A DNA stretch of 64,000 nt. It comes from a virus. The notes beneath the pieces were generated by a model. That model was not told where the DNA came from. It was given only the letters and a program-made list of their open reading frames with translations, and made no database searches. A program made the position numbers and the translations under genes. Position 1 is the stretch's first letter, and every line of letters starts with the position of its first letter. Of the stretch, positions 1 through 64,000 are shown piece after piece. The DNA lies in the IMG/VR virus record IMGVR_UViG_3300020419_000004; one strand, given 5' to 3'.

Positions 1-1
1 G

Positions 2-3000
2 GCATTTAACAAAGCAAAAGAATATGCTGCTAGTATTCTTATCAATACTGCGATTACTATCCAAGGACAACACGGATACACCCAAGTAACTAACACTGGA
101 GTCACATTTGATGCTGCGACATGTGCAACTGTAGACGCTGCAATGGACACTCTATTCAATATTGTTACTACTGCTATCAGTAATGATACTCTTGCTAGTG
201 TAACCAGAACTAACCCATCAAATCACATTCTGCATATTGAGGGAGAAGAGATTGAAACCATTCATGCAATCAACAAAGCTAGGGACTTAATGAACTTAGC
301 GGTAGTCAACAACCTACCTATTGGCACATACACTACCAAGGTTCCTGTTACTGACCTCAGTATTACACTAGCCTCAGACAGTTGTGCAACTGTCACATCC
401 GCTATCACAACCCTTGCTAAGTTGATGACTGATGGTATTGATAATCCATCTACACTACCTCAACTGAACGAAGGTAACTATCCAAATATTAGAACAGGAA
501 CCCCTATTACAGGATTAACTAATGGTACTGCATACTTTGTCAAATATGTTGATGCAAATACAATTGAACTTAGAACTATAGCAGGTGGTCAGTCAATTAA
601 CTTAACTGGGGTTGGTGCTGGTACAGGTCATACTATTAGAGCATTTATTGATGGTGTTAACACTCAGTTTAAACTAGTTGAGAATGGAGCTCCATTCAGT
701 ACTAGACTAGGTAAGACTCCAGATAAGGATCAGTTATTTGTTCTTGCTAATGGTATTGTTCAGAACCCTACCAATTACACATATGCAAGTGATATCATAA
801 CCTTCAACAAACCATTACTTAGTGGAACGACTGTTGTGGCGATGTATTACGATCGTGCATCATATACCTCCAGTTTCCAGTTAGATACTATTGGAGATGA
901 GATCAAGACATTTGATGTTGCTAATGGTCTAACACCTGGCAATGGATATAGTAATGGCACATATATCAATGTACCACTTAAAAATAATCTTGGTTCTGGT
1001 AGTGGTGCTACTGCAGATATTACAGTCACAAGCAATAAGGTATCTAATGTTGTACTCAACCAAGCAGGTAATGGATATACTGAAAATGATGTATTGGGCA
1101 TATCTGAGATAGGAGAACAGTTAACTAATAATTACATTCCTTCTACAGCATCTTATACACCTGCTAGTGGTGATTTAGAGTTGACTATTGGTAATCACAC
1201 TCTAACAACTAATGACACAATCAGAATTGCTAATGATGCTCTAATATTCTCATGCAGTTACGGTGGTGGTGGCAATCAGAACTATCCTAGATCCACAGAC
1301 CCTATCGGAAATCTATTTGATGTTCCTATTACTGCTACTAGTGCAACCACTATTACAGTCAATGCTTTACAAGGCACAACTCCTACAAACACTGATGCTC
1401 ATACATGGCAAGGATTAAAGGCATATCAGTTCCAACCTACTAAGGTCAAGTATATTCCTGCAACAGGTGACATGATAGTTACTGCTGCTAGTCATGGAAT
1501 GTATAAGGGAGATAGAATTCAGATTGATACAGATTCATTCACCTTCACTTGCTCTAAAGATAATAACAGTAGTAATCACACATATCCTCGTGCTTCAGAT
1601 CCTGTAGGTGGTGCATGGTTGACAATTGCTAGTGTAACCACAGATGCATTCACAGTTAACGTTGGTGCTAACGAGAGAATGTCATTTACACCATCAGCAT
1701 CAACATATAATGCTGCTACAGGTGATGTGACACTTGATATTGGTGCACATGCTTTAGTTGCTCCACTAGATCATACTGCAACGAATGCAGTCTATACACC
1801 TGCTGATGGTAAGGTTGTTATCACTGTAGTTGGACATGGAATGTCTAATGGTGACAGAGTGTGGATCGTAGATGATTCATTATCATTCACATGTACTCAT
1901 GGTTCTGGAACTAAAACATATCCTAGATCAACTGACCCTATCAGTGGTAAGTTTGTAGAGATCTTTGATGTATCAAATGATACATTCACTATTCAGTGTT
2001 TGGAGACTATCCCATCAAGCAATACTACTACTCATACATTTGTATCTGCTCAAGGTGCAGGTATTAAACAAGCAAGAGATTTTGTAAGAATTAAGAGAAA
2101 TGGATTGATCTATACTTGTGAGATGGATGACAGAGCAACACGTCATTCTTATCCTCGTCAAGGTGATCCTGCAGATGGTGCACCACTAGGTGTTAAATCA
2201 GTCTCAGGCAACGTTATCACTGTAAACGTTGGTAAGTCACCTATTGTCAATTACACCCCTACAGATGCCACATACTCCCCAACCACAGGAGTTATGGAAT
2301 TGACTATCGGTTCTCATAGTCTTGTTGCTGGTAAGAGTATTAAATTAGCAGAGGGTGCTGTAACATTTACCTGTGCACAGGATGGTAATACTGTCAGTAA
2401 GAGTTATCCAAGATCATTGACAGATGGATTTGATGTAACAGGTGTTAACTATAATCCTGACAACGGTGTTATGACAGTTACGTCACTGGCACATGGTATG
2501 GCGAATGCTGATTGGATTAAATTCAAACCAGAATCATTAACATTCACATGTGGACTAGATGGTAATGTTAAGAAAAAACAGTATCCACGTGCTACAGATT
2601 ACCCCTATGATAGGTGGTTAAAGGTATCAAATGTTACAACTGATACATTTGACGTTGTTGTTCTAGATGTTGTACCTTCTACTAATACAGATACCCATTT
2701 ATTCAGTCCATTACCTACTAGAGGACCTTCCTCAGTATCTTATAATGCAACTTCAGGTATAATGAGTATCTCAGTTGAGCAGTTTAATGTAACTGATGCA
2801 ACTTATAATGGTACAACAGGTGACATGGTACTAAACATTGGTACTCATAACCTAACAACTCTTAATGTAATCAGACTTGATGAGGAATCATTATCATTCA
2901 GTTGTGAATATAACGGACAAGTACAGACTAAGGCATATCCAAGATCAAATGGTAATGACTATGTTTACAACGTTGATATTCCAATCACAGCATACACACC

Positions 3001-6000
3001 TACTACAATTACAGTCAATGTAAATGGTGGTCAAGGTGCTATCAGTCATGCTGTACCTCATACCTTTATAAGTGCTACCGCAAACTGTGTTAAATCTGGT
3101 CATGGATTATCAAATGGTGACTTCATTAAACTTAAGGATGATTCACTAACATTCAGTTGCACACAAGGTCTTGGTAATAAGAATTATCCTAGAGCAGTTC
3201 AGGCACAATATACTGCTGCAGCAGGTACTACCTATGATCCTGTAACAGGTCTTATGAATGTTACTACTTCAATCAACCATGCAATTCAGGTTGGTGATAA
3301 AATTAAATTTGATGATGGTGCTACATCATTCAGTTGTACTGCAGGTTCATTCCCACATACATTCGTAAGTGCTACTGCTAACGCTGTTACTGTAGTGACA
3401 GATAGTAATGCTCAGAGAAACGTAACAGATGCAGCATATAATCCTGCAAATGGTCAGGTAGAATTGACAATAGGTTCTCACAGTTATACAACAAGTGATA
3501 CCGTTAAGATTGCTGTTAACTCTATAACATTTACTTGTGATGAAGATAGTAATGCTACCCTTCACTCATATCCTAGGATAACTGATCAGGCATATGAAGC
3601 AGTATTACCAATTCTTGCTGAGACTGGTACTACAATTACGGTTGCTGTTGGTACTGCAGCATCTACTGCTGCTACTGCATACCCAAGATCAGGAGACTAT
3701 GCTAGTGGTAAATGGTTAGAGGTATATTCAAGAACTGCTAATACCTTTACTGTCAAGGTATTGGATAGCGTTCCTTCAACAAATATTGCACCTCATACAT
3801 TTACGACTGGTTCTACTAATGGTATTACATTAAAGGATCCTGCAAGTCAAGAGTTTCTTCCTGTATCAAATGTTACATTCAACTCATTCGATGTACAAGT
3901 TCTCAATACTGTACCTTCAACTAATACAACCGTTCACACATATATCTCTGGTGATGCAGATGCCATTACCATTGCACCATTTGAGAAGAAGCGTGACCCA
4001 TTCTATGATACTGCCTTAAAGATTACTGCAACTACTGCAACGACTATTAGTGTTGATGTTCTTACTACTGAACAGAGTACAAATACCTACGCTCATAGTT
4101 TCGTATCTGCCTTAGCAGATGGAGTTATAACAGGTGGTAACTATGCTCATACATTTGTCGCTGCAGATGCTGGTGCTATTGTAACAGGAGATAGACATAC
4201 ATTTGTGAGTGCCACTTCAAATAGTGTCACAAGGGGTATTGTCACCCATGGTGTATTTGCGTATAACAAACTTGCAGATGCAGGTAGGTTGATACGTGAC
4301 AACCTAGAGTTCATTGCAACTACTGCATATGGTAGAATGCTTGCTGCTAACCCAAGTTTCAATGGTGATGCCTACAAAGTCAAATGTATTCGTGACACTA
4401 AGTTGATATGTGATGCTGTTGCAGATAATATAGAATTTGGTGGAAACGATGCTACTTATGATGCAGCAAACTTCTATGTTGGAACTGTACACTTGACTGG
4501 TGAAGAAGATCAGTCTGTTCAAGTATTCAACGCTGCTAGAGATATATGTCGTGAAGTTATGCGTAATATCACAGTTACAACTAACTCAACCACTCTTGGA
4601 TCTCAATTCAAGGATCTAACTATAACTAACGATAGTGGAAATGATGTGTACGACACAAATGACTGTACTGCCATCGCTTCTTCTATCACAACACTCTTCG
4701 CTATTGTTACTACCGCAGTTGGTACTACAGCAGGTGGTTCTGGTAATCTTAATAGTATTACAAGAACAGAAGCATCCAACCCATTCTTCCAGATTGGAGT
4801 GGGAACTGTAACCTTTGATGGCACAGACACCACATATACTGCACAGGTAGGCGGTAGTACACAAGTACTACCCGCAAGTGATAACTTCCTAATATTCTTG
4901 AACAGCACCCTACAGGTTAAAGGTAGTACTGAGTCTTACACATACACTGGTAGCACATTAACCTTTAATGAGGCACCTCTACCAGGAATGGACTTCTATG
5001 GGTTCTACTTTGGTAAATTGGAACTTATTGACGATCTTGCACCATACTTTGACAACTCTAAGAGAAACTTCACTATGAAGAAGGATAATGAACCAATATC
5101 CTTAGAATCTGATAACGCTTCTGTTATTGCATCTAACAACTTGGTCATCTTCCTAAATGGTGTATTCCAAGAACCTCAGCAAGCATATAACTTGAGAGGA
5201 TCTATTATTGAGTTCAGTGAAGCACCAAGAGCAGGTTCTGACTGTACTGCATTTATATTCACAGGATCTGCTGAAGACGTATTATTGAGTAATACATACA
5301 ACTCTGTTGATCCTGGTGACAGACTTCAGGTTGCTAGTGAAGGAGATGACAGACTGATTGCTACAGTTTCTAGTTCTACTTCTATTGATAGTTACGAGTA
5401 CGTAGGTCTTAGACCAATACCTGCAGAGTTCGTAGCTACTATATCCAGTGGTAGAGTGACACAGGTTAGTATAACTAATCCTGGTTCTAACTATGAAGTA
5501 CCACCAATCTTATTATTCCAAGGTGGAGGTGGTGAAGGTGCATTCGCAGAAACAACTATCGAAGAGGGTAGTGGTAAGGTTATCTCAGTTACAAACTTGA
5601 AAGGTGGTAATAATTATGCTACAGTGCCTACAGTGTTAGCAACACACCCACTTCACTTAGAGAGAAAGGAAAGGAACAGAATTATCTCAGATTCAAATCT
5701 GATTGCTAATTCCTTCCTAACTAGTTCTGTCACAGATAGTGATACTACATTAAATCTGCAGAATGTCTGGTATGATGTTTCTCAAAAATATGGTTTCCCT
5801 GATGAAGCAGAAGTGCTTATTACATTCTATAATACTGTGAAGCAACATTGGACTGCTGAGAGAATTCTCTATGGTGCAAAGGATACATCTGCTAATACAT
5901 TAACAGTAGCAACTGGTGGTAGAGGGTTTATGGGAACGACTGCCCATGCTCACACTATATTAACAGGAACTTACAGTGCGACAGGAACTGCGTGTACTGT

Positions 6001-6193
6001 AACTACAGCATCAGCTCATAATCTAATCAATGACATGTATCAATACTTAGATTTCACGAGTGGTGATGGTTTCGACGGATCTTATAAAGTTACCGTTACA
6101 GGAGCCACAACATTCACAGTCGAATTCCCGTTCTCTAGAACAACAAGCGGAAACGTAAGTCTCCTCCCAGAAGTTCGTCTGAGATCATTATAA
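2..6193 (+). CDS. gp7: Giant baseplate wedge initiator gp7-like protein, 5'-truncated by the window
   Basis: Frame is open from position 2 (AFNKAKEYAAS...) through the track's ATG at 143 to TAA 6191-6193, so the true start is upstream. It lies directly before gp8 and has cyanophage-type fibre/baseplate modules. The gp7 call rests mainly on position and architecture. Confidence 0.75.
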   Translation, partial: AFNKAKEYAASILINTAITIQGQHGYTQVTNTGVTFDAATCATVDAAMDTLFNIVTTAISNDTLASVTRTNPSNHILHIEGEEIETIHAINKARDLMNLAVVNNLPIGTYTTKVPVTDLSITLASDSCATVTSAITTLAKLMTDGIDNPSTLPQLNEGNYPNIRTGTPITGLTNGTAYFVKYVDANTIELRTIAGGQSINLTGVGAGTGHTIRAFIDGVNTQFKLVENGAPFSTRLGKTPDKDQLFVLANGIVQNPTNYTYASDIITFNKPLLSGTTVVAMYYDRASYTSSFQLDTIGDEIKTFDVANGLTPGNGYSNGTYINVPLKNNLGSGSGATADITVTSNKVSNVVLNQAGNGYTENDVLGISEIGEQLTNNYIPSTASYTPASGDLELTIGNHTLTTNDTIRIANDALIFSCSYGGGGNQNYPRSTDPIGNLFDVPITATSATTITVNALQGTTPTNTDAHTWQGLKAYQFQPTKVKYIPATGDMIVTAASHGMYKGDRIQIDTDSFTFTCSKDNNSSNHTYPRASDPVGGAWLTIASVTTDAFTVNVGANERMSFTPSASTYNAATGDVTLDIGAHALVAPLDHTATNAVYTPADGKVVITVVGHGMSNGDRVWIVDDSLSFTCTHGSGTKTYPRSTDPISGKFVEIFDVSNDTFTIQCLETIPSSNTTTHTFVSAQGAGIKQARDFVRIKRNGLIYTCEMDDRATRHSYPRQGDPADGAPLGVKSVSGNVITVNVGKSPIVNYTPTDATYSPTTGVMELTIGSHSLVAGKSIKLAEGAVTFTCAQDGNTVSKSYPRSLTDGFDVTGVNYNPDNGVMTVTSLAHGMANADWIKFKPESLTFTCGLDGNVKKKQYPRATDYPYDRWLKVSNVTTDTFDVVVLDVVPSTNTDTHLFSPLPTRGPSSVSYNATSGIMSISVEQFNVTDATYNGTTGDMVLNIGTHNLTTLNVIRLDEESLSFSCEYNGQVQTKAYPRSNGNDYVYNVDIPITAYTPTTITVNVNGGQGAISHAVPHTFISATANCVKSGHGLSNGDFIKLKDDSLTFSCTQGLGNKNYPRAVQAQYTAAAGTTYDPVTGLMNVTTSINHAIQVGDKIKFDDGATSFSCTAGSFPHTFVSATANAVTVVTDSNAQRNVTDAAYNPANGQVELTIGSHSYTTSDTVKIAVNSITFTCDEDSNATLHSYPRITDQAYEAVLPILAETGTTITVAVGTAASTAATAYPRSGDYASGKWLEVYSRTANTFTVKVLDSVPSTNIAPHTFTTGSTNGITLKDPASQEFLPVSNVTFNSFDVQVLNTVPSTNTTVHTYISGDADAITIAPFEKKRDPFYDTALKITATTATTISVDVLTTEQSTNTYAHSFVSALADGVITGGNYAHTFVAADAGAIVTGDRHTFVSATSNSVTRGIVTHGVFAYNKLADAGRLIRDNLEFIATTAYGRMLAANPSFNGDAYKVKCIRDTKLICDAVADNIEFGGNDATYDAANFYVGTVHLTGEEDQSVQVFNAARDICREVMRNITVTTNSTTLGSQFKDLTITNDSGNDVYDTNDCTAIASSITTLFAIVTTAVGTTAGGSGNLNSITRTEASNPFFQIGVGTVTFDGTDTTYTAQVGGSTQVLPASDNFLIFLNSTLQVKGSTESYTYTGSTLTFNEAPLPGMDFYGFYFGKLELIDDLAPYFDNSKRNFTMKKDNEPISLESDNASVIASNNLVIFLNGVFQEPQQAYNLRGSIIEFSEAPRAGSDCTAFIFTGSAEDVLLSNTYNSVDPGDRLQVASEGDDRLIATVSSSTSIDSYEYVGLRPIPAEFVATISSGRVTQVSITNPGSNYEVPPILLFQGGGGEGAFAETTIEEGSGKVISVTNLKGGNNYATVPTVLATHPLHLERKERNRIISDSNLIANSFLTSSVTDSDTTLNLQNVWYDVSQKYGFPDEAEVLITFYNTVKQHWTAERILYGAKDTSANTLTVATGGRGFMGTTAHAHTILTGTYSATGTACTVTTASAHNLINDMYQYLDFTSGDGFDGSYKVTVTGATTFTVEFPFSRTTSGNVSLLPEVRLRSL
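1124..4237 (+). repeat. Array of 10 nested ~100-aa YPRxxDP/HTF domains in gp7
   Basis: Ten YPR motifs in the translation, each with TxAxYxPxTG, HxL/HG, (T/S)F(T/S)C and HTF(V/I)SA elements. Protein-level repeat with diverged DNA. Confidence 0.9.
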
Positions 6194-6196
6194 ATA
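6189..6196 (+). promoter_or_regulatory. T4-type late promoter TATAAATA
   Basis: Exact T4 late consensus overlapping the gp7 stop, 21 nt before the gp8 ATG. Confidence 0.8.
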
Positions 6197-6216
6197 ACCA
6201 ATAAAGCTTGTAGGTA

Positions 6217-7731
6217 ATGGCATTAGTTACTGATAAATTTAGAATATACGCTGCCGAGAGCTTCAGAAATACTCTGCAAAGCTCAAACAAAGTGTACATG
6301 TTCGTCGGTAGGGCGAAAACATGGGGGTCTTCTGACATCCCACCAACAGGTGAGCCTATCGACAGTTTTGAGTATGCAAGAACTACATATCAGGATTCCG
6401 TTGCCTTTAAGCGTGTTGATATATCTGATACTGCATTAGTAGTTCCTAGAGTTGATTGGGTTGACCCAACAAAGACAACTGGTGGAGTTGGTCGTACATA
6501 TTCAATGTACAAACCAGACTATGCACCAACTAAGACAACCGCAAACGGTGCGTCTAGGTTGTATGATAGTAACTTCTATGTTATGAACTCAGACTTCAAT
6601 GTCTATAAGTGTCTTTATAATGGTGAAGATCCAGACTATCCAAGAGGTAGACCTTCTTTGGTAGAACCAACTGGTACATCAACCACAATTATTGAAACAT
6701 CTGATAGTCCTGGTGTATATTCCTATAGATGGAAATATCTCTATACTATTGATGCTGATAATATTCTAAAGTTTGTTACTTCTGAATTTGTCCCTGTATT
6801 ATCCAATACTCTAGTAAATTCTGCAGCAAACCCAGGTTCAATTGACACTGTTGTCGTTGAGAATGCTGGTGCAGGTTATAACAACGGTACATATACCAAT
6901 GTTCCTATTCGTGGAGATTGGGAAATCAATAGTGGAACCCAAGCACTATGTACTGTAACTGTTGTTTCAGGTTCTATATCTGCAGTGACTGTTACTCAAG
7001 CAGGTTCTGGATATAGTTTTGCTTCTATTGATGTGGCACTAATTACTAATATTGGTAATGGTACTAATGCAGCACTTGACGTTGTACTACCTCCTCAGGG
7101 TGGTCATGGTGCAGACGCTGTTAGAGAATTAGGTGCATATCGTCTTATGTTCACTAGTAAATTAGAAACTACTAGTGCATTCGTTGATTTCCCTAATGAT
7201 TTGTCATACAGAAGGGTTGGTCTTGTACTAAACCCATTTGATTACAATACTACTAGTATTTGTAGTCAGAACACAAGATCTGCTGTTAAGGCAATGATCT
7301 TTCCCCAGTCTGGTACTGGTACTCCTAGCGGAAGTTTTGCACCTGGTGAGACTATTACACAGACAAGCACAAATGCGAAAGGATTTGTAGTTTCTTATGA
7401 CTCTACAACTAAAACTTTAAAATATTATCAGGATTCTGTTGATGGTACTGTCAATGGCAATATTATTGCGTTCTCTGGTTCAAACCAGATTACAGGTGGT
7501 ACAACATCATATACCGCAACCCCTGATGCAACATTTGGAACTTCATCCGTTCCACTATCACAGATTACTATTGGTGTATCTGTGTATGAGTTAGGTCTTT
7601 CATTCGTCACTGGTTATGCCAATGAAGAGATAGAACTAAACTCAGGTGAAATGCTTTACATAGATAATAGGATTCCGATCACAAGATCGGCAGACCAAAA
7701 CGAAGAGTTAAAAGTAGTAATTGAATTCTAA
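6217..7731 (+). CDS. gp8: Baseplate wedge subunit gp8
   Basis: 504 aa. MALVTDKFRIYAAESF, FYVMNSDFNVYKCLYNG, YRWKYLYTI, YRRVGLVLNP and C-terminal GEMLYIDNRIPITRSADQNEELKVVIEF are typical of T4-like gp8. Confidence 0.9.
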   Translation: MALVTDKFRIYAAESFRNTLQSSNKVYMFVGRAKTWGSSDIPPTGEPIDSFEYARTTYQDSVAFKRVDISDTALVVPRVDWVDPTKTTGGVGRTYSMYKPDYAPTKTTANGASRLYDSNFYVMNSDFNVYKCLYNGEDPDYPRGRPSLVEPTGTSTTIIETSDSPGVYSYRWKYLYTIDADNILKFVTSEFVPVLSNTLVNSAANPGSIDTVVVENAGAGYNNGTYTNVPIRGDWEINSGTQALCTVTVVSGSISAVTVTQAGSGYSFASIDVALITNIGNGTNAALDVVLPPQGGHGADAVRELGAYRLMFTSKLETTSAFVDFPNDLSYRRVGLVLNPFDYNTTSICSQNTRSAVKAMIFPQSGTGTPSGSFAPGETITQTSTNAKGFVVSYDSTTKTLKYYQDSVDGTVNGNIIAFSGSNQITGGTTSYTATPDATFGTSSVPLSQITIGVSVYELGLSFVTGYANEEIELNSGEMLYIDNRIPITRSADQNEELKVVIEF

Positions 7732-10700
7732 ATGGCACAGAATACTAACCTGAACATAGCTCCTTACTACGACGATTTTGATCAGAGTAAGGGTTTCCTA
7801 AAAGTACTGTTCAAGCCTGGCTACCCAGTCCAAGCGAGAGAACTTACTACGCTTCAGAGTGTACTTCAAAATCAGATCGACACATTTGGTACAGGTGTCT
7901 ATAAAGAAGGTTCTATGGTGGTGCCAGGTGGCATTACACTGAACAATGATGTAGCTTGTGTCATAATACAAAATACGTACCTCAATTTAGATGTAGAACT
8001 ATACAGAACTGCTCTCGATGGATTAGTTATTAAGGGATCAACCTCTGGTGTGCGTGCCCGTATACTATTTTCTATTAGTGCTACTACATCAACTAAAAAT
8101 AATATCACATTCTATGTCAATTACCTCCAAAAGGCAACTGACAACACTACTAGTTACTTCTCAGATGGTGAAACCTTCACTTGTGAGACTGATTTCACTT
8201 ATGCTTCCACAACTATTGCTGCTGGAACACCTATTGCACAGTTATTAAACTCTAATTCTAATAGTAGAGGTTCTACAGCGAGTGTAGGATCTGGAACTTA
8301 CTATGTTAGAGGATATTTTGTTCCTGTAAACGAACAAACTCTCATTTTAGACCAGTATGGCACTTCACCATCATATAAAGTTGGTCTAAAAGTAGAAGAA
8401 AGGATTATAACTGCTGATGAAGACGCAACTCTTTACGATAATGCCATTGGTAGTACCAATTTCTCAGCACCAGGTGCCGATAGATTTAAAATTAACCTAT
8501 CTTTAGTCAAAAAAGCAGTCACAGACCCCAATGCTGCTGACTTTATTGAGCTTCTTAGGACTGATACTGGTAAAATTCAGAAGAAAGTCGAACGTAGCAC
8601 ACTAGGATTCATCAATGATGTCCTTGCTACTAGAACAAAAGAAGAATCTGGTAACTATTATGTCAAGAAATTCACTATAGATGCAAGAGAGAACCTTGAT
8701 GATGGGTTTAACAATGGTGTATTTGCTTCAGGCTCTACTACCTCTGATGGTAATACTCCATCTGAATCTAATATTGCTGTTCAACTATCTGGTGGTTCTG
8801 CATACATTTCTGGTTACAGAACAGAAAGACTATCTACATCTTATAAGGATGTGGAAAAACCAAGGACTTTTGATACTGTAGTAAATCAATCTCTTACATC
8901 TGATTTTGGTAACTATGTCTTCATGACAAACCAACATCAAGCACCTACCATATATGAGACAATTGAACTAAGAGATACAGTCACTACAACACCAGGTAGT
9001 CCTGCAGGTACTGTTATAGGTCTAGCAAGATCTCTTAACTTCTATCATGAGTCTGGAGCATATAATAATCAAGAAACAGTTTACAGGACATATCTTTCTG
9101 ATACTCAACTGTTTACAAAAATTACGTTAACTGGTAGTGGGACTTGGACAAATGGAAGAAAAGTGTACGGTGCAACTTCAGGGGCTACAGGATTCTGCAG
9201 ATCGGGTTCAGGTACTACTGGATATCTTTACCAGACTAATGGTACTTTCGTTGCAGGAGAAGACTTAAAGGTCAATAATGCTGGCGGTGCTGCTCATGGT
9301 ACTATTGCAGCTGGTGGAGTTAGGGCATATAACTTTAGTGATGTAAAATCATATGCATTCTCATCTGGTGGTGGTACTGCTGATGCAGTCATGGATGTTA
9401 GAGTTGCATTACCTGGCTCAGGTCCTATTATCTCTGGTCAGAGTGGATCTGGTACATCTCAAACTGCTACTATTACAGCAACCTTATCTAACTTCAACAC
9501 TCAGTTGAAAGTAGGTGATCTTGTTGAGTTTTCAAACAATGGTATAGCACATAAGTGTTCAGTTACTGCTGTTACCAGTGGTTCTGTATTCACAGTTCAG
9601 AAAGCAGAAGCTGGTGCAGGTAACATGGCTAATGGTGCTATCAATGGTAGTGTTGTTAGATCTCGTCCAGAAATTAAGGAAGCAACTAAGAAGAAACTCC
9701 TTACACCACTAGGATTTGAAGCATTAAAGAATACTAATAATAATAACAGTCAAAATCCTGCAGGTTATTACAGGATGAGTGTAACAGGCGTTTCTGTAAG
9801 TGGTGGTGCTGCTACAGTTGATGTAGGTTCAGGTCTATTAATTAAGAATGCAGACAGTGGTGATGACTTTGTTGTCAGTGTCACATCTGGTACAGGTGAT
9901 GGAGATATATTAAAAGAAGGTGACTTTACTACAGGTAATCCCTCAGTCAACACACAGTCTGTTGCTCTAGGTGGTTTATGTGGTGGTGGTTCTGGTACTA
10001 TTGATGTTACTGTAACAGTATACAGTTCTAATAGATCTGCTAAGGCAAAGACCACTGAGAGGATGAAGATCCTTAAAATTGACAAGACAACTGTATCTGG
10101 TAGTCCAAATGGTCTAACAACTGCTACTACTGGTAATGGATACAGAGTAGATGATGACCGTATCGCTTTAGGTACTGGTGATGTATTCAAGGTTAAGGCA
10201 GTATATGAATCTGTAAACCAATCAGATCCACAACTTCCTCAGTTTACCTATACAAATTTACTAGGTACTCTATCTGTTGACGAAGTTATCACAGGAGATA
10301 CCTCAGGTTCTAGAGCAAGAATTATATCAACCACAAGTAATATTGTATATTTCATCCCAGTAGAGGATGATGTGTTCACTGACGGTGAAACTATCACAGC
10401 ACCTAATGCTACATTAAAGATCACTACAGGTGGACTTGTTAAGGGTGCAACTGATATAACTGATAGTTTTGATTTAGATGATGGTCAGAGAGATCAATAC
10501 TATGATTATTCAACTCTTACAAGGAAGGCAGGTTATTCAGCACCTACACATAGAATATATGTTATAGTTGATCGTTTCCTTACTACTGCAGGTGTTAACC
10601 CATATACAGTAGATTCTTATTCAACATCTGAGTATAAAATTATACCAGAGTTTGATACTGGAAACCTTAGAGATGTTATTGACTTTAGACCAATAGTTGC

Positions 10701-13700
10701 AGAGTTACTAACTGGTGCTGGTTCTGTTGCTTCTCCATGGACTTTAAATGCCACTAAGTTCCTTGACTTTGATAATAGAGCATTTACTGGTAACTTAACT
10801 GGAATTCCTGGTATAGGAGATACCACTATTATTAGTCTACAGCATTACCTTGGAAGGATTGATAAGGTCTTTATGAACAAGGATAACATTGTTCAAGTAG
10901 TTAAAGGTGCACCTGCTACTAACCCTGCACCTCCTGATGATATTGATGATGCAATGTTATTGGCAACATTGAGATATGAACCATATGTCTTTGATGTTGA
11001 AGAAGATATAAGCATAGAAGAGACAAACTTTAAGAGATTTACATTCCGAGATATTCAAGTACTTGAAAATAGGATCAAAAATCTAGAGTACTATACTCAA
11101 CTTTCATTACTTGAAGGTGAGACTGCAGGTATGGAGATCAGAGATGCTAGTGGTCTTAGCAGATATAAGAATGGTTTCATCGTAGATAATTTCGCAAGTC
11201 TTGCTACTGCTGATACCTTACACCCTGATTATAGAGTATCTACTGACTTTGAAGAGGGTCAGATGAGACCTTCTCATTACACAACTCAGGTTCCATTAAC
11301 ATATGGTACAAGTAGTGCAAATGTACAGCAGACTGATGATATAATTACACTTCCATACACAGACGCAGTTTTAATAGACCAACCATATGCATCAGCTGTG
11401 GAAAACGTTAACCCATTTAACGTCTTTACATATGTGGGTGACATTGAACTATATCCTGAAAATGATAACTGGGTAGATACTAAATCTCTCAACCCAATCA
11501 AAGGTCCTGTTGTAGAAGGTAACTTCATGACAACAGTAAGAGAATATAACGCAGACCAGAATGGTTTCTCACCTATACAGTGGAACTCATGGAAAACTAC
11601 ATGGACAGGTAATTCTGTAACCAAAGAAACTGGGTCATGGAGAAGAAGTGGAAAGCATAGAAGAAGAAGAGATAGAACTATTACTACTACATCTACTACC
11701 ACTACAAAGCAAACTAGAAGTGGTATAAGGTTTAGAGTTACTCCTGTGATTGAGCAACAATCTCTAGGAAGTAGAGTTGTTTCTGTTGAGCATATTCAAT
11801 TTATGCGTTCTAGGAACATTGAGTTTGTATGTCAGAAACTAAAACCAAGAACTAAGTTCTATGCATTCTTTGATGGTATTACACTCGCTAAGAAACTAAT
11901 TACACCTAAGGTGATGGGATTAGTTAAGGATCCATCTACTGATGCTCAGACAAACAGTATTCCATTCCAGATTGGTGAAACAATCCACGTTAAGAAAGGA
12001 AATGGTAAGTTCAGATTTAAAGCAAGAGTAGCATCTCCTAATGAAGGATACAATATCAATCCATTAGACGGTACAGATATTACAACTATTTCTGATTATA
12101 AGTCTAACCTATCATTTATTAACATTGATACCAAATCCCTTGCTGATCAAGTAAAAGGAACCTACTATGGTTCTCCTAAGATCAATGACTACATTGTTGG
12201 TGAAACATCTGGTGCTATTGCTAAGATTAGCAATAAAGACCTAGTGACCGATAAGAAAGGTAAACTTAGAGGATCATTCTTTATTGACCAACCAAATGTT
12301 GATGGAAACGTCAAATTTAAGACTGGTACTAAACTATTCAGATTAAGTGACTCTGATAGTGATAGTAAGGTAGTTGGTATCTCAGACTCTAACGGTGAAG
12401 CAGAATTTACATCTTCTGGTTTATTAGAGACAACTCAAGAGACTATTATATCTGTAAGAAATGCGAAGGTGACATCCGAAGATATGAAGGATGCTAGAAC
12501 TGTGACTAGTGCAAGTGTATCAACTGAGACAGAGACTAGATGGTGTGACCCACTAGCACAAACATTCCTAGTTGAGGATTCAACCCTAGAGGGTGGTGTA
12601 TTCTTAACGAAGATTGATATATTCTTCTTTACTAAAGACGAAGAGATCCCTGTTGCATTAGATGTTAGAACTGTAGAAAATGGAAATCCAACACAAGATA
12701 TTTTACCATTCTCTAAAGTAGTAAAGGATCCTGAGGATGTATTTACATCTACTGATGCTTCTAAACCTACATCATTTACCTTCAAAGCACCTGTCTTCTT
12801 ACCATTCAGACAAGAACATGCAATAGTTCTTACATCTGATAGTAACCAGTATAAGGTATTCATATCATTACTTGGTAAGGATGCTATTGATGCTGCACAC
12901 TCTGGAGAGAAGATATCTGAGCAACCATATATCGGTGTGCTATTTAAGTCACAGAACGCATCTACATGGACACCATCTCAGTATGAAGACTTGATGTTCA
13001 AGATCTATAGAGCAGAGTTCACAATTCCTACTACAGCAGCAAATAGTACACTTGTACTAGAAAATGCACAGTTGGGTGAATCTAATGGTGGAGTTCTAAA
13101 TCTTAGAACCAATGCACTACAGACCACATCTGGTAGTGATGAGATAAGAATATTCCATGGTAATCATGGTCAACAGTCTGGTCTTAACTATGTTGAACTT
13201 AGTGGAGCAATCTCTGAGGTTGCAAATACTACTGTCAATGTGGGAGCTGGTTTGAGTACTACTGCTACTTCTGTAACTGTTGCTGATGCATCTCAGTTCC
13301 ACACAACTATAGGTGGTTCTGCTGTTGGTAGTTCAAATACTGGATTTATAAGGGTCGTAGGTACACAAGAGGATGGTAGTGGTGATGAGATCATTGCATA
13401 CGATAGTATTGCAGGTAATGTCATTAACTTCAATTCAACTGGTAGAAAATATTCAGGATCTTCAGGATCCTCCACTGGATTAGCACATGCTGATGGTGCA
13501 GTGGTAGAATGCTATAACCTATGCGGTATACCTCTTACATTAATCAACACAACACATAACAGTACAACTGGTGGTGTGATTTCAATCAATAGTCCTCATA
13601 GTTACAACTTGAAGATTACTAATAAGAATGCTGGTAAGAGTATTAACTGTGGAGGTCCTAACCTCACAGTATCCCAGAACGTACCATGGGATGTCCTTAC

Positions 13701-14418
13701 ACCACAGATACAAAGTCAGGTAGAACCTATGACAAGCATTGTTGCTAGAGTCAAGGGTACTAGTGGAACCTCATGTGGTCCTTTCCCAGTTGGCGAGAGT
13801 GCAGAAACATCATTTACTAAGGACAGCAACTGGCAAGACATTACTATTGCTGAGGAGAACTACTTCCCAGACACTAAGATCATTGCTAACCAGTTGAATG
13901 AGATTAATAGAATGAGTAGTGCTAAATCATTTACTATGGAACTTAACCTCAGTACTGAGGTAACTCACCTATCTCCTGTCATTGATCTAACTCAGTGTGC
14001 TATTATTACTACTGCGAACCAGTATAATAACATCGAACCTACTTCAGGTATTGGTGGAGAGTGTGCTGCTAACTATATTACTAAGGTGGCAAGACTAGAG
14101 AAGAGTGCTAGTGGTATCAAGGTCATGCTTGCTGCTAATACATTCAATCAATCCAAGATCGTAGTGATGTACAAGTTGGTTCCAGTTGGTTTTGCAGGTA
14201 ACCTTGATGATCTAGAATTCACATTCTTTAACAGCACAGGTAGACCAGATAGCGGTGAGTTAGTTCCTCAGAACGACTTAACCACATTTACTGACTATGA
14301 GTTCACTGTTGAGGACACTGATGACTTCGATGCATTCCAGATCAAAATCAGTCTGCTCAGTTGGAGGCAACCATACATACCTAGAGTAAAAGACTTTAGA
14401 GCGATAGCGTTGGCATAA
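7732..14418 (+). CDS. VrlC-like / DUF4815 large virion structural protein
   Basis: 2228 aa. N-terminal NLNIAPYYDDFD...VLFKPGYPVQARELTTLQS, APGADRFKI, RYKNGFIVDNF and DPLAQTF motifs. Follows gp8 as in cyanomyoviruses. Confidence 0.8.
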   Translation: MAQNTNLNIAPYYDDFDQSKGFLKVLFKPGYPVQARELTTLQSVLQNQIDTFGTGVYKEGSMVVPGGITLNNDVACVIIQNTYLNLDVELYRTALDGLVIKGSTSGVRARILFSISATTSTKNNITFYVNYLQKATDNTTSYFSDGETFTCETDFTYASTTIAAGTPIAQLLNSNSNSRGSTASVGSGTYYVRGYFVPVNEQTLILDQYGTSPSYKVGLKVEERIITADEDATLYDNAIGSTNFSAPGADRFKINLSLVKKAVTDPNAADFIELLRTDTGKIQKKVERSTLGFINDVLATRTKEESGNYYVKKFTIDARENLDDGFNNGVFASGSTTSDGNTPSESNIAVQLSGGSAYISGYRTERLSTSYKDVEKPRTFDTVVNQSLTSDFGNYVFMTNQHQAPTIYETIELRDTVTTTPGSPAGTVIGLARSLNFYHESGAYNNQETVYRTYLSDTQLFTKITLTGSGTWTNGRKVYGATSGATGFCRSGSGTTGYLYQTNGTFVAGEDLKVNNAGGAAHGTIAAGGVRAYNFSDVKSYAFSSGGGTADAVMDVRVALPGSGPIISGQSGSGTSQTATITATLSNFNTQLKVGDLVEFSNNGIAHKCSVTAVTSGSVFTVQKAEAGAGNMANGAINGSVVRSRPEIKEATKKKLLTPLGFEALKNTNNNNSQNPAGYYRMSVTGVSVSGGAATVDVGSGLLIKNADSGDDFVVSVTSGTGDGDILKEGDFTTGNPSVNTQSVALGGLCGGGSGTIDVTVTVYSSNRSAKAKTTERMKILKIDKTTVSGSPNGLTTATTGNGYRVDDDRIALGTGDVFKVKAVYESVNQSDPQLPQFTYTNLLGTLSVDEVITGDTSGSRARIISTTSNIVYFIPVEDDVFTDGETITAPNATLKITTGGLVKGATDITDSFDLDDGQRDQYYDYSTLTRKAGYSAPTHRIYVIVDRFLTTAGVNPYTVDSYSTSEYKIIPEFDTGNLRDVIDFRPIVAELLTGAGSVASPWTLNATKFLDFDNRAFTGNLTGIPGIGDTTIISLQHYLGRIDKVFMNKDNIVQVVKGAPATNPAPPDDIDDAMLLATLRYEPYVFDVEEDISIEETNFKRFTFRDIQVLENRIKNLEYYTQLSLLEGETAGMEIRDASGLSRYKNGFIVDNFASLATADTLHPDYRVSTDFEEGQMRPSHYTTQVPLTYGTSSANVQQTDDIITLPYTDAVLIDQPYASAVENVNPFNVFTYVGDIELYPENDNWVDTKSLNPIKGPVVEGNFMTTVREYNADQNGFSPIQWNSWKTTWTGNSVTKETGSWRRSGKHRRRRDRTITTTSTTTTKQTRSGIRFRVTPVIEQQSLGSRVVSVEHIQFMRSRNIEFVCQKLKPRTKFYAFFDGITLAKKLITPKVMGLVKDPSTDAQTNSIPFQIGETIHVKKGNGKFRFKARVASPNEGYNINPLDGTDITTISDYKSNLSFINIDTKSLADQVKGTYYGSPKINDYIVGETSGAIAKISNKDLVTDKKGKLRGSFFIDQPNVDGNVKFKTGTKLFRLSDSDSDSKVVGISDSNGEAEFTSSGLLETTQETIISVRNAKVTSEDMKDARTVTSASVSTETETRWCDPLAQTFLVEDSTLEGGVFLTKIDIFFFTKDEEIPVALDVRTVENGNPTQDILPFSKVVKDPEDVFTSTDASKPTSFTFKAPVFLPFRQEHAIVLTSDSNQYKVFISLLGKDAIDAAHSGEKISEQPYIGVLFKSQNASTWTPSQYEDLMFKIYRAEFTIPTTAANSTLVLENAQLGESNGGVLNLRTNALQTTSGSDEIRIFHGNHGQQSGLNYVELSGAISEVANTTVNVGAGLSTTATSVTVADASQFHTTIGGSAVGSSNTGFIRVVGTQEDGSGDEIIAYDSIAGNVINFNSTGRKYSGSSGSSTGLAHADGAVVECYNLCGIPLTLINTTHNSTTGGVISINSPHSYNLKITNKNAGKSINCGGPNLTVSQNVPWDVLTPQIQSQVEPMTSIVARVKGTSGTSCGPFPVGESAETSFTKDSNWQDITIAEENYFPDTKIIANQLNEINRMSSAKSFTMELNLSTEVTHLSPVIDLTQCAIITTANQYNNIEPTSGIGGECAANYITKVARLEKSASGIKVMLAANTFNQSKIVVMYKLVPVGFAGNLDDLEFTFFNSTGRPDSGELVPQNDLTTFTDYEFTVEDTDDFDAFQIKISLLSWRQPYIPRVKDFRAIALA

Positions 14419-14642
14419 TGGACAAAGATATAATTGAACTGATCCCTGTCGAAGGACATAACCAACTTGGTAGGGATCCAAATTCTAATGCAATTGTGAA
14501 TACTGACTTAACTGCGTACGAGTCTTATAAGAAAGCACGTGCAGAAGCTAAGCGAAAAGCAACAGAAATGGAGGATTTGAAGGGTGAAGTTGCCGAATTG
14601 AAGAGTCTTGTGAAGAGGTTGATTGAGAAAGAAGATAAATAA
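14418..14642 (+). CDS. Small hypothetical protein with C-terminal coiled coil
   Basis: 74 aa, TAATG-coupled to the upstream gene; heptad pattern MEDLKGEVAELKSLVKRLIE. Confidence 0.8.
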   Translation: MDKDIIELIPVEGHNQLGRDPNSNAIVNTDLTAYESYKKARAEAKRKATEMEDLKGEVAELKSLVKRLIEKEDK

Positions 14643-14656
14643 AGTTAAGCTAAATA
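14635..14656 (+). promoter_or_regulatory. Two late-promoter-like motifs (ATAAATA 14635-14641; CTAAATA 14650-14656)
   Basis: TAAATA cores at a gene junction, 17-32 nt before ATG 14673. Confidence 0.6.
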
Positions 14657-14672
14657 ATATAGTTGTAAAAGA

Positions 14673-15011
14673 ATGGCTAGTGCTGTATCCAATTTACTGA
14701 TATATCAGGGTTCTGACTTCATCATCGACTTCACTATTGAAAACGATAATGGGACAGTATTCAATTTGACTGGATATACAGTAGCATGTAAAATCAAAAA
14801 GCATTACACAAGTAGTACGTCCACTACTGTAACTGCTGCAGTTCTTTCACCTGCAACCAGTGGGCAGATTCAATTATCTCTCACAAACGGACAAACGGCC
14901 GCAATGAAGTCAGGTCGTTATGTATATGATGTCGTTATCACAGCAACGTCTGGTGTAAAATCCAGAGTGCTGGAAGGTTCTGTCAGCGTACTTGAGGGGG
15001 TAACTATCTAA
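14673..15011 (+). CDS. Small beta-sandwich structural protein (BppU-N-like)
   Basis: 112 aa; IYQGSDF...FNLTGYT...GQIQLSL...GRYVYDV...RVLEG pattern. Family call from recall only. Confidence 0.65.
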   Translation: MASAVSNLLIYQGSDFIIDFTIENDNGTVFNLTGYTVACKIKKHYTSSTSTTVTAAVLSPATSGQIQLSLTNGQTAAMKSGRYVYDVVITATSGVKSRVLEGSVSVLEGVTI

Positions 15012-15232
15012 TGGCAAGACTAAGATTTGGAGATCAATCAGTTCCAAGAGTAACACGAGTCGCCACAGGTGGTGGTGGAGGTACTATTGGAGGAATGTCT
15101 GATGTAGATCTTACAGACGTATCTCAAGGAGGACTAGCCGACGGTTCAGTGCTAGTGTATTCTGCTGCAGACACAAAATTTGTTCCAACGAACGTATTAA
15201 ACAACATCACTATCAATGGGGGTAGCTTCTGA
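15011..15232 (+). CDS. Small fibre-associated protein
   Basis: 73 aa, 1-nt stop/start overlaps at both ends; fibre-type SDV...GSVLVY...KF motif; ends INGGSF. Confidence 0.7.
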   Translation: MARLRFGDQSVPRVTRVATGGGGGTIGGMSDVDLTDVSQGGLADGSVLVYSAADTKFVPTNVLNNITINGGSF

Positions 15233-16917
15233 TGGCTTCAAATATACTCATAAAAAGGAGTACTGGTTCAACCGCACCAGGCAGTATTACTTACGGTGAA
15301 TTAGCCGTAACAACAGGTGCTAATGGTACCCAAGCAAACGCAGGTGACCGTGTATTTGTCGGAGACAATAACGGTGCTGCTCAGGTTGTGGGTGGTAGAT
15401 ACTTCACAGATCTACTAGATCATGTCCATGGAACTATTACCGCAAGTTCTGCTGTACTTCTAGACAGCAACTTAAAAGTTGATAACTGGAATGTTGATGA
15501 CATTAACCTAAATGCTAACGTCATTACTACTTCCACAACTGACTCTGACCTTGTTTTCCGTGCAAATGGCACAGGTAAACTGGTAATTGAAGATGGTCAG
15601 GAACTAGAATTTGGAACTACAGGTGATGTAGAATTTGTATTTAACGACTCTGATGCTGTTGTAGACATCAAGCGTGTAGCAGGTACCCCCGACTTGCGTA
15701 TCGCTGATGACATGAAGCTTCACTTCGGTAATACAAAGGATGCTTCCATATACTATGATGAGACAACTTCTGACAAAATCCAAGTAGAGGGTGCAGATTG
15801 GAACTATGCTGTCGGTGTTACTGCAAGTTATGCAGATACAACTGATGCTTCCAACGTAGCAACTGCATCTGTAACCTTTGCTGGTGGTATTGGTATTTCA
15901 GCAACCACATGGACTAAAGACCTTAAGGTTGATGACAACACAACTCTTGGTACTGCTAATACAGACATATTGACTGTTAATGCAACAACTACCTTTCAGA
16001 ATGGTGTAACCTTTAATGGTCAAACAAATATCTCTGGTAGCACACAGCAGACTGGTGATATTCAGATTGATAACCTTAAGTTAGATGGTAACACACTATC
16101 TACTATTAATAGTATACAAGAATTGATTATTGACCCATTTCCTGCAGGTGGAGACGCTGATGGATTGGTCATAATTAAAGGTGACCTTCAAATTGATGGT
16201 ACAACAACGACTGTTAACAGTGCTTCAATGTCTGTTAATGATCCTACCATTGAGTTGGCTGATCCTACTACACCTGTCACAGTTAAAACTCTTGCTACCT
16301 TTGCAGGTAACGCAACAGTTGATGTTATACTTGACACTGTAGAGCAATTACAAGTAGGTAATTCAATTACTGGTACTGGTATTCCTGGTGGAACTACAAT
16401 CTCTGCTATCAATACAGGTACAAAAACTATTACACTTAGTGCAGCAATTACTGCTGACCAAGTTGTAGGTGCTACCCTAGTATCAGTTAGGGGTGCTGAT
16501 GATGCAATGGATCGTGGTGTTAAAATCCACTACAATGCTTCTGGAACTAATAAGTTTGGTTTCTTTGGTTATGACCGTACAGGTGGTAACGATGGAGCAG
16601 GTGCATGGACATTCATTGAAGATGCAACTGACACTGGAACAGTTTTCGGTGTAACTGGAAACCGTGGTACAGTTGTATTGGGTGATCTTGAATTAGATAC
16701 CGACCTCGCAGTTCAATACGGTGGTTCTGGTGCTAGTTCATTTAATACAAATGGTATCATCTATGGTAATGGCACAGGTGCCTTACAAGTAACTGAGGCT
16801 GCTAATATGGCATCTCCTGGTACTACACCTGACATGGCCGAATCTTATCAAATTTTAACCGTAACCTCTGGTGGTGTTCCCGTATGGACGAACACGATCG
16901 ACGGGGGTACCTTTTAG
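15232..16917 (+). CDS. Tail fibre protein with Mtd-N-like N-terminal anchor
   Basis: 561 aa; MASNILIKRSTGSTAPGSITYGELAV, GDLQIDGTTTTVNS, GFFGYD; ends IDGGTF. Confidence 0.75.
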   Translation: MASNILIKRSTGSTAPGSITYGELAVTTGANGTQANAGDRVFVGDNNGAAQVVGGRYFTDLLDHVHGTITASSAVLLDSNLKVDNWNVDDINLNANVITTSTTDSDLVFRANGTGKLVIEDGQELEFGTTGDVEFVFNDSDAVVDIKRVAGTPDLRIADDMKLHFGNTKDASIYYDETTSDKIQVEGADWNYAVGVTASYADTTDASNVATASVTFAGGIGISATTWTKDLKVDDNTTLGTANTDILTVNATTTFQNGVTFNGQTNISGSTQQTGDIQIDNLKLDGNTLSTINSIQELIIDPFPAGGDADGLVIIKGDLQIDGTTTTVNSASMSVNDPTIELADPTTPVTVKTLATFAGNATVDVILDTVEQLQVGNSITGTGIPGGTTISAINTGTKTITLSAAITADQVVGATLVSVRGADDAMDRGVKIHYNASGTNKFGFFGYDRTGGNDGAGAWTFIEDATDTGTVFGVTGNRGTVVLGDLELDTDLAVQYGGSGASSFNTNGIIYGNGTGALQVTEAANMASPGTTPDMAESYQILTVTSGGVPVWTNTIDGGTF

Positions 16918-16928
16918 ATTAAATTAAA

Positions 16929-17132
16929 ATGAACGCACAAATTGTTATTTCTAGATTACAAAGAAAAGTATCTGAATTGACCCTTATTAACGTGATGCTG
17001 GAAGCACAGATTGAAGACCTGCAAACCCAGTTAAATAGTATAAACGAACAACCTAGTGATGCTCAAGTAGATGGCAACGAGAATCAAACTCAAGAGATCG
17101 ACAACAGCGACGACAGTCCCGACGACTTCTAA
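16929..17132 (+). CDS. Small coiled-coil protein with acidic tail
   Basis: 67 aa; heptads LQRKVSELTLINVMLEAQIEDLQTQL; last 62 nt overlap the next gene. Confidence 0.65.
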   Translation: MNAQIVISRLQRKVSELTLINVMLEAQIEDLQTQLNSINEQPSDAQVDGNENQTQEIDNSDDSPDDF

Positions 17133-20100
17133 TTTAGAAGACGGTGAAGTCGCGGTTAATATAGCCGATCAAAAATTATACGCCAGAAATGGTGCAGCGA
17201 TAGTCGAAATTGCGAACCAGAAACCGAATGTCGGTGAGGTGACTACTGCTATGTTGGCAACGGACATTACGAACGGTGCTGGTAACACATGGTTCGTTAA
17301 CAAGTCTGGTTCTGACGTTACTACATTATCAAACTCTGGTGCGAATGGTAAGCATTCAGATTCTTCGTTCCTTACAATCGCTAAAGCACTTACTGTAGCA
17401 CAGTCTGGAGACACTATATTAGTGGGTGTTGGAGAGTTCCAAGAAGTATTTCCCCTAGCAATTCCTGATGGTGTAACTCTACGTGGTACTAATCTACGTT
17501 CAACTCAAATAACTCCTACATCTGGAACTAAAACTAATAACGCAATGACGTTATCAGGAGATTGCCACGTCTCTGATATTACAATTAAAGGTTTTGAATA
17601 CGCTAGTGGTGCCGATACAGGATATGCATTCGTTCTAGTATCAACAGTTAATTCAGAAAAAAGTCCATATATTGAAAGAGTAACAGTAGCAACTAAAGGT
17701 AGTGTAACTTCTGCATCAGATCCCTATGGATTTAACCAAGGAGATGCAGGACGTGGTGCTAAATTAGATGGTGCATTAATAAATTCTGCTTCACAGCATG
17801 CTGCAGTGCTCTTTAACGAGTGTACTTTCATCACACCTAACCAAGTTGGTCTTTTACTGACTAATGGTATTCGTTGTGAGTGGTTAAATTGCTTTAACTA
17901 TTTTGCATCTATTGGTATACAAGGTATCCAAGGTGCTACAGGTAAGTATGGAGCAGGTCAAACAAGATTAAAACTAGGTGGTACAAGTGGTACTTTCTCT
18001 GCTGCTGAGGTAATATATCAGTTAGAGGATGGTTTCCAGTCAGGTACATATACTAGATCAGGAACTACTGTCACTCTAACAAGAACTGGACACGGTTTAG
18101 TCACTAACGACTACATCTATGCAGACTTTATCAGTGGTGGTGCTACAGATAACTTCTATCAAGTTACTAAAGTAGACAATAACGTTGTTACATTTAGTGA
18201 TAGTGCATCTGGAACTATAGCAGCTGGTAACGTAACTTATAAGAAAGCAGTTGGTCGTGGTGTTATTGCTTCTAATGATGGTACTTACCTCTATGTTAAT
18301 GGTAAGGGAAGTGGGATATTCACAACTGCACTCAAACCAGTAAAGGTATTAAGTAGATTTGGTGACACCCAAATTGACACTGCACAAAAGAAATTTGGTT
18401 CAGGTTCACTACTACTTGACGGTACGCAAGATAATTTAAAAGTTCCTGACGATACAGACTTCGGATTTGGTACTGCAAACTTCTGTCTAGAGGCATTCAT
18501 ACGTCCAGCTAGTGTTACTGGCATACAGCATATATTTGACCTCAGAAACGCTTCTGCTACAGACACAGCAGGTAAACTTTACTTAAATGGTACTGCACTA
18601 CATTACGGTGTAGGTAACGCATCTACTCGTACTGGTGGTACTCTATCTACAGGTACATGGTATCATGTTGCTGTTGCAAGAAATGCTGGAACTACTAAGT
18701 TATTCTTAGATGGTGTAGAATTAGCAACTGGTGCTGATACAAATGACTATGGAACTACAAAACCTGTTGTCATAGGTTCAGACTATCAGGCATCTCCAGC
18801 TGAAGCATTTAATGGACATATTGATGAGGTAAGAATTAGTAAGGGTGCTGCTAGATTTACTGGTGCATTTACTCCCACTACAGGTGCATACGTTTCAGAT
18901 AATAATACTGTACTACTATTACATGCTAATGGTGACGATGCTTCAACAACATTCACTGATGAATCTGGTGGAACATCTGATATTAGATCAAATGGTGGAG
19001 ACAGTGCTACTCAGGTAACAACTGCTGACTACTCTGCATTTGGTGCTGAGTTGCGTTCAGTTGCTTCTGCATGTGTATATGGTAGTAAAGGTGTACAGGC
19101 AGATGGATCTGGTGTAAAACTCTTATTGACTGCACATAACTTTGCTTATGTTGGTGCTAATGCTGACTATACCAATGACCCCTCACTTGCTATTCAGGCA
19201 AACGAAGTAGAAGAACTGAATAGTGGTAAAGTATTATACTCATCAACTGACCAAGACGGTGACTTCCGTGTTGGTGATGCTTTCACAGTTGATCAAGCAA
19301 CTGGTAACGTTCAGTTCCAAGCAACATCTACCGCCCAGTCTGCTGCCAACATCACCTTGAGTGATGGAACTGGTACTACTAACATCTATCCTGCATACGT
19401 TGAAACAGGTAACTTACGATTAGCAGGTAATAGTCTTACATCTACGTCAGGTAAGATCATCCTCGACCCTGCAGGTGACGAAGATATTCAGCTAAATGGT
19501 CAGGTTATTGCTCCAGAAAATATCTACTTTGCTTCAAATAGACTAGCATCTTTCCTAGGTACTGGTAACTCTTCTGTTGCGTTCACAGTTGGTACTTATG
19601 CACAAGCAGGTTTCTCCTCTTTTGGTATCTTCTCGAATAAGAACTTTGGTGTTAACAAGAAATCTCTTAACGAAACCACTGGTGTTACAATCACCAACGA
19701 AGGTTCAGGTTATACACCAGGTGCATATAGTGCTGCAACCTTATCAAACCCAGATCTAGTTGCTACAGCAACTGCAACCCTTGCAACTGATGGTTTAATT
19801 GGTACTATTACCATCACTAATGCAGGTTCTTTATATACTACATCTCCTACTGTAACCGCATCCCCTACACCATCATCAGGTATCACAACCTTCCTAACTT
19901 CTCTAGAGAGTGGTGGTAAGGTAGCAATCATTGCTGTACCAGGTGGATCAGGTGGATCAGGATACACATCACCTACAGGAATATTTACTGCACCTCCTAA
20001 CAGAGAATTTGATGCTAATACTTCTATTGCTAACAACGCTATAACATTTACTAATACATTCCTAAGCAATGGTGACAAATGTGTTTACGATAATAATGGT

Positions 20101-23100
20101 AATAGTGACTTAACTAACCTTACTAATGGTTCAACATATTATGTTGTAAATAGAGACGCAGTAAATCATACTATTCAACTTGCTGCAACTTCAGGTGGTA
20201 CTCCAATCGTTCTAAGTGCAACTGGTGCACAGGAAATGCATATCATCAGAGGTTTCACTGCTACTACTGGTGCAGTAACTGTAGCTGCTGGTGTCATCAC
20301 TGCTGTTGCTATAGCAGATCCTGGTTCAGGATACACCGTGGGTGCTTCTCCTACTCTTACTATGAGTGAGGATGGTGGAGCAGGAGTTACAGCTGCGACA
20401 TTTACAATCACACTTGGTTCTCCAATTTCTGCGGTCACCACTACAGGTGATGGTGTGTACGCTTCAATACCTACACTTACTGTTACTAATGACAGTAATG
20501 ACACCACAGGATCTGGTGCTGTACTTACCGTTTCTAATTTAACATACGCTATTGCTTCCCTAACCATTAATAATGGTGGTTATGGATATTCATCTACTCC
20601 ACAAGTAAGTTTTAGTGGTGGTAATGCAACTAACGATGCTGTTGCTACTGCTGTTCTAGACACTGAATTAGGACAAGTATCAGAAATTACTTTATCACAA
20701 GGTGGTGAAGGATATGATTCAGTTCCTACCGTTGTTATATCTGGTGGATCTGGTACAGGTGCTAATCTAGCTTTAACAGTCTTACCTATCGGTGGTACAA
20801 TAACATCTGCAGGATCTGGATACGTAGCTGGAACTTATGCTAACGTTTCATTCACATCGACTACAGGTAGTGGTGTAAATGCTGCTGCAACATTCACAGT
20901 TCGAGGATTATTTGGTACTATCACAGCAGGTAGTGGAGGTACAGCTGGTGAGTATATGCAGATTGACGTTGTTAATAACAATCCTGCAGCGACATACACA
21001 GTCACCACTGTCAATAAATTACAGTTACCTTCTACTGTTAGTGGAATAACAGGAAGCGTAACCGTCGGTGCTACTGCCACAGGTGCAACATCTGGTGCAA
21101 CTGGTGTCGTAAGTTATGTTGGTGCTGCAGCTGCAGGTACTGACAGTATGGTATTCCTAAACTTCCCTGTCACTTCAGGTACATTCCAAGATAACGAAGT
21201 AGTTAACTTCTCTAGTGGTGGTAGTTTGACAACTAGTGGAGATCCAGCTGCAAGAGGAAGATATTTCATAGACGGAACTGAGGCAGCAAGTCTTACTATG
21301 GTTCAGGGTAATACATATCGTTTTGATATGTCTGATACCAGTAACAACGGTCATCCACTTGTTATGGATGGTACATCTCAGGCTGCTACAACAGAATTTC
21401 AAACAGTAACATACGGAACTGCTGGTCAAGCAGGTTCTTTCGTAGACATAGTTGTTAAACCTAGTGCAACTATAGGTAACACTGCATACTACGAGTGTTC
21501 TACACACGGTCGTGTTATGTCGGCAAATGCCTTAATTAACGTTACTGCAGGTGCTGCTGGTGAATATGGGCATGGTGCTCAAATGGATATTACCGTAGCA
21601 AGTGGTGGAGTCACTGTAGCAACCTTTGCAACAGGTATGCAAGGTAGTGATTATAAAGTGGGTGACGTTCTTAGGGTAACAGCCACTTCTCTTATTGGTG
21701 ATACCTCAGGGTTCTTATATACAATCACTGGTAATGACACTGGTATCTTTAGTATAACTGAGATACAGGCATCTGGTTCAGGTTATGCTGTTGGAGATCA
21801 ACTTAGTGTTGATGACGCAGACGTTGGTAATGCAGGTGGTTCTGGTTTCGTATTTAACGTAACTAAAGCAGGTTATGTATCTTCTGCTCTTGTTAGTGCA
21901 GGTGGTGGTGGAGCAGGTTTCTTTAGTGGACAAACTCTAGTATTTGATAGTCTACAGTTTGCAGGTATGGGTGATGGTGGATCAGGTTTTGCTATGACAG
22001 CAAATACTATTGACACTACTGGTATCACAACTATCTCTGGTGATGGTTCATTAACCTCAGCAAAATATGCATTCTCAACTGCAGGCGATCTAACAATTGG
22101 TATCGGTGGTTCTACCACAACAAGTATTTCTGCAGACACTGTTACAACCACAAATGGAAACTTTACTGGTAATATGGTCATCGGAACCAACGCTACTGTT
22201 GGTGGAACCTTTGGTGTTAATGGTATATCAACCTTCACAGATAATATTACAGCTAATGGTCTAGACAACCACATCTTAAATGGTAAGATTGGTATCCAGA
22301 ATGGTACTAATACCGTTCCTTCAGTTTACCTAGCAGCTGACACTACTACTGGTTTCTACAGATCATCTGCTAATGAGATAAGCATCACACATAACGGTAC
22401 ACAAAAGCATGTATTCTCGCCATTGAGTATACAAACTGCAGGTGATATCATTGCTGATAGCACTATTGGTAATGCTGCTCCATTCTTTAAGGTAGATTCT
22501 ACTAACGAAACTCTAACTGTTGGTACTGCAAACTCTGGACTTCAACTTAACAACGCTGCTGTACTGACTGCTGCAGGTCAAGATGCTGACATTCCTGTAA
22601 CCATCACTCCTAAAGGTGAAGGTGACATGATCATCACTGGTGGAACTAATAGAGACTTTGTAGTTAATGATGGTGTTGTTGGGCAAGACAAATTAAAATT
22701 AGACACTCAGACTGGTGATGCAGAATTAACTGGTACTTTAAAAGTTGATGAGAAACTTAAGTTTGTAACATCTGCTATTGAAAACGCAGACATTGGTGGT
22801 ACTAACTCTTTCGGTGAGATAGTCACAGTTGGTATTACTGGTACAGGATCAGGTTACACTGATGGTTCTTACACTGCATGTACTGTAACCGCAACGACTG
22901 GTGTTGGTTCAGGAGCAACCTTTGATGTCACAGTATCTGGTGGTGCGATTACTGCTGCAACAGTAACGACTGCTGCTAGAGGTTACAACTATTATGTTGG
23001 AGAAGAGATCACACTTAATCCTGCTACGATTGGTGGTGGAACTGGAAACACTATTACTATTCTTGACACACAAGGTCAAGGTTTAACATTAAAACCAGGC

Positions 23101-24417
23101 GGTGGTAAGAGTGTACTCGTCAAGACAACTGGATCACTTATTATTCCATCTGGTACTACAAACCAACGTCCACTCTCTAATGACAGATTAACTGGTGCGA
23201 TAAGATTTAATAATACTCAGTTACAGTTCGAGGGATATAATGGAACTGACTTTGTATCTCTTGGTGGTGTTCGTGACGTTGACCAAGATACTTACATATT
23301 AACTGAAGCATCTCCTGGTTCTGATGAAGATACATTTGAGTTCTATGCTGCAGGTATTAATAATCTTTCATTAACCAACACTACCCTAACGTTCAAACCG
23401 AACATGACGGGTACAAAGTATGATACATCTCACCTTACTACAATTGATGGTGGGTACTCACTTAAAGGAACAGTCTTCGATACTAACCCATTCAATGTTC
23501 TTGTAGGTGCACAAAATATTGTATCTGTAAGAGCGAAGAAAGACCTTGAAGTTTCTGGTGGTCTAAGACTACGTAGTGTACCTGCTCAGGGTGTCGTTGC
23601 TACATTAGATGCAGCAACCCTAACACAGGTTGCAACATCATATACTGCATCCACAACCTTTAATGCAGTTCCCACAACAGCATCTGTTGAAGGTATTGGA
23701 GCAACATTAACGGTTACTACTGACGGTAACGGAACTGTGACTACAGTTACTATTGCCTCTGGTGGTACTTTCTATGAAGCAGCATCATCTCCTTCAGCTG
23801 GAGACGGTGAAACATTAACAATAGCAGGTACTGCTCTTGGTGGATTAACTCCATCTCAAGATGTAACAATCAAGGTAGATACTATTTCTAGTCCTTCTAC
23901 CCCATATGCTCGTAATGATATCCTCCTTCAGGACTACATTACCAGATTAGATAATAAAGCATTTATTTCATTAGATTCTAACGCATCAGAATGTAAGTGG
24001 AAAATTAATAGAGGATGGAACGGTGGTTCAGAAAGCTACCTAACAGTATTTGATTCCACTGCTGATTTCGTAGAACTAGATGACTGTAGAGTAGAGGGTG
24101 GTCAAATGACTACGTTTACTTCTAACTCATCTATCACACAGTTTGATAAGACAGCATACAAAGGAGCGAAAACTCTCATTACTATTGAAAGTGATGATGG
24201 AAAGGTTCACATGCTTGAAGTAACTGCTATCTGTAGTGCATCTGGAACTACAGCACATGCTACGGTTACTAACTCAATAACTTCTGATAACGATCTTGTA
24301 GATGCAACTGTTGCTGTTGCTGCTAACAACATCAATATTAGTTTGAATAAATCATCCGCAGCCACATCCTCAACCTCATTTACTGGTAGATTTACGACTA
24401 CCAAAGTTAAGGTATAA
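17071..24417 (+). CDS. Giant fibre/structural protein (Mtd-N-like anchor, beta-helix-like region, LamG-like domain, Gly-rich modules, cupredoxin-like domain)
   Basis: 2448 aa; MATRIKLKRS...GEVAVN; TIAKAL...GDTILVGVGEF..LRG; LamG-like WYHVAVAR...FNGHIDEVRISKG (~18390-18950); many GSGY modules; HPL...CSTHGRVM. Confidence 0.8.
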   Translation: MATRIKLKRSTTATTVPTTSNLEDGEVAVNIADQKLYARNGAAIVEIANQKPNVGEVTTAMLATDITNGAGNTWFVNKSGSDVTTLSNSGANGKHSDSSFLTIAKALTVAQSGDTILVGVGEFQEVFPLAIPDGVTLRGTNLRSTQITPTSGTKTNNAMTLSGDCHVSDITIKGFEYASGADTGYAFVLVSTVNSEKSPYIERVTVATKGSVTSASDPYGFNQGDAGRGAKLDGALINSASQHAAVLFNECTFITPNQVGLLLTNGIRCEWLNCFNYFASIGIQGIQGATGKYGAGQTRLKLGGTSGTFSAAEVIYQLEDGFQSGTYTRSGTTVTLTRTGHGLVTNDYIYADFISGGATDNFYQVTKVDNNVVTFSDSASGTIAAGNVTYKKAVGRGVIASNDGTYLYVNGKGSGIFTTALKPVKVLSRFGDTQIDTAQKKFGSGSLLLDGTQDNLKVPDDTDFGFGTANFCLEAFIRPASVTGIQHIFDLRNASATDTAGKLYLNGTALHYGVGNASTRTGGTLSTGTWYHVAVARNAGTTKLFLDGVELATGADTNDYGTTKPVVIGSDYQASPAEAFNGHIDEVRISKGAARFTGAFTPTTGAYVSDNNTVLLLHANGDDASTTFTDESGGTSDIRSNGGDSATQVTTADYSAFGAELRSVASACVYGSKGVQADGSGVKLLLTAHNFAYVGANADYTNDPSLAIQANEVEELNSGKVLYSSTDQDGDFRVGDAFTVDQATGNVQFQATSTAQSAANITLSDGTGTTNIYPAYVETGNLRLAGNSLTSTSGKIILDPAGDEDIQLNGQVIAPENIYFASNRLASFLGTGNSSVAFTVGTYAQAGFSSFGIFSNKNFGVNKKSLNETTGVTITNEGSGYTPGAYSAATLSNPDLVATATATLATDGLIGTITITNAGSLYTTSPTVTASPTPSSGITTFLTSLESGGKVAIIAVPGGSGGSGYTSPTGIFTAPPNREFDANTSIANNAITFTNTFLSNGDKCVYDNNGNSDLTNLTNGSTYYVVNRDAVNHTIQLAATSGGTPIVLSATGAQEMHIIRGFTATTGAVTVAAGVITAVAIADPGSGYTVGASPTLTMSEDGGAGVTAATFTITLGSPISAVTTTGDGVYASIPTLTVTNDSNDTTGSGAVLTVSNLTYAIASLTINNGGYGYSSTPQVSFSGGNATNDAVATAVLDTELGQVSEITLSQGGEGYDSVPTVVISGGSGTGANLALTVLPIGGTITSAGSGYVAGTYANVSFTSTTGSGVNAAATFTVRGLFGTITAGSGGTAGEYMQIDVVNNNPAATYTVTTVNKLQLPSTVSGITGSVTVGATATGATSGATGVVSYVGAAAAGTDSMVFLNFPVTSGTFQDNEVVNFSSGGSLTTSGDPAARGRYFIDGTEAASLTMVQGNTYRFDMSDTSNNGHPLVMDGTSQAATTEFQTVTYGTAGQAGSFVDIVVKPSATIGNTAYYECSTHGRVMSANALINVTAGAAGEYGHGAQMDITVASGGVTVATFATGMQGSDYKVGDVLRVTATSLIGDTSGFLYTITGNDTGIFSITEIQASGSGYAVGDQLSVDDADVGNAGGSGFVFNVTKAGYVSSALVSAGGGGAGFFSGQTLVFDSLQFAGMGDGGSGFAMTANTIDTTGITTISGDGSLTSAKYAFSTAGDLTIGIGGSTTTSISADTVTTTNGNFTGNMVIGTNATVGGTFGVNGISTFTDNITANGLDNHILNGKIGIQNGTNTVPSVYLAADTTTGFYRSSANEISITHNGTQKHVFSPLSIQTAGDIIADSTIGNAAPFFKVDSTNETLTVGTANSGLQLNNAAVLTAAGQDADIPVTITPKGEGDMIITGGTNRDFVVNDGVVGQDKLKLDTQTGDAELTGTLKVDEKLKFVTSAIENADIGGTNSFGEIVTVGITGTGSGYTDGSYTACTVTATTGVGSGATFDVTVSGGAITAATVTTAARGYNYYVGEEITLNPATIGGGTGNTITILDTQGQGLTLKPGGGKSVLVKTTGSLIIPSGTTNQRPLSNDRLTGAIRFNNTQLQFEGYNGTDFVSLGGVRDVDQDTYILTEASPGSDEDTFEFYAAGINNLSLTNTTLTFKPNMTGTKYDTSHLTTIDGGYSLKGTVFDTNPFNVLVGAQNIVSVRAKKDLEVSGGLRLRSVPAQGVVATLDAATLTQVATSYTASTTFNAVPTTASVEGIGATLTVTTDGNGTVTTVTIASGGTFYEAASSPSAGDGETLTIAGTALGGLTPSQDVTIKVDTISSPSTPYARNDILLQDYITRLDNKAFISLDSNASECKWKINRGWNGGSESYLTVFDSTADFVELDDCRVEGGQMTTFTSNSSITQFDKTAYKGAKTLITIESDDGKVHMLEVTAICSASGTTAHATVTNSITSDNDLVDATVAVAANNINISLNKSSAATSSTSFTGRFTTTKVKV

Positions 24418-24420
24418 ATA
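24413..24420 (+). promoter_or_regulatory. T4-type late promoter TATAAATA
   Basis: Exact consensus overlapping stop 24415-24417, 21 nt before ATG 24442. Confidence 0.8.
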
Positions 24421-24441
24421 AACCATAGGTAATCTAGAGTC

Positions 24442-24975
24442 ATGCCAGTTAAAAATTTCGCATCCATAGGGGGATTTGCAGTAGGTTCTACTGAAGTCTT
24501 TAATACGGAGTACGCATTGAAGAATGTCAGTGCGATACATATGACTAGTAATAATTTTACTGACGCTACTCATGATAAGTACCTAACTAAGAGAGTTACA
24601 GATGCTGCTAACAATACACTACAGTTGACGTTAGATGGCACAACTGCTCTTACAACCAATACCCCTCCACTTGCTGCGGATAGGGTATCCTTTATCAGAG
24701 CAAGGGTTTTTGGACAGGAAACTACCAACAACCAGTATGTTTATGCAACAAGTTTTGATGTAATCGTGACCACTGCTAATGATGGAACGCCAACAGTATC
24801 AGCGACACACGAAAACATTATTAAAAATAATCCTCCTGGGCAAGAGGATTGGGTAGTAACACCTGATGCCTTCCTAATAGGAGGAGCTCCATATTTTACA
24901 TTTGAGGTAAAATCCGTGACAACCAATTCTATTGTTAAATGGATTGGCATTTTAGATATCACAGTCGTATCATAA
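24442..24975 (+). CDS. Hypothetical beta-rich structural protein
   Basis: 177 aa, between two giant fibre genes, downstream of a late promoter. Confidence 0.7.
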   Translation: MPVKNFASIGGFAVGSTEVFNTEYALKNVSAIHMTSNNFTDATHDKYLTKRVTDAANNTLQLTLDGTTALTTNTPPLAADRVSFIRARVFGQETTNNQYVYATSFDVIVTTANDGTPTVSATHENIIKNNPPGQEDWVVTPDAFLIGGAPYFTFEVKSVTTNSIVKWIGILDITVVS

Positions 24976-24988
24976 TAGTTGGGAACTA

Positions 24989-27900
24989 ATGGCTCTTAAG
25001 ATTAATTCTGACCAACAGAGAATATCAGCATCGGGGAATACCCCCACAGGTAATTGGATAAACGCTACTTACAGTAGGACTGTGACTGGTATGGTCAACA
25101 TCCTGTCTGTTGCACATGGGTTTATTGGAAGTGATAAGTTGTATATCGACTTCACTTCTGGTGGAGAAACGGATGGAACTTATACTGTCACGAAGGTAGA
25201 TGACGATAATTTACAATATCAGAGTACAAATTTAGGTGTCATAACTGCTGGTAATACTCTAGCGTACAAAAGAGTAAGATCTTTAAGTATTCAGGGTGAC
25301 GAGACCATTGAAATGTCAGTGGGTACTGGTGCAAATGAGAAGGATGCACTTACCGTCAACCTAAATGCACAAAATAATATACGTATTGGTGTTAATACTA
25401 CCGATCCTCTATACGAATTAGATGTTGAAGGACAGATAAGAACCACTCGTTCTATCATTTCTGATACTGCACAGGTTGTTAACTTAGATATTCAGACGAT
25501 TATCAACCCTGCACTGGATCTTCGTGGTCCTAATTTAATAAATTACGAAGATACAGACGTAACAAGTCCTACTTTTGGTACGACTTTTTACCCAACTGCC
25601 GATACTCCACCTCTAACTGACCAGTCCAGAAGACTTGCAACCACTGACTTTGTATATAAAGTTGCTACTAATGACACTGGTGGTCGTGTTTATGTGTCTG
25701 CAACCATCGGTAATGACGAAAATGATGGTCGTTCAGCTGCAAGACCAGTAAAAACAGTTAAAAAAGCAGCACAGATTGCCTATACATTACAAAAAGCAAC
25801 CCCAGATCCTAGTGATGAATACGTTTCATTGATCGTATCTGGTGGTGAATACCTTGAAGACAACCCAATTTCACTTCCTAGGAACTGTTCACTAATCGGT
25901 GACAACCTACGTCGTGTTGTTATGCGACCAGCTAACCAAGATCGTCACATGGTTAAAGCGTCTAACGAGACGTATGTGTTCGGTGTTGTATTCAGAGACG
26001 CACTACAAAACCCATCAGACCCACAAAGTACTGTAATCCATACTTGGAAGTATGCATTTGTGTTTGATGACAAGCAGAGATTATACTACGAACCAGAACT
26101 TCAGCAGATACCTGCTATTCCTGGTGATAAGTTCCGTGGTGATAACCTTTTCAATATTACTTTTAATAACCATACAGGTAACAATACTACTCTCGTAGTT
26201 GGTTATTTTGTACAAGGTGGATCATCAGGAACACTAGGTACAATTCAATCTATTACTTTCACAGGTCCTGATGCATCTCCATACTCAACTGGTAGTATAA
26301 CGATATTAATTACATCAGGTGTTAACGATGTATTCCAAGACGCTGAAAAAGTATTCTATGATGCTGTGGCAGCAAATATCATTACTGATATTAATAATGC
26401 TAGTGTATCAAACCGCTTTGACGTAGCAGATGCTGAATCATTAAGACCTGAACTAGAAACTATATCTAACCAGATCTATCAGCACACAGTTAATTCCGAA
26501 AGATTTTTTGAAGCATTCTCTGGTGACGCAACCAAGGTCAACCTAACAACAGATCGTATCACAGTTCCTAATCATTATTTTGAGACTGGTTCTGCTGTTT
26601 ACTACCAAAAGGATGAAGCAACTGTCCTTGCTGGTTTAGCTGACACTACTGTATACTATGTCAGAGTTATTGATTCAAACACGATTGAACTTTATGATAA
26701 CTATACAAATTCTGTAGCGACTACTACAACTACAGGTAGAAAAGACATTACCTCAGTATCTACAGATACAAAACTTCACTTGTTTACTTGTGGTAATGTA
26801 ATGCCAGAAAGTAACAATATCAGAATTCCAACACACCAATATGCAACTGGTGATGGTGTAGTGTACCGTTCAGGTGCAATGGGTGGTATTGATGGTCTTG
26901 TAAGTGGAACTTCATATTATGTCTACAGAGAAAATAAAGATTGGATCAGACTTGCATCATCTGCTGCTAACGCAGTACAAAAAGATGCACAGGGTAACGA
27001 TGATCCTGTAACTCTTCCTATCAATAGCACTGGTACTGGTTATCAGAGATTTGAACTTGCAGCAAATCTTCTATCAGTTGGTACTATAGACACTACTATT
27101 GCAACACAGCAAACCTACAGAGGTCCTATCTTAACTCTTGCTGGTACTGAATACCATGACTATGAGGTAGGACAGGAAGTTCATCTATATGGTTTCCAAA
27201 GTTCTGCTATTAACTTTGGTTCTTCCACTAACACTTCTTGGTCTTTATCAAGTGGTGTAGTTACTGTTACCATCTCAAGCGTAGATAACACTCTCACAAG
27301 TGGGCATTTTAGTAACTGGATGACACTAACAGAATGTGGTCTCACATTTAACTTTAGTGGAACTGGATCTGAAGCATTAAGCAAGACATATCATATTGAT
27401 CAATTTGATCTTGGATCTGGTACTCCATCTCTACCTGGCAACACTGCATTGGGTATGGGTTATGCTAGGTACAATAGTTCTAGTACAACTATCACTTTCG
27501 TATTAAAGACAGCAAATATACAATCAACATCTAATACTGCCACTGCAACTGGATCTACAGTCAGTGTCTTGGATAACGTTGCTGACCTTAATGGACGTAA
27601 GTACATCACACACCGTATTGAACGTGCTGATGGATACTCCCTACAGTTTGTTATAAGAGCTGCTATCAGTGTATTTTCTGCTTCGCTTAACCCAACTGGT
27701 AACCAGACAGTTATCTCATCTAGTAACTATGTTCTAGCATCCTTAAGAAACTCTCCTTATGGATTTACCAAGATCTCTCAGACTGACAGATATAGAGATG
27801 GTGCTGAATCTATTAAGAGAAACCAAGAATTTATTGCAGAAGAAGCATACGGTTATGTTAAGTCACATTATGAACAGTCTGGTACTAGAAGCAGTACGCT

Positions 27901-30900
27901 TGTAATAGGACCTACAACATTCAATGCTTTAGGAGATACCTTTACACATCCTATCAGTGAGTGGACACTAACCTACAATTACCTTAAGGTTAAGGTCAAT
28001 ACTGGTCACAACTTAAGCAAAGGATTTAGAAATCATAACCACATATACAATGGTGGTACAGCATCTAATGCTATTACAATTACACAAGGTAGTGTTCAGA
28101 AAGATGTAACTGATGCAACATACAATCCTGTAACAGGAGATCTAGTATTAACAATTGGTGCTCACGCCTATACAACTGCTAATACACTGGTTATTGCTAA
28201 TGGTGCTATTAGTTTCACATGCTCTAGAGACAACCACGCAACATCTCATACCTATCCAAGAGCAACAGATCCTGCATACGGTGCTACTCTACCAATCACA
28301 GCAGTAGATGCTGCAGGTACAGTTACAGTCAACGTTGGTGTTTCTGCGGGTGTCACAATTTCAGGTAGTTCTACTGCTGGTATCAATGGTACTTGGGCAA
28401 TCTCTGACGTATATGATCATAGAGAATTTACACTAGACATTGGTGAAAACACTATCTCTACTGGAACTACTGGTACTGATGGTTCATTCAATGATATAAG
28501 AAAACCATATAGAACTCCAAATACATTCCCTGTCAGCAACAAGCAAGGTGATGGTGCAGACTTAATTGCTAATAACGCTGAATTAATTGCTGAAGTAGCA
28601 GTTAAGAAGATGCTTGCTGCCAACGCAGGATATACTCCTACAGGCGGTACTTCAGCATGTACTGATGACCTTAAGGACTTCTTACAGAAATCACTTTACC
28701 ATAACCTCAAATGGGGTGGTAATGACAGAGTATATGATGCTGCAAACTACTACATTCATTATGTAAGCACAGGTAATAAGGATAGATACGCCGAAGCATT
28801 TAACTATGCTAAAGAATATTGCATGAAGGTTATCCGTAACCTACCAATACTAAGGCATCCTCATACTCTTGCACCTCAGTACTACGATACTAGCATCACC
28901 CTAGACAGAGCTGTCTATGGTACAGTTCCTAACCTAACTCAAGATGCAGCAAACTTATTGAATGCTAACAACAAGTTTATCTCTGAGGAATCTGTAGAGC
29001 GTTTCATTTCAAAACTAACAGACGTTGCTGTTGATGCAGTCAATGGAAATGAGATCACTATCAATGCTCTAAACGGAACAACTCCAACAAACACAAATCC
29101 TCATACATTCCAAGGTGTAGCTACATATCAGTTCACACCAACTGGAGGATCATACGATCCGTTAACTGGATATATGACTTTAACTATGAATGGTCACCCA
29201 TTTGTAGATGGAGATAAAGTTCAGTTTGCTGCAAATTCTATTAAGTTCACATGTGACTTAGATGGCGATGCATCTATCAAGTCATATCCTCGTACTACAG
29301 ACCCATGGTATAACAAGTGGATCGGTGTACAGAAGGTAGACGCAAATAATATTAAAGTTAACGTAGGTCCCGCTAAGACTGACGTTACCAATCACACATG
29401 GTCAAGTGCTACAACTAATGCGGTATCAAGAGCAGTTGTTTACAATGACACTGGATTTACACAGCATACTGTAACTGGTGCTAACTACGAACCAATCACA
29501 GGTATACTAACTCTTACAATTCCTAATCATGGATTTACTATAGGAGAGAAGGTACAGGTTGCACAGGATTCATTGACATTCACTTGTTCAATGGATGACA
29601 ACTTCTCCAAGCACACATATCCAAGAGCAACAGATCCAGCACTTAATGTTTGGAAGAGTGTTACTAACGTTACACAAAATACTTTCGATATTAACGTAGG
29701 AACTACACCTCCTGTCACTTTCACTCCTACAAACGCTACATATACGCCTACAACAGGTCTTATGGAGTTGACTATAGGTAATCACACTCTTGAAGCTCCT
29801 ACTAGTCATACAGTCACAGACGCATCATTAGACACTAGCACTGGTATCTTTACTGTAACTATTAATAATCATGGTTTCCAAGAAGGAGACAAGATTAATG
29901 TTGCACAAGGCAGTATTCAAATGTCTTGTGGATATAGTGGTGGTGGTAATGAATCTTATCCTAAGGCAGGTCAATATGCTGATGGTAAGTGGTTAAACAT
30001 CTGGGGAGTTACTCAGAACACATTTAGTTTCGACTGTACTGGTGGTGTAGCGGTATCCGTTAGTGATGCTCATACATTTGTATCTGCGACAACTCTTGGT
30101 TTGAAGCATGTTAAGGAGCATATCAAACTTACAACAGGTGCGGTTACATTCAAGTGTGCTGCTGATGGTAATTCAACTGATCATGCATATCCAAGATCAA
30201 TCGTAGATTCACATACTGCAACAACTGGTACAACATATGATCCTAATACAGGTATCATGAAGATTACCACAACTGCTGCTCATGGTATGAGAAATGGAGA
30301 TTGGGTAAAACTTTCTGAAGGTTCTATTTCATTCAGTTGTGGATATAATGGTGCAACTGGTTCAGCTGCTATCAAGGCATATCCAAGATCATCTGATCCT
30401 ATCTACAACCAGTGGCAGAAAGTTTTCAACGTAACCTCATCAACATTTGATCTTCAGGTTCTTGACAGTATTCCTTCTACTAATACTGATACACATACAT
30501 TCGTATCTGCAACATCTAATGGTATTCAACAGAAGAGAGATAAGACATACAATACTTCAGTTCCTATCGTAGCAATATCTGGTACTTCAATTACTATTGA
30601 CGTTGGTATTTCATCCAACACTACTGCACACGTTTATCAGTCTGCACTTAACAACTCAGTTATTACTGGTGGTAACTACAGTCACACATTCATTAGTGCA
30701 ACAACTAATGGTATTAAGAGAGCAACTGCATCCACAATTAATAACTACGTACCTTCTTCAGGAACATATAATCCTACAACTGGTGCTCTTGTATTAAATA
30801 TCGGTGCCAACGATCTTTCAGCACCTCAAACTTATACTTCCACTAATGGTGTGTACAACCCAACAACGGGTATAATGACAGTCACTGTTGCCAATCACGG

Positions 30901-33900
30901 GTTCCAACCAGGTGATAAGGTTAAGTTTGCTGTAGGTGCAATAAGCTTTAGTTGTACTTATGGTAGTGGTGGCACAACTGCATATCCTAGATCATCAGAT
31001 CCAATTGCTGAAAAGTGGGTTAATTGTTTTAACATCACTACAAATACATTTGATGTACAAACATTAGATACTACTCCATCAACAAACACAAATCCTCATA
31101 CCTACGTCAGTTCTGCTGCTAATGGTATCAGTCATGCTAAGTCTACAATTAAGATTGCAGTAGAAGCATTAGAGTTGAGTTGTACTTATGGAGATCAGAG
31201 TACTAAGAAATATCCTCGTGCAACTGACCCAATAGCAAATCCAAGATTTACTATACCTAACCACAATCAAGATTGTAAGGATGACGTATCTGATGTTCTA
31301 AGAGCAGTAGCATACAACCTTACTAACGGTGGTAACGATGCTGTCTATGACCATGCAGGTTACTTTGTCGGCACTCCACACGTAGATGGTGAAGAATTCC
31401 AAGCACGTGCTGTTATGGAACTTGCTAGTGATATCTCACAAGAAGTTCTTGCTAATGAAACAGTTAACATTAAAGGTTGGCATGGTGTAGATCAGACTAA
31501 GGATCTCACAATTACAGTAGAACCTGGTGGTTGTGCTTCTGTCAAATCTACATGCGACACTCTATTCTCTATAGTTGAACAAGCAATCGTTACTGATAGT
31601 CTTGCTCATGCTACAGATACAGCAGCGTCTACTCCAACATGTGCTGATGTAGCATCTTCTGTCACAACATTCTTCGATATTATTACAACTGTAATCGGTA
31701 CTGAAGCTGGTGGATATGGATCTCTTCCAACCACAAGAACAGTTTCAGTTGGCGATCAGCAGTGTATTGATGACATTCTTCATGTCGTTAGAGCATTCCA
31801 GTATGACCTCAGATACACTGGTAACTCTAAGATAGTTGAAGCTGCTAACAAATATATCTCAAGTGGTGCAATCGTACACATCACTGAGGAGATAGATTAT
31901 ACTCGTGCGATCTATGCATACGCAAAAGAGTTATGTATCAAAGCAATAAGAAATGATCTAGAGGCTGGTTTCTTCTCATTGATTGCTCCAATATCTAATG
32001 GTTCTATCACTGTAGATTCAGCGAAACCTGAGTGTGCTAACGTTGTATCTGCGTTGACTACTAACTGGGGTATATTAGATAACGTATTGTCAAGTGGTAC
32101 TGCATACAGTGGAACTACAACAGTTCCTGATCCACTCATTCAGGAACAGGATGCTGCTAAGTATAGTTTCCCACTACTTAATATTTTCTTAGATCTTCCA
32201 GTTATTGAAGCATCTCCTTACATTCAGAACTCTTCACTTATATCATTCCTTGGTGGTTCTGGTTGTGACATTGACGGTGCTAAGGTTGCTACACCTAACG
32301 TACCTAGACCTGGTCTTAAATTAGATGGACTAGGTAATAGTATTGCACAGTTCGACCCACAAGGTAAGTCGATGGTTGCAAACGCATTCACTATCATCTG
32401 TTTTGGTGGTACTGCGTACAACGTCAGTAATGATGGATACACCCAGTTAGTTTCTGTATTCGCTATCTTCTGTCAAGATGGTATCTTCTGTCAGTCTGGT
32501 GGTTATGCATCTGTTACTAACTCAGCATCTAACTTTGGTACATACTCACTACGTGCTACTGGATTTAGAGCAGAACCATACTCATTTGATATTGGTGTTA
32601 TTGATAGTATCACTAATGACGCTGATGGAAATGGAGTAGAAAATGGTAGACAGGTCATTCAGGTTTCTGGTACAACCTTAACTAACATCCCTGTTGAAGA
32701 TTACATCATCAGAATTGGTGACACTAATCCTACAGACCCTGCTGTTGAGCATATCATTCTTGAAACTGAAGTTGTTTCTGGTGCTCCTGGTACTCAAGTT
32801 GTTGCCAAGATTACAACTAACAGGTCAATGGATTATACATTGACTGCTTCACCTAATACTAGGTACGACTATGCTAGTGGTAACCTATCTGGTCTTGTCG
32901 GTAAATCAATTCAGTTCCACAGACCATCTGTATGTAACTCATCATCACATACTTGGGAATTCTCAGGTTCAGGTAATACCTACGCTGCGTTACCACAGAA
33001 CGGTGGTTTCGGTCTAGGTACTGCATACGAAGCATCAGAACAAGCATTCGGTCAGGTTTATACTTCAGGTACTAACGAGTTTGGTGACTTCAAGGTTGGT
33101 AATTTCGTTACTATCTTCAACAGAACTGGTAATATTAGTTTCGTTGGTACTGTTAGTATCTCTGAACTATCATCTATCAAGATTGTTGGTGGTGACATCA
33201 CGGTTACAGGTTTCTCTGACGCTGATACTCTTGGTGGTGTATTCGCATCTGATAGTTTACTACCTACTCAGGCATCAGTTAAAGACTATATTTCAAATAA
33301 TCTAGGACCATACCTCAACCAACCATATTCAACAAACGCAGTTCCATCTGCACTGGTTCAGTTAACATCTTCAGGTAAGATCAACATTGACCAGATACCT
33401 GCTTTACGTCCATTCAATATCACCTCTGTTACATCTGAAGCAGAAAGACTTGCAATTGAGAACGCACAAGCTGGTGACATTGCTATCCAAACAACTGCTA
33501 CATCATTCAGTGTTGCACCTGCATCTATTAACACAGGTGCCGATACAATCACCATTGCTTCTCATGGAGCAAACACTGGTGATGGATTAACATACACACA
33601 AGGTACTACTGCAATCGGTGGTCTATCGACTAACACCAAGTACTTCGCTATTAAGGTTGATGACAATACTATTAAACTTGCAACTACCAAGTCTAATGCA
33701 ACCAACAACCAAATTATAACTTTAAGCGGTCAAGGTACTGGTACTCATACATTCACAACTGATGGTGTTGCGGTTTCATACATCTTGGAGAATGACTTAG
33801 AAAGTCAGTTCTTAGCATTCCAACCAGACAGTAACTTCTCATTTAGTGTTGGAGCAATTGTACAAGGTAGTACAACTACTGCTCGTGGTACTGTTTCAGC

Positions 33901-36900
33901 ATTCAACGATGGTCAAATATTTAACTTCGTCATCAGTGATGGTGGTGGAGATTACACTGGAGACTTTGCACTAACAATTGCTGCACCTGATGATGCAGGT
34001 GGTACACAGGCAGCTGCTACTGCTAACGTCACAAGTGGTATCGTAACCAAGGTTACTATCACTAACGCTGGTTCTGGATACTATACACAACCAACTGTTA
34101 CTGCACCTAACTCACCAAGTAACAATAATGCAGTAATCGCTGCACAGATTGAAGGACGTGTAGCAATTAACATTGCAAACAATATTAAGTTTGACGCTTC
34201 TGACTTCTTACTAGATGGTGCAAACGCTAACCTAGGAACAGGTACATACAGTCAGACTGGTTCCACTATTACTGTTAGTGAGAGTGGGCATAACTTAGCA
34301 AACGGTGCACTAGCATACTTAGACTTTACAAGTGGTCAAGGTGCTGATGGTTTCTATGCTATCACTCTAGTTAACGCTAATGAATTTACAGTAACCTCTG
34401 CTACATCAACAAGTACTACTGGTAACGTTTCTAGGAAACGAATTATTGATCTTACTAGAGTAATTAATACATCTGGTAGTAACATTGCTAACTGGACACA
34501 GTTGACATCTACTAACATTGATGCTTCTAACATCGTTGCAGGTACTGTTGACCCAGAGAGACTAGCGAATAAAGGTATATCTAACTCCTTTACATTCTTA
34601 CGTGGTGATAGTTCTTGGGAGTATGCACTACAATCAATTAGACCTAGCACACAAGATGCTGTGGTTATCGGTGGATCTGTAACTGATAGTTCTTACATTG
34701 ATACTATTACAATTACAAATGGTGGTACAGGATATACCAACGGTACATATCAAAACTTACCACTACAAGGTGGTAACGTTAGCATCTCAGACGCAGGTGT
34801 TGCGAGAGCTACTTACATAGTTTCTGGTGGTGTTATTACATCCGCACAGGTTACTGACTCAGGAACAGGATATACTGCTGGATTTAGCGTAACAATTCCA
34901 TCTGAGTTTGGTGGTGGTAATGGAGCAATACTTGCTGCTAACAAAGGAACAATCAACCGTGCCTTTGGTAACATTGAGATTGATATTAAAAAAGGTGATA
35001 ACTTAACTCCAGCTGCATCTGTTTATGGTAACTACGGTGTATTCAGATTTAGAAAAGACATTGCTAACCAAGCAATTGGTAACCAAGATCAAGGTGGATT
35101 TATTATTGACAATGATGGTCAGGTTTCAATTGACCAAGGTCCAGGATCTGGACTTAACGCTGACTTACTAGATGGTAACGGTGGAGGTTTCTATACTAAT
35201 GCAAGTAACCTAACTCAGGGTACTCTTGCTGCTGCAAGACTAGCAAATACCACATATGCAATATCCATATCTGGTACTGCTGACAAAGCAAACAGAATAT
35301 TCAACGAGTCTGCATCACTAACTTCAAACCCTGCTCCTGCACAGGCATCAGACGGTGTTGGTGCTGCACTAAGAAATAATACTGCTACTGGTCTGAATGA
35401 TGGTGGTACCACACACGGTATCATGACTTACAGAAGACAAGCAACTGGTACTGCTACAACTCAGCTTGGTTTCACTGATAATAATAACCTTTGGGTTAGA
35501 GGTAACAGTGGTGGTAATGCAGTATATGGTAACTGGTATAAGATGTGGTCAGGACTCAACGATGGTGCTGGCAGTGGATTGGATGCTGATAAATTAGATT
35601 CACATCAAGGTTTATGGTATCAGTCTGGTTATAACTTCGGTGCTTCTCAGGGTGGCATCAACAAACCTATGGGTGACATCTTCTTACCTGAGGTTCTTGG
35701 TGAAGACAAGATGGTATTTGAGAACTTCTATCTCAATGATAGTGGACTCAAGTATACATTATACGTTCCAGATTTCCATGTAAGCACAGGTACTGGTGGT
35801 AACGTCAACAATGGTGGTACATACACTATCTACTCTGACGTAGGTGCAACAAACAACATAGGTTCTATCGTAGTTGATGGAGCAGGTGTTCAGGAACTTA
35901 CACACACTTCAGGTGAGATATACTCTCTCATAACTGGTACGATCGCATTTGTTGGTAACAATACCAACGCAAACATATATGTTGTAGGTCCTAACCCAGG
36001 TACTAAGTGGACTGTAACATCATCCAACTTGATCTCTAGTGGTTCTTCCACAGTGATCGGAATGCGTGATGCTGCTGCAGGTGCTAAGTTACAGGTTGGT
36101 AAAGCATCTGTTTCTACAACTCCAACTGTAGACTTCCGTTCTTCAGGACAAGCACCTGAGTACGATGTACAGTTCCTTATTTCTGGTGGTAATACCAACA
36201 ACGGAAATGGTACTATAAGAATTAACACTGGTGATATTACCGTTAATGGTAACACCATGTGGCATGCAGGAAACGATGGTAGTTCCTCACAGCTAGACGC
36301 TCACTACGTAGATGGATTTACTCAATCAACATCTGCTAACGCAAACACACTTGCACGTAGAGATGCATCAGGACACTTAACAGTCAATGACTTAACAGGT
36401 GACCAAGGTATATTCCAGAACACTGGTGCTTCAATATTACAACTTGCTGATGGTAACGGTGTTAACTTAGGTAAGGCAACAACTAACGCTCTATCAATTC
36501 AAGGTAGAAACAGTGCTAGTGTTGGTTACATCCGCTTTGGTAATGACAGTAATAGTTTCGGTTACAATGGAACATATCTAAACTACAATAACGTTACCTT
36601 CCGTAGCGGTAGAGTAGGTATTGGTGATACAAATCCTGGCTCACCTCTTGAGATTGTTGCTGAGGGTAATGCTAGTTCTGCTACTGCATTTGCTGACTTT
36701 AGAGACGGTAGATCAGGATACGGTAGAATAACATTTGGTGCTGACGGATCATCTTCCTTCATGACCTTTACTGATACTGACAACGATATGGGTTGGCAGT
36801 TAGGTGCTGATGATAATGATCAGTCATGGTTTGCTATTAGAAACTTTGCTGATGCTAGTGGTGCATTATCAACATCATTCCAATCAAATGCTAAAGTAAA

Positions 36901-37597
36901 TGCAGCGTTAGCAATTTACTCTGCAACTGGTAGAGTATTCATTAACAAAGGATCTGGTGTAAGCACTGGTAGTGGATCACAACTAATGGTTGGTGGTTCA
37001 GTTGAAGCTAGCAGTCAACTTAAATCTACTGTTGCAACTGGTACTGCACCAATCAGTGTTTCATCAACAACTGTATGTACTAACCTTAACGCAGATCTAC
37101 TCGATGGTTATACTGCACTTAACCTTCCATACTTGGGTGCTAGTGTTAACACATGGTTGAATGATGATGGTGGACAACCAAGATTCTACTTTGGTAATAA
37201 CTCTCACACATACTTTAGAACAGGTGACAACTACTACTGGAGATCTGACAATGATACCAGTATGGGTTCATGTGATGGTAACGGTGGTACATGGACATTC
37301 TACTCAGGTAGTGACCAAACACAGACATCTTACAGGGTAGAAGTCAGAGGACAGAACGGATTAAACATCGACAGTGACTCTGTTGGTTTATCAAGTGGTC
37401 AAAGATCTGTTGTACTTCGTGCTAACGGAGACAAGCAGTGGATCGACACATACGGTATTATTAAGAGAAACCGTAATAACATTTCGGAAAACATATCTAT
37501 TAACAATGGGGACAACTGTCAAAGCATTGGTCCTATTACTATAAATAATGGATATACCATTACTATAAATAGCGGTGGATACTGGAGTATCAATTAA
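24989..37597 (+). CDS. Giant modular tail-fibre-like structural protein
   Basis: 4202 aa; interrupted beta-helix-like region, helical repeats, YPR-domain array, repeated (L)DADxLDG shaft motifs, and a C-terminal GPITINNGYTITINSGGYWSI fibre-end motif. Confidence 0.8.
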   Translation: MALKINSDQQRISASGNTPTGNWINATYSRTVTGMVNILSVAHGFIGSDKLYIDFTSGGETDGTYTVTKVDDDNLQYQSTNLGVITAGNTLAYKRVRSLSIQGDETIEMSVGTGANEKDALTVNLNAQNNIRIGVNTTDPLYELDVEGQIRTTRSIISDTAQVVNLDIQTIINPALDLRGPNLINYEDTDVTSPTFGTTFYPTADTPPLTDQSRRLATTDFVYKVATNDTGGRVYVSATIGNDENDGRSAARPVKTVKKAAQIAYTLQKATPDPSDEYVSLIVSGGEYLEDNPISLPRNCSLIGDNLRRVVMRPANQDRHMVKASNETYVFGVVFRDALQNPSDPQSTVIHTWKYAFVFDDKQRLYYEPELQQIPAIPGDKFRGDNLFNITFNNHTGNNTTLVVGYFVQGGSSGTLGTIQSITFTGPDASPYSTGSITILITSGVNDVFQDAEKVFYDAVAANIITDINNASVSNRFDVADAESLRPELETISNQIYQHTVNSERFFEAFSGDATKVNLTTDRITVPNHYFETGSAVYYQKDEATVLAGLADTTVYYVRVIDSNTIELYDNYTNSVATTTTTGRKDITSVSTDTKLHLFTCGNVMPESNNIRIPTHQYATGDGVVYRSGAMGGIDGLVSGTSYYVYRENKDWIRLASSAANAVQKDAQGNDDPVTLPINSTGTGYQRFELAANLLSVGTIDTTIATQQTYRGPILTLAGTEYHDYEVGQEVHLYGFQSSAINFGSSTNTSWSLSSGVVTVTISSVDNTLTSGHFSNWMTLTECGLTFNFSGTGSEALSKTYHIDQFDLGSGTPSLPGNTALGMGYARYNSSSTTITFVLKTANIQSTSNTATATGSTVSVLDNVADLNGRKYITHRIERADGYSLQFVIRAAISVFSASLNPTGNQTVISSSNYVLASLRNSPYGFTKISQTDRYRDGAESIKRNQEFIAEEAYGYVKSHYEQSGTRSSTLVIGPTTFNALGDTFTHPISEWTLTYNYLKVKVNTGHNLSKGFRNHNHIYNGGTASNAITITQGSVQKDVTDATYNPVTGDLVLTIGAHAYTTANTLVIANGAISFTCSRDNHATSHTYPRATDPAYGATLPITAVDAAGTVTVNVGVSAGVTISGSSTAGINGTWAISDVYDHREFTLDIGENTISTGTTGTDGSFNDIRKPYRTPNTFPVSNKQGDGADLIANNAELIAEVAVKKMLAANAGYTPTGGTSACTDDLKDFLQKSLYHNLKWGGNDRVYDAANYYIHYVSTGNKDRYAEAFNYAKEYCMKVIRNLPILRHPHTLAPQYYDTSITLDRAVYGTVPNLTQDAANLLNANNKFISEESVERFISKLTDVAVDAVNGNEITINALNGTTPTNTNPHTFQGVATYQFTPTGGSYDPLTGYMTLTMNGHPFVDGDKVQFAANSIKFTCDLDGDASIKSYPRTTDPWYNKWIGVQKVDANNIKVNVGPAKTDVTNHTWSSATTNAVSRAVVYNDTGFTQHTVTGANYEPITGILTLTIPNHGFTIGEKVQVAQDSLTFTCSMDDNFSKHTYPRATDPALNVWKSVTNVTQNTFDINVGTTPPVTFTPTNATYTPTTGLMELTIGNHTLEAPTSHTVTDASLDTSTGIFTVTINNHGFQEGDKINVAQGSIQMSCGYSGGGNESYPKAGQYADGKWLNIWGVTQNTFSFDCTGGVAVSVSDAHTFVSATTLGLKHVKEHIKLTTGAVTFKCAADGNSTDHAYPRSIVDSHTATTGTTYDPNTGIMKITTTAAHGMRNGDWVKLSEGSISFSCGYNGATGSAAIKAYPRSSDPIYNQWQKVFNVTSSTFDLQVLDSIPSTNTDTHTFVSATSNGIQQKRDKTYNTSVPIVAISGTSITIDVGISSNTTAHVYQSALNNSVITGGNYSHTFISATTNGIKRATASTINNYVPSSGTYNPTTGALVLNIGANDLSAPQTYTSTNGVYNPTTGIMTVTVANHGFQPGDKVKFAVGAISFSCTYGSGGTTAYPRSSDPIAEKWVNCFNITTNTFDVQTLDTTPSTNTNPHTYVSSAANGISHAKSTIKIAVEALELSCTYGDQSTKKYPRATDPIANPRFTIPNHNQDCKDDVSDVLRAVAYNLTNGGNDAVYDHAGYFVGTPHVDGEEFQARAVMELASDISQEVLANETVNIKGWHGVDQTKDLTITVEPGGCASVKSTCDTLFSIVEQAIVTDSLAHATDTAASTPTCADVASSVTTFFDIITTVIGTEAGGYGSLPTTRTVSVGDQQCIDDILHVVRAFQYDLRYTGNSKIVEAANKYISSGAIVHITEEIDYTRAIYAYAKELCIKAIRNDLEAGFFSLIAPISNGSITVDSAKPECANVVSALTTNWGILDNVLSSGTAYSGTTTVPDPLIQEQDAAKYSFPLLNIFLDLPVIEASPYIQNSSLISFLGGSGCDIDGAKVATPNVPRPGLKLDGLGNSIAQFDPQGKSMVANAFTIICFGGTAYNVSNDGYTQLVSVFAIFCQDGIFCQSGGYASVTNSASNFGTYSLRATGFRAEPYSFDIGVIDSITNDADGNGVENGRQVIQVSGTTLTNIPVEDYIIRIGDTNPTDPAVEHIILETEVVSGAPGTQVVAKITTNRSMDYTLTASPNTRYDYASGNLSGLVGKSIQFHRPSVCNSSSHTWEFSGSGNTYAALPQNGGFGLGTAYEASEQAFGQVYTSGTNEFGDFKVGNFVTIFNRTGNISFVGTVSISELSSIKIVGGDITVTGFSDADTLGGVFASDSLLPTQASVKDYISNNLGPYLNQPYSTNAVPSALVQLTSSGKINIDQIPALRPFNITSVTSEAERLAIENAQAGDIAIQTTATSFSVAPASINTGADTITIASHGANTGDGLTYTQGTTAIGGLSTNTKYFAIKVDDNTIKLATTKSNATNNQIITLSGQGTGTHTFTTDGVAVSYILENDLESQFLAFQPDSNFSFSVGAIVQGSTTTARGTVSAFNDGQIFNFVISDGGGDYTGDFALTIAAPDDAGGTQAAATANVTSGIVTKVTITNAGSGYYTQPTVTAPNSPSNNNAVIAAQIEGRVAINIANNIKFDASDFLLDGANANLGTGTYSQTGSTITVSESGHNLANGALAYLDFTSGQGADGFYAITLVNANEFTVTSATSTSTTGNVSRKRIIDLTRVINTSGSNIANWTQLTSTNIDASNIVAGTVDPERLANKGISNSFTFLRGDSSWEYALQSIRPSTQDAVVIGGSVTDSSYIDTITITNGGTGYTNGTYQNLPLQGGNVSISDAGVARATYIVSGGVITSAQVTDSGTGYTAGFSVTIPSEFGGGNGAILAANKGTINRAFGNIEIDIKKGDNLTPAASVYGNYGVFRFRKDIANQAIGNQDQGGFIIDNDGQVSIDQGPGSGLNADLLDGNGGGFYTNASNLTQGTLAAARLANTTYAISISGTADKANRIFNESASLTSNPAPAQASDGVGAALRNNTATGLNDGGTTHGIMTYRRQATGTATTQLGFTDNNNLWVRGNSGGNAVYGNWYKMWSGLNDGAGSGLDADKLDSHQGLWYQSGYNFGASQGGINKPMGDIFLPEVLGEDKMVFENFYLNDSGLKYTLYVPDFHVSTGTGGNVNNGGTYTIYSDVGATNNIGSIVVDGAGVQELTHTSGEIYSLITGTIAFVGNNTNANIYVVGPNPGTKWTVTSSNLISSGSSTVIGMRDAAAGAKLQVGKASVSTTPTVDFRSSGQAPEYDVQFLISGGNTNNGNGTIRINTGDITVNGNTMWHAGNDGSSSQLDAHYVDGFTQSTSANANTLARRDASGHLTVNDLTGDQGIFQNTGASILQLADGNGVNLGKATTNALSIQGRNSASVGYIRFGNDSNSFGYNGTYLNYNNVTFRSGRVGIGDTNPGSPLEIVAEGNASSATAFADFRDGRSGYGRITFGADGSSSFMTFTDTDNDMGWQLGADDNDQSWFAIRNFADASGALSTSFQSNAKVNAALAIYSATGRVFINKGSGVSTGSGSQLMVGGSVEASSQLKSTVATGTAPISVSSTTVCTNLNADLLDGYTALNLPYLGASVNTWLNDDGGQPRFYFGNNSHTYFRTGDNYYWRSDNDTSMGSCDGNGGTWTFYSGSDQTQTSYRVEVRGQNGLNIDSDSVGLSSGQRSVVLRANGDKQWIDTYGIIKRNRNNISENISINNGDNCQSIGPITINNGYTITINSGGYWSIN
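29015..31240 (+). repeat. Nested YPRxxDP/HTF domain array in the 4202-aa protein
   Basis: Seven YPR/YPK motifs here plus one more copy at 28031-28339; same domain as in gp7. Confidence 0.9.
37540..37571 (+). promoter_or_regulatory. Two TATAAATA late promoters (37540-37547, 37564-37571) embedded in the 3' end of the 4202-aa gene
   Basis: Two exact consensus matches 24 nt apart, 62 and 38 nt before ATG 37610. Confidence 0.6.
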
Positions 37598-37609
37598 CAA
37601 AAAGTAATT

Positions 37610-38365
37610 ATGGCTGGCATTTTAAGGGTTGACCAAATCCAAAGTACAGGTGGAAGTAACGTTATAGACGTTTCTTCTGGCTCATTCAAACTCTGGAACG
37701 GAAGTTCATACGAGAGTTTCACTATTGAAGGTGCGTTGATTTCGATGAACGTATACACATCACAGAATGGTACATGGAACAGTAAGTCCACTTCTGGTTC
37801 TTCAGGAACATGGAGTAAACCTTCAGGTTGCAGTAATGTTCTCGTCTACTGCACAGGTGGTGGCGGTGGTGTTCGCTGTAATGACAACTCTTATCGTGGA
37901 GCTGGTGGTGGCGGTGGTGCTACTGCTATCAAATATATTGATGTTTCTAACGTAGGTTCAGTCGGATATACTTATGGTGGTGGCGGTGGATACGCCCGTA
38001 ACGGAGGTAGAGGAGGTACAGGTGGTACTTCATCCTTCGGTTCATACTGCACAGCAGGTGGTGGACAAGGTGGTCAAACCGATAACCCATATCAGGGAGG
38101 TCCTGGTGGATCAGCATCTGGTGGTGATATTAATGTACCTGGCGGTGGTGGTGAGATGTCTCACGGTCACAACAGAGAAGGTGGTGGTGGATCATCATTC
38201 TGGCACAAGGCAGGATCTTCACACCATTATGCCAACAACCAAGAAGAGATTACTCATGGTCAGTGGGGATCTGGTGGAGGATATGGTTATTATTCTCAAA
38301 ACAGTTATGCACACAACAACGGTAACGGTGGTGCAGGCGTAGTTATCGTATTCAATTACACATAA
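37610..38365 (+). CDS. Glycine-rich adhesin-like fibre tip protein
   Basis: 251 aa; N-terminal MAGILRVDQIQ fibre-docking-type motif, then dense GGGGG tracts (GAGGGGGA, GGTGGTSSFG, GNGGAGVVIV). Confidence 0.7.
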   Translation: MAGILRVDQIQSTGGSNVIDVSSGSFKLWNGSSYESFTIEGALISMNVYTSQNGTWNSKSTSGSSGTWSKPSGCSNVLVYCTGGGGGVRCNDNSYRGAGGGGGATAIKYIDVSNVGSVGYTYGGGGGYARNGGRGGTGGTSSFGSYCTAGGGQGGQTDNPYQGGPGGSASGGDINVPGGGGEMSHGHNREGGGGSSFWHKAGSSHHYANNQEEITHGQWGSGGGYGYYSQNSYAHNNGNGGAGVVIVFNYT

Positions 38366-38370
38366 AGATT

Positions 38371-38736
38371 ATGAGTTTCGCATTAGTAGACAGAGCATCT
38401 AACCAAACTATACAGTTTGTGGTAGAAGAAGAAGAGTGCTTTGAATGTCACGAAGATTTTAAATGGGTAGACATCCCTGACGATTGGGTCATGGAAGAAG
38501 GTACTAACCCTCCTGACTTTAAATGGAATCCTGATACCCAGAAAGTCGAACGTGCTGTGCCGACACCTCTTGGTTGGGAACAGAAAAGAATGTTTGCCTT
38601 TGAAGATATGACGGTTGAGCAGCAGTTAGGAAACCTCTTTGATGATATTGAAGCAGGTGTCTTTGGAGATATACAAGGTAAGAGTAAATTCTATACAGCA
38701 ATAAAAAATATTAAGGAAGCTTATCCTAAGGACTAA
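38371..38736 (+). CDS. Putative tail-fibre assembly chaperone
   Basis: 121 aa, acidic; C-terminal R...EQQLGNLFDDI...FYTAIKNIKEAYPK pattern, as recalled from small genes that follow marine phage fibre tips. Confidence 0.6.
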   Translation: MSFALVDRASNQTIQFVVEEEECFECHEDFKWVDIPDDWVMEEGTNPPDFKWNPDTQKVERAVPTPLGWEQKRMFAFEDMTVEQQLGNLFDDIEAGVFGDIQGKSKFYTAIKNIKEAYPKD

Positions 38737-38739
38737 ATC

Positions 38740-40110
38740 ATGTCTCAGTTAAATTCTGGAACCGCACAAGTAAATACTCTAACTACTTCGGGGAGCACAA
38801 TCTCTATCCCGAAGAATATTAGTGTCACTGGTGATATAAACTTCACTGGTACTTTGTTGCAGAACGGAGTTGCTTTTGAAACACTACCCACTCAAAGTCC
38901 TAAGACTGCGGGTGGTATTTTAATGTCTGATGGTGAGAATGCTTTCTGGGGAACCACTCTTGCTGCGGAAGGCGATGTAGGTGGTAACAATAACTTTGGT
39001 TACTACAACTCATCTCCCTCTACAACAACTGGTGCAGGTGGACAGAACCCTACAGTTTCTTCAGGTGATTACCTTCCTTACTCAGGAACAGGTAGTTGGT
39101 ATGACTACAACGGTTCGCAGTATAATATAACAGTCGGTTCAAGTTTTAGATATAGAAGTATATTCACACACTCGTTCTTAGTTGGTGGTTACAGAGGATC
39201 AAACCCATGGAGATCAGTTAACCAATGCTACAACGCAACAGATATTACAATCTCTCGTGGTGACCAGTTAGACCGAGCAGCATCATATGTTGACGGAAAC
39301 TTTGGTGACTTCAACGGATATGTCTATGGTACTGTAAACTCCTACGGTGGTAGTGGTGCTTCAGTATCTAGTGTCAACCTACACACAGGAACTAACAGAA
39401 CATTCGGTCCTAACGGAACACCTGGCCACAGTGATGCATACAACACTACTCCAGATAGTATCGGTGCTTCAATGGATACTTGGGATGGTACTGATGACCC
39501 AGGTTCTGCATCAGGACAAACAACACAGAGAGGATACACCTCAGGTGGTGGTCCTGGATCTATTCAGAGAATGAACTTTATCACTGAGATGTGTACTCGT
39601 CTTGGTAATGGTTTCAGTAACTCAGGTGCTACTGGATCCGAAGGACAGTATAGATGCCATCTATTTGGTGACACAGGTAACTCAAGATATGTAGAATTTA
39701 GTAACGAGTCCGTTAACTCATACTCCTTAAGTGGATGGGGTGGTAACGGATGGAAGAAGAACTTGTCAACTAAGTGGGGTTTCTGCTATCATGGTAACAG
39801 TAACAATGTTACACTACCATGGCTCAAATTTAACGATACCAATAATACATCTATTGGTGGTGCATTTAACCAAGCAGATATTTCATCTGGTGAAGAGAAT
39901 ATGGCAATGGGTCAAGATTGGGGTTATTGTTTAGGTAACTATGCTTCTGGTACAGGTAACTATCAGAACAATAGAACATGGAAACGTTACCATGCAACTG
40001 ATGCTGATGTAGTATTAGGATTTAAAGCAGAACCTAAGGGTCACCAAGGACAGTCCTCTGGATGTTGTTTCACTGGTGCGTTCTCAGTAACAGGATTGAG
40101 GTATCAGTAA
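38740..40110 (+). CDS. Putative receptor-binding protein with Kelch-like beta-propeller
   Basis: 456 aa; N-terminal fibre-like VTGDINFTGTLLQNG, then recurring Gly/aromatic blades (FLVGGY, GYVYG, GYTSGG, GYCLGNY). Confidence 0.55.
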   Translation: MSQLNSGTAQVNTLTTSGSTISIPKNISVTGDINFTGTLLQNGVAFETLPTQSPKTAGGILMSDGENAFWGTTLAAEGDVGGNNNFGYYNSSPSTTTGAGGQNPTVSSGDYLPYSGTGSWYDYNGSQYNITVGSSFRYRSIFTHSFLVGGYRGSNPWRSVNQCYNATDITISRGDQLDRAASYVDGNFGDFNGYVYGTVNSYGGSGASVSSVNLHTGTNRTFGPNGTPGHSDAYNTTPDSIGASMDTWDGTDDPGSASGQTTQRGYTSGGGPGSIQRMNFITEMCTRLGNGFSNSGATGSEGQYRCHLFGDTGNSRYVEFSNESVNSYSLSGWGGNGWKKNLSTKWGFCYHGNSNNVTLPWLKFNDTNNTSIGGAFNQADISSGEENMAMGQDWGYCLGNYASGTGNYQNNRTWKRYHATDADVVLGFKAEPKGHQGQSSGCCFTGAFSVTGLRYQ

Positions 40111-40265
40111 TGAGCGAACAAAACACAGGAGATGCAAGAAAGATGTTTTTTAACACAGACCTTGCATCAAAGATAAAGCAAGATCAACAGGATGTAACTA
40201 TTGAAAACCTTAAGGCAGAAATCACTGCCATGAAGAATAGGATTACTGCTCTAGAAAATGCCTGA
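40110..40265 (+). CDS. 51-aa coiled-coil protein (start revised to ATG 40110)
   Basis: TAATG coupling with the upstream stop; MSEQNTG...IENLKAEITAMKNRITALENA. Confidence 0.7.
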   Translation: MSEQNTGDARKMFFNTDLASKIKQDQQDVTIENLKAEITAMKNRITALENA

Positions 40266-41193
40266 TAACAAACTCTACATAGAAGAAAAACTTTTTGATG
40301 TTGAATGGAAGAAAAGAATTCCATCCGATCTTATTGAGGATGAGGATTTCCTACGTCCAAAATACGAACCGCAGCATCCACTAGAACTTGAGACTAAGAA
40401 GTTTATAAAAGATAAAGAACGTATCAAGGAAGGTTTCATCTATATGATGATCCACGAAGATGCTCTTAGAACTGCTGGTATCAAACCACACGAGACATCA
40501 TACTTTACGTTGTTCAATTTTTATAACGTCTCAACCATCAAGATGAACAAACTTGTGTTCGAGACTGTAAAGTCTACCTTCAGAAGGTACGTTGAACTTG
40601 ATGAAAAAGAATTCACTACTGGAGTTAAGTTCCAAGGTGAGATACGCTCACACTTCAAAGACTATGAAGCTGTGATGCAAGATGATGGATCCTTAGACTA
40701 TGAGAAGGTAAAGAAAAAGACTGTACCTGAACATATAAATCTTGCTGTACAGTTCATGAAGAAGCAAGCAATCTTAGTTATTGAACATGAGTTTGATCTT
40801 AGGTTCAAGAACTTTAAGAACTGCTGTGACGTAGAGTCTGAGAGTTGGGTATACCAACTTGAAGAAGCAAGAAAATACAAGGAGAGTGAGGAAGCTAAAA
40901 CTCCTTTCCTAGATATATTATGCATGACAAGAGGTATGCAGAAGGCAGAACTTGTAAAAAGGGTTCTCAAAAACCATGATAAATACCTTATAGATTACGC
41001 CTCATTATTAGGCAAATATCATGCGATACGTTCCCAGTTTAGAAACTGTGAAAATATGTGGGATATGAACATCTTGTACGAAGACTACTTGAATGTTGGT
41101 ATGCCAATCAAGCAAGGTCAGAAACTTGGCCGAATTGATGAAAATGAAAAGCGACTTGATGGAGATTTAGCATATGGCACTTTCGGATTCTGA
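40258..41193 (+). CDS. Putative tail-fibre assembly chaperone-like protein
   Basis: 311 aa; C-terminal half ESW..Q..EA......TPFL..L...RG.....LV..V......Y......LLGK resembles fibre-assembly proteins of other tailed phages (recalled pattern, not searched). Confidence 0.55.
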   Translation: MPDNKLYIEEKLFDVEWKKRIPSDLIEDEDFLRPKYEPQHPLELETKKFIKDKERIKEGFIYMMIHEDALRTAGIKPHETSYFTLFNFYNVSTIKMNKLVFETVKSTFRRYVELDEKEFTTGVKFQGEIRSHFKDYEAVMQDDGSLDYEKVKKKTVPEHINLAVQFMKKQAILVIEHEFDLRFKNFKNCCDVESESWVYQLEEARKYKESEEAKTPFLDILCMTRGMQKAELVKRVLKNHDKYLIDYASLLGKYHAIRSQFRNCENMWDMNILYEDYLNVGMPIKQGQKLGRIDENEKRLDGDLAYGTFGF

Positions 41194-41974
41194 TGCACTC
41201 TGTAGGCAAAACCTAGAAGGAAATAAAAAGACTTGGGTTGAAGCTGCTTACAAATTAGAAGGCGGTCAGTCGAAATACCAAAACCAGAATTTTGTAGTTG
41301 GTTCACAAATAACACCATATAAGAAAGTGCAGCAAGCACTTCTCGAACTCCAGACGAGGGATAATACTCGTGTGGAAGTGGAGTATAGTCTTAAGAAAAA
41401 CGAGATCAATAGACGGATGTTGTTGAGAGACTTGAATGCAACTGAAGATGACCTTGAACAAGAACTGATACAACTAGAAATAGATAAGTCAGATTATGAC
41501 AGATCTCTATTCGTAGAGAAACTAAAGACAGTCAACAAAGAAATGGATGTCTTTATAGCAGAACTTGAAGAGAATGTAGATAGATCAAAAGGTATAGAGT
41601 ACTATCTTGTTACCAATGAGGAAGAAGATAGGAAGTACTGGCAGAGTAGAATGGCAAAACAGGCTGCATGTGATATAATTGCATTTGGTCGTCTTGGTGC
41701 AGGTAACATGGATTCAATTATGAATCTACCTGAGCAAGATCAAGTCAACATCCTATCTGGTGCAGTACATCATTCTGCACTGATAGGTGCAGGTGTCCAA
41801 CACATGACACAGCAAATGGAGGGTACCTGCAATGGTCTCCTCAATGGTGATAAGTTCTCACCACCACAAATTAATGGTTCGGAATTAACTGACCGCCTCC
41901 CAGAGGTGCCCACATTACCTGAAGTGAAACATGAAATCCCCAAAGAGAAAATCCGTCTTCAGTCTTCCAATTAA
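41174..41974 (+). CDS. Hypothetical helical/coiled-coil protein
   Basis: 266 aa; GGAG RBS; SKYQNQNFVV...TPYKKVQQALLEL and YWQSRMAKQA...GNMDSI motifs. Confidence 0.75.
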   Translation: MALSDSDALCRQNLEGNKKTWVEAAYKLEGGQSKYQNQNFVVGSQITPYKKVQQALLELQTRDNTRVEVEYSLKKNEINRRMLLRDLNATEDDLEQELIQLEIDKSDYDRSLFVEKLKTVNKEMDVFIAELEENVDRSKGIEYYLVTNEEEDRKYWQSRMAKQAACDIIAFGRLGAGNMDSIMNLPEQDQVNILSGAVHHSALIGAGVQHMTQQMEGTCNGLLNGDKFSPPQINGSELTDRLPEVPTLPEVKHEIPKEKIRLQSSN

Positions 41975-43694
41975 TCCTAAGATTGATTCCAAGTATGCAG
42001 ACACGGTTTTTGTACCTTGGTTGAAGACATATAAAGATTATATTAGCGACTTATATTTTACCTGTCGTATGCCACCATTCACCCAAGACTCAATGGGTGA
42101 TGTATTTCAAGGTGATGTAAGGCAATTGTATTATAATGCGAAAGCAATATCAGAAGATGCTGGTGACATACCACTGTCTGCTACATTCAATAACATATAC
42201 ATTAGACCAGACCTAGAAAATCTAGACCTGTTCGTAAAGAACTTTGGTCAGTTGTATGATCAAGGTATCAAGATTGCAACCATACCACACACCAGTTGGG
42301 TTAGCACTGGTATATTACAGAAAGAATTTCCAGAACTAAAGATCAAGAATACTATACTTAGGAATGTCACAAAGGCAAATGAAGTAGTAGCTCTTGCTAA
42401 GGCAGGTTTTCATTACATCAATCTAGATAGAGATTTGATGAGAGATAAGGAAGCGTTGAAGAAGATAAAGAAAGCAAAGGAATATTGTGCTGAGATAGGT
42501 AAACCTGTAGAGTTATCCATTCTAACTAACGAGGGTTGTTGGGGTGGTTGCTCTATGATGGATGAGCATTACCATTTTAATAATACAAGGACAGAGATGA
42601 CCCCTCAGTATTTTAATGATCCTATCAGTACCCACTCTTGTTCACTATGGGATATAGAAGATAACTCTCATGCTCTAAAGTCAGCTAACCTACCTCCTTG
42701 GAGAGAGGATTGGGAAGAGTTCTTAGACCTAGGTATAGATGTATTCAAGATGCATGGTAGAGAAAATGCCATGAAACTAATGGAATCTATGCAAATGATA
42801 GAAGCATGGGCATCTGAAAATGAATTGGTAACAGGTGAATTTAAGGAGTACATGGAAGATCTTGCAGTACCAGATAGTCCTATTGCTCTATGGAGAGAAA
42901 AGATAAAGACATGTGGTTTTGACTGTTGGGATTGTAACTATTGTGAGAACGTTGTCAATGCACACCTCAAGAAACAAGGTAGACCAACTACAGTTGATGA
43001 TTATACTCAGAGAGTATTGGATGCTATAATCGCTGGCAATACCAACACATCTAATTTTGTACCAGACAAATATAGTATTCAAGGACTGTCCTCCAATAGG
43101 ATAAGACATTTCCTTAATAGTCTTTGTTCTCATGATGATGCAGTCTATCTTGAACTTGGTACCTTCATTGGTAGTACGTTCTTTGCTGCTACCATGGGTA
43201 ATAAAGCAAAGTGTTTTGGTGTAGATGACTTCTCAGAACCCAATGTTAAACCTATAGTTGATCGTGGTCAGTGGACTGAGTGTGGTAATCCATACGATAC
43301 CTTAGTTACTAACTGGAAAAAGTATGAGAATGGTAATGCTACATTTGTTAAAGCAAGTGTGGACGAACTAACTGAAGAAGACTTTGAAGGTAGTAAACCC
43401 AACATCTTGTTTTATGACGCAGATCATGATATGATGCAACAGATGAACAATCTTAATCATCTGCTACCCTTCATGGATGACAAGTTCATACTTGTTGTTG
43501 ACGATGCCAACTTTGATGGTGTTGTAGAGGGAGCAGTAACATGGGCTCAAGAGAACAACTTACAGTGTTACCTTGAAAGAAAGATCCTAAGTAGTGTCAT
43601 AGAAAGTCCAGTCCACTGGTGGAATGGAATTCATGTTATGGTTTTACAAAAGGACGCAAGAGTAAAAGAATACATTAGTGGGAACGGATTATGA
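41931..43694 (+). CDS. U32-family (Fe-S hydroxylase-like) domain fused to a class I SAM methyltransferase
   Basis: 587 aa; SDLYF, INLDRDLMR, LTNEGCWGGC, GIDVFKMHGRE and Cx3Cx2Cx2C (42912-42944), then YLELGTFIGST, ILFYDADH and ILVVDDAN. Confidence 0.75.
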   Translation: MKSPKRKSVFSLPINPKIDSKYADTVFVPWLKTYKDYISDLYFTCRMPPFTQDSMGDVFQGDVRQLYYNAKAISEDAGDIPLSATFNNIYIRPDLENLDLFVKNFGQLYDQGIKIATIPHTSWVSTGILQKEFPELKIKNTILRNVTKANEVVALAKAGFHYINLDRDLMRDKEALKKIKKAKEYCAEIGKPVELSILTNEGCWGGCSMMDEHYHFNNTRTEMTPQYFNDPISTHSCSLWDIEDNSHALKSANLPPWREDWEEFLDLGIDVFKMHGRENAMKLMESMQMIEAWASENELVTGEFKEYMEDLAVPDSPIALWREKIKTCGFDCWDCNYCENVVNAHLKKQGRPTTVDDYTQRVLDAIIAGNTNTSNFVPDKYSIQGLSSNRIRHFLNSLCSHDDAVYLELGTFIGSTFFAATMGNKAKCFGVDDFSEPNVKPIVDRGQWTECGNPYDTLVTNWKKYENGNATFVKASVDELTEEDFEGSKPNILFYDADHDMMQQMNNLNHLLPFMDDKFILVVDDANFDGVVEGAVTWAQENNLQCYLERKILSSVIESPVHWWNGIHVMVLQKDARVKEYISGNGL

Positions 43695-43768
43695 GTGCAT
43701 GGTATGTTATAGGTTGGACTATAGTTACACTATGGTTACTGACTAAGTTAGGTGTATTTAAAAAATGA
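43691..43768 (+). CDS. 25-aa hydrophobic micro-protein (not in ORF track)
   Basis: MSAWYVIGWTIVTLWLLTKLGVFKK; exactly fills the gap with ATGA overlaps to both neighbours. Confidence 0.7.
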   Translation: MSAWYVIGWTIVTLWLLTKLGVFKK

Positions 43769-44475
43769 AGGTAATAAATCCTGAGTTATTGCAAACTCAT
43801 CACCCTAAGGACTGGGAGATAGAGCAATTACATATTGGCAATGCAAAGAATAGGATCATTAAGATCAAAAATTTCTTTCAGAACCCAGAACAGGTAAGAG
43901 CATATGCACTAGCAACTGATTATGTTAATACAGTTGGTGGTCAATTTTCTAATCTACCTGGTTATGTGTGCAAGTTAGGACACATAGCAAATCAGTTCTA
44001 CCCTAACTTCAAGTTCTTATTGGCAACTTACTTTGAAGCTGATAAGAAGATCATGCTTCAACCAGAGTTCTCCCACTTTACATTTCAAATGTATGAGGTA
44101 CAGGAGAAATGTAGGATGTGTAGTCTAGCACCGCATACTGATGACACTCACTATGCTGCTGTTCTATCATTAAATTTCGATGAAGAGTTGATGGAGACTT
44201 CATCGGGCACTGCATTCTGGAGAAGTAAAGAGTTCAAAGAGGAGTATGTCTCCTCTGACAAGAACTATAGAACTTCTAGACTAGCTAACAAAGTCAATGC
44301 CTTTGTTAATTTTGACCCATCACAATACAAAACTAAAGACTGGGAGAGGTATCATGTTGAGAAGCATGAATTCAATTCTCTGCTAGTATATGAAGGAAGA
44401 CTATGGCATTCACCATACTTTCAACAAAGTGGATGGGATACAAACCGTCTAACCTTCAATGCATTTCTGCACTAA
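43765..44475 (+). CDS. 2OG-Fe(II) oxygenase-like protein (DUF6445-like)
   Basis: 236 aa; HxD (PHTD, 44134), distal His (WHSP, 44407) and the 2OG-binding-type Arg (NRLTF, 44446); N-terminal IKNFFQNPEQVR. Confidence 0.75.
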   Translation: MKVINPELLQTHHPKDWEIEQLHIGNAKNRIIKIKNFFQNPEQVRAYALATDYVNTVGGQFSNLPGYVCKLGHIANQFYPNFKFLLATYFEADKKIMLQPEFSHFTFQMYEVQEKCRMCSLAPHTDDTHYAAVLSLNFDEELMETSSGTAFWRSKEFKEEYVSSDKNYRTSRLANKVNAFVNFDPSQYKTKDWERYHVEKHEFNSLLVYEGRLWHSPYFQQSGWDTNRLTFNAFLH

Positions 44476-44478
44476 ATA
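44471..44478 (+). promoter_or_regulatory. Late promoter variant ACTAAATA
   Basis: Overlaps stop 44473-44475, 21 nt before ATG 44500; same variant at 45091 and 59787. Confidence 0.65.
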
Positions 44479-44499
44479 GTACACTTATCATTCTAAAAC

Positions 44500-44691
44500 A
44501 TGGACGCTGAGACAATGGTGAAGGACTTCACCGATCAATTAAAAGAACAAAAGGGAATTATCTCTGACCTTGAAAAGCAACTTAGTACTCGTAAAGAGCA
44601 AGTGCTAAGATTGGAAGGTGCTGTTGAAGCATTACAGATGACACTGAAACAACCAGAGCCAGAAACAGTAATCAATGCCCCTACAGAATAA
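44500..44691 (+). CDS. 63-aa coiled-coil protein
   Basis: Heptads LKEQKGIISDLEKQLSTRKEQVLRLEGAVEAL. Confidence 0.7.
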   Translation: MDAETMVKDFTDQLKEQKGIISDLEKQLSTRKEQVLRLEGAVEALQMTLKQPEPETVINAPTE

Positions 44692-45019
44692 AGCATCGTC
44701 AATAGGAACATCAAGTGAACTCCGTAAACAGGAGCATGCAGATTCCTATCAGTTTCATGTTGACTTTGATGGGACTATGGAAACTTGTCCCTACAAAGTA
44801 GGAGATATCTACAATGAGAGACCTATTATTGCAATAGGACTTAGTAGTAATGTCTATGGAAAGTACTATCATATTATAGTTGAAAGAGATAAGACACACC
44901 TCAGAATGAAGTTTCAATTTGACCAGAAGCACGATCTCAAGTTCGCTAAACCAGTAGAACGGATGGGTAAGCAACCTACCGAAGGAGAGATAAAGAAGTT
45001 GTTGGCTCAGACAGAATAG
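44675..45019 (+). CDS. Hypothetical protein
   Basis: 114 aa, overlaps the previous gene by 17 nt, followed by a terminator. Confidence 0.65.
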   Translation: MPLQNKASSIGTSSELRKQEHADSYQFHVDFDGTMETCPYKVGDIYNERPIIAIGLSSNVYGKYYHIIVERDKTHLRMKFQFDQKHDLKFAKPVERMGKQPTEGEIKKLLAQTE

Positions 45020-45043
45020 AAAATTCACTAATAGATTCCATTT

Positions 45044-45073
45044 TACTCGAAAAAATTTTTCGGGTATTTTTTT
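45044..45073 (+). terminator. Rho-independent terminator
   Basis: TACTCGAAAA-AAT-TTTTCGGGTA forms a 10-bp stem with one G-U pair, followed by T7. Confidence 0.75.
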
Positions 45074-45090
45074 GTCTATAGGTTTTCGAG

Positions 45091-45098
45091 ACTAAATA
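45091..45098 (+). promoter_or_regulatory. Late promoter variant ACTAAATA
   Basis: Directly after the terminator, followed by GAGGA (45104-45108) and GTG 45114. Confidence 0.7.
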
Positions 45099-45113
45099 GA
45101 TCTGAGGATAATA

Positions 45114-48100
45114 GTGTCAATACTAATGAAGCGAGTCATCGTCAGGGTAGCTGATAGATATAGTTTGGATTCAGCAGTTGCAGGAATCCTAAAAACATAT
45201 GGATATCTAACCTTTGTAACATCCTATAGAAGTTTTTCAATCATAACGTTCGATTGTCCAGAGAAGTATTCTACTGGCATGATCGAGAAGTTACGAGCTC
45301 TTTCGGTTGTCAAGAAAGTCTCATGGGATGAAGCAGATAAGTTTTCTCTTGATCCTGTAGATACAGGTGCGTTAACAGTTGAGACCAGTGGGTCAACCAG
45401 TTTAAATAATACTGGTGAAACAAACGCCCAATCAAATACTAGAAATTTAACAGGTAGTGGTGGTGGTACCATATTTGTAAAGGTGCAGAATATTTCTGGA
45501 TCTAACTACTACACCTTCTCAGCAAGTGCAGGTGGTACATACTCAAGATATAATAACCAAACTGGTTTCCTACAAGGATCCACTTATACATTTGATCAGT
45601 CAGACCCTTCAAACGCGACTCATCCATTAAGATTTTCAGTAGACCCAGACGGACCTCACACCTCTGGTGGTAGTCAAATGACTACAGGTGTTACTGTAAC
45701 TGGTACACCAGGTCAGGCAGGTGCACAAGTAGAAATAGTTATTGGTACATCTACACCATCTATTCTTTATTACTACTGTACTGCTCACAGTGGAATGGGA
45801 CGATATGGTGCTGCTCCAGATAGGTTTGGTACAATCAACGTTCATGACTATTGGCATCTAGATAGAATTTCAAAACAAGACAGGCAATATTTAAACGGAC
45901 AGTTTAGTTTCAGTCATTCAGGAGACGGTGTAGATATCTACGTTCTTGACACAGGTGTGCGTGGAGCAAGTAGACCAACAGGTAACAACGCAGCTCTTCA
46001 CCCTGAGTTATACGATCCAGACTTCGTATCTGACTTGAATGGTACTTCAGAGCAACAGAACTATAGGGTATACGAGGTTACTGGATACACAAGTCCATAT
46101 AGTACTAACGAAGATGACAACGGACACGGTACATATTGTGCAATTATGTCAGCTGGAAGAACGGCTGGTATAAGTAGGAACGCCAAAATCTATGCACTTA
46201 AGTGTTTTAACAGTGGGTTATCAGGTAGCTATACTGATATCCTAGGTGCTTATCAGGCAGTCATAGATCATAATGATAGTGGTAATGCCAATTATAAAGG
46301 TAATAATCGTCCAGCTGTAATCAACTCATCATTCGGACCTACCATTCCTACAGAGTCATATCCATATGTCGAACTAAACGACAGTGGTGATGACAGTGGT
46401 ACTGACGAAGAGATCCTAGATGACATCGAGGGTACTATTGCTGGTACAAAAAATCTGATTATAGTCAGGTCAGCTGGTAACGGTTTTAAGAATTCTAGTG
46501 ATGGATTTGCAGGACCTATACAAGGTAAGATGATTGCAGGTACTAGAACTGCAGGTTATTCTGACAATACTAATGGTGGTGTCAACTATACAGATACCAA
46601 CCAGAATAAGATCGCTGTTGGTGCATCTGAATATAATGACAGGTGGGCAGACTTCTCTAACTATGGTGCAGGTGTAACTACAGTAGCACCAGGTGCCAGA
46701 TTGCTTACACCAGCATATGACTGGACTGCTAATACTCCATATACAAGTGCTGCAAACTATCAGACGATTGCAGGTACATCATTCTCAGGTCCTTTAGTTG
46801 CAGGTATCATTGCTGCATGGTGTGGGAAGAATGGATATACGTTAACTACAAATAATTTACCTGGTCTTGCTAAGACCTTTATGAGAACTGGTGGAGTCAC
46901 TGGAGATATAACAAGAGGTGCAACAGCAAACTATCCTACTAATAGTATTGATGATAAAAGACTTATAGACAACCCATATGAAACTTTAGCTGGATCCTCA
47001 TTCCTTGTAGTTAAGTTTGATCCTGCAGACAACTCACACTTCATAGGTAACGTAGGTAAAAAATGTCAGTTAAGAGCAACTGGATCTACTGCAGGTGCTG
47101 GTGGAACTGCTGCTTCAACATTTAATATAACAACGACTGCACCTAGTTCGTCATACTACACCCTAAGTGGAACTGATAGAAATGGTGCTGTTAGTGGTAA
47201 CAATGCAGGTGTCACTGTCTATGTTGGGGATACTATTAATTTCAATCTATCATCTGTCAGTGGTTCTCATCCATTCTATATCAAGAGTGTACAAGGAACT
47301 GGAACTGGTAATCAAGTATCCACACCAACTGCTACTGGACAAGGATCTACAGGAACCACAACAGTATCATGGGTACCAAATACAGTAGGAACATACTACT
47401 ATCAATGCTCTGCACACAATGGAATGAATGGAACTATCACAGTTTCATCTGCACCTGGTGGTAGTGGTGGAGTTACCGTTGGTGGTATAGATGTATCTGG
47501 ATTAGCACAAAGTGGATGGTTAACTATTCAGGCAGAGAATGCTGTCAATAATACTATCACGGTTCAGAACACAACTAATGCTACAGCTGGTACAACTGGT
47601 GGTGGTACTGGAAACTATCTTGCACTTGTAGATCCTGAAAGTAAAACACATGAAAGTATTGATGGTGTTGTTTCTAGATCAGTAACTTTAAGATCTCAAA
47701 CCGACACACAGGAAGCTGCAGGTACTGGTACATATACTAATGTAGTTTACTATCCATTAGATAGTGGTGTTGACTTTGACTATTCAGGAACAGGTCCTTC
47801 ACTAACCACTAAGCGTGGTGCATTCTTCCCCTTTGTTGATACCAATGTAACTTGGGCAACTGGTGCAGGTAGTATTGGTGGTCCATTTGCTAATGGTGCT
47901 TCTGTAAGTATTGACTTAGGTTTGACTGGTACAACCTTTGCATCAGAACCAACGTTTGAAGCATATACTCTCAGTGGAGATAGTATTGCAGCGTCTGGAC
48001 TAGGATTAGATACTGCAACAGGTATTTTAAGTGGAACAGTTACAGCAGATTATCTTGACACATCATTCAACTTCACTGTAACTGAGAACACTACAGGAAA

Positions 48101-50615
48101 CGCACAATCATATAACTTTACAACAACTGGAACTGGTGTTCTAGTTACAATCACACAGCAACCAACTGCAACGAGTGTTGAAGCGGGTTCTGGAAACACT
48201 GCTACCTTCGGTCCTGTATCAGGTATTAGTTCTGATGGATCTACAATCCTATTCCAATGGGAGTTCTCAAGTAACGGTGGAGCAGGTTGGTCTAACGTTG
48301 CTAACAGTGGTGGATATAGTGGAGCAACTACTAACACTCTAACTGTTGATGATGACTTTTTAAAGAATACTTATCAGTTCCGTTGTAAGATGGAAACTAG
48401 TACTTCTGTTGCACCATCTTATACTAATGCAGTTGTTCTAACAGTATTCAGAGTTATTACTATAAGCAATCAACCAACTAATCAACAACCTATGGCACCA
48501 GCTGCTGCTACCTTTACAGTTGCTGCTAGTACTGCAGATTCTGCAGTTGTCTCATATGCTTGGGAGAAATCTGAGAGTGGAGATGGAGTAACTTACACTC
48601 CTATAACTGGAGCAACCAGTGCATCATATACTACAGATGCTACAACATATGACGCTGACTTTGGCGACTACTATCGTTGTGTACTCTCATGTTCAGGAGC
48701 ATCAAACGTAATTAGTAGTGTTGCTCAAAACTTAGTACAAAGAAGTATTAGTATAACTGCACAACCAACTAACACAACTGGTGCTGTAGGTGGTACAGAA
48801 AGTTTCGGTGTTACTGCTACTACATCTGATAATGATGCAGGTGACATCACATACCAGTGGCAAGTATCAATAACTTCTGGTGCTTCATGGTCTAATGTAT
48901 CCACAGGAACTGGTGGTACAACAGCAACATATACTACTGCTACATTAACTACAACAGAAGACGGGTATCAATATCGTTGTTTACTTTCAGCAGCAGGTGC
49001 AACGCAGGTTCCATCTAATGCTGCTACATTACAAATAGAAACCGTTGCGGTAGTAGTATCATCACAACCATCTGATGCAACAGTTGAGGAAACTCAAACA
49101 GCAACATTCACAACACTTGGTGGTGTTACTATGTCACCTGTTGGTGGTAACGCTGCACAATCTTCATTCGAGGTAGATCAGTTTGATACGCCTAGTGGTG
49201 GAGGTGGAGGTTCTGCAGGTGGACAATCTGCTCATGAACCTAGCGTCACATATCAGTGGGAGAAATCTGATGATGGTGGTGGTGCTTGGGCATCAGTTGG
49301 TGGAGCAACCTCTGCTTCATATACAACTGCAGCGACAACATATGCTGTAGATCATAACGATCAGTATCGTTGTGTGATCAGTGCAGTGGGTGCTTCAACT
49401 CCTGCAACAACCAATGCTGTTACCTTAACAGTTCAAAGAACATTCTCTATTACAGCACAACCATCAAACGCTACTGCTAATGAAGGTGGAACTGCAACCT
49501 TTGCAGTAACCACATCTACAAGTAGTGGAACTACAACCTACCAGTGGGAAAGATCTGATGATGGTGGAGTAAACTATGTGACTGTAGGTGGGGCAACCAG
49601 TGCATCATATACAACTCCAACCTTAGTATATGCTAATGATGGCAGTGATCGTTATCGTTGTGTAACATCTCTTGTTGGTTCTGCTGCAGATATAACTTCT
49701 AACTTTGCAGTATTAACTGTTTTACGTGTCATAACAATTCAAACTCAACCACAGTCACAGGCTGTTATTGAGGGTGGCACTGCAACATTTAATATTGGAG
49801 CACAGATTACTAGTGATGTAATCTCATACCAGTGGCAGAAATCTACTGACAATGCAGTTTCATTTAATGCTGTCAATGGTGCAAATGCAGCAACTTACAC
49901 AACACCTGCAACAACATATCCAACATCACCATCAGAACAATTCCGTTGTGTATTAACTAACGCAGCTGCTACCACTGTTACTTCTAGTGCTGCAACACTA
50001 ACAGTCAATGAATCAGAATTTGTATCAGCACCTGCATCAGTAAGTCCATTCATTGATCCAGATACAACTAAGACTCTTTCAAGACAACCTGTCATCAGCA
50101 CAGCAGCATTTGTTTCTGAGTATGCAGGATCAACTCACTTCTCTAGTTTCTGGAGAATTAGAAGAGTTGTAGATAACGTGACAGTGTATGATACAGTTCA
50201 GACATTTGCTGGTGGTGATACTGGTAATTTAACATCATTAACTGTACCAAGTGGCACACTTGAGTTTGATAAAGCATACTCTGTACAGGTTAAGTTCAGA
50301 GATAACTCTGGTCTAGAAAGTGCTTATACAGCAGCAGTCACTTTCACAACACCATTTGTAGATCAACCAGACATTCAGACTATCACACCAGCATTCAACC
50401 CAACAATCAATGTTGATCCAATCCAATTGAAGAGTGGTTATCAGCATTCATCTAGTGATTGGCAGTTTGCTACTACGTCTGCATTCAGCACAATCGTTCA
50501 CCAATCTCTTGGTAACTCAACAAACTTAACACAATACACACTACCAGGTGCTGTAAACCTCAGTTCTAATACTACATATTATGTAAGAATTAGATTCAAC
50601 GTTAATCCTACCTAA
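45114..50615 (+). CDS. Subtilisin-family (S8) protease with cupredoxin-like, Ig-like and FnIII-like domains
   Basis: 1833 aa; catalytic Asp VLDTG (45948), His GHGT (46125), oxyanion SAGNG and Ser GTSF (46779); N-terminal prodomain-like segment; two H...Cx2Hx2M domains; six Ig repeats; two FnIII-like domains. GTG start supported by RBS spacing. Confidence 0.85.
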   Translation: MSILMKRVIVRVADRYSLDSAVAGILKTYGYLTFVTSYRSFSIITFDCPEKYSTGMIEKLRALSVVKKVSWDEADKFSLDPVDTGALTVETSGSTSLNNTGETNAQSNTRNLTGSGGGTIFVKVQNISGSNYYTFSASAGGTYSRYNNQTGFLQGSTYTFDQSDPSNATHPLRFSVDPDGPHTSGGSQMTTGVTVTGTPGQAGAQVEIVIGTSTPSILYYYCTAHSGMGRYGAAPDRFGTINVHDYWHLDRISKQDRQYLNGQFSFSHSGDGVDIYVLDTGVRGASRPTGNNAALHPELYDPDFVSDLNGTSEQQNYRVYEVTGYTSPYSTNEDDNGHGTYCAIMSAGRTAGISRNAKIYALKCFNSGLSGSYTDILGAYQAVIDHNDSGNANYKGNNRPAVINSSFGPTIPTESYPYVELNDSGDDSGTDEEILDDIEGTIAGTKNLIIVRSAGNGFKNSSDGFAGPIQGKMIAGTRTAGYSDNTNGGVNYTDTNQNKIAVGASEYNDRWADFSNYGAGVTTVAPGARLLTPAYDWTANTPYTSAANYQTIAGTSFSGPLVAGIIAAWCGKNGYTLTTNNLPGLAKTFMRTGGVTGDITRGATANYPTNSIDDKRLIDNPYETLAGSSFLVVKFDPADNSHFIGNVGKKCQLRATGSTAGAGGTAASTFNITTTAPSSSYYTLSGTDRNGAVSGNNAGVTVYVGDTINFNLSSVSGSHPFYIKSVQGTGTGNQVSTPTATGQGSTGTTTVSWVPNTVGTYYYQCSAHNGMNGTITVSSAPGGSGGVTVGGIDVSGLAQSGWLTIQAENAVNNTITVQNTTNATAGTTGGGTGNYLALVDPESKTHESIDGVVSRSVTLRSQTDTQEAAGTGTYTNVVYYPLDSGVDFDYSGTGPSLTTKRGAFFPFVDTNVTWATGAGSIGGPFANGASVSIDLGLTGTTFASEPTFEAYTLSGDSIAASGLGLDTATGILSGTVTADYLDTSFNFTVTENTTGNAQSYNFTTTGTGVLVTITQQPTATSVEAGSGNTATFGPVSGISSDGSTILFQWEFSSNGGAGWSNVANSGGYSGATTNTLTVDDDFLKNTYQFRCKMETSTSVAPSYTNAVVLTVFRVITISNQPTNQQPMAPAAATFTVAASTADSAVVSYAWEKSESGDGVTYTPITGATSASYTTDATTYDADFGDYYRCVLSCSGASNVISSVAQNLVQRSISITAQPTNTTGAVGGTESFGVTATTSDNDAGDITYQWQVSITSGASWSNVSTGTGGTTATYTTATLTTTEDGYQYRCLLSAAGATQVPSNAATLQIETVAVVVSSQPSDATVEETQTATFTTLGGVTMSPVGGNAAQSSFEVDQFDTPSGGGGGSAGGQSAHEPSVTYQWEKSDDGGGAWASVGGATSASYTTAATTYAVDHNDQYRCVISAVGASTPATTNAVTLTVQRTFSITAQPSNATANEGGTATFAVTTSTSSGTTTYQWERSDDGGVNYVTVGGATSASYTTPTLVYANDGSDRYRCVTSLVGSAADITSNFAVLTVLRVITIQTQPQSQAVIEGGTATFNIGAQITSDVISYQWQKSTDNAVSFNAVNGANAATYTTPATTYPTSPSEQFRCVLTNAAATTVTSSAATLTVNESEFVSAPASVSPFIDPDTTKTLSRQPVISTAAFVSEYAGSTHFSSFWRIRRVVDNVTVYDTVQTFAGGDTGNLTSLTVPSGTLEFDKAYSVQVKFRDNSGLESAYTAAVTFTTPFVDQPDIQTITPAFNPTINVDPIQLKSGYQHSSSDWQFATTSAFSTIVHQSLGNSTNLTQYTLPGAVNLSSNTTYYVRIRFNVNPT
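48141..50009 (+). repeat. Six tandem Ig-like domains
   Basis: Repeated IxxQP...ATF...(Y/F)xW.xS.xG...Y(R/Q)xC pattern. Confidence 0.85.
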
Positions 50616-50616
50616 C

Positions 50617-51432
50617 ATGGCTAAAGCTTCAACAAGGCAGGGACTTATAGATTACGCACTACGTCAAAATGGTGCTCCAGTCCTAGAAATAAACATAGAA
50701 GATGATCAGATAGATGATCTAGTAGATGATGCTATCCAGTTTTACAATGAAAGAAATAGTGATGGTTACATCAGAACCCACGTAAAAATTAAGTGGACTG
50801 CAGACATGATTACCAACATGACTACTGATACCACTACTAGTATTGCATCTGGTACTTCTAATGCATTACCAGTCTCTTACCTAGAGCAGAATAATTTTGT
50901 TAAGATGCCAGATCATATCACTAGTGTCATTAAGGTATTCCCATTTGTATCTAAGAACGTAACAAACCTATTTGACGTAAGGTATCAGTGGAGATTGAAT
51001 GACCTCTGGGATTTAACGAACACAGAAATTTTGACCTATGAGATGGTCAACCGTAGATTGGAAGACATATATTTCTTACTAGAAGGACAGAAACAAACTA
51101 GGTTCCAGTTGAGAGGAAACAAACTTTACTTGGATCTAGACTGGAAGACTGATGTTAAAGAAGATGATTTCTTAGTTCTAGAATGCTATCGTGCTGTAGA
51201 TCCTACCGCAGATACTGATGTGTATAATGACATATGGATGAAGAGATATGTGTCTGCATTGGTTCAAAGACAGTGGGGTGCTAACCTAATCAAGTTCCAA
51301 GGAGCACAGTTACCAGGTGGAATTACTATGAACGGAGAGTTTATATACAACGAAGGCAAAGAGAAAGTAGCAAAGTTAGAAGAAGAAATGCTCACAGTCT
51401 ATGAGACTATGCCTATGGATATGATTGGCTAA
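50617..51432 (+). CDS. gp13: Neck protein gp13
   Basis: 271 aa; LIDYALRQNGAPVLEINIEDDQIDD, WGANLIKFQGAQLPGG. Confidence 0.92.
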   Translation: MAKASTRQGLIDYALRQNGAPVLEINIEDDQIDDLVDDAIQFYNERNSDGYIRTHVKIKWTADMITNMTTDTTTSIASGTSNALPVSYLEQNNFVKMPDHITSVIKVFPFVSKNVTNLFDVRYQWRLNDLWDLTNTEILTYEMVNRRLEDIYFLLEGQKQTRFQLRGNKLYLDLDWKTDVKEDDFLVLECYRAVDPTADTDVYNDIWMKRYVSALVQRQWGANLIKFQGAQLPGGITMNGEFIYNEGKEKVAKLEEEMLTVYETMPMDMIG

Positions 51433-52769
51433 TGGCAAGATCCACTTACTTCACACATGGTACTAGGAACGAACAGTTCTTATTACAGAATTTAGTAGAA
51501 GAGCATCTCAAAATGTTTGGGATGGATATACTCTATTGCCCTAGAGAGATCATGCAGACTGATGGTGTCTTTAATGAGGAAGTTATTGGTGAGTTTAATG
51601 ATGCATATATTATAGAAGCATATCTAGAAAACCCTGATGGGTTCCAAGGTGCAGGTGATTTACTTACTAAGTTTGGTGTAGCACAGGCAGATGAAATAAC
51701 TATGGTTATCTCTGCTCAGAGATTTTCAGATCTTATATCCCAATTCCTTTTACTAGATCCAGATTACAAAGCACCTGAGAGACCACAAGAAGGTGATCTA
51801 ATATATTTCCCACTAACAAGCAATTACTTTGAGATAAAATTTGTAGAGCATGAAGAACCATTCTACCAGTTAGGTAAAGGTTATGTCTATAAACTTAAAG
51901 CAGAACTATTCGAGTACAGTGACGAGCAAGGAGATGTCTTTGACAGCGACGAGGATCTTGTCGATTACGGTTACACTGTCAAGCATTACTACTTGCCTAT
52001 CAATGGTACTACTGCTACTGGAACTCCAACATTACTAAGTGGAGTTATAGATCAAGTCTACATTGATCAAAACGGATCTAAGTATAACGAAGCACCTACA
52101 GTTACTATCGGTGGAGATGGTAGTGGTGCAACAGCAACAGCATATCTTGCTAACATTACTTTGAGTGGTGGATCACCAACAGCATCCGCTATTATCAGAG
52201 CAACAGTTAAAGAGGGTGAGATTAGATCTGTACAGATTGTAGATGGTGGTGCAAACTATGATGAGGATAGAGTAACTCTAGTTGTTAGTTCCCCAGATAG
52301 TCCTGGTAGATTTGCAACTATACTCCCTACTTTTACCAATGGTGTATTGACTTCATTGAATATAGTCAATGGTGGTTCAGGGTATAAGAGTGTTAGATTA
52401 GTTGATATTGATAACGGTGGTACTGGATATACATCTGCTACTGCAACGTTCTCTGCTGCACCAGTTGGAATATCAGGAGCATTCACTGTACCTGAAACAG
52501 TCACTGGTAGCACTACAGGAACTACTGCAAACCTAGTAGAGTGGGATGCAAATGAAGGTTGGGTCAAACTGAAGTCCCCAACTGGTACGTTTACAATAGG
52601 TGAATCTATAGTTGGTTCAGAGTCTGGGGCTACAATTGTGCTAGATAGTAGGGACGAGATGGCAACTGCAGATCCTAAATACTCTGAAGCTGTTACTTTT
52701 GAGACAGCTGGCGATGATATCATGGACTTCAGTGAAGGAAACCCATTTGGAATAGCAGGTAACTTATAA
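51432..52769 (+). CDS. gp14: Neck protein gp14 with inserted Gly-rich modules
   Basis: 445 aa; EQFLLQNLVEE, LTKFG, RPQEGDLIYFP, EHEEPFYQLG, C-terminal DFSEGNPFG. Confidence 0.92.
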   Translation: MARSTYFTHGTRNEQFLLQNLVEEHLKMFGMDILYCPREIMQTDGVFNEEVIGEFNDAYIIEAYLENPDGFQGAGDLLTKFGVAQADEITMVISAQRFSDLISQFLLLDPDYKAPERPQEGDLIYFPLTSNYFEIKFVEHEEPFYQLGKGYVYKLKAELFEYSDEQGDVFDSDEDLVDYGYTVKHYYLPINGTTATGTPTLLSGVIDQVYIDQNGSKYNEAPTVTIGGDGSGATATAYLANITLSGGSPTASAIIRATVKEGEIRSVQIVDGGANYDEDRVTLVVSSPDSPGRFATILPTFTNGVLTSLNIVNGGSGYKSVRLVDIDNGGTGYTSATATFSAAPVGISGAFTVPETVTGSTTGTTANLVEWDANEGWVKLKSPTGTFTIGESIVGSESGATIVLDSRDEMATADPKYSEAVTFETAGDDIMDFSEGNPFGIAGNL

Positions 52770-53773
52770 TGTTAGGTGCATACACATACAACAAGATTAT
52801 TAGAAAGTGCGTCATAGGATTTGGAACACTCTTCAATAACATAGAATGCCGAAAGGAAAAAACAGACGGAACCATATACAGTAGGTTGAAAGTACCTCTA
52901 GCGTACGGTCCTCGACAGAAATTTTTAGCAAGACTAGAACAACAGGCAGATCTAAACCAAAAGGTTGCGATCACAGTTCCCCGTTTATCATTTGAGATGA
53001 CAGGGATATCATATGATAGTGCTAGGAAACTTGCTCCCATCACAATGAATTTGCAAACGGGCGATAAGGATACTGTGAGGAGACAGTACACTCCTGTACC
53101 ATATAATATAGACTTTGAATTAAATGTCATATCTAAGACTAATGATGAAAGTCTAGAGATCCTAGAACAGATAGTTCCCATCTTCCAACCGTCATATCAG
53201 ATGACTATTAAGTTGGTTGATGAGATGAAAGACTATAGGGACATTCCTATTATATTGAATAGCATCAATTACAGTGATGACTATGAAGGATCTTTTGATG
53301 ACAGAAAGATTACTCTAGTTACCATGAGTTTTACTTGTAAGACTTACATCTTCGGACCTGTTGGAACTCAAGGACCTATCAAGAAAGCAAAAGCAGATAT
53401 CTATACTACTATGCCTTCTGCTACAGCAACCAGACAGGTTGAGTATCAGGTCACACCAAAAGCACTTACCGACAAAAACAAGGACGGTACTACAGAACTT
53501 GCAGGTGCTATCACCGCAAGGAACCTCTCAGTTGAGGTAGTAGACTATAGCGACATTCCTACTCAATCATATATTGAGATAGGTAATGAAGTAATGTATG
53601 TCAAGAGTAAGACATCACCGAACAAGTTATCTGTTCGTAGAGCACAAAATGGAACTACTGCTGCAGCTGCAGTATCAGGTACACCTGTTGATCTAATTGA
53701 TGCTACAGATGATGCACTACTAACTAGTGGTGATGACTTTGGATTCTCGGAGAGCACTTCTTATTATGAGTAA
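52769..53773 (+). CDS. gp15: Tail sheath stabilizer / completion protein gp15
   Basis: 334 aa; FGTLFNNI, KVPLAYGPRQKFLARL, PRLSFE, PVPYNIDFEL. Confidence 0.92.
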   Translation: MLGAYTYNKIIRKCVIGFGTLFNNIECRKEKTDGTIYSRLKVPLAYGPRQKFLARLEQQADLNQKVAITVPRLSFEMTGISYDSARKLAPITMNLQTGDKDTVRRQYTPVPYNIDFELNVISKTNDESLEILEQIVPIFQPSYQMTIKLVDEMKDYRDIPIILNSINYSDDYEGSFDDRKITLVTMSFTCKTYIFGPVGTQGPIKKAKADIYTTMPSATATRQVEYQVTPKALTDKNKDGTTELAGAITARNLSVEVVDYSDIPTQSYIEIGNEVMYVKSKTSPNKLSVRRAQNGTTAAAAVSGTPVDLIDATDDALLTSGDDFGFSESTSYYE

Positions 53774-54179
53774 CGAACTAGACAAAGCATTTGATATTGT
53801 AGAAACAGTATCAGAGGTGACACCCAAACCTGAGGTCAAAGCACCTCCTAAAAAGGTGAATGCTAAAGATGAGGTACAGGACGACTATGAATATGCACGA
53901 GGAAACCTTTACGCCTTGGTGGATAAAGGACAAGAAGCTGTCAACGGTGCTCTTGATTTGGCTATGTCTTCTGATCACCCTAGAGCATACGAAGTTGCTG
54001 GACAACTCATCAAACACGTAGGTGATGTGGCAGACAAACTTATGGCACTACAGAAGGACAAAAAAAATGTCAAAGAAGAGAGTGCTAAAAAGGTAGTGAC
54101 TAACAACTCTTTGTTTGTTGGTAGTACTGCTGACCTTCAAAAGATGCTCAAAGACGCATCTAAGAAAAAAGATAAATAA
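53766..54179 (+). CDS. gp16: Terminase small subunit gp16 (start revised to ATG 53766; 137 aa)
   Basis: DYEYARGNL, SDHPRAYEVAGQLIK, NNSLFVGSTADLQKML. Confidence 0.92.
   Translation: MSNELDKAFDIVETVSEVTPKPEVKAPPKKVNAKDEVQDDYEYARGNLYALVDKGQEAVNGALDLAMSSDHPRAYEVAGQLIKHVGDVADKLMALQKDKKNVKEESAKKVVTNNSLFVGSTADLQKMLKDASKKKDK
54172..54178 (+). promoter_or_regulatory. Late promoter-like ATAAATA
   Basis: Overlaps the gp16 stop, only 5 nt before ATG 54184. Confidence 0.5.
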
Positions 54180-54183
54180 TCTT

Positions 54184-54441
54184 ATGGCATATCAAAGAAA
54201 CGACAAAGACTGTGACCCAGTAGATCCTCAACCAGGAAAGACTACGGTCAACCAATTCGCAGGTAATGAGGGTTGGAGTACAGTCACTTACGAAAACTTT
54301 AACGCTGACTATCAAGCTCGTAATACTAACAATACTGCGAGAACACCTGGCACATACCAAGCAAGGAATACTAACAATACTGCTAGAACTCCTGCAGCGT
54401 ATCAGCGTCATGACAAAGACAACAATGCGGTGACAGGATGA
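54184..54441 (+). CDS. 85-aa repeat protein (start revised to ATG 54184)
   Basis: MAYQRNDKDC...YQARNTNNTARTPGT YQARNTNNTARTPAA YQRHDKDNN; ATGA-coupled to the next gene. Confidence 0.7.
   Translation: MAYQRNDKDCDPVDPQPGKTTVNQFAGNEGWSTVTYENFNADYQARNTNNTARTPGTYQARNTNNTARTPAAYQRHDKDNNAVTG
54310..54399 (+). repeat. 2 x 45-nt tandem repeat coding YQARNTNNTARTP(GT/AA)
   Basis: Units 54310-54354 and 54355-54399; differences mostly at synonymous sites. Confidence 0.9.
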
Positions 54442-55142
54442 CTACAAGAATACCTACAATGTATGGAAGGTACTACGTTCTCACTATTGTATGGAGAGGT
54501 AGAGAATATGATATCACTGTCTTTAGATCTAAGTTACAAAAACTTCAGAGACCACAAGCACAGCGTATCGCTCAGAGTATCTACCCAAATAGTAAGGTAA
54601 TCAAGTATCATGAATCCGATCCAAGTGACGGACCTGTTGTATTAGCAACAGAATCTTTGAGACAAGCAAAGAAGAACATTGGTAGAGATCCCGACAAACC
54701 TTCCTGTTGGAAAGGTTATAAAGCAAAGGGAACTAAGATGAAGGGCGGTAAGTCAGTACCGAACTGTGTGAAAGAATTTGCTACGTTCATGGATGAAGCA
54801 AAGAAAGGTTCTAAAAAGAAAAAGAACCAAGTGAATGATGAAGACAAACACGATGCAGGTAACTTACCACCTGCTATGGGAGGACCTTTGGGAGAAGGTG
54901 CTGCATGGACAAAGAAGGCTGGCAAGAACAAAGAAGGTGGTTTAAATGAGAAAGGGAGGAAGTCTTATGAAAAAGAAAATCCTGGTTCTGATTTAAAAGC
55001 ACCATCTAAAAAGAAAGGAAACAAGCGAAGAGCAAGTTTCTGTGCTAGAATGAAAGGTATGAAGAAGAAACTTACTTCTAAAAAGACTGCATCTGATCCA
55101 GATAGTAGGATAAACAAATCTCTAAGAGCGTGGAACTGTTAA
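54438..55142 (+). CDS. Basic protein with DUF6321-like C-terminus, possible internal head protein
   Basis: 234 aa; CWKGY..KGTKMKGGKSVPNCV and AAWTKKAGKNKEGGLNEKGR...RRASFCARM...SLRAWNC. Confidence 0.7.
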   Translation: MTTRIPTMYGRYYVLTIVWRGREYDITVFRSKLQKLQRPQAQRIAQSIYPNSKVIKYHESDPSDGPVVLATESLRQAKKNIGRDPDKPSCWKGYKAKGTKMKGGKSVPNCVKEFATFMDEAKKGSKKKKNQVNDEDKHDAGNLPPAMGGPLGEGAAWTKKAGKNKEGGLNEKGRKSYEKENPGSDLKAPSKKKGNKRRASFCARMKGMKKKLTSKKTASDPDSRINKSLRAWNC

Positions 55143-55144
55143 TT

Positions 55145-55303
55145 ATGAAGACTAGAATAGAAGAATTAAAATCTGAACTCCGTGTTGTAGAGGCATTTCG
55201 AGACGTTGGCCGTGCCAAAGTTTTGAAATCCATGCTACAATATGAACTAAAGCAGGAGGAGTTCAGTCATGAGCGAAGTACCAGAGGATCGGTTAGACAC
55301 TGA
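55145..55303 (+). CDS. 52-aa hypothetical protein (not in ORF track)
   Basis: MKTRIEELKSELRVVEAFRDVGRAKVLKSMLQYELKQEEFSHERSTRGSVRH; starts 2 nt after the previous stop. Confidence 0.55.
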   Translation: MKTRIEELKSELRVVEAFRDVGRAKVLKSMLQYELKQEEFSHERSTRGSVRH

Positions 55304-55436
55304 TTGGATTGATTACGAAGGTGTAATAGGAGAAGATCCTGTGACACATCAATTCACTCTACAATTACATAGGCACCTATATTGGTTCCCAACCAAAGAG
55401 GAAGCTGAAGAGTTTCAAGTAACGCATGCCGACTAA
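55269..55436 (+). CDS. 55-aa acidic hypothetical protein (not in ORF track)
   Basis: MSEVPEDRLDTDWIDYEGVIGEDPVTHQFTLQLHRHLYWFPTKEEAEEFQVTHAD; strong AGGAGG RBS; overlaps the gp17 start by 11 nt. Confidence 0.65.
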   Translation: MSEVPEDRLDTDWIDYEGVIGEDPVTHQFTLQLHRHLYWFPTKEEAEEFQVTHAD

Positions 55437-57108
55437 TACTACAGATTTTTACTTAGGCAATCCCAATCTTAAGAAGGTTGGTGCTGAAATACAATTTACC
55501 AAGGAGCAGATATCCGAATACCTTAAGTGTAAAGAGGATCCTGTTTACTTTGCGATGAATTACATCAAGATTATATCTCTTGATGAAGGTATCGTGCCAT
55601 TTAAAATGTGGGACTTTCAACAGGAGTTGATCGAAAAGTTCCATAAGCACAGATTTAACATTGCAAAACTTCCTCGACAGACTGGTAAGTCCACTACGTG
55701 TGTGTCTTATCTACTTCACTATGTCTTGTTTAATGACAACGTGAACGTTGGTATTCTTGCCAACAAGTTATCTACTGCTAGAGACTTGCTCGGAAGATTA
55801 CAACTTGCTTATGAACAGCTGCCCATGTGGATGCAGCAAGGTATCATAACATATAACAAAGGATCAATGGAGTTAGAAAATGGATCTAAAATCTTGGCTG
55901 CGTCTACCTCTGCTAGTGCAGTCCGAGGTATGTCTTTCAACATTATTTTTTTGGATGAGTTTGCCTTTATACCTAATCATATTGCCGAACAGTTCTTTAG
56001 TTCTGTATATCCTACTATCACTTCAGGTACCAAGACGAAAGTCATAATCATTAGCACACCTAATGGTATGAACCACTTCTATAAGTTGTGGGTAGATGCA
56101 CAGAAGGGTAAAAATGGGTACGCATGGTCTGAAGTTCACTGGTCAAAAGTACCAGGCAGAGATGCTCAATGGAAGGAAACGACTATCGCAAACACTTCCG
56201 TAAGACAGTTCACTCAAGAGTTTGACTGCGAGTTCTTAGGATCTGTTGATACATTGATAGCAGCATCTAAGTTGAGAGTATTAGTCTACGATGACATAAT
56301 GACTAGCAATGCTGGTTTAGATGTATATGAAAATCCTGTAGACAACAACGATTATATTATATGTGTGGATGTATCTCGTGGTCTATCACAGGATTACTCT
56401 GCCTTTGTGGTTATCAATATATCTAAAGCACCGTGGAGACTGGTGGCAAAGTATAGGAACAATGAGATCAGACCTATGCTATTACCAAACGTTATCTACA
56501 ATGTAGCAAACAATTATAATAAAGCACACGTATTGATAGAAGTAAATGATATAGGAGAAGCAGTTGCTTCTAGTTTATTCTATGATGTCGAGTATGAAAA
56601 TGTACTGATGTGTGCTATGAGAGGTCGTGCAGGTCAGATAGTTGGACAAGGTTTCTCAGGTAATAAGACACAGATGGGTGTCAAGATGAGCAAGACAGTT
56701 AAGGCACAAGGATGCTCTAACTTAAAGACTTTGATAGAAGATGATAAATTAATTGTTAAGGATTACAACATAGTATCTGAACTAACTACCTTCATTCAAA
56801 ACAAACAATCATTTGAAGCAGACGAAGGATATCATGATGACCTTGTTATGTGTTTAGTCATCTTCTCATGGTTAGTGCAGCAAGAATACTTTAAAGAAAT
56901 GACGGATCAGGACATCCGTCGTAGAATATACGAAGAACAGAAGAACCAGATAGAACAAGACATGGCACCATTTGGTTTTATAGACGATGGATTGGAAGAT
57001 GAGATGATCAAAGACAGCGAGGGAAATATCTGGACTATTGATATGAATGAGAAAGAATACACCTTAGACGAGTATGGTGATAGGGCATTCATGTGGGACT
57101 ATCGCTGA
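55426..57108 (+). CDS. gp17: Terminase large subunit gp17
   Basis: 560 aa; Walker A RQTGKST, Walker B IIFLDEFAF, nuclease CVDVSRG and HDDLVM. Confidence 0.97.
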   Translation: MPTNTTDFYLGNPNLKKVGAEIQFTKEQISEYLKCKEDPVYFAMNYIKIISLDEGIVPFKMWDFQQELIEKFHKHRFNIAKLPRQTGKSTTCVSYLLHYVLFNDNVNVGILANKLSTARDLLGRLQLAYEQLPMWMQQGIITYNKGSMELENGSKILAASTSASAVRGMSFNIIFLDEFAFIPNHIAEQFFSSVYPTITSGTKTKVIIISTPNGMNHFYKLWVDAQKGKNGYAWSEVHWSKVPGRDAQWKETTIANTSVRQFTQEFDCEFLGSVDTLIAASKLRVLVYDDIMTSNAGLDVYENPVDNNDYIICVDVSRGLSQDYSAFVVINISKAPWRLVAKYRNNEIRPMLLPNVIYNVANNYNKAHVLIEVNDIGEAVASSLFYDVEYENVLMCAMRGRAGQIVGQGFSGNKTQMGVKMSKTVKAQGCSNLKTLIEDDKLIVKDYNIVSELTTFIQNKQSFEADEGYHDDLVMCLVIFSWLVQQEYFKEMTDQDIRRRIYEEQKNQIEQDMAPFGFIDDGLEDEMIKDSEGNIWTIDMNEKEYTLDEYGDRAFMWDYR

Positions 57109-57122
57109 AAGAGCTCCAATTT

Positions 57123-57129
57123 CTAAATA
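57123..57129 (+). promoter_or_regulatory. Late promoter variant CTAAATA
   Basis: Intergenic, upstream of an AGGAG RBS and gp18. Confidence 0.65.
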
Positions 57130-57168
57130 ACTATAGACAAAAATTGATTTATCATCAGGAGTACACGC

Positions 57169-59154
57169 ATGGCTAGCACGCTTCTATCGCCAGGAGTTGA
57201 GATCCAGGAAAGGGATCTGACTGTTGGGTCGATTGAGACGGTTGAAGTAAACGTTGGGGCAATAGCAGGATCATTTGCAAAAGGACCTGTTCTTACACCC
57301 GTTCGTATATCAAACGAATCTCAACTCATTGAAATCTTTGGAGAACCATCTGACTCTAACGCAGAAACATGGTGGACTGCAGCAAGTTTCCTATCTTACG
57401 GTGGAGTACTTGACGTAGTTCGTTGTGCAACATCTGGACAGTTAAGTGCATCAGACGACAGTGCAACATCTCCATATCTTCTTTCTATTACTACTAAAGA
57501 AGTATACGAAGCAACATATTTCACAGCAGCAGCAAACCCATTCCACTACGCAGCAAGAGATGTTGGTGCAGACGGAAATGCAATAAGGGTTGGGGTAATT
57601 GATAAGGGAGCAGACGTTTCCTTAAAACTAGATGGTGCTTTAGGCACTGCTACAGTTGGTACACAAGTACAGAATACAGCTGGAACTAAATCGGGTTACA
57701 TCTATGCGTGGGATGGTGGCACGAATACAGTTTCACTAATTTCTTCTGACACATGGACAACAGCAGACATCGTTGAGAATGGTGTAAGTGACTTAAACAT
57801 CACAACAGTTTCTGACTGGTATGATGGACAGGATGTATTTACAGGACTTAAGTGGTCTTCTATTGCTCCTAGACCTGGCACTTCACCTTACGTCGCAGCA
57901 CGTGGCGGTTCAAGTGATGAAATGCATGTTGCAGTTTGGGATGCTACTGGTGCTATCACTGGTTCACCAAACACTTTACTTGAGAAGTTTACATATGTTT
58001 CTAAAGCAAACAATGCTAAAACAACTCAAGGTGCAGGTAACTATTACCCACAGGTTGTACTTGACAAGAGTGCATTTGTTTACTGGGGTGCTCACGAAAC
58101 ATCAGTATATGATGTAAGTGGTAACCAAGCAGCTACTGGTGGTAACATCGCAGGTACTGGTAATGCAGGTAGTCCAAGTACAACAACATTTGACTTGTTC
58201 TCTGGTCCTACTAGCTACACTATGGCGAAAGGTGCTGAAACTGGAAGTGCATCTTCTGGAGAAATTATCACTGGACTTCAAGAGTTCGCTGATACTGAAA
58301 CAGTTTCAATAGATTATCTAATTGCTGGTCCTGGTGACGCAGCAAGCAAAACCAATACTCAGGCAATCGGTGCTGCAGTATTAACAATCACTTCAAACAG
58401 AAAGGATTGTGTTGGTTTCTTATCTCCTTTCAGAGGAGACGTTGTTGGAGTTACAAGCTCCATGACACAAACACAAAACGTAGTTGACTACTACTCAGGT
58501 ATGCAAGCAACATCATTCGGTGTGTTTGATAATACATGGAAGTATGTCTACGACAGATTTGCTGACAAGTATAGATACATTCCATGTAACGGAGACGTTG
58601 CAGGATTATGTGCTGCTACTACAGCAAACGGATTACCTTGGTTCTCACCAGCAGGTTTAAACCGTGGTGCAATTAAGAATGCTGTTAAACTAGCATACTC
58701 ACCAACCAAATCCGAAAGAGATTCATTGTATCAGAAGAGAATTAATCCTATAACCAGTCTACCTGGTCAAGGCATAGTTCTATTCGGTGACAAAACAGCT
58801 CTCGCTTCACCATCTGCATTTGATCGCATCAACGTTCGTCGTCTTTTCAACGTGATAGAGAAGACAATCGGCAACGCTGCGAAGGGAGTACTCTTTGAAC
58901 TTAATGACGAATTCACTAGAAACAACTTTAAGAATGTTGTTGAACCATACCTTAGAGGTGTACAAGCCGAAAGAGGTATCACAGATTTCTTAGTTGTATG
59001 TGATGACACCAATAATCCTGGTTCAGTCATTGACGCGAACGAATTTAAGGCAGATTTCTATATCAAGCCTGCACGTTCAATCAACTTTATCACATTGACA
59101 TTCATTGCTACACGCACTGGCGTTAGTTTTGAAGAAGTCATCCCCCGCAGATAA
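57169..59154 (+). CDS. gp18: Tail sheath protein gp18
   Basis: 661 aa; LLSPGVEIQERDLT, WFSPAGLNRG, SAFDRINVRRLF, KPARSINFI. Confidence 0.97.
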   Translation: MASTLLSPGVEIQERDLTVGSIETVEVNVGAIAGSFAKGPVLTPVRISNESQLIEIFGEPSDSNAETWWTAASFLSYGGVLDVVRCATSGQLSASDDSATSPYLLSITTKEVYEATYFTAAANPFHYAARDVGADGNAIRVGVIDKGADVSLKLDGALGTATVGTQVQNTAGTKSGYIYAWDGGTNTVSLISSDTWTTADIVENGVSDLNITTVSDWYDGQDVFTGLKWSSIAPRPGTSPYVAARGGSSDEMHVAVWDATGAITGSPNTLLEKFTYVSKANNAKTTQGAGNYYPQVVLDKSAFVYWGAHETSVYDVSGNQAATGGNIAGTGNAGSPSTTTFDLFSGPTSYTMAKGAETGSASSGEIITGLQEFADTETVSIDYLIAGPGDAASKTNTQAIGAAVLTITSNRKDCVGFLSPFRGDVVGVTSSMTQTQNVVDYYSGMQATSFGVFDNTWKYVYDRFADKYRYIPCNGDVAGLCAATTANGLPWFSPAGLNRGAIKNAVKLAYSPTKSERDSLYQKRINPITSLPGQGIVLFGDKTALASPSAFDRINVRRLFNVIEKTIGNAAKGVLFELNDEFTRNNFKNVVEPYLRGVQAERGITDFLVVCDDTNNPGSVIDANEFKADFYIKPARSINFITLTFIATRTGVSFEEVIPRR

Positions 59155-59173
59155 TTAACGGAGCACATTAACA

Positions 59174-59779
59174 ATGGCAACCCCACTAGGTATTTTAGAA
59201 TTCCAAAGAGCGATTAGAGGTGGTGTACGACCTAACCTCTTCTCAGTAGCCCACGCTTGGCCACAAGGCACAGCTTTATCAGAACCCGTCATCGACGGAG
59301 TAGCAGCATCCAAAGGATCTGCTGTTACATACATGTGTAAGTCTGCTGCTTTACCAGCAACCAACGTTGGAACAGTTGAACTTCCCTTCCGTGGACGTGT
59401 TATTAAAGTTCCTGGCGACAGAACTTATGAAACATGGACAGGTACATTCTATATGGATGATGCATTCGCACTAAGAAGTGCTTATGAGAAGTGGATCCAA
59501 CTTACTAATGACGTTGAAGCTAACACTGCAAACTCTGATATTGTGGACACATGGGTAGACATCCAAGTCACACAACTAGACAAGTTTGGTGGTGACGGTG
59601 CTGCAGATGGAAAACTAACAGAATTAAGACAGTACAATTTAGTCAGTGCTTGGCCTGTAAGTGTATCACAAGTATCACTTGCATACGACAACAACGATTC
59701 ATACGAAGAGTTTGATGTTGAGTTTGCTTATCAGTACCATACAAGTTCTGGTGGCAAAAACAAGAATAACGTCGTTTAG
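59174..59779 (+). CDS. gp19: Tail tube protein gp19
   Basis: 201 aa; RPNLF, ELPFRGRVIKVPGDRTYETW, EFDVEFAYQY. Confidence 0.95.
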   Translation: MATPLGILEFQRAIRGGVRPNLFSVAHAWPQGTALSEPVIDGVAASKGSAVTYMCKSAALPATNVGTVELPFRGRVIKVPGDRTYETWTGTFYMDDAFALRSAYEKWIQLTNDVEANTANSDIVDTWVDIQVTQLDKFGGDGAADGKLTELRQYNLVSAWPVSVSQVSLAYDNNDSYEEFDVEFAYQYHTSSGGKNKNNVV

Positions 59780-59786
59780 AAAGTCA

Positions 59787-59794
59787 ACTAAATA
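59787..59794 (+). promoter_or_regulatory. Late promoter variant ACTAAATA
   Basis: Intergenic, 24 nt before the gp20 ATG. Confidence 0.65.
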
Positions 59795-59818
59795 GTCAGG
59801 TAAAGAAACCCAAATATT

Positions 59819-61453
59819 ATGGCAGAGTTATTCGGTTTCTCGTTTAAGAAGCAAAAGATTAAGGAGCGTGCCCCGTCTCCTATCCAACCTTCTAGCGAGG
59901 ACGGAGCTACTAGTTATATTGCAGGAGGTTACTATGGTCAATATCTTGACCTAGACGGTAACTTCAAAACTGAATATGACATGGTGAAGAAGTATCGGGA
60001 AATGGCGATGCATCCAGAAGTGGATTCCGCCATCGAAGATATTATACATGAAGCAATAGTTGCTGATCAAAATGATAGTCCTGTAGAAGTTAACCTTGAT
60101 AACCTTGAGGTTAGTGATTCTGTAAAAGGAATGATACGTGACGAGTTCGATTATATTAAAAACTTATTTGGATTTGATGGCAAAGCCCATGAGATGTTCC
60201 GCAGATGGTACATTGATGGGCGTTTGTACTATCATAAGGTCATTGATTTAGATGCACCACAAGACGGTATTAAAGAAGTCAGATATATTGATCCATCAAA
60301 GATTAAGAAAGTAAGACAGATAACAAAACCCAAGACAGCAGATGAATTTATGAAGTATGACTTCGGATCATCTGAGGAATATTTCATATACAATCCAAAA
60401 GGATTGAACAATACTTCCGCGAATAGTGGTATCAAGATTGCCAAAGATGCTATCACTTACGTGACAAGTGGTATCATGGACACCAATAGAAATATTGTAT
60501 TGTCCTATTTGCACAAAGGAATTAAAGTACTCAATCAACTTAGAATGATCGAGGACAGTCTAGTTATATACAGAATATCAAGAGCACCAGAGCGTAGAAT
60601 ATTTTATATTGACGTAGGTAACCTACCTAAAGTTAAGGCAGAACAATACTTACGTGAAGTTATGGGAAGGTATCGTAACAAATTAGTATACGATGCTGCC
60701 ACTGGAGAGATCAGAGACGACAGAAAATACATGTCAATGATGGAAGATTTCTGGTTACCACGTAGAGAAGGGGGTAGAGGTACTGAAATTACTACACTTC
60801 CTGGTGGTCAGAACCTTGGAGAGCTTACAGACGTGCAATATTTCCAAACAAAACTTTACAAAGCGTTAAATGTTCCAGCTGGTCGTTTGGAATCAGGGCA
60901 AGCATTTAACATTGGAAGGTCATCTGAGATCACTAGAGATGAATTGAAGTTCACTAAGTTTGTGGGTAAACTCCGCAAGAAGTTTAGTGATATCTTTAAT
61001 GATACTCTAAAGACCCAGTTAATCCTGAAGAGTGTCATCACTCCTGAAGACTGGGATGAGATGAAGGAGCATATCCAGTATGACTATCTCTATGATAATC
61101 ATTTCACGGAGCTAAAGAACCTAGAGATGATGACAGAGCAACTCAATGTCATTGGTCTTATGGATCCTTATGTTGGTAAGTACTTCTCTATAGATTATAT
61201 TCGTCAGAATGTTCTTGGTCAAACCGAGAGACAAATTGAAGACATGGATCTTCAGATCGCAGATGATATAGAATCAGGTAGAGCAATCAATCCAACAGAT
61301 CTAGTATCTGCAGATCAACAGCAGTTAGATGCAGAGACTGATAATATAGAGCTCGATCAGGAAGTTAAGAAAGCTCAAATTGCTAGTCAAAAATCAAAAG
61401 CCGCGGCCGATCAACAGAAATCTGTTGCTCCAAAACCTAAAGCTGATAAATAA
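59819..61453 (+). CDS. gp20: Portal vertex protein gp20
   Basis: 544 aa; RAPERRIFYIDVGNLPKVKAEQYL, EDFWLPRREGGRGTEITTLPGGQNLG. Confidence 0.97.
   Translation: MAELFGFSFKKQKIKERAPSPIQPSSEDGATSYIAGGYYGQYLDLDGNFKTEYDMVKKYREMAMHPEVDSAIEDIIHEAIVADQNDSPVEVNLDNLEVSDSVKGMIRDEFDYIKNLFGFDGKAHEMFRRWYIDGRLYYHKVIDLDAPQDGIKEVRYIDPSKIKKVRQITKPKTADEFMKYDFGSSEEYFIYNPKGLNNTSANSGIKIAKDAITYVTSGIMDTNRNIVLSYLHKGIKVLNQLRMIEDSLVIYRISRAPERRIFYIDVGNLPKVKAEQYLREVMGRYRNKLVYDAATGEIRDDRKYMSMMEDFWLPRREGGRGTEITTLPGGQNLGELTDVQYFQTKLYKALNVPAGRLESGQAFNIGRSSEITRDELKFTKFVGKLRKKFSDIFNDTLKTQLILKSVITPEDWDEMKEHIQYDYLYDNHFTELKNLEMMTEQLNVIGLMDPYVGKYFSIDYIRQNVLGQTERQIEDMDLQIADDIESGRAINPTDLVSADQQQLDAETDNIELDQEVKKAQIASQKSKAAADQQKSVAPKPKADK
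61446..61452 (+). promoter_or_regulatory. Late promoter-like ATAAATA
   Basis: Overlaps the gp20 stop, 21 nt before ATG 61474. Confidence 0.6.
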
Positions 61454-61473
61454 ATTACAGACAACGTTACATT

Positions 61474-61764
61474 ATGGCAACACAAGAACGAGAAATCGTT
61501 GATTTACTTTGGGACAATGATAGGGCAGATGCCTTAGACAAACTCAAAGATATGCTACAAGTGAAAGCTGCTGCTGCAGTGGACACAAGTAAATTGGACA
61601 TTGCGAACAAAATGTTTCCGCACGTCCCTGATGATGGCAAACCAACTGGATTACCTCCAGAGGGAGAAGCATCAGAAGATGAAACTGCGGAAGTAATCAA
61701 CCGCAATGCTGAAAACGAATCAGAGGAAAACGATGATGAGACTGATAACGGAACAGAACAATGA
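61474..61764 (+). CDS. Small acidic protein at the prohead-core (gp67/gp68) position
   Basis: 96 aa between gp20 and gp21; functional call by synteny only. Confidence 0.65.
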   Translation: MATQEREIVDLLWDNDRADALDKLKDMLQVKAAAAVDTSKLDIANKMFPHVPDDGKPTGLPPEGEASEDETAEVINRNAENESEENDDETDNGTEQ

Positions 61765-62383
61765 TATAGAAGTTCTTACCGAAGACAAAGACGGTAAGAA
61801 GTCAACTTATATCAAAGGTATCTTCCTACAGACTGAGATCACCAACCGTAATGGTAGAATGTACAAGTTCGATACCATGAACCGTGAGGTGGGAAAGTAC
61901 AACGAAGAGTTCATCCAACGCGGGAGAGCACTTGGTGAGTTAGGTCATCCAGAAGGTCCTACCGTTAACTTAGATCGTGTTTCACACAAGATCGTTGAAC
62001 TTTACCCTGAAGGTAGAAACTTCATAGGTAAGGCAAAGTTGTTAGAAACCCCTATGGGTAAGATCGCAAAGAACTTGCTTGAGGAAGGGGTACAACTCGG
62101 TGTTTCTTCACGCGGGTTAGGTTCTCTTAAAAAAGAGGGCACAACCAGTATAGTCGCCGATGACTTCATTCTTTCTACTGCTGCTGATATAGTAGCAGAC
62201 CCCTCCGCACCTGATGCTTTTGTTGAAGGTATTATGGAAGGTAAAGAATGGGCTTTAGTCGATGGTAAGATTAAAGAAGCACAAATCGAGGCTATCAAGG
62301 CATCCCTTGATAATGCACCCTCACCCCAAGAACTTGCTGAGAGGAAGGTCGCCGCGTTCGACGCATTTCTCAGAAGTTTGTGA
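61733..62383 (+). CDS. gp21: Prohead protease gp21 (start revised to ATG 61733 or 61736)
   Basis: MMRLITE start after GAGGA; ALGELGHP (His) and LGVSSRG (Ser); DIVADPSAPDAFV. Confidence 0.95.
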   Translation: MMRLITEQNNDIEVLTEDKDGKKSTYIKGIFLQTEITNRNGRMYKFDTMNREVGKYNEEFIQRGRALGELGHPEGPTVNLDRVSHKIVELYPEGRNFIGKAKLLETPMGKIAKNLLEEGVQLGVSSRGLGSLKKEGTTSIVADDFILSTAADIVADPSAPDAFVEGIMEGKEWALVDGKIKEAQIEAIKASLDNAPSPQELAERKVAAFDAFLRSL

Positions 62384-62385
62384 TT

Positions 62386-62393
62386 TATAAATA
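62386..62393 (+). promoter_or_regulatory. T4-type late promoter TATAAATA
   Basis: Exact consensus, intergenic, before an AGGAG RBS and gp22. Confidence 0.8.
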
Positions 62394-62440
62394 AATTATA
62401 GATTTATACACTAGTTTAAAATCCCGTAGGAGTACAAGTA

Positions 62441-63499
62441 ATGTCTACTATTGATGAAAAATTCCAAAAGGTGATCGCTGACAAGAAAGCATCTCCTGAA
62501 GGAACTATTAAGGAAGACGCAGCAGTTGGCGACGCAGCCATCAAAAAAGGTGCGGTTCCAGCACAACAATCTGACCTTAAGAACGATGCTATTGAAGTAG
62601 GCGGTTCTACAAAGGAGAAACCAGAAGGACCTGACAACGTAGGTGCGAAAGCAGCTGCTCCTGTGGGTGCTACAAAAGATTCTACACTCAAGACGAAGCC
62701 AAGTGGAGCTTCATCAGCAATGCCTGGTGGACTTTCTGCTAAGATCTTTGATGATGTAGAGAAAGAAGGAGAGACAATCTCCGAAGAAGGAGTCAACGAA
62801 GACATCAAGGCAATACTGTCTGGTGCGGATCTTGACGAAGAATTCACTAAGAAAGCAACAACTGTATTTGAAGCTGCTGTATCTGCAAAGGTATCAGACA
62901 AAGTTGAAGCACTTAAGGAAACTGCAGAACGCAGGATTGGCGAAGAACTCGAAGGAATTAAAGAGGAATTTGCTGGTCGTATAGAGAATTTCCTCTCATA
63001 TGCTTGTGAAGAGTGGATGACTGAGAACGAACTTGCTATCGAAGCAGGTCTACGTGCTGAAGTCACCGAAGCATTTATGGGTGGATTAAAGAATTTGTTC
63101 ATTGAAAGCAACATCAATCTTCCAGACGAGAGTCTAGATGCGGTTGCAGACATGAGCAATAAATTAGATGAAATGGAGACCCGACTCAACGATCAAGTTG
63201 AGAAAAACATTGGACTGCATGAGAAGGTAGCAACCTACAGAAAGAATGAGATTTTGACAGAACTATCCAGAGGACTTGCAGAAGTTCAGAAGGATAAGTT
63301 TACCTCTCTAGCTGAAGCAGTCGAATTCAAAAACGAAGAGTCGTATCGTGAAAAGCTTGGACAAATCAAAGAGAGTTACTTCGGAGCGAAAGCACCTGAG
63401 GTAGCAGAAGAAATCTCTTCTGAAGAACCCAAAGCTAAAGTTGAAGCCATTAGCGAAAGCATGTCTTCGTATGTCGAACAGCTAGCTAAAAGGCTATAA
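62441..63499 (+). CDS. gp22: Prohead core scaffold gp22
   Basis: 352 aa, acidic and helical; FTKKATTVFEAAV, EEWMTENELAIEAGL, YREKLGQIKESYF. Confidence 0.92.
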   Translation: MSTIDEKFQKVIADKKASPEGTIKEDAAVGDAAIKKGAVPAQQSDLKNDAIEVGGSTKEKPEGPDNVGAKAAAPVGATKDSTLKTKPSGASSAMPGGLSAKIFDDVEKEGETISEEGVNEDIKAILSGADLDEEFTKKATTVFEAAVSAKVSDKVEALKETAERRIGEELEGIKEEFAGRIENFLSYACEEWMTENELAIEAGLRAEVTEAFMGGLKNLFIESNINLPDESLDAVADMSNKLDEMETRLNDQVEKNIGLHEKVATYRKNEILTELSRGLAEVQKDKFTSLAEAVEFKNEESYREKLGQIKESYFGAKAPEVAEEISSEEPKAKVEAISESMSSYVEQLAKRL

Positions 63500-63538
63500 C
63501 GACTGTAAACACTAACTCAAGAACGGAGTAAATCTAGC

Positions 63539-64000
63539 ATGTTTAATGCAGAAAATCTCCAAGAGAAGTGGGCACCAGTACTTAACCATGATGGTCTTCC
63601 TGAAATCAAGGACAACTATCGTAAGTCTGTTACCGCAATTCTCTTGGAAAACCAAGAGCGTGCTCTACAAGAAGAGCGTAACGTTCTAACAGAGGCACCA
63701 ACAAACGTTGGTCCTATCAACACACAGACAACTGGAGCAGGTGCTGTATATGGTTTCGACCCTATACTTATCAGCTTAATCCGTCGTGCTATGCCTAAGC
63801 TTATTGCTTATGACATCGCAGGCGTACAACCTATGTCTGGTCCTACTGGTCTTATCTTCGCGATGAGAAGTAGATATACAAATCAAACTGGTAACGAAGC
63901 ATTCTTCGATGAGCCAGATGCACAGTTCTCTGGTACTAAAGGTGGAACTCCTCCTACAGCTACTACTGAGAAGAACCCAGGTCTTATCAACGACGCTTCT
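63539..64000 (+). CDS. gp23: Major capsid protein gp23, 3'-truncated (not in ORF track)
   Basis: MFNAENLQEKWAPVLNH...AILLENQE...FDPILISLIRRAMPKLIAYDIAGVQPMSGPTGLIFAMRSRY; open to the window end. Confidence 0.97.
   Translation, partial: MFNAENLQEKWAPVLNHDGLPEIKDNYRKSVTAILLENQERALQEERNVLTEAPTNVGPINTQTTGAGAVYGFDPILISLIRRAMPKLIAYDIAGVQPMSGPTGLIFAMRSRYTNQTGNEAFFDEPDAQFSGTKGGTPPTATTEKNPGLINDAS

What the first reader, a model, noticed from the sequence alone, without database searches (positions are those of the whole stretch)
1124..4237. Nested 'balanced-parenthesis' domain architecture in gp7
The ten copies of the ~100-aa domain are not tandem: copies are inserted into loops of other copies. Example: D3 reads ...DIGAHALVAP [complete D4] ARDFVRIKRNGLIYTC...YPRQGDP...VNVGKSP [D5...]. 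D5 is split inside its own motif: SYPRS [D6-D10] KRDPFY. Insertions occur at five different loops: after strand 2, after HxLxAP, after FSC, after YPR(S/A) and after VNVG. The three domains still open (D5, D3, D2) close in reverse order as three consecutive strands: HSFVSA..., HTFVAA..., HTFVSA (4090-4237). Nesting D2>D3>D5>D7>D9>D10 gives a depth of about 6. Inference: the chain folds as a branched, tree-like structure on the baseplate rather than beads on a string. I do not recall this architecture being described, but cannot check.
Basis: partly seen in the sequence, partly recalled or inferred. Interest (0 to 1): 0.85.

Follow-up and report, generated by a model that had tools for sequence, protein, structure and literature searches.

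The report
Russian-doll barrel domains in cyanophage gp7
A giant baseplate protein of a marine cyanobacterial virus carries ten copies of one small beta-barrel domain plugged into each other's loops six levels deep, and related viruses differ by clean gain or loss of whole sub-branches, so this virion protein grows and varies as a tree of domains, not a chain.

Summary
The window's ORF 2..6193 is the C-terminal 2063 aa of a 4777-aa gp7-like baseplate wedge protein of a T4-like marine cyanophage. Residues 376-1410 hold ten copies of a ~100-aa domain (motifs YxPxxG, GxH, FxC, YPR, HTFV). Four copies are intact and six are split by other copies. The nesting is D2>D3>D5>D7>D9>D10.

- **Splicing:** spliced pieces rejoin into single end-to-end profile hits.
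- **Natural variants:** one related contig lacks exactly the D9{D10} unit, so D7 is contiguous there. Others carry an extra domain in D1 or D8.
- **Structure prediction:** AlphaFold gives pLDDT 92 and pTM 0.67 for the D9{D10} unit. About 80-residue solved barrels align across model range 2-215 (host) or about 50-159 (insert). In the 1037-aa model, D2 and D3 span 99-1037 and 184-1023.
- **Permutation:** D10 is circularly permuted, with its last strand coming first.
- **Fold:** nearest are the E1 FCCH and phage endosialidase beta-barrels (Z 7-8.5).

The principle is already known from the Si3 insertion of cyanobacterial RNA polymerase (six levels), so this is a new variant, not a new category. 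I found no paper describing it for phage proteins. This scan has noted the same build in at least eight other cyanophage genomes. Function (a rigid, branched, exchangeable adhesin array) is inferred.

The parts
2..6193 (+). C-terminal 2063 aa of the 4777-aa gp7-like baseplate wedge protein (the ORF starts at G000:C1:23002, upstream of the window)
   Evidence: PHROG baseplate wedge subunit phrog_2885. The next gene, 6217..7731, is phrog_438 baseplate wedge. The P-SSM4 homolog is annotated gp7.
1127..1429 (+). D1 (aa 376-476), intact copy, tandem to the tree
   Evidence: profile 5-101, E 1e-44. Its ortholog in L013 carries an extra domain at profile position 27/28.
1430..1669 (+). D2a (aa 477-556), strands 1-6 of the root barrel; opens after VNVG
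   Evidence: profile 2-82. VIA rows span model 99..1037.
1676..1765 (+). D3a (aa 559-588), strands 1-2 plus the GxHxL loop
   Evidence: profile 4-27; pLDDT 68-91
1766..2071 (+). D4 (aa 589-690), intact copy inserted in D3 after HxLxAP
   Evidence: profile 5-100, E 2e-46. VIA rows 213..317, Z 8.5 to the E1 FCCH domain.
2072..2239 (+). D3b (aa 691-746), middle of D3 up to VNVG
   Evidence: profile 29-81
2240..2413 (+). D5a (aa 747-804), N half of D5 up to YPRS
   Evidence: profile 5-59
2414..2725 (+). D6 (aa 805-908), intact copy, first insert in the YPR loop of D5
   Evidence: profile 2-100, E 8e-50
2726..2776 (+). D7a (aa 909-925), strands 1-2 of D7
   Evidence: profile 5-21 with the ten-copy model
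2777..3091 (+). D8 (aa 926-1030), intact copy inserted in D7 after strand 2
   Evidence: profile 1-101. VIA rows 550..658. Its ortholog in L014 hosts a permuted insert after FSC.
3092..3193 (+). D7b (aa 1031-1064), GHG loop to YPRA of D7
   Evidence: profile 22-58. Contiguous with D7c in L002.
3194..3337 (+). D9a (aa 1065-1112), N part of D9 up to FSC
   Evidence: profile 2-46. AlphaFold unit model pLDDT 83-97.
3338..3406 (+). Displaced last strand of D10 (aa 1113-1135, H-T-F-V-S-A), lying before D10: a circular permutation
   Evidence: profile 88-103. Its His is invariant in 20 such units. VIA insert rows start at model residues 49-63.
3407..3673 (+). D10 body (aa 1136-1224), strands 1-6, innermost copy
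   Evidence: profile 2-87; pLDDT 90-98
3674..3832 (+). D9b (aa 1225-1277), YPR to the last strand of D9
   Evidence: profile 51-103. VIA host rows span 2..215 with about 80 residues aligned.
3833..3985 (+). D7c (aa 1278-1328), C part of D7
   Evidence: profile 58-103. Joined directly to D7b in L002. Subtype B, like D7b.
3986..4132 (+). D5b (aa 1329-1377), C part of D5, 524 residues after D5a
   Evidence: profile 56-102. Its C-half subtype score (+5.2) leans to type A like D5a's TIGSHSL motif, against -34 for the type-B D7c and D9b; D5a's own score is ambiguous (-2.8).
4133..4180 (+). D3c (aa 1378-1393), closing strand of D3
   Evidence: profile 86-102. VIA rows 184..1023.
4181..4231 (+). D2b (aa 1394-1410), closing strand of D2, about 840 residues after D2a
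   Evidence: profile 88-103. VIA rows 99..1037. pLDDT here is only about 45.
24989..37597 (+). Second giant gene (4202 aa) of the same phage with nested copies of the same domain and a stand-alone permuted copy

Best explanation
Residues 376-1410 of the window protein (a 4777-aa gp7-like baseplate wedge protein of a T4-like marine cyanophage) are a recursively nested array of ten homologous ~100-aa seven-stranded beta-barrel domains.

The barrel's two ends lie close together. A complete barrel, or a closed sub-tree of barrels, can therefore sit in a surface loop of another barrel without breaking it. The chain runs outward through unfinished barrels (D2, D3, D5, D7, D9), reaches the innermost copy (D10), and finishes the open barrels in reverse order on the way back.

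The tree is D2{D3{D4}{D5{D6 D7{D8}{D9{D10}}}}}, with D1 in tandem before it. It is branched and six levels deep. D10 entered as a circular permutant, with its last strand first.

Closed sub-trees behave as evolutionary cassettes. Related phages differ by clean presence, absence or replacement of whole units at the same loops, while the scaffold D2>D3>D5>D7 is kept.

Shown: the segment map, the splice complementarity, the last-in-first-out order, the natural indels, the predicted discontinuous barrels, and the fold resemblance.

Inferred:
- The result is a compact, doubly tethered (hence rigid) bush of about ten barrels per subunit at the baseplate periphery.
- It serves multivalent binding of host-surface glycans, and cassette turnover tunes host range.
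- The near-invariant His24/Cys43/Asp59/His92 form a metal or other clamp that holds the far-travelling last strand.
For: **Segment map and splice test**
- Complementary profile coordinates.
- All six split copies rejoin to single end-to-end hits of 61-100 bits.
- Ten of every motif.
- No copies elsewhere in the 4777-aa protein.

**Last-in-first-out order**
- Here, the two long C parts come before the two lone strands.
- In homologs, P0004 reads (60 () (29 (57 () 58) 28) 57).
- 214 fragments fit the top of the stack against 7 crossing, above all 500 shuffles.

**Pairing by subtype**
- In 125 non-redundant intact copies from other phages, the N-half type predicts the C-half type in 115.
- D7c and D9b score as type B like their N parts; D5b does not.

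**Natural experiments**
- L002 (88% identical) lacks exactly aa ~1065-1277, and D7b runs straight into D7c.
- L013 has a full extra domain in D1 at profile position 27/28.
- L014 has a permuted domain after FSC of the D8 ortholog.
- L008-L011 and L028 carry a different four-domain cassette in the same YPR loop of D7.

**Structure prediction**
- D9{D10} unit with a 20-row alignment of homologous units: pLDDT 92.4, pTM 0.67.
- VIA-align: contiguous ~80-residue solved barrels align to model 2..215 (77-87 aligned, Z up to 8.0, rmsd 2.5-2.9). Others align to 49-63..154-159.
- 1037-aa model: pLDDT 74.5. Rows fall at 213..317 (D4), 550..658 (D8), 99..1037 (D2, e.g. phi92 endosialidase barrel, Z 7.9, rmsd 2.1, 74 aligned) and 184..1023 (D3).

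**Permuted module**
- 19 further non-redundant units of 204-216 aa show the same order, and the displaced His is invariant.

**Fold**
- Top hits are E1 FCCH and endosialidase barrels.
- Homologs carry Pfam E1_FCCH (32.9 bits, cut-off 29.5) and a weak End_beta_barrel hit.

**Context**
- Baseplate wedge PHROGs and a gp8-like neighbour.
- 234 phage records hold the array, all marine cyanophages, with annotations including gp7 and tail fiber.
Against: - No experimental structure exists, and I had no coordinates or PAE maps. Contacts are read indirectly from the first and last aligned residues of VIA rows.
- The two outermost closing strands have low confidence (pLDDT 44-68). Their VIA rows appear only with trimming off.
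- D7c and parts of D9a were poorly modelled in the large model.
- Assignment of the last two strands to D3 and D2 rests on order and on the prediction, not on sequence.
- The L002 deletion is seen in one metagenomic contig.
- Fold matches are middling (Z under 8.5), and the tool warns that such values can reflect a common arrangement.
- Function, rigidity and the metal clamp are untested inferences. The FCCH and endosialidase barrels are not known to me to bind metal.
Confidence: 0.88

Rival explanations
1. Nested in sequence but completed in trans or crosswise. The open barrels would be closed by pieces from another bracket (for example D5a with D7c), or by the closing strands of a neighbouring gp7 subunit in the baseplate (3D domain swapping). 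The array would then act as an assembly zipper, not a self-contained tree.
For: D5b and D7c cover the same profile range (56-102 and 58-103), so profile coordinates alone cannot assign them. The last two strands are interchangeable by sequence. The outermost strands are modelled with low confidence. By analogy with T4 gp7 (my own recall, not checked here), the protein would be present in several copies per baseplate.
Against: - L002 shows D7b and D7c as one uninterrupted domain, which leaves D5b for D5a.
- Subtype coupling fits the nested pairing.
- Across homologs, crossing fits are rare (7 against 214).
- The monomer prediction closes D2 and D3 in nested order (99..1037 encloses 184..1023).
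- The D9 unit folds confidently as a monomer.
Confidence: 0.07
2. A plain tandem array in which some copies have decayed to partial remnants. The fragments would be relics or linkers that do not rejoin, and the apparent nesting would be a by-product of local profile matching.
For: Local HMM hits to short pieces (D3a, D7a, lone strands) are individually weak: E 2e-4 to 0.6 with the four-copy profile. Many homolog fragments are left unmatched by my simple parser (22 with no match, 33 orphans).
Against: - The pieces cover each profile position exactly once per domain and give ten of every invariant motif.
- Spliced copies score as well as divergent intact ones.
- The invariant His of every lone strand is kept.
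- Orthologs without the insert have the host halves fused seamlessly.
- Split pieces are predicted as strands with pLDDT 80-97.
Confidence: 0.03
3. An assembly or annotation artefact, with repeats mis-joined in a metagenome-derived genome.
For: The region is repetitive at the protein level, and the relatives come from metagenomic contigs.
Against: - Copies share only 25-44% identity.
- DNA repeats are motif-length at 60-84% identity.
- The 14.3-kb frame is open.
- The same architecture recurs on independent contigs L004-L007 and in P0002, and in cultured cyanophages.
Confidence: 0.01

Closest known systems
Si3 insertion in the trigger loop of cyanobacterial (and plastid) RNA polymerase beta' (RpoC2)
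   Same: An array of about eight homologous small barrel-type domains that is not a simple tandem. Several domains are built from distant parts of the chain while others are continuous, and the chain folds back on itself (PMC10895346). A 2026 survey of 48,551 insertion events names it as six-level nesting, its most complex case (PMC13114784). The depth here is the same.
   Different: - Different domain family. Si3 uses the SBHM/HABAS fold. Here the best structural matches are the E1 FCCH and endosialidase barrels, and no RNA polymerase chain is in the top 50.
- Different setting: a virion baseplate protein, not an enzyme.
- The phage array is branched at several loops and includes a circularly permuted insert.
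- It is highly polymorphic between close relatives, and it recurs in a second gene of the same phage.
E1 ubiquitin-activating enzyme FCCH domain (Pfam PF16190) and the beta-barrel domain of phage endosialidases (Pfam PF12195; phi92 endosialidase 4hiz)
   Same: Closest solved folds: Z 7.3-8.5, rmsd 2.1-2.8 A over 74-82 residues. Homologs of the window protein reach the Pfam E1_FCCH cut-off and give a weak End_beta_barrel hit. From my own knowledge, unchecked here, both are themselves inserted domains in their parent proteins, and the endosialidase barrel binds sialic acid.
   Different: - The window protein's own copies give no Pfam hit even at E 10.
- The His/Cys/YPR/Asp/His signature is specific to the phage family.
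- Those domains occur once per protein and are not self-nested.
T4 gp7 baseplate wedge protein and cyanophage gp7 homologs (e.g. P-SSM4 gp7)
   Same: PHROG baseplate wedge families cover the N-terminal and C-terminal parts, and a gp8-like gene follows. The P-SSM4 protein matching this array is annotated gp7, baseplate wedge initiator.
   Different: The protein is 4777 aa. My recollection is that T4 gp7 is about 1000 aa. I did not test whether T4 gp7 has any copy of this barrel. In the phage collection the array was found only in marine cyanophages.

Membership tests
Recursive (nested) domain-insertion architecture | A domain's sequence is interrupted by a complete domain, and the flanking pieces together make a full copy (A1-B-A2) | tested here: met
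   Complementary profile ranges and the splice test. Orthologs without the insert have A1 and A2 fused.
Recursive (nested) domain-insertion architecture | Inserted domains are themselves hosts, and brackets close last-in-first-out | tested here: met
   Depth 6 here. In homologs, 214 fragments fit the top of the stack against 7 crossing.
Recursive (nested) domain-insertion architecture | Sequence-distant pieces form one compact domain in three dimensions | tested here: inconclusive
   Supported by prediction only. Contiguous solved barrels align over model 2..215, 99..1037 and 184..1023. No coordinates, PAE map or experiment were available.
Si3-type SBHM/HABAS array | Domains have the sandwich-barrel hybrid motif fold | tested here: inconclusive
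   No RNA polymerase or SBHM chain appears among the 50 best VIA rows for either model. A family that is not listed is not excluded.
E1_FCCH / End_beta_barrel fold group | An ~80-residue closed beta-barrel superposable on FCCH or the endosialidase barrel | tested here: met
   4p22_B Z 8.5, rmsd 2.8, 77 aligned. 4hiz_A Z 7.9, rmsd 2.1, 74 aligned. 9mc4_A Z 8.0. This is fold level only, and the Z values are middling.
E1_FCCH / End_beta_barrel fold group | Sequence match to the Pfam model above its gathering score | tested here: inconclusive
   No hit for the window's own protein or its four intact copies. Homologs P0064 (32.9 bits) and P0011 (29.6 bits) pass the 29.5 cut-off only when short partial matches are summed.
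T4-type gp7 baseplate wedge protein | Homology to baseplate wedge families and a position next to gp8 in the baseplate module | tested here: met
   phrog_2885 at E 0 on the N-terminal part. The neighbour is phrog_438. The P-SSM4 homolog is annotated gp7. Direct comparison with T4 gp7 was not done.
Metal-clamped domain (His2-Cys-Asp site) | Conserved ligand set that is close in space and binds a metal | not testable with these tools
   Only conservation is shown: His24 98%, Cys43 100%, Asp59 94% and His92 98% in 125 non-redundant copies. The displaced His is invariant in 20 permuted units.

The most novel reading that the evidence does not exclude
The barrel tree is a combinatorial host-range device. 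Because any closed sub-tree can be cut out of, or pasted into, a loop without harming its host barrel, co-infecting cyanophages exchange whole branches (including a ready-made 'host plus permuted insert' double module of about 210 aa) between loops, genes and genomes. This remodels a rigid multivalent glycan-binding bush on the baseplate. A His-Cys-His(-Asp) clamp lets a single strand dock back up to about 840 residues after its barrel began.
Probability: 0.3. Interest if true: 0.85.

Novelty: new variant of a known kind. Interest (0 to 1): 0.7.

Why it matters
Domain insertion is usually one level deep. The only documented case of comparable depth that I found is the Si3 insertion of cyanobacterial RNA polymerase.

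Here the same principle builds a branched, six-level tree from a different barrel family in a virus particle protein. It does so in a form that is visibly evolving, because close relatives differ by whole branches at fixed loops. That gives three things:
- A natural series for studying how proteins fold when a strand must wait hundreds of residues for its barrel.
- A design rule for insertable, stackable modules: ends adjacent, loops tolerant, permuted entry possible.
- A concrete candidate for the variable host-recognition surface of the abundant T4-like marine cyanophages.

It also warns annotators and domain parsers. Tandem-repeat logic misreads these giant proteins.

Tried and rejected
- **Complex prediction, D5a (57 aa) with D5b (45 aa), each with an alignment of paralogous halves.** Score 0.29 and 0.28 against a mark of 0.32, controls not run, no verdict. 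It counts neither for nor against.
- **Foldseek against PDB.** With the 1037-aa model it gave only generic multi-Ig/FN3 arrays at TM below 0.1. With the D9 unit nothing reached E 0.001. Sequential alignment probably fails on the discontinuous topology.
- **Sequence searches.** The PDB profile search found nothing meaningful (best E 0.23). Pfam on the window protein and on the four intact copies gave no family.
- **ESM Atlas shape search.** It found only unnamed viral clusters, TM by query 0.57-0.64.
- **First stack parser on homologs.** It failed because lone last strands are often undetected and the permuted strand breaks the stack. I replaced it with a parser that ignores profile positions beyond 80. 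The shuffle control for that parser is weak because many proteins have a single continuation fragment.
- **K-means subtype test.** It separates D7c and D9b from D5b clearly, but the PSSM score of D5a itself is ambiguous (-2.8).
- **Literature.** Searches on cyanophage baseplate nesting, cyanomyovirus cryo-EM, Russian-doll insertion and FCCH/endosialidase found no description of this family.
- **Model coordinates.** They are not exposed, so I could compute no contact map or check of ligand geometry.

Full report
**Setting**

The window is G000:C1:31143-95142 of a 129-kb T4-like marine cyanophage genome. The finding lies in the frame 2..6193 (+), which is open at the window's 5' end. Read in the genome, it is one 4777-aa protein starting at C1:23002.

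PHROGs place its N-terminal and C-terminal parts in baseplate wedge and virion structural families (phrog_2885, phrog_701). The next gene, 6217..7731, is a gp8-type baseplate wedge subunit (phrog_438). The matching protein of phage P-SSM4 is annotated gp7. Pfam finds nothing in the window protein.

**The observation**

I built a profile from only the four uninterrupted copies: D1 aa 376-476, D4 589-690, D6 805-908 and D8 926-1030 (residue numbers of the window protein P0001). It maps onto the protein as a set of fragments with complementary profile coordinates:

| Copy | Profile ranges |
|---|---|
| D2 | 2-82 |
| D3 | 4-27, then 29-81 |
| D5 | 5-59, then 57-99 |
| D7 | 7-20, 23-60, 58-99 |
| D9 | 6-47, then 51-100 |
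| D10 | 3-87 |

A ten-copy profile also finds three lone last strands at profile 86-103. Each invariant motif occurs exactly ten times. No copy lies elsewhere in the 4777-aa protein.

After cutting out the inserts, all six split copies give a single end-to-end hit (profile about 3-100 of 101, 61-100 bits), and the ten copies align from first to last strand.

The copies are 25-44% identical. DNA repeats are only motif-length at 60-84% identity. Neither recent duplication nor mis-assembly explains the pattern.

The tree is D1, then D2{D3{D4}{D5{D6 D7{D8}{D9{D10}}}}}. It is six levels deep, with branches at D3, D5 and D7. Inserts sit at five loops: after strand 2, after HxLxAP, after FSC, after YPR and after VNVG.

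**A correction: D10 is circularly permuted**

D10 lacks a last strand. An H-T-F-V-S-A strand (aa 1113-1135) lies just before it, inside D9's FSC loop.

The same order (host N part, displaced strand, insert strands 1-6, host C part) recurs in 19 further non-redundant units of 204-216 aa from other phage contigs. The displaced His is invariant in all of them. It also recurs in P0005, and as a stand-alone permuted copy in the window's 4202-aa gene.

**Is the pairing really nested?**

Four lines of evidence say yes.

1. *Order.* The open stack D2(84), D3(83), D5(58), D7(59) is closed by fragments starting at profile 58, 56, 86 and 88, which is last-in-first-out. In 76 distinct homolog architectures, 214 of 276 continuation fragments fit the top of the stack and 7 fit only a deeper entry. 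500 shuffles gave 182 +/- 4.5, with a maximum of 194. P0004 reads (60 (29 (57 58) 28) 57).

2. *Subtype.* The family has two subtypes (TIGxHxL and HGxxxGD). In 125 non-redundant intact copies from other phages, the C half predicts the N-half type in 115. D7c and D9b score -34 (type B, like D7b and D9a). D5b scores +5. This fits the nested pairing and not the crossing one.

3. *Natural experiments.* These come from 58 IMG/VR loci.
   - L002, 88% identical, lacks exactly aa ~1065-1277. There the YPR of D7b runs straight into the D-P...V-S-N-V-T-F segment of D7c.
   - L013 has a complete extra barrel inside the D1 ortholog, after the GxHxxLAP loop.
   - L014 has a permuted barrel after FSC of the D8 ortholog.
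   - L008-L011 and L028 carry a different four-barrel cassette in the same YPR loop of D7.
   - The scaffold D2>D3>D5>D7 is kept throughout.

4. *Structure prediction.*
   - The D9{D10} unit, with an alignment of 20 homologous units, gives pLDDT 92.4 and pTM 0.67.
   - VIA-align against 48,161 solved chains gives two kinds of rows. Contiguous ~80-residue barrels align to model 2..215 with 77-87 residues aligned: this is the host, skipping the insert (UBA1 FCCH, Z 8.0, rmsd 2.7; phi92 endosialidase, Z 7.3, rmsd 2.5). Other chains align to 49-63..154-159: this is the insert with its displaced strand.
   - The 1037-aa model has pLDDT 74.5 and pTM 0.38.
   - In that model, rows fall at 213..317 (D4), 550..658 (D8), 99..1037 (D2; for example 4hiz_A, Z 7.9, rmsd 2.1, 74 aligned) and 184..1023 (D3). 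The prediction therefore closes D3 inside D2.

*Caveat.* A range gives only the first and last aligned residue. The two outermost strands have pLDDT 44-68, and their rows need trimming off.

**What the domain is**

It is a seven-stranded small barrel. In 125 non-redundant copies, Gly15, His24, Cys43, Tyr54-Pro55-Arg56, Asp59 and His92 are 94-100% conserved.

It has no relative in the PDB by sequence. Its nearest folds are the E1 FCCH domain and the endosialidase barrel, followed by FAD-binding and translation-factor barrels. Homologs reach the Pfam E1_FCCH cut-off and give a weak End_beta_barrel hit. These Z values (at most 8.5) support a shared fold, not a shared function.

The array occurs in 234 phage records, all marine cyanophages. 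Annotations include gp7, tail fiber, YapH and structural protein. It also occurs in hundreds of metagenomic proteins and in a second gene of this phage.

**How it most likely works**

*Shown:* a barrel whose loops tolerate whole barrels, and closed units that come and go cleanly.

*Inferred:*
- Each insert is tethered at two points, so the array is a compact branched body and not beads on a string.
- Sitting on a baseplate wedge protein, and being the most variable part between relatives, it probably forms a multivalent host-surface binding bush whose branches are exchanged.
- The His/Cys/Asp/His set may clamp the last strand. That would explain why the lone strands always keep their His.

**Comparison with what is known**

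The Si3 insertion of cyanobacterial RNA polymerase has eight SBHM domains. Four are continuous and four are built from distant chain segments (PMC10895346). A 2026 survey calls it six-level nesting, its most complex case (PMC13114784).

So the principle is known. New here are the domain family, the virion setting, the branching, the permuted entry and the population-level branch turnover. I found no paper describing it.

This scan has already noted and followed up the same build in at least eight other cyanophage genomes.

**Verdict**

- Observation: confirmed.
- Interpretation: supported.
- Novelty: a new variant of a known kind.
- Interest: 0.7.

Noticed in passing
window 1870-1938: A 69-nt stretch inside D4 (coding SLSFTC...YPRSTDP) is 94-96% identical to the tail fiber / 'YapH' genes of Prochlorococcus phages P-HM1 and P-HM2, while the DNA around it has no megablast-level match there. 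It could be a trace of recent exchange, or of strong constraint on the motif-coding DNA.
   Followed up: no
window 24989-37597 (+): A second giant gene (4202 aa) carries the same barrel with its own nest: a host with inserts at profile positions 27 and 58, closed within about 315 aa. It also has a stand-alone circularly permuted copy near 28031-28339 that follows a helical domain, not a host barrel.
   Followed up: partly
window 4240-4700 and 2-400; homologs P0011, P0014, P0024, P0092: Helical segments flank the barrel array. Not examined here.
   Followed up: no
L008-L011, L028 (about aa 1530-1960 of their ORFs); L013 aa 1703-1985: In relatives 67-73% identical, the YPR loop of D7 holds a different cassette: a split barrel hosting an intact one, followed by two more barrels. 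In L013 this cassette is followed by the D9{D10}-type unit. The same loop therefore accepts alternative and additive contents.
   Followed up: partly
loci L013, L014, L038, L040, L043, L044, L050, L052-L054: The 'host plus permuted insert' double barrel (204-216 aa) is a recurrent module found at different positions of different proteins, sometimes twice in one protein. It may move as a unit.
   Followed up: partly
window 7732-14418, 17071-24417, 45114-50615: Three further giant ORFs (2228, 2448 and 1833 aa) lie in the structural module. None matched the barrel profile at E 1e-3. The 2228-aa one belongs to a PHROG of unknown function (phrog_358).
   Followed up: no

Follow-up and report, generated by a model that had tools for sequence, protein, structure and literature searches.

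Why would a phage carry genes for putative hydroxylases and a methyltransferase among its tail-fibre genes? The question is raised by a 64,000-nt stretch of viral DNA (hereafter the window), which is the structural module of a T4-like cyanomyovirus, with genes for baseplate, giant fibre, gp13, gp14, gp15, terminase and sheath surrounding the locus. The answer that we tentatively favour, at slightly below an even chance, is that the locus forms the distal end of a late tail-fibre operon whose enzymes modify the fibre-tip proteins. The literature searched contained no description of such a fibre-tailoring system as a whole.

Gene organization and late transcription

Twelve plus-strand ORFs abut or overlap between paired motifs at 37540/37564 and a terminator-like hairpin. 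The features of the locus are as follows.

37540-37547 and 37564-37571, + strand: two TATAAATA motifs of the late-promoter type, putative promoters
Within the 4202-aa gene, at its 3' end, + strand: direct repeat ATTACTATAAATA containing both TATAAATA motifs
Ends at 37597, + strand: 4202-aa giant fibre gene, 12-nt gap to the 251-aa gene
37610-38365, + strand: 251-aa gene, 5-nt gap to the 121-aa gene
38371-38736, + strand: 121-aa gene, 3-nt gap to the 456-aa gene
38740-40110, + strand: 456-aa gene
40110-40265 (51 aa), or from 40062 (67 aa), + strand: small ORF
40258-41193, + strand: 311-aa gene, 8-nt overlap with the preceding small ORF
40979..40985, + strand: ATAAATA motif within the 311-aa gene, ~190 nt upstream of the 266-aa start
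41174-41974, + strand: 266-aa gene, 20-nt overlap with the 311-aa gene
41931-43694, + strand: 587-aa gene, 44-nt overlap with the 266-aa gene
41931..42989, + strand: U32-like TIM barrel, N-domain of the 587-aa protein (T4-GC354, phrog_1458)
43149..43505, + strand: Methyltransf_24 (PF13578), putative class I SAM methyltransferase domain, residues 407-525 of the 587-aa protein
43691-43768, + strand: 25-aa micro-ORF, ATGA overlap with each neighbour
43765-44475, + strand: 236-aa gene
44500-44691, + strand: 63-aa gene, coiled coil, phrog_580
44675-45019, + strand: 114-aa gene, phrog_26228, last gene ahead of the terminator
45044..45073, + strand: terminator-like hairpin (10-bp stem, 45044-45066), then a T-run

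The ORF coordinates, the near-continuous junctions, the motifs at 37540 and 37564 and the terminator of the original prediction were all found again. Its gene order also stood, but its list left out the 63-aa and 114-aa genes ahead of the terminator. The products of these two genes are 79% and 65% identical, respectively, to T4-GC517 and T4-GC518 of P-HM2, which likewise lie 5' of a giant gene upstream of gp13.

By its motifs, its hairpin and the timing of its counterpart in P-HM2, the locus qualifies as a predicted T4-type late transcription unit. In the P-HM2 infection transcriptome, PHM2_098-101 (GC351-354) belong to the Late class (PMC5082946 S3), in agreement with the earlier expectation that the enzymes are expressed late and not early. 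All five copies of TATAAATA in the window are on the plus strand, four of them no more than ~55 nt upstream of a gene start; their number (5 vs 4.7 expected) shows no excess over chance. ATAAATA occurs nine times in the window, always on the plus strand, and is depleted relative to shuffled sequences (16.7 expected); the copy within the 311-aa gene is a possible internal late promoter of the 266-aa gene.

Fibre and tip proteins

Judged by sequence, the 251-aa protein is a glycine-rich tail-fibre or adhesin (tip) protein related to the fibre of cyanophage Pam3. It contains 26% Gly, matches Pfam Gly_rich_2 (PF21722; 33.7 bits, cut-off 24.3) and the phrog_863 tail fibre (E 1e-66), and its family profile matches the solved Pam3 fibre chains 7yfw and 7ypx over residues 54-268 (E 7e-4). 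The 121-aa protein is acidic and belongs to phrog_1787, a family that is also encoded directly 3' of Gly_rich_2 adhesins in three other phage loci (L018, L102 and L105). Its position makes it a candidate fibre-assembly partner of the adhesin, perhaps a chaperone.

The 456-aa protein (T4-GC351, phrog_1417, ‘sericin-like’) is rich in Gly, Ser, Asn and Thr and opens a conserved four-gene cassette. It has no match in Pfam or the PDB, and profile comparison shows no similarity to the 251-aa family. The earlier label of propeller for this protein, like that of chaperone for the 311-aa protein, gained no support. Collagen-like repeats, which would hint at prolyl hydroxylation, were looked for and none were found.

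Helical proteins and small ORFs

Two helical proteins are encoded between the 456-aa and 587-aa genes. The 311-aa protein (T4-GC352, phrog_1604) is charged, and the 266-aa protein (T4-GC353, phrog_1409) is modeled as a long helical hairpin with a disordered tail (AF2 pLDDT 75.5). In an alignment of the 266-aa family, this tail consists of a variable disordered linker followed by a conserved terminal motif, RLQSS. The family is encoded immediately upstream of the U32-like gene both in cyanophages and in the Ralstonia jumbo phage RP31 (hmmsearch E 6e-46, PHROG E 9e-69), where the U32-like gene is standalone. It is this 266-aa helical protein, and not the tip proteins, that accompanies the U32-like domain most strictly.

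Only close relatives have the small ORF annotated, as a gene of 51 aa, and tblastn finds it in the nearest clade only. The 25-aa micro-ORF encodes a hydrophobic product; it is absent from S-CAM4 and confined to the nearest clade, where two relatives (L007, L011) keep the frame with an in-frame 6-nt indel.

A U32-like barrel fused to a methyltransferase domain

U32 enzymes carry out a prephenate-dependent, O2-independent hydroxylation. According to its structural model, the N-domain of the 587-aa protein has the U32-type TIM-barrel fold of the U32 peptidase Mk0906 (5d88), the one structure to which it is clearly related. The AF2 model (pLDDT 93.7) aligns with Mk0906 at Z 16.4 and rmsd 3.3 Å over 228 of 247 residues, while the next-best structures from Foldseek-seeded and exhaustive structural searches reach Z 12.1-12.6. 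Mk0906 is also the top Foldseek match (E 1.9e-6), and the nearest ESM Atlas clusters are either named peptidase U32 or have PF01136 in 20% of their members.

PF01136 itself was detected neither in the 587-aa protein (E ≤ 0.1), nor among 10 diverse homologues, nor across the whole phage record (E ≤ 0.001). Members of the U32 family bind a [4Fe-4S] cluster through four conserved Cys with the pattern CX6CX15CX3/4C (PMC6747719), and this pattern is absent from the N-domain. The N-domain does not count as a bona fide member of PF01136. The enzyme assignments that had been made for this locus survive at the level of superfamily (U32-like, methyltransferase, 2OG), but not as PF01136 membership.

The N-domain has a Cys pattern of its own. 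Seven Cys (C203, C207, C237, C328, C332, C335 and C338), spaced C203-x3-C207-x29-C237 and C328-x3-C332-x2-C335-x2-C338, are invariant in 54 diverse homologues down to 22% identity, as are E201, E212, H213, K273 and R277. Through these Cys the domain may bind an Fe-S cluster.

The C-terminus of the 587-aa protein is assigned to the class I SAM methyltransferases by a marginal match to Methyltransf_24 (28.1 bits vs a Pfam cut-off of 26.3) and by motif I (LELGTFIGS), with E408, G414 and D525 nearly invariant. This putative methyltransferase domain has no sequence match in the PDB and is far less conserved than the N-domain; standalone U32-like forms, such as RP31 ORF136, do without it.

2OG-Fe(II) oxygenases

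The 236-aa protein is a predicted 2OG-Fe(II)-oxygenase-type protein, based on its HMM match to DUF6445 (PF20043; 60.8 bits, Pfam cut-off 24) and on an HxD...H triad. In an alignment of DUF6445 sequences, H124-x-D126 ... H215 is invariant in 12 of 12, down to 21% identity; R228 (NRLTFN), a candidate for the basic residue that contacts the C5 carboxylate of 2OG, is present in nine, and in the three remotest sequences an Arg occurs two or three columns later.

When cyanophage lineages were defined as clusters of the fusion protein at 80% identity (n = 20), a 2OG-Fe(II) oxygenase directly adjoined the fusion gene in 15. These oxygenases belong to three families (DUF6445, 2OG-FeII_Oxy_5 and Oxy_3) and occur in tandem arrays of up to seven; in S-CAM4 they flank the cassette on both sides. 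The 2OG superfamily assignment of the original prediction holds, but DUF6445 is not a conserved partner, being found in nine isolate records vs 126 for the fusion gene and replaced elsewhere by Oxy_5 or Oxy_3. The clustering of 2OG genes beside the GC354 fusion gene in a fibre module is unmentioned in the literature searched.

Conservation of the cassette and distant homologues

The genes GC351-352-353-354, encoding the 456-, 311-, 266- and 587-aa proteins, are contiguous in nearly all of ~90 cyanophage loci. Among loci with enough flanking sequence, the sole exception is one lineage with a ~5-kb mobile insertion, as in S-ShM2, where a mobile petE-gnd cassette interrupts the block. Among the 16 genomes of Sullivan 2010, the four clusters share one set of five, with GC352 missing in one (PMC3037559 supplement). 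The cassette occupies two genome positions, one before gp13 (present phage, S-CAM4, P-HM2) and one downstream of gp5 and the ‘fiber’ GC346 (Syn19, P-SSM4), and at both it is always preceded by fibre genes. A Gly_rich_2 adhesin was not detectable in the cassette-bearing P-HM2, Syn19 and P-SSM4; Pam3, which has a Gly_rich_2-type fibre, is not among the 126 phage records with a homologue of the fusion gene. The virion proteomes analyzed are those of S-SM1, S-PM2 and Syn9, none of which carries the cassette.

Linkage extends to a distant U32-like clade (~27% identical), whose genes lie directly 3' of a Gly_rich_2 adhesin and phrog_1787 pair in L102, L103, L105 and L017/L018. In L105 two adhesins enclose the U32-like gene, which also neighbours gp8 and a tail assembly chaperone; the next gene in L102, L103 and L017 encodes a homologue of tryptophan halogenase, an enzyme that acts on aromatic rings. 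Further homologues are found in non-fibre settings, with radical-SAM neighbours (two homologues), in a sulfation cluster and at an SLT locus with QueD. The enzyme–tip linkage that had been anticipated in other genomes was thus found, both in the ~90 cyanophage loci and next to Gly_rich_2 genes in the distant clade; of the three observations that could have overturned the original prediction, two (linkage and timing) were examined, and both favoured it.

Proposed function and alternatives

That many related and some distant phages share this linkage suggests, short of proof, that receptor-binding fibres are chemically modified. In the scheme that we propose, the end of the operon would supply the 251-aa tip fibre and its 121-aa partner, the GC351-354 cassette (a fibre-like protein rich in Gly, Ser and Asn, two helical proteins and a bifunctional enzyme joining a divergent U32-like Fe-S barrel to a methyltransferase) and a lineage-variable 2OG oxygenase, with the enzymes acting late in infection during fibre assembly. 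The U32-like domain would hydroxylate an electron-rich side chain at one of its carbons, and the methyltransferase fused to it would cap the hydroxyl as a methoxy group. The 266-aa protein might help, as a subunit or as a scaffold presenting the substrate, and the adjacent 2OG oxygenase or oxygenases could add further, O2-dependent hydroxylations. The targets would be the Gly/Asn/aromatic-rich tip proteins encoded just upstream, and the outcome may be a tuning of receptor binding or virion stability. For the tips as substrates, as first proposed, the linkage of enzymes and fibres speaks in favour, but the 266-aa protein is the stricter partner and in some phages the cassette occurs without Gly_rich_2.

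Placement would also be explained if the junction before gp13 were tolerant of insertions and expressed late, with enzymes whose targets lie off the virion, such as a glycan, a quinone, another small metabolite, or a receptor or envelope component of the host; we regard this as unlikely. At least seven more 2OG-type matches lie in the present genome outside the module, and therefore the site before gp13 could simply be a hot spot where accessory genes gather. The oxygenase adjoining the fusion gene switches family among lineages and is missing in some, DUF6445 in S-H9-1 is positioned after gp23, and both the petE-gnd insertion in S-ShM2 and the homologue in the sulfation cluster fit such a site; moreover, the usual reading of 2OG oxygenases in cyanophages is a metabolic one (PMC3037559). 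However, the fusion gene is constant and keeps three unchanged upstream partners at two genome positions, its pairing with the 266-aa family persists in the Ralstonia jumbo phage, and the distant clade is embedded between adhesin genes. Modification of nucleic acid, in which pyrimidines of tRNA, rRNA or phage DNA would be hydroxylated at C5 by the U32-like domain and then turned into methoxy bases by the methyltransferase, appears quite improbable. All characterized U32 enzymes act on RNA or a quinone and none on protein (PMC6599085, PMC5727448, PMC6747719), a point against fibre proteins as targets, and all that act on RNA (TrhP, RlhA) use such chemistry (PMC6599085, PMC5727448). A hydroxylase-methyltransferase fusion would suit the conversion of ho5U to mo5U, one distant homologue adjoins a QueD/PTPS gene, and RP31 ORF136 has a dCTP deaminase gene within a few kb. 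Against this, the P-HM2 orthologue is expressed late along with structural genes, the setting is a fibre operon in two clades, an RNA-binding domain was looked for and none detected, and the N-domain departs from U32 in both its PF01136 result and its Cys pattern.

The substrate might instead lie within the cassette and its flank, as in RiPP-like maturation, with the RLQSS tail of the 266-aa protein or the 25-aa micro-protein modified in place of the fibres. Over very distant phages, no family is tied more tightly to the U32-like domain than the 266-aa one; its terminal motif is conserved beyond a variable linker, two U32-like homologues adjoin radical-SAM enzymes, as at peptide-maturation loci, and translational coupling links the 25-aa ORF to both of its neighbours. 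This reading is nonetheless more doubtful again: the 25-aa ORF does not occur beyond the nearest clade, most of the large 266-aa protein is folded, and no leader/core architecture, protease, exporter or transporter was found in the unit. Least probable of all is that the 587-aa protein has lost its activity and serves as a fibre chaperone or minor virion component. Its methyltransferase domain is poorly conserved, with few nearly invariant positions, and its gene is situated among putative chaperones, but invariance such as that of the seven Cys and the polar set typically marks a metal or active site, and SAM motif I is retained.

Relation to known systems

Modification of the tips, the reading that we favour, has partial parallels. 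The 251-aa protein presumably resembles gp38 of the T2/T6/S16 type, a short glycine-rich tip whose gene comes after that of a giant fibre and ahead of one for a small partner. We know of no enzyme that acts on gp38 or on the Pam3 fibre, whereas the adhesin pair here and in L102, L103 and L105 is followed by a U32-like gene, and halogenase genes occur as well. Mycobacteriophage adsorption is reported to require a host-dependent tail-protein methylation involving MepM, by an enzyme of the host (PMC13445384); those of the present locus are encoded by the phage and include putative hydroxylases.

Several sets of cyanophage 2OG genes (T4-GCs 104, 240, 412 and 611; Sullivan et al. 2010) belong to the same superfamily as the oxygenases described above, with several paralogues per genome, and have been interpreted as modulators of 2-oxoglutarate and nitrogen status (PMC3037559). 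With the U32 hydroxylases (UbiU/UbiV, TrhP, RlhA) and Mk0906, the phage domain shares the TIM barrel and conserved Cys just past the central beta-strand. It differs from them in lacking a PF01136 match, in its Cys spacing, in its methyltransferase fusion and in its late structural operon. The pairing of UbiU with UbiV is paralleled by paired or tandem U32-like forms in L020, and the obligatory accessory of UbiU/UbiV, UbiT, makes an accessory protein plausible for the phage domain too. TrhP/TrmR and UbiU/V with UbiG have a common logic, in which a U32 protein hydroxylates and SAM-dependent O-methylation comes next; there the two activities reside in separate proteins, whereas the phage version is a single polypeptide.

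Genomic setting and transcription unit

The 64-kb window is a single + strand block of structural genes of a T4-like cyanomyovirus, taken from a 129-kb viral contig with a completeness of ~71%. T4-like cyanophages rank with the most abundant marine viruses; the fibres that set their host range are poorly understood. Upstream of the stretch analyzed here (37610-45073, + strand) lie a baseplate wedge gene and then genes for several giant proteins (2016, 2228, 2448 and 4202 aa); downstream are genes for an 1833-aa protein, gp13, gp14, gp15, the large terminase subunit and the tail sheath. The 1833-aa protein (window 45114-50615, preceding gp13) matches phrog_3677, 613 and 3995, families that carry the annotations protease, head protein and tail protein. 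The sole megablast match of the 7.5-kb stretch is 450 bp of P-SSM3, and the phage is thus not near any isolate in DNA. By protein, S-CAM4 and ACG-2014j come closest among isolates (66% identity for the 587-aa protein), and Tara Oceans scaffolds have an identical gene order with identities of ~85-90%.

The original prediction described fibre tips tailored by co-transcribed hydroxylation and methylation enzymes. Its ORFs are all present where it placed them, with gaps of 3-24 nt and overlaps of 1-44 nt, although its gene list omitted two members: a terminator-like hairpin follows the 114-aa gene, so the unit also takes in the genes for the 63-aa coiled-coil and 114-aa proteins.

Features of the transcription unit and of the window
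37540 and 37564, + strand: TATAAATA late-promoter-type motifs, within the 3' end of the 4202-aa gene
6190, 14635, 24414, 37541, 37565, 40979, 54172, 61446 and 62387, + strand: ATAAATA sites in the whole window
44500-45019, + strand: genes for the 63-aa coiled-coil and 114-aa proteins (79% and 65% identity to P-HM2 GC517/518)
45044-45066, + strand: terminator-like 10-bp hairpin and T-run, 3' of the 114-aa gene

The TATAAATA motif has five copies in the window, a total at chance level; all five are on the + strand and four lie no more than ~55 nt ahead of a gene start. Its ATAAATA 7-mer occurs nine times, again only on the + strand, at about half the frequency in shuffled sequence, a depletion consistent with selection against stray late promoters. 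Judged by sequence, the 266-aa gene could be preceded by an internal promoter, formed by the copy at 40979. The predicted late expression is borne out for the P-HM2 orthologues of T4-GC351-354 by a published infection transcriptome of that phage, in which PHM2_098 is classed as ‘Late (E)’ and PHM2_099-101 as ‘Late (D)’; PHM2_096, the giant fibre gene next to them, is likewise ‘Late (E)’ (PMC5082946, supplement 3).

The 25-aa ORF has ATGA overlaps at either end. Its frame and hydrophobic character are retained in two relatives (L007 and L011) with an in-frame 6-nt indel, and it is absent from S-CAM4. The 63-aa and 114-aa proteins are far better conserved relative to P-HM2 than their neighbours (59% for the fusion protein), and their genes precede the giant gene upstream of gp13 both here and in P-HM2.

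Fibre-side proteins

Glycine accounts for 26% of the 251-aa protein. This protein matches Gly_rich_2 in Pfam and phrog_863, a tail-fibre family, and its family profile reaches the solved fibre chains 7yfw and 7ypx of cyanophage Pam3 (E 7e-4, residues 54-268). The 121-aa protein belongs to phrog_1787, and the 456-, 311- and 266-aa proteins belong to phrog_1417, 1604 and 1409, corresponding to T4-GC351, 352 and 353 of Sullivan et al. 2010. The 456-aa protein has no Pfam or PDB match, and its earlier description as a propeller found no confirmation. It was also considered as a second adhesin of the 251-aa kind; hhalign of the two families showed no relation (probability 0.1), and we therefore make no such claim. 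The 311-aa protein retrieved only unnamed viral clusters in the ESM Atlas. By composition, Gly, Asn, Tyr and Trp are abundant in the tip proteins. Prolyl hydroxylation would be suggested by collagen-like G-X-Y runs, but the single such run has 5 repeats and lies in the 2448-aa protein.

Linkage of the cassette to fibre genes

The gene for the 587-aa fusion protein (GC354, phrog_1458) was detected by tblastn in 126 phage records, all of them cyanomyoviruses except three Ralstonia jumbo-phage records, which have a standalone N-domain; a locus search with another standalone homologue, P0138, gave no match. Wherever the flank is present (~90 cyanophage loci), GC351-GC352-GC353-GC354 are contiguous in all but one lineage, where ~5 kb of inserted DNA separates GC353 from GC354. 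The insert in S-ShM2 (L015:6236-11982) is a mobile petE-gnd cassette with other small genes. The four GCs co-occur in the same five of the 16 genomes of Sullivan et al. 2010 (GC352 being absent in one), where the paper and its supplements list them merely as hypothetical proteins.

The cassette occupies two genome positions: between the giant fibre gene and gp13 (this phage, S-CAM4, P-HM2 and most metagenomic loci), or near gp5, downstream of the ‘structural protein’ and ‘fiber’ genes GC345/346 (Syn19, P-SSM4). Fibre genes precede it at both, and the predicted linkage of the enzymes to fibre and tip genes thus holds in other genomes.

The 587-aa enzyme and its helical partner

Residues 407-525 of the 587-aa protein match Methyltransf_24 with a score barely over the Pfam cut-off, and SAM motif I is recognisable, in agreement with the methyltransferase label. 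The N-terminal 350 residues have no match in Pfam, NCBIfam or PDB sequences. NCBIfam likewise gave no match for the seven unit proteins searched, and PDB-chain searches with the 587-, 236- and 456-aa proteins and the fusion-family profiles returned nothing significant. An exhaustive HMMER search recovered 277 representatives of the N-domain, many of them standalone proteins of 330-450 aa. Seven cysteines (C203, C207, C237, C328, C332, C335 and C338) are invariant in 54 homologues, as are E201, E212, H213, K273, R277 and others.

AlphaFold2 confidently predicts the N-domain to be a TIM barrel (pLDDT 93.7). Its best Foldseek match is the U32 peptidase Mk0906 (5d88), which stood alone at Z 16.4 (rmsd 3.3 A, 228/247 residues) in both VIA-align runs, one of them a Foldseek-independent scan of 48,161 chains; the second-best fold was MTHFR (Z 12.1-12.6). 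The ESM Atlas neighbours of the domain are clusters named ‘Peptidase U32’ or with PF01136 in 20% of members. Taken together, the barrel model, the Mk0906 match and the ESM Atlas neighbours indicate that the N-domain, as modelled, is U32-like. The earlier U32 label is thus upheld for the fold and not for family membership: PF01136 matched neither the 587-aa protein, nor ten homologues, nor the whole record, and in place of the family's Fe-S motif, CX6CX15CX3/4C (PMC6747719), the domain has C-x3-C-x29-C and a C-terminal C-x3-C-x2-C-x2-C.

Invariant positions and the first strand of the predicted barrel fall within residues 1-54. The long start at 41931, overlapping the upstream gene by 44 nt, is therefore correct, and database entries starting ~50 residues later are truncated. 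Deposited CDSs ~50 codons short at the start include L001:8157-9740 (S-CAM4 C440309_103) and L005:9136-10701 (PSSM4_035).

In its model (pLDDT 75.5), the 266-aa protein consists of a long hairpin of helices, some additional helices and a tail that is disordered; it has no fold match at E ≤ 0.001, and the modelled fold is that of a generic helical hairpin. Its last residues (~230-266; window 41870-41971) form a disordered, variable linker with a conserved terminal ...K-x-R-L-Q-S-S across cyanophage lineages, and this ...RLQSS tail might act as a docking peptide or be a substrate itself. In Ralstonia phage RP31, a member of the same family (hmmsearch E 6e-46; phrog_1409 E 9e-69) lies directly upstream of the standalone U32-like ORF136, with a virion structural protein gene 1.5 kb downstream. 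As GC353 is kept beside a U32-like gene even in RP31, the 266-aa protein is the partner that the U32-like domain retains most consistently. In this RP31 locus (ORF137-135, L003:5335-8056), the gene after ORF136 encodes a DUF401/CitMHS-type membrane transporter-like protein.

Oxygenases beside the fusion gene

The 236-aa protein matches DUF6445 (60.8 bits), and its H124-x-D126 and H215, which make up the triad that binds iron in 2OG-Fe(II) oxygenases, do not vary in sequences down to 21% identity; both results support its earlier assignment as a 2OG oxygenase. DUF6445 is rare (9 isolate records), and its gene follows that for the major head protein in S-H9-1; it is accordingly no fixed partner of the fusion gene. 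The S-H9-1 protein (PQC11_gp105, L006:9001-9711; phrog_1644) is named ‘minor coat protein’ in RefSeq/PHROGs, a label that may derive from its position after gp23; nothing in its sequence favours a coat role.

When fusion proteins were clustered at 80% identity, a 2OG-Fe(II) oxygenase gene lay directly downstream of the fusion gene in 14 of the 20 cyanophage clusters and directly upstream in one more. The family varies by lineage (DUF6445, 2OG-FeII_Oxy_5 or 2OG-FeII_Oxy_3), and S-CAM4 has Oxy_3 and Oxy_5 upstream of GC351 with DUF6445 and Oxy_5 downstream. No oxygenase is adjacent in Syn19, P-SSM4 or P-HM2, and at least seven further 2OG-type matches lie outside the module in this phage. The presence of three families at one spot can be argued either as a functional link or as an insertion hot spot. 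At one locus (L077:11671-15539), seven consecutive 2OG-Fe(II) oxygenase paralogues are directly 3' of the fusion gene; at another (L061:11659-13728), a 264-aa protein with 4Fe-4S ferredoxin motifs, which could be an electron donor, is encoded between two Oxy_5 genes.

U32-like genes beside adhesin pairs

Viral contigs encode a second clade of U32-like proteins (P0209 and relatives) with only ~27% identity to the one described here. Their genes directly follow those for a Gly_rich_2 adhesin and a phrog_1787 protein, the same pair as the 251- and 121-aa genes. In L102, L103 and L017/L018, the gene after the U32-like one encodes a full-length tryptophan-halogenase homologue (E 1e-105), and these loci possibly represent a halogenating variant of the proposed fibre tailoring. 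The marine loci L102:6385-11095, L103:685-5062, L017 and L018 have the order adhesin, phrog_1787, U32-like (~430 aa), halogenase homologue. In L105:6103-11811, a U32-like gene lies between two Gly_rich_2 adhesin genes, and genes for a Phage_tail_APC chaperone and a T4 gp8 baseplate homologue come next.

A possible role in fibre tailoring

We tentatively interpret the unit as a fibre-tip module with dedicated tailoring enzymes, for which we infer both substrate and chemistry; this reading falls only a little short of an even chance. To our knowledge, no U32 enzyme acts on proteins. The superfamilies involved are already known, and since 2010 the four cassette genes have carried the label hypothetical. 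Characterised U32 enzymes carry out O2-free, prephenate-using hydroxylation of an sp2 carbon in an aromatic or heteroaromatic ring (PMC6599085, PMC5727448, PMC6747719, PMC10990095). The U32-like domain would accordingly hydroxylate an aromatic ring and the fused SAM methyltransferase, which fits such a role, would cap the new hydroxyl; flavin halogenases, encoded in the sister clade, likewise attack aromatic rings. The 266-aa helical protein would deliver the substrate as a subunit, and the predicted products are hydroxy-, methoxy- or halo-aromatic residues on adhesins. This fuller scheme, in which a protein-directed U32 Fe-S branch, an O-methyltransferase and 2OG oxygenases (with a flavin-dependent tryptophan halogenase in the sister clade) widen the range of tip side chains, is rather doubtful.

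It is unlikely, though worth weighing, that the substrate lies outside the virion and that the genes merely share an insertion hot spot; the additional 2OG-type matches elsewhere in this phage and the three isolates without an adjacent oxygenase speak for this. Modification of RNA or DNA bases is improbable, and it is very unlikely that the enzymes act on the tail of the 266-aa partner or on the micro-peptide; the slightest chance falls to a non-catalytic role in assembly.

If the tailoring interpretation is true, phage-encoded post-translational tailoring of adhesins, not found described in the literature searched, would operate in some of the ocean's most abundant viruses. It would give the U32 superfamily its first protein substrate, provide a new explanation of the many cyanophage 2OG oxygenases, currently treated as metabolic genes, and add a chemical layer missed when host range is predicted from fibre sequence alone. 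The literature searched contained no description of the U32-like fold of GC354, its methyltransferase fusion, its fixed helical partner, the flanking oxygenase arrays or the recurrence of U32-like genes beside adhesin pairs in a second clade, and no relevant paper treated cyanophage together with U32. The closest precedent found concerns mycobacteriophage tail proteins, whose methylation by host MepM is reported to affect adsorption (PMC13445384).

Other U32-like homologues

The U32-like family is not confined to fibres, as other homologues have radical SAM enzymes, a sulfation cluster that includes two U32-like paralogues in tandem, or SLT with QueD as neighbours. At L020:743-9287, tandem U32-like paralogues (364 and 366 aa) occur with a sulfotransferase, TauE, PAPS reductase, a CysN/C-like kinase and GNAT, and this pair resembles the pairing of UbiU and UbiV.

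Follow-up and report, generated by a model that had tools for sequence, protein, structure and literature searches.

A phage protein family that couples a U32-like barrel to an O-methyltransferase: a candidate hydroxylate-then-O-methylate enzyme in a mobile tail-fibre-region cassette

Introduction

To our knowledge, proteins of the U32 family have only three known cellular functions (in ubiquinone, tRNA ho5U and rRNA ho5C formation), none of which has been reconstituted in vitro. The family was first named for a collagenase-like activity. Its characterised members, UbiU/UbiV, TrhP (YegQ) and RlhA (YdcP), are Fe-S proteins that are required for hydroxylation (bioRxiv 10.1101/587956; PMC10990095), and direct hydroxylation by TrhP and RlhA is undemonstrated in vitro (PMC10990095). 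The canonical Fe-S motif of the family reads CX6CX15CX3/4C, and CX6CX16CX38C in UbiU (bioRxiv 10.1101/587956). In Bacillus subtilis, the housekeeping operon yrrM-yrrN-yrrO genetically pairs U32-type proteins with an O-methyltransferase, TrmR (YrrM), which converts ho5U to mo5U and whose Mg ligands are D133, D159 and N160 (PMC6158493). Phage-borne tailoring of aromatic rings is represented by VirX1 (PDB 6qgm), a cyanophage flavin-dependent halogenase. We found no description of phage U32 proteins in the literature searched.

Here, we analyse a gene in 64,000 nt of viral DNA (the window, that is, the whole stretch under analysis). A preliminary description had read its product as a U32-family domain fused to a SAM methyltransferase, and as a possible enzyme that hydroxylates and then O-methylates its substrate. 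We compare both domains with the systems above, examine how they are coupled across related viruses, and weigh what the enzyme might act on.

Results

A conserved fusion gene among the late structural genes of a marine cyanophage

The source genome is that of a T4-like cyanomyovirus, and the gene sits in its late structural region (Table 1). The reading frame is open throughout and translates to 587 aa. Its start codon at 41931 creates a 44-nt overlap with the upstream gene; this start is supported because conservation with S-CAM4 begins at residue 3, and because the family shares an N-terminal 'FSLP' motif. The motifs picked out in the preliminary description are all present in the translation: a Cx3Cx5H (C203-x3-C207-x5-H213), a further cysteine (C237, at 42639), a Cx3Cx2Cx2C cluster (C328-x3-C332-x2-C335-x2-C338), and the methyltransferase motifs YLELGTFIGST (residues 406-416), FYDADH (494-499) and VVDD (522-525).

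Alignments of 37 and of 70 homologues left all seven cysteines invariant at 22-45% identity, and for this reason the motif pattern is far beyond chance. Across a wider set of 60 homologues, each of the seven cysteines was either invariant or kept in at least 90%, and E201, E212, H213, K273, G276 and R277 were likewise conserved in at least 90%. The family is large (1,867 relatives in a near-length search; 277 clusters at 50% identity in a representative library) and chiefly phage-borne, with cellular members being rare.

Table 1. Coordinates of the fusion gene, its sequence features and its neighbourhood in the window.
Feature	Position	Strand	Remarks
Whole gene, U32-like barrel + O-methyltransferase fusion, 587 aa	41931..43694	+	T4-GC354 / phrog_1458
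N-terminal 8-stranded TIM barrel with C-terminal helical Cys knuckle, U32-like, ~residues 1-345	41931..42965	+	
Cys cluster 1 (C203, C207, E212, H213, C237), loop after strand beta7	42537..42641	+	alignment-invariant
K273-x2-G276-R277 motif at strand beta8	42747..42761	+	matches U32 'KIEGR'
Cys cluster 2 (C328, C332, C335, C338), candidate site for another metal centre (Fe-S or Zn)	42912..42944	+	invariant
Class I cation-dependent O-methyltransferase domain (by sequence and structural matches), ~residues 385-575	43083..43655	+	Pfam, structural matches, TrmR 5zw3
SAM-binding motif I (Y406, E408, G410, G414, T416)	43146..43178	+	all invariant
Putative metal triad D496, D524, D525 (+ N527)	43416..43511	+	aligned with TrmR D133, D159, N160
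GC353, 266 aa, helical	41174..41974	+	phrog_1409; stop overlaps start of the fusion gene
GC352, 311 aa, helical	40258..41193	+	phrog_1604; cassette member
GC351, 456 aa, Gly/Ser/Asn-rich, fibre-tip-like	38740..40110	+	phrog_1417; annotated 'sericin-like'
DUF6445 protein	43765..44475	+	directly 3' of the fusion gene
Two T4-type late-promoter motifs (TATAAATA)	37540..37571	+	just upstream of the gene run

The N-terminal barrel resembles U32 proteins but carries its own cysteine signature

The N-terminal domain was predicted to fold as an 8-stranded TIM barrel (pLDDT 93.4, pTM 0.92). Foldseek matches of the full-length model were dominated by two-domain pyruvate kinases, so the N-domain was refolded alone and searched again. 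The top match was then the U32 peptidase Mk0906 (PDB 5d88; E 2.5e-6, TM 0.72 by target), and the nearest ESM Atlas clusters are labelled Peptidase U32; one Atlas cluster of radical SAM proteins also matches the barrel (TM 0.74). Profile comparison pointed the same way, with an hhalign probability of 74% (E 2.9e-5), and the family HMM scored 21.8 bits on Escherichia coli TrhP and 13.5 bits on RlhA. Structure search and profile comparison of this domain, a check of the kind proposed in the preliminary description, both gave a U32-like result. Like UbiU/UbiV, TrhP, RlhA and Mk0906, the phage protein combines a TIM fold with a Cys cluster after beta7, which falls in the canonical 4Fe-4S loop and aligns with C170/C177 of TrhP, and with a KxxGR motif at beta8, the aligned counterpart of KIEGR in TrhP, RlhA and UbiU.

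By contrast with these proteins, the phage barrel stays below the Pfam U32 gathering threshold (PF01136, 22.4 bits), scoring 12.0 bits as part of the whole protein and 13.5 bits on its own. Within the family, just two of 37 members gave a weak U32 match, and ten distant relatives matched no Pfam family at all. PDB sequence searches with the whole protein or with the N-domain profile returned nothing, nor did NCBIfam. The canonical U32 cysteine motif is absent; its place is taken by C203-x3-C207-x29-C237 together with the invariant CX3CX2CX2C knuckle, in line with the divergent spacing noted earlier. The canonical counterpart of C203 differs between two alignments, and the residue mapping is ambiguous to that extent. 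A TrhP-type C-terminal domain was not detected, and none of 14 loci had a second U32-like paralogue beside the gene in the manner of UbiU/UbiV. The N-domain is best explained, from its profiles and modelled fold, as a TIM barrel of the U32 superfamily that has diverged strongly: the U32 likeness originally claimed holds for fold, profile and KxxGR motif, but not for membership in the Pfam family.

The C-terminal domain matches cation-dependent O-methyltransferases

The C-terminal domain passes the Pfam gathering score for Methyltransf_24 (28.1 against 26.3 bits), and Foldseek with the full-length model placed it among COMT-like structures. Its top methyltransferase-type neighbours, COMT, CCoAOMT, LiOMT (2hnk) and SynOMT (3cbg), have in common with it the Rossmann fold, SAM motif I and an Asp/Asp/Asn-type metal site. 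It differs from them in its weak sequence similarity (3cbg, E 0.26), in being fused to a barrel, and in having an Asp at the third metal position, with an invariant Asn (N527) two residues on. B. subtilis TrmR (5zw3) was the sole significant PDB sequence match of the methyltransferase profile (E 5.9e-5) and is its closest-scoring solved relative. The three positions that align with the TrmR Mg ligands (D496, D524 and D525) are invariant, as is the acidic residue D432. Unlike TrmR, the phage domain belongs to Methyltransf_24 rather than Methyltransf_3, the position equivalent to the tRNA-contacting K136 (PMC6158493) varies across the family, and the domains are uniformly acidic (median pI 4.7). 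Judged by its sequence, the domain is a cation-dependent O-methyltransferase of the COMT/TrmR type, and the class I methyltransferase assignment made previously is borne out.

The two domains are coupled and travel in a mobile cassette

To gauge how tightly the two activities are linked, we surveyed 80 IMG/VR loci, two of which were cut by a contig end. The domains are fused or encoded by adjacent genes in 77 of the 78 assessable loci. Fusions account for 20 of the 80, and in another 57 a separate methyltransferase gene overlaps the 3' end of the U32-like gene; the methyltransferase is truly missing from just one locus. The coupling is therefore stronger than could be known when the fusion was first described from this DNA alone. 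A bacterial homologue also has a Methyltransf_2 O-methyltransferase gene two genes downstream. For such a pairing, the yrrM-yrrN-yrrO operon of B. subtilis offers a precedent.

The U32-like gene is preceded, in fixed order, by GC351 (74/80 loci; one to four tandem copies in related loci), GC352 (68/80) and GC353, its most constant neighbour (77/80). The GC351-354 unit occupies differing genome positions in S-CAM4, Syn19 and P-HM2, and these genes form a mobile cassette. In Ralstonia phage RP31, a GC353 homologue lies directly upstream of the U32-like gene. GC351 is probably a fibre(-tip)-like protein, as judged by its composition, position and annotations; searches of the ESM Atlas, the PDB and Pfam gave no lead for GC351, GC352 or GC353. 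A complex prediction of the N-domain with GC353 scored 0.00, a value that speaks neither for nor against binding. Between 24.4 kb and 62.4 kb, late-promoter motifs occur at 37540 and 37564 and nowhere else, and the gene appears to be transcribed late, from a late promoter.

Genes for further tailoring enzymes accompany the cassette in many relatives. A radical SAM gene is present at 57 of the 80 loci (a subfamily search gave no assignment), 2OG oxygenase genes occur at some, and a Trp-halogenase homologue related to VirX1 abuts or overlaps the end of the fused gene in eight of the 20 fused loci; VirX1 itself is unrelated to the fused protein in fold and chemistry. Downstream, 51 of the 80 loci encode a DUF401/CitMHS-like membrane protein, and in RP31 the gene for such a protein immediately follows the U32-like gene; a weak Phenol_MetA_deg-like protein was found at 45. 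Searches of the source phage record, which is 71% complete, found no radical SAM, halogenase or DUF401/transporter gene, and these searches were run without a positive control. Among cellular homologues the neighbours are mixed (two-component systems, a DEAD helicase, a SecA-like protein) and no shared operon emerged; the bacterial homologue with the Methyltransf_2 gene lies beside a solute-binding protein, and others have GT2, DegT and radical SAM genes close by.

Discussion

We propose, at close to an even chance, that the protein is a two-step tailoring enzyme that hydroxylates and then O-methylates its target. We expect its seven invariant cysteines, in all likelihood, to bind metal at one or two sites. 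One would be an Fe-S cluster in the canonical U32 position after beta7, ligated by C203, C207 and C237 together with H213 or one of the C-terminal cysteines; the CX3CX2CX2C knuckle would perhaps supply the other, for Fe-S or Zn. The analogy with UbiU/UbiV, TrhP and RlhA suggests that the N-domain may carry out an O2-independent hydroxylation of an sp2 (aromatic or heteroaromatic) carbon. In a second step, the fused Mg-dependent domain would transfer a methyl group from SAM to this hydroxyl to yield a methoxy group. As to the substrate, an aromatic residue of a GC351-type protein is our leading but tentative candidate, ahead of a small aromatic compound that the cassette handles and, lower still, of tRNA U34. 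More speculative, and on present evidence improbable in full, is a tail-fibre-linked pathway in which the U32-type Fe-S hydroxylase and the O-methyltransferase modify aromatic residues of GC351-type receptor-binding proteins and thereby adjust host recognition, joined in relatives by the radical SAM enzyme, the flavin halogenase and 2OG oxygenases. In many phages the enzyme pair is accompanied by genes of the tail-fibre region, which suggests an undescribed methoxy-adding pathway. Several observations count against the two-step reading: the sub-threshold Pfam U32 scores and the missing four-cysteine motif, the disagreement over the canonical counterpart of C203, the lack of radical SAM, halogenase and DUF401 genes in searches of the incomplete source record, and the closeness of the methyltransferase domain to TrmR, a tRNA enzyme. 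The tail-fibre region of these phages is, moreover, known to collect accessory genes that have nothing to do with one another (PMC7029224).

A rival reading makes the protein a phage TrhP and TrmR in one chain, hydroxylating wobble U34 of host or phage tRNAs and methylating it to 5-methoxyuridine, thereby tuning decoding late in infection. TrmR is the only significant PDB match of the methyltransferase profile and its Mg ligands are kept, TrhP is the best-scoring E. coli U32 protein, and yrrMNO pairs precisely these two enzyme types. Other observations speak against tRNA as the target. Pfam detects Methyltransf_24 and a sub-threshold U32 match alone, and the extra C-terminal motif of TrhP/YrrO goes undetected; the cysteine spacing that includes the essential C170/C177 of TrhP is not kept; the K136 position is variable and the methyltransferase domains are acidic. 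There are also no tRNA genes in the window. The tRNA analogy drawn in the preliminary description is weakened by the constant company of GC351, GC352 and GC353, joined, depending on the locus, by a radical SAM enzyme, halogenase, 2OG oxygenase or membrane protein, and by the apparent late promoter. We consider it rather unlikely, and the genomic setting favours an aromatic target linked to the cassette over tRNA.

Such a target need not be a protein. The enzyme could instead tailor a free small aromatic metabolite, of the indole, phenol or quinone type, that the cassette takes up, releases or synthesises, and its association with fibre genes would then be one of position only; small catechols are the substrates on which COMT-type methyltransferases mostly act. 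The DUF401/CitMHS-like and Phenol_MetA_deg-like proteins, the VirX1-related halogenases at the end of the fused gene, and the solute-binding protein, Methyltransf_2, GT2, DegT and radical SAM genes near cellular homologues would all fit. Yet the cassettes show no scaffold-building enzymes, the incomplete source record has no transporter or halogenase gene, and GC351-353 remain with the enzyme pair even as the unit moves within genomes. We regard a metabolite substrate as a serious but minority prospect. Least probable of all, in our estimate, is that the barrel is no hydroxylase, and that it performs other metal, radical or redox chemistry, acts as a peptidase as the family name implies, or assists assembly of Gly-rich fibres, with the methyltransferase working independently. 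The missed Pfam threshold and canonical motif, the match to a radical SAM cluster in the Atlas, and the CX3CX2C spacing of residues 328-335, which is that of radical SAM enzymes, lend this some weight. Against it, the protein has no match to Pfam Radical_SAM (PF04055), its knuckle follows a complete 8-stranded barrel rather than beta1 as in radical SAM enzymes, most related cassettes already contain a separate radical SAM gene, and the U32 proteins characterised so far, which contain Fe-S clusters, are required for hydroxylation. Moreover, the product of the barrel should bear a hydroxyl, because its pairing with a metal-dependent O-methyltransferase is near-obligate.

Returning to the two-step tailoring enzyme, the family described here is an abundant phage family that Pfam does not recognise and that carries a new seven-cysteine signature. 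Because an O-methyltransferase is so firmly coupled to its U32-like barrel, the product to expect is fixed as a methoxy group, and the fused protein offers a compact, soluble candidate for assaying U32 chemistry. The constant company of fibre-region genes and ring-tailoring enzymes suggests that some component tied to host recognition is chemically tailored by marine phages, a link that is undescribed in the literature searched. If that component is indeed a protein, U32 chemistry would extend from RNA and quinones to proteins, and the arrangement would hint at the kind of substrate on which VirX1-type viral halogenases act in nature.

A phage gene with a two-domain product

The window comes from a T4-like cyanomyovirus and covers its late structural region, in which giant fibre-type ORFs (2016, 2228, 2448, 4202 and 1833 aa) precede those for neck proteins and gp15; its source is a 129 kb IMG/VR virus contig with an estimated completeness of 71%. 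The target ORF is open and encodes 587 aa. Its nearest isolate relatives are in Synechococcus phages S-CAM4 and ACG-2014j (66% identity), with further copies at 47–53% identity in Syn19, S-RIM2, P-HM2 and others, and in three Ralstonia jumbo phages the N-domain occurs without the methyltransferase. The gene corresponds to T4-GC354, a 'hypothetical protein' of 5/16 cyanomyoviruses (Sullivan et al., 2010). The family is large: a near-length search returned 1,867 relatives, and the N-domain was matched by 277 clusters at 50% identity. Cellular homologues are rare (nine loci, in Victivallales, a deltaproteobacterial MAG with three copies, Halarcobacter/Aliarcobacter, Bacillota and others) and occur without the cassette described below; one has a Methyltransf_2 O-methyltransferase gene two genes downstream. 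The three deltaproteobacterial paralogues (L010, L011, L012) lie on separate contigs of one groundwater MAG.

Coordinates of features in the window and in retrieved loci
Feature	Position (strand)	Remark
TATAAATA	6189, 24413, 37540, 37564, 62386 (all +)	each just upstream of a gene start
GC351	38740-40110	
GC352	40258-41193	
GC353	41174-41974	
Target gene (GC354)	41931-43694 (+)	
25-codon ORF	43691-43768 (+)	Trp- and hydrophobic-rich; exactly spans the target-to-DUF6445 gap
DUF6445 gene	43765-44475 (+)	
Radical SAM gene	L015:6990-7997; L049:5010-6005	~335 aa, unclassifiable
DUF401/CitMHS-like gene	L076:8572-9600; L004:7016-8056	L004 is jumbo phage RP31 (ORF135); unusual for a virion-gene region
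Trp-halogenase homologue	L082:7676-9199; also L077, L078, L080, L086, L087, L089, L092	PF04820

The C-domain resembles metal-dependent O-methyltransferases

The proposed C-terminal methyltransferase was borne out. The C-domain scored above the Pfam Methyltransf_24 threshold, the methyltransferases among its structural neighbours are COMT-like O-methyltransferases, and a profile built from 19 homologues, both fused and free-standing, gave one significant PDB match, B. subtilis YrrM/TrmR (E 5.9e-5). Invariant D496, D524 and D525 align with D133, D159 and N160, the Mg ligands of TrmR (PMC6158493). Together, these features indicate that the C-domain has the predicted catalytic equipment of a metal-dependent O-methyltransferase. 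Enzymes of this type require a hydroxyl on their substrate.

The N-domain is a distant relative of U32 proteins

The suggestion of a U32-like N-domain held for the fold but not for canonical membership. A confident AF2 model of residues 1–360 (pLDDT 93.4, pTM 0.92) showed a complete eight-stranded barrel followed by helices bearing the last four Cys, and its top Foldseek match was Mk0906 (5d88), the single solved U32 structure. A family HMM recovered E. coli TrhP (21.8 bits) and RlhA (13.5 bits), aligning 'VDVFKxxGR' to their 'KIEGR' motif, and hhalign against a four-sequence U32 profile gave 74% probability (E 2.9e-5). In the ESM Atlas, the N-domain neighbours are phage clusters that bear the label Peptidase U32. 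However, the Pfam U32 score (12–13.5 bits) fell below the 22.4 threshold, none of ten distant relatives matched any Pfam family, and a PDB sequence search with the N-domain profile gave no match. We conclude that the N-domain belongs to a distant sister family inside the U32 superfamily rather than being a canonical member. The barrel also resembles, at TM 0.74 over 309 residues, bacterial radical SAM proteins of 622 aa that form one ESM Atlas cluster.

All Cys, His and methyltransferase motifs in the preliminary description were found where it had placed them. Conservation was assessed in alignments of 37, 70 and 60 homologues (22–45% identity), the 60-sequence set being the widest. C203, C207, C237, C328, C332, C335 and C338 do not vary across the first two sets, and their conservation in the widest is 90% or more; E201, E212, H213, K273, G276 and R277 are also at least 90% conserved in the family alignments. 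As had been noted, the Cys spacing departs from the canonical U32 motif, CX6CX15CX3/4C (bioRxiv 10.1101/587956): the same post-β7 loop carries C-x3-C-x29-C, and a CX3CX2CX2C knuckle is new relative to canonical U32. HMMER aligned C203 with TrhP C177, whereas relaxed hhalign placed C203 and C207 against C170 and C177, with C237 beside C193/C197, so the mapping onto canonical Cys is ambiguous.

The barrel and the methyltransferase travel together within a cassette

A query with free-standing homologues of the N-domain retrieved 80 IMG/VR loci. The two domains are fused in 20, and in 57 a separate ~220-aa methyltransferase gene overlaps the 3' end of the U32-like gene; two more loci are truncated by the contig end, and the methyltransferase is truly absent in one. 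Of the 80 loci, 74 have a homologue of GC351, 68 of GC352 and 77 of GC353, most commonly in the order GC351 (one to four copies), GC353, GC352, radical SAM, U32-like, methyltransferase. The radical SAM gene occurs in 55/57 split loci and 0/20 fused loci; it was seen directly upstream of a free-standing U32-like gene in 57/80 loci. Downstream genes encode a DUF401/CitMHS-like membrane protein (51/80), a 311-aa weakly Phenol_MetA_deg-like protein (45/80) and 2OG-Fe(II) oxygenases, and in Ralstonia phage RP31 the order is GC353-like, U32-like, DUF401-like. In 8/20 fused loci a Trp-halogenase homologue (PF04820, E 1e-92), related to VirX1 among other solved halogenases, abuts or overlaps the end of the fused gene. 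Some of these loci have a second copy a few kb onward; such homologues are widespread in cyanomyoviruses and present in Pelagibacter and Campylobacter phages.

In the window, S-CAM4 and P-HM2 the GC351–354 unit is located within the fibre region, but in Syn19 it lies beside denV, and these differing positions indicate that it moves as a unit. A caveat to readings based on this context is that the fibre region of cyanomyoviruses is known to gather accessory genes that are unrelated (PMC7029224). GC351, a putative fibre protein, occurs as one to four tandem paralogues with a variable N-terminus and a conserved C-terminal domain of ~330 aa, in which many Gly, Tyr and Trp residues are invariant and a Cys close to the C-terminus is conserved.

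The stretch from 24.4 to 62.4 kb has T4-type late-promoter motifs only at 37540 and 37564, just ahead of the target's gene run. The total number of motifs in the window is not above chance; their placement fits T4-type late promoters. No tRNA genes were found in the window. ATGA-type overlaps at both ends of the 25-codon ORF suggest translational coupling.

Possible reaction and substrate

The enzyme-level reading is a two-step reaction, in which the U32-type barrel would first hydroxylate the substrate and the fused or adjacent O-methyltransferase would then methylate the hydroxyl. Support comes from the fold and residue conservation, from near-obligate coupling to an O-methyltransferase and from the precedent of such a pairing in yrrMNO of B. 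subtilis. The two-step reading as a whole is inferred, because in vitro hydroxylation is undemonstrated even for TrhP and RlhA (PMC10990095).

The likeness of the C-domain to TrmR favours tRNA as the substrate. However, GC351–353 and other ring-tailoring enzymes constantly accompany the gene, its timing is likely late, the methyltransferase domains are uniformly acidic (median pI 4.7), and no TrhP-type C-terminal domain was detected. Collectively, these features argue for a cassette-linked aromatic target, which may be either a protein of GC351 type or a small molecule.
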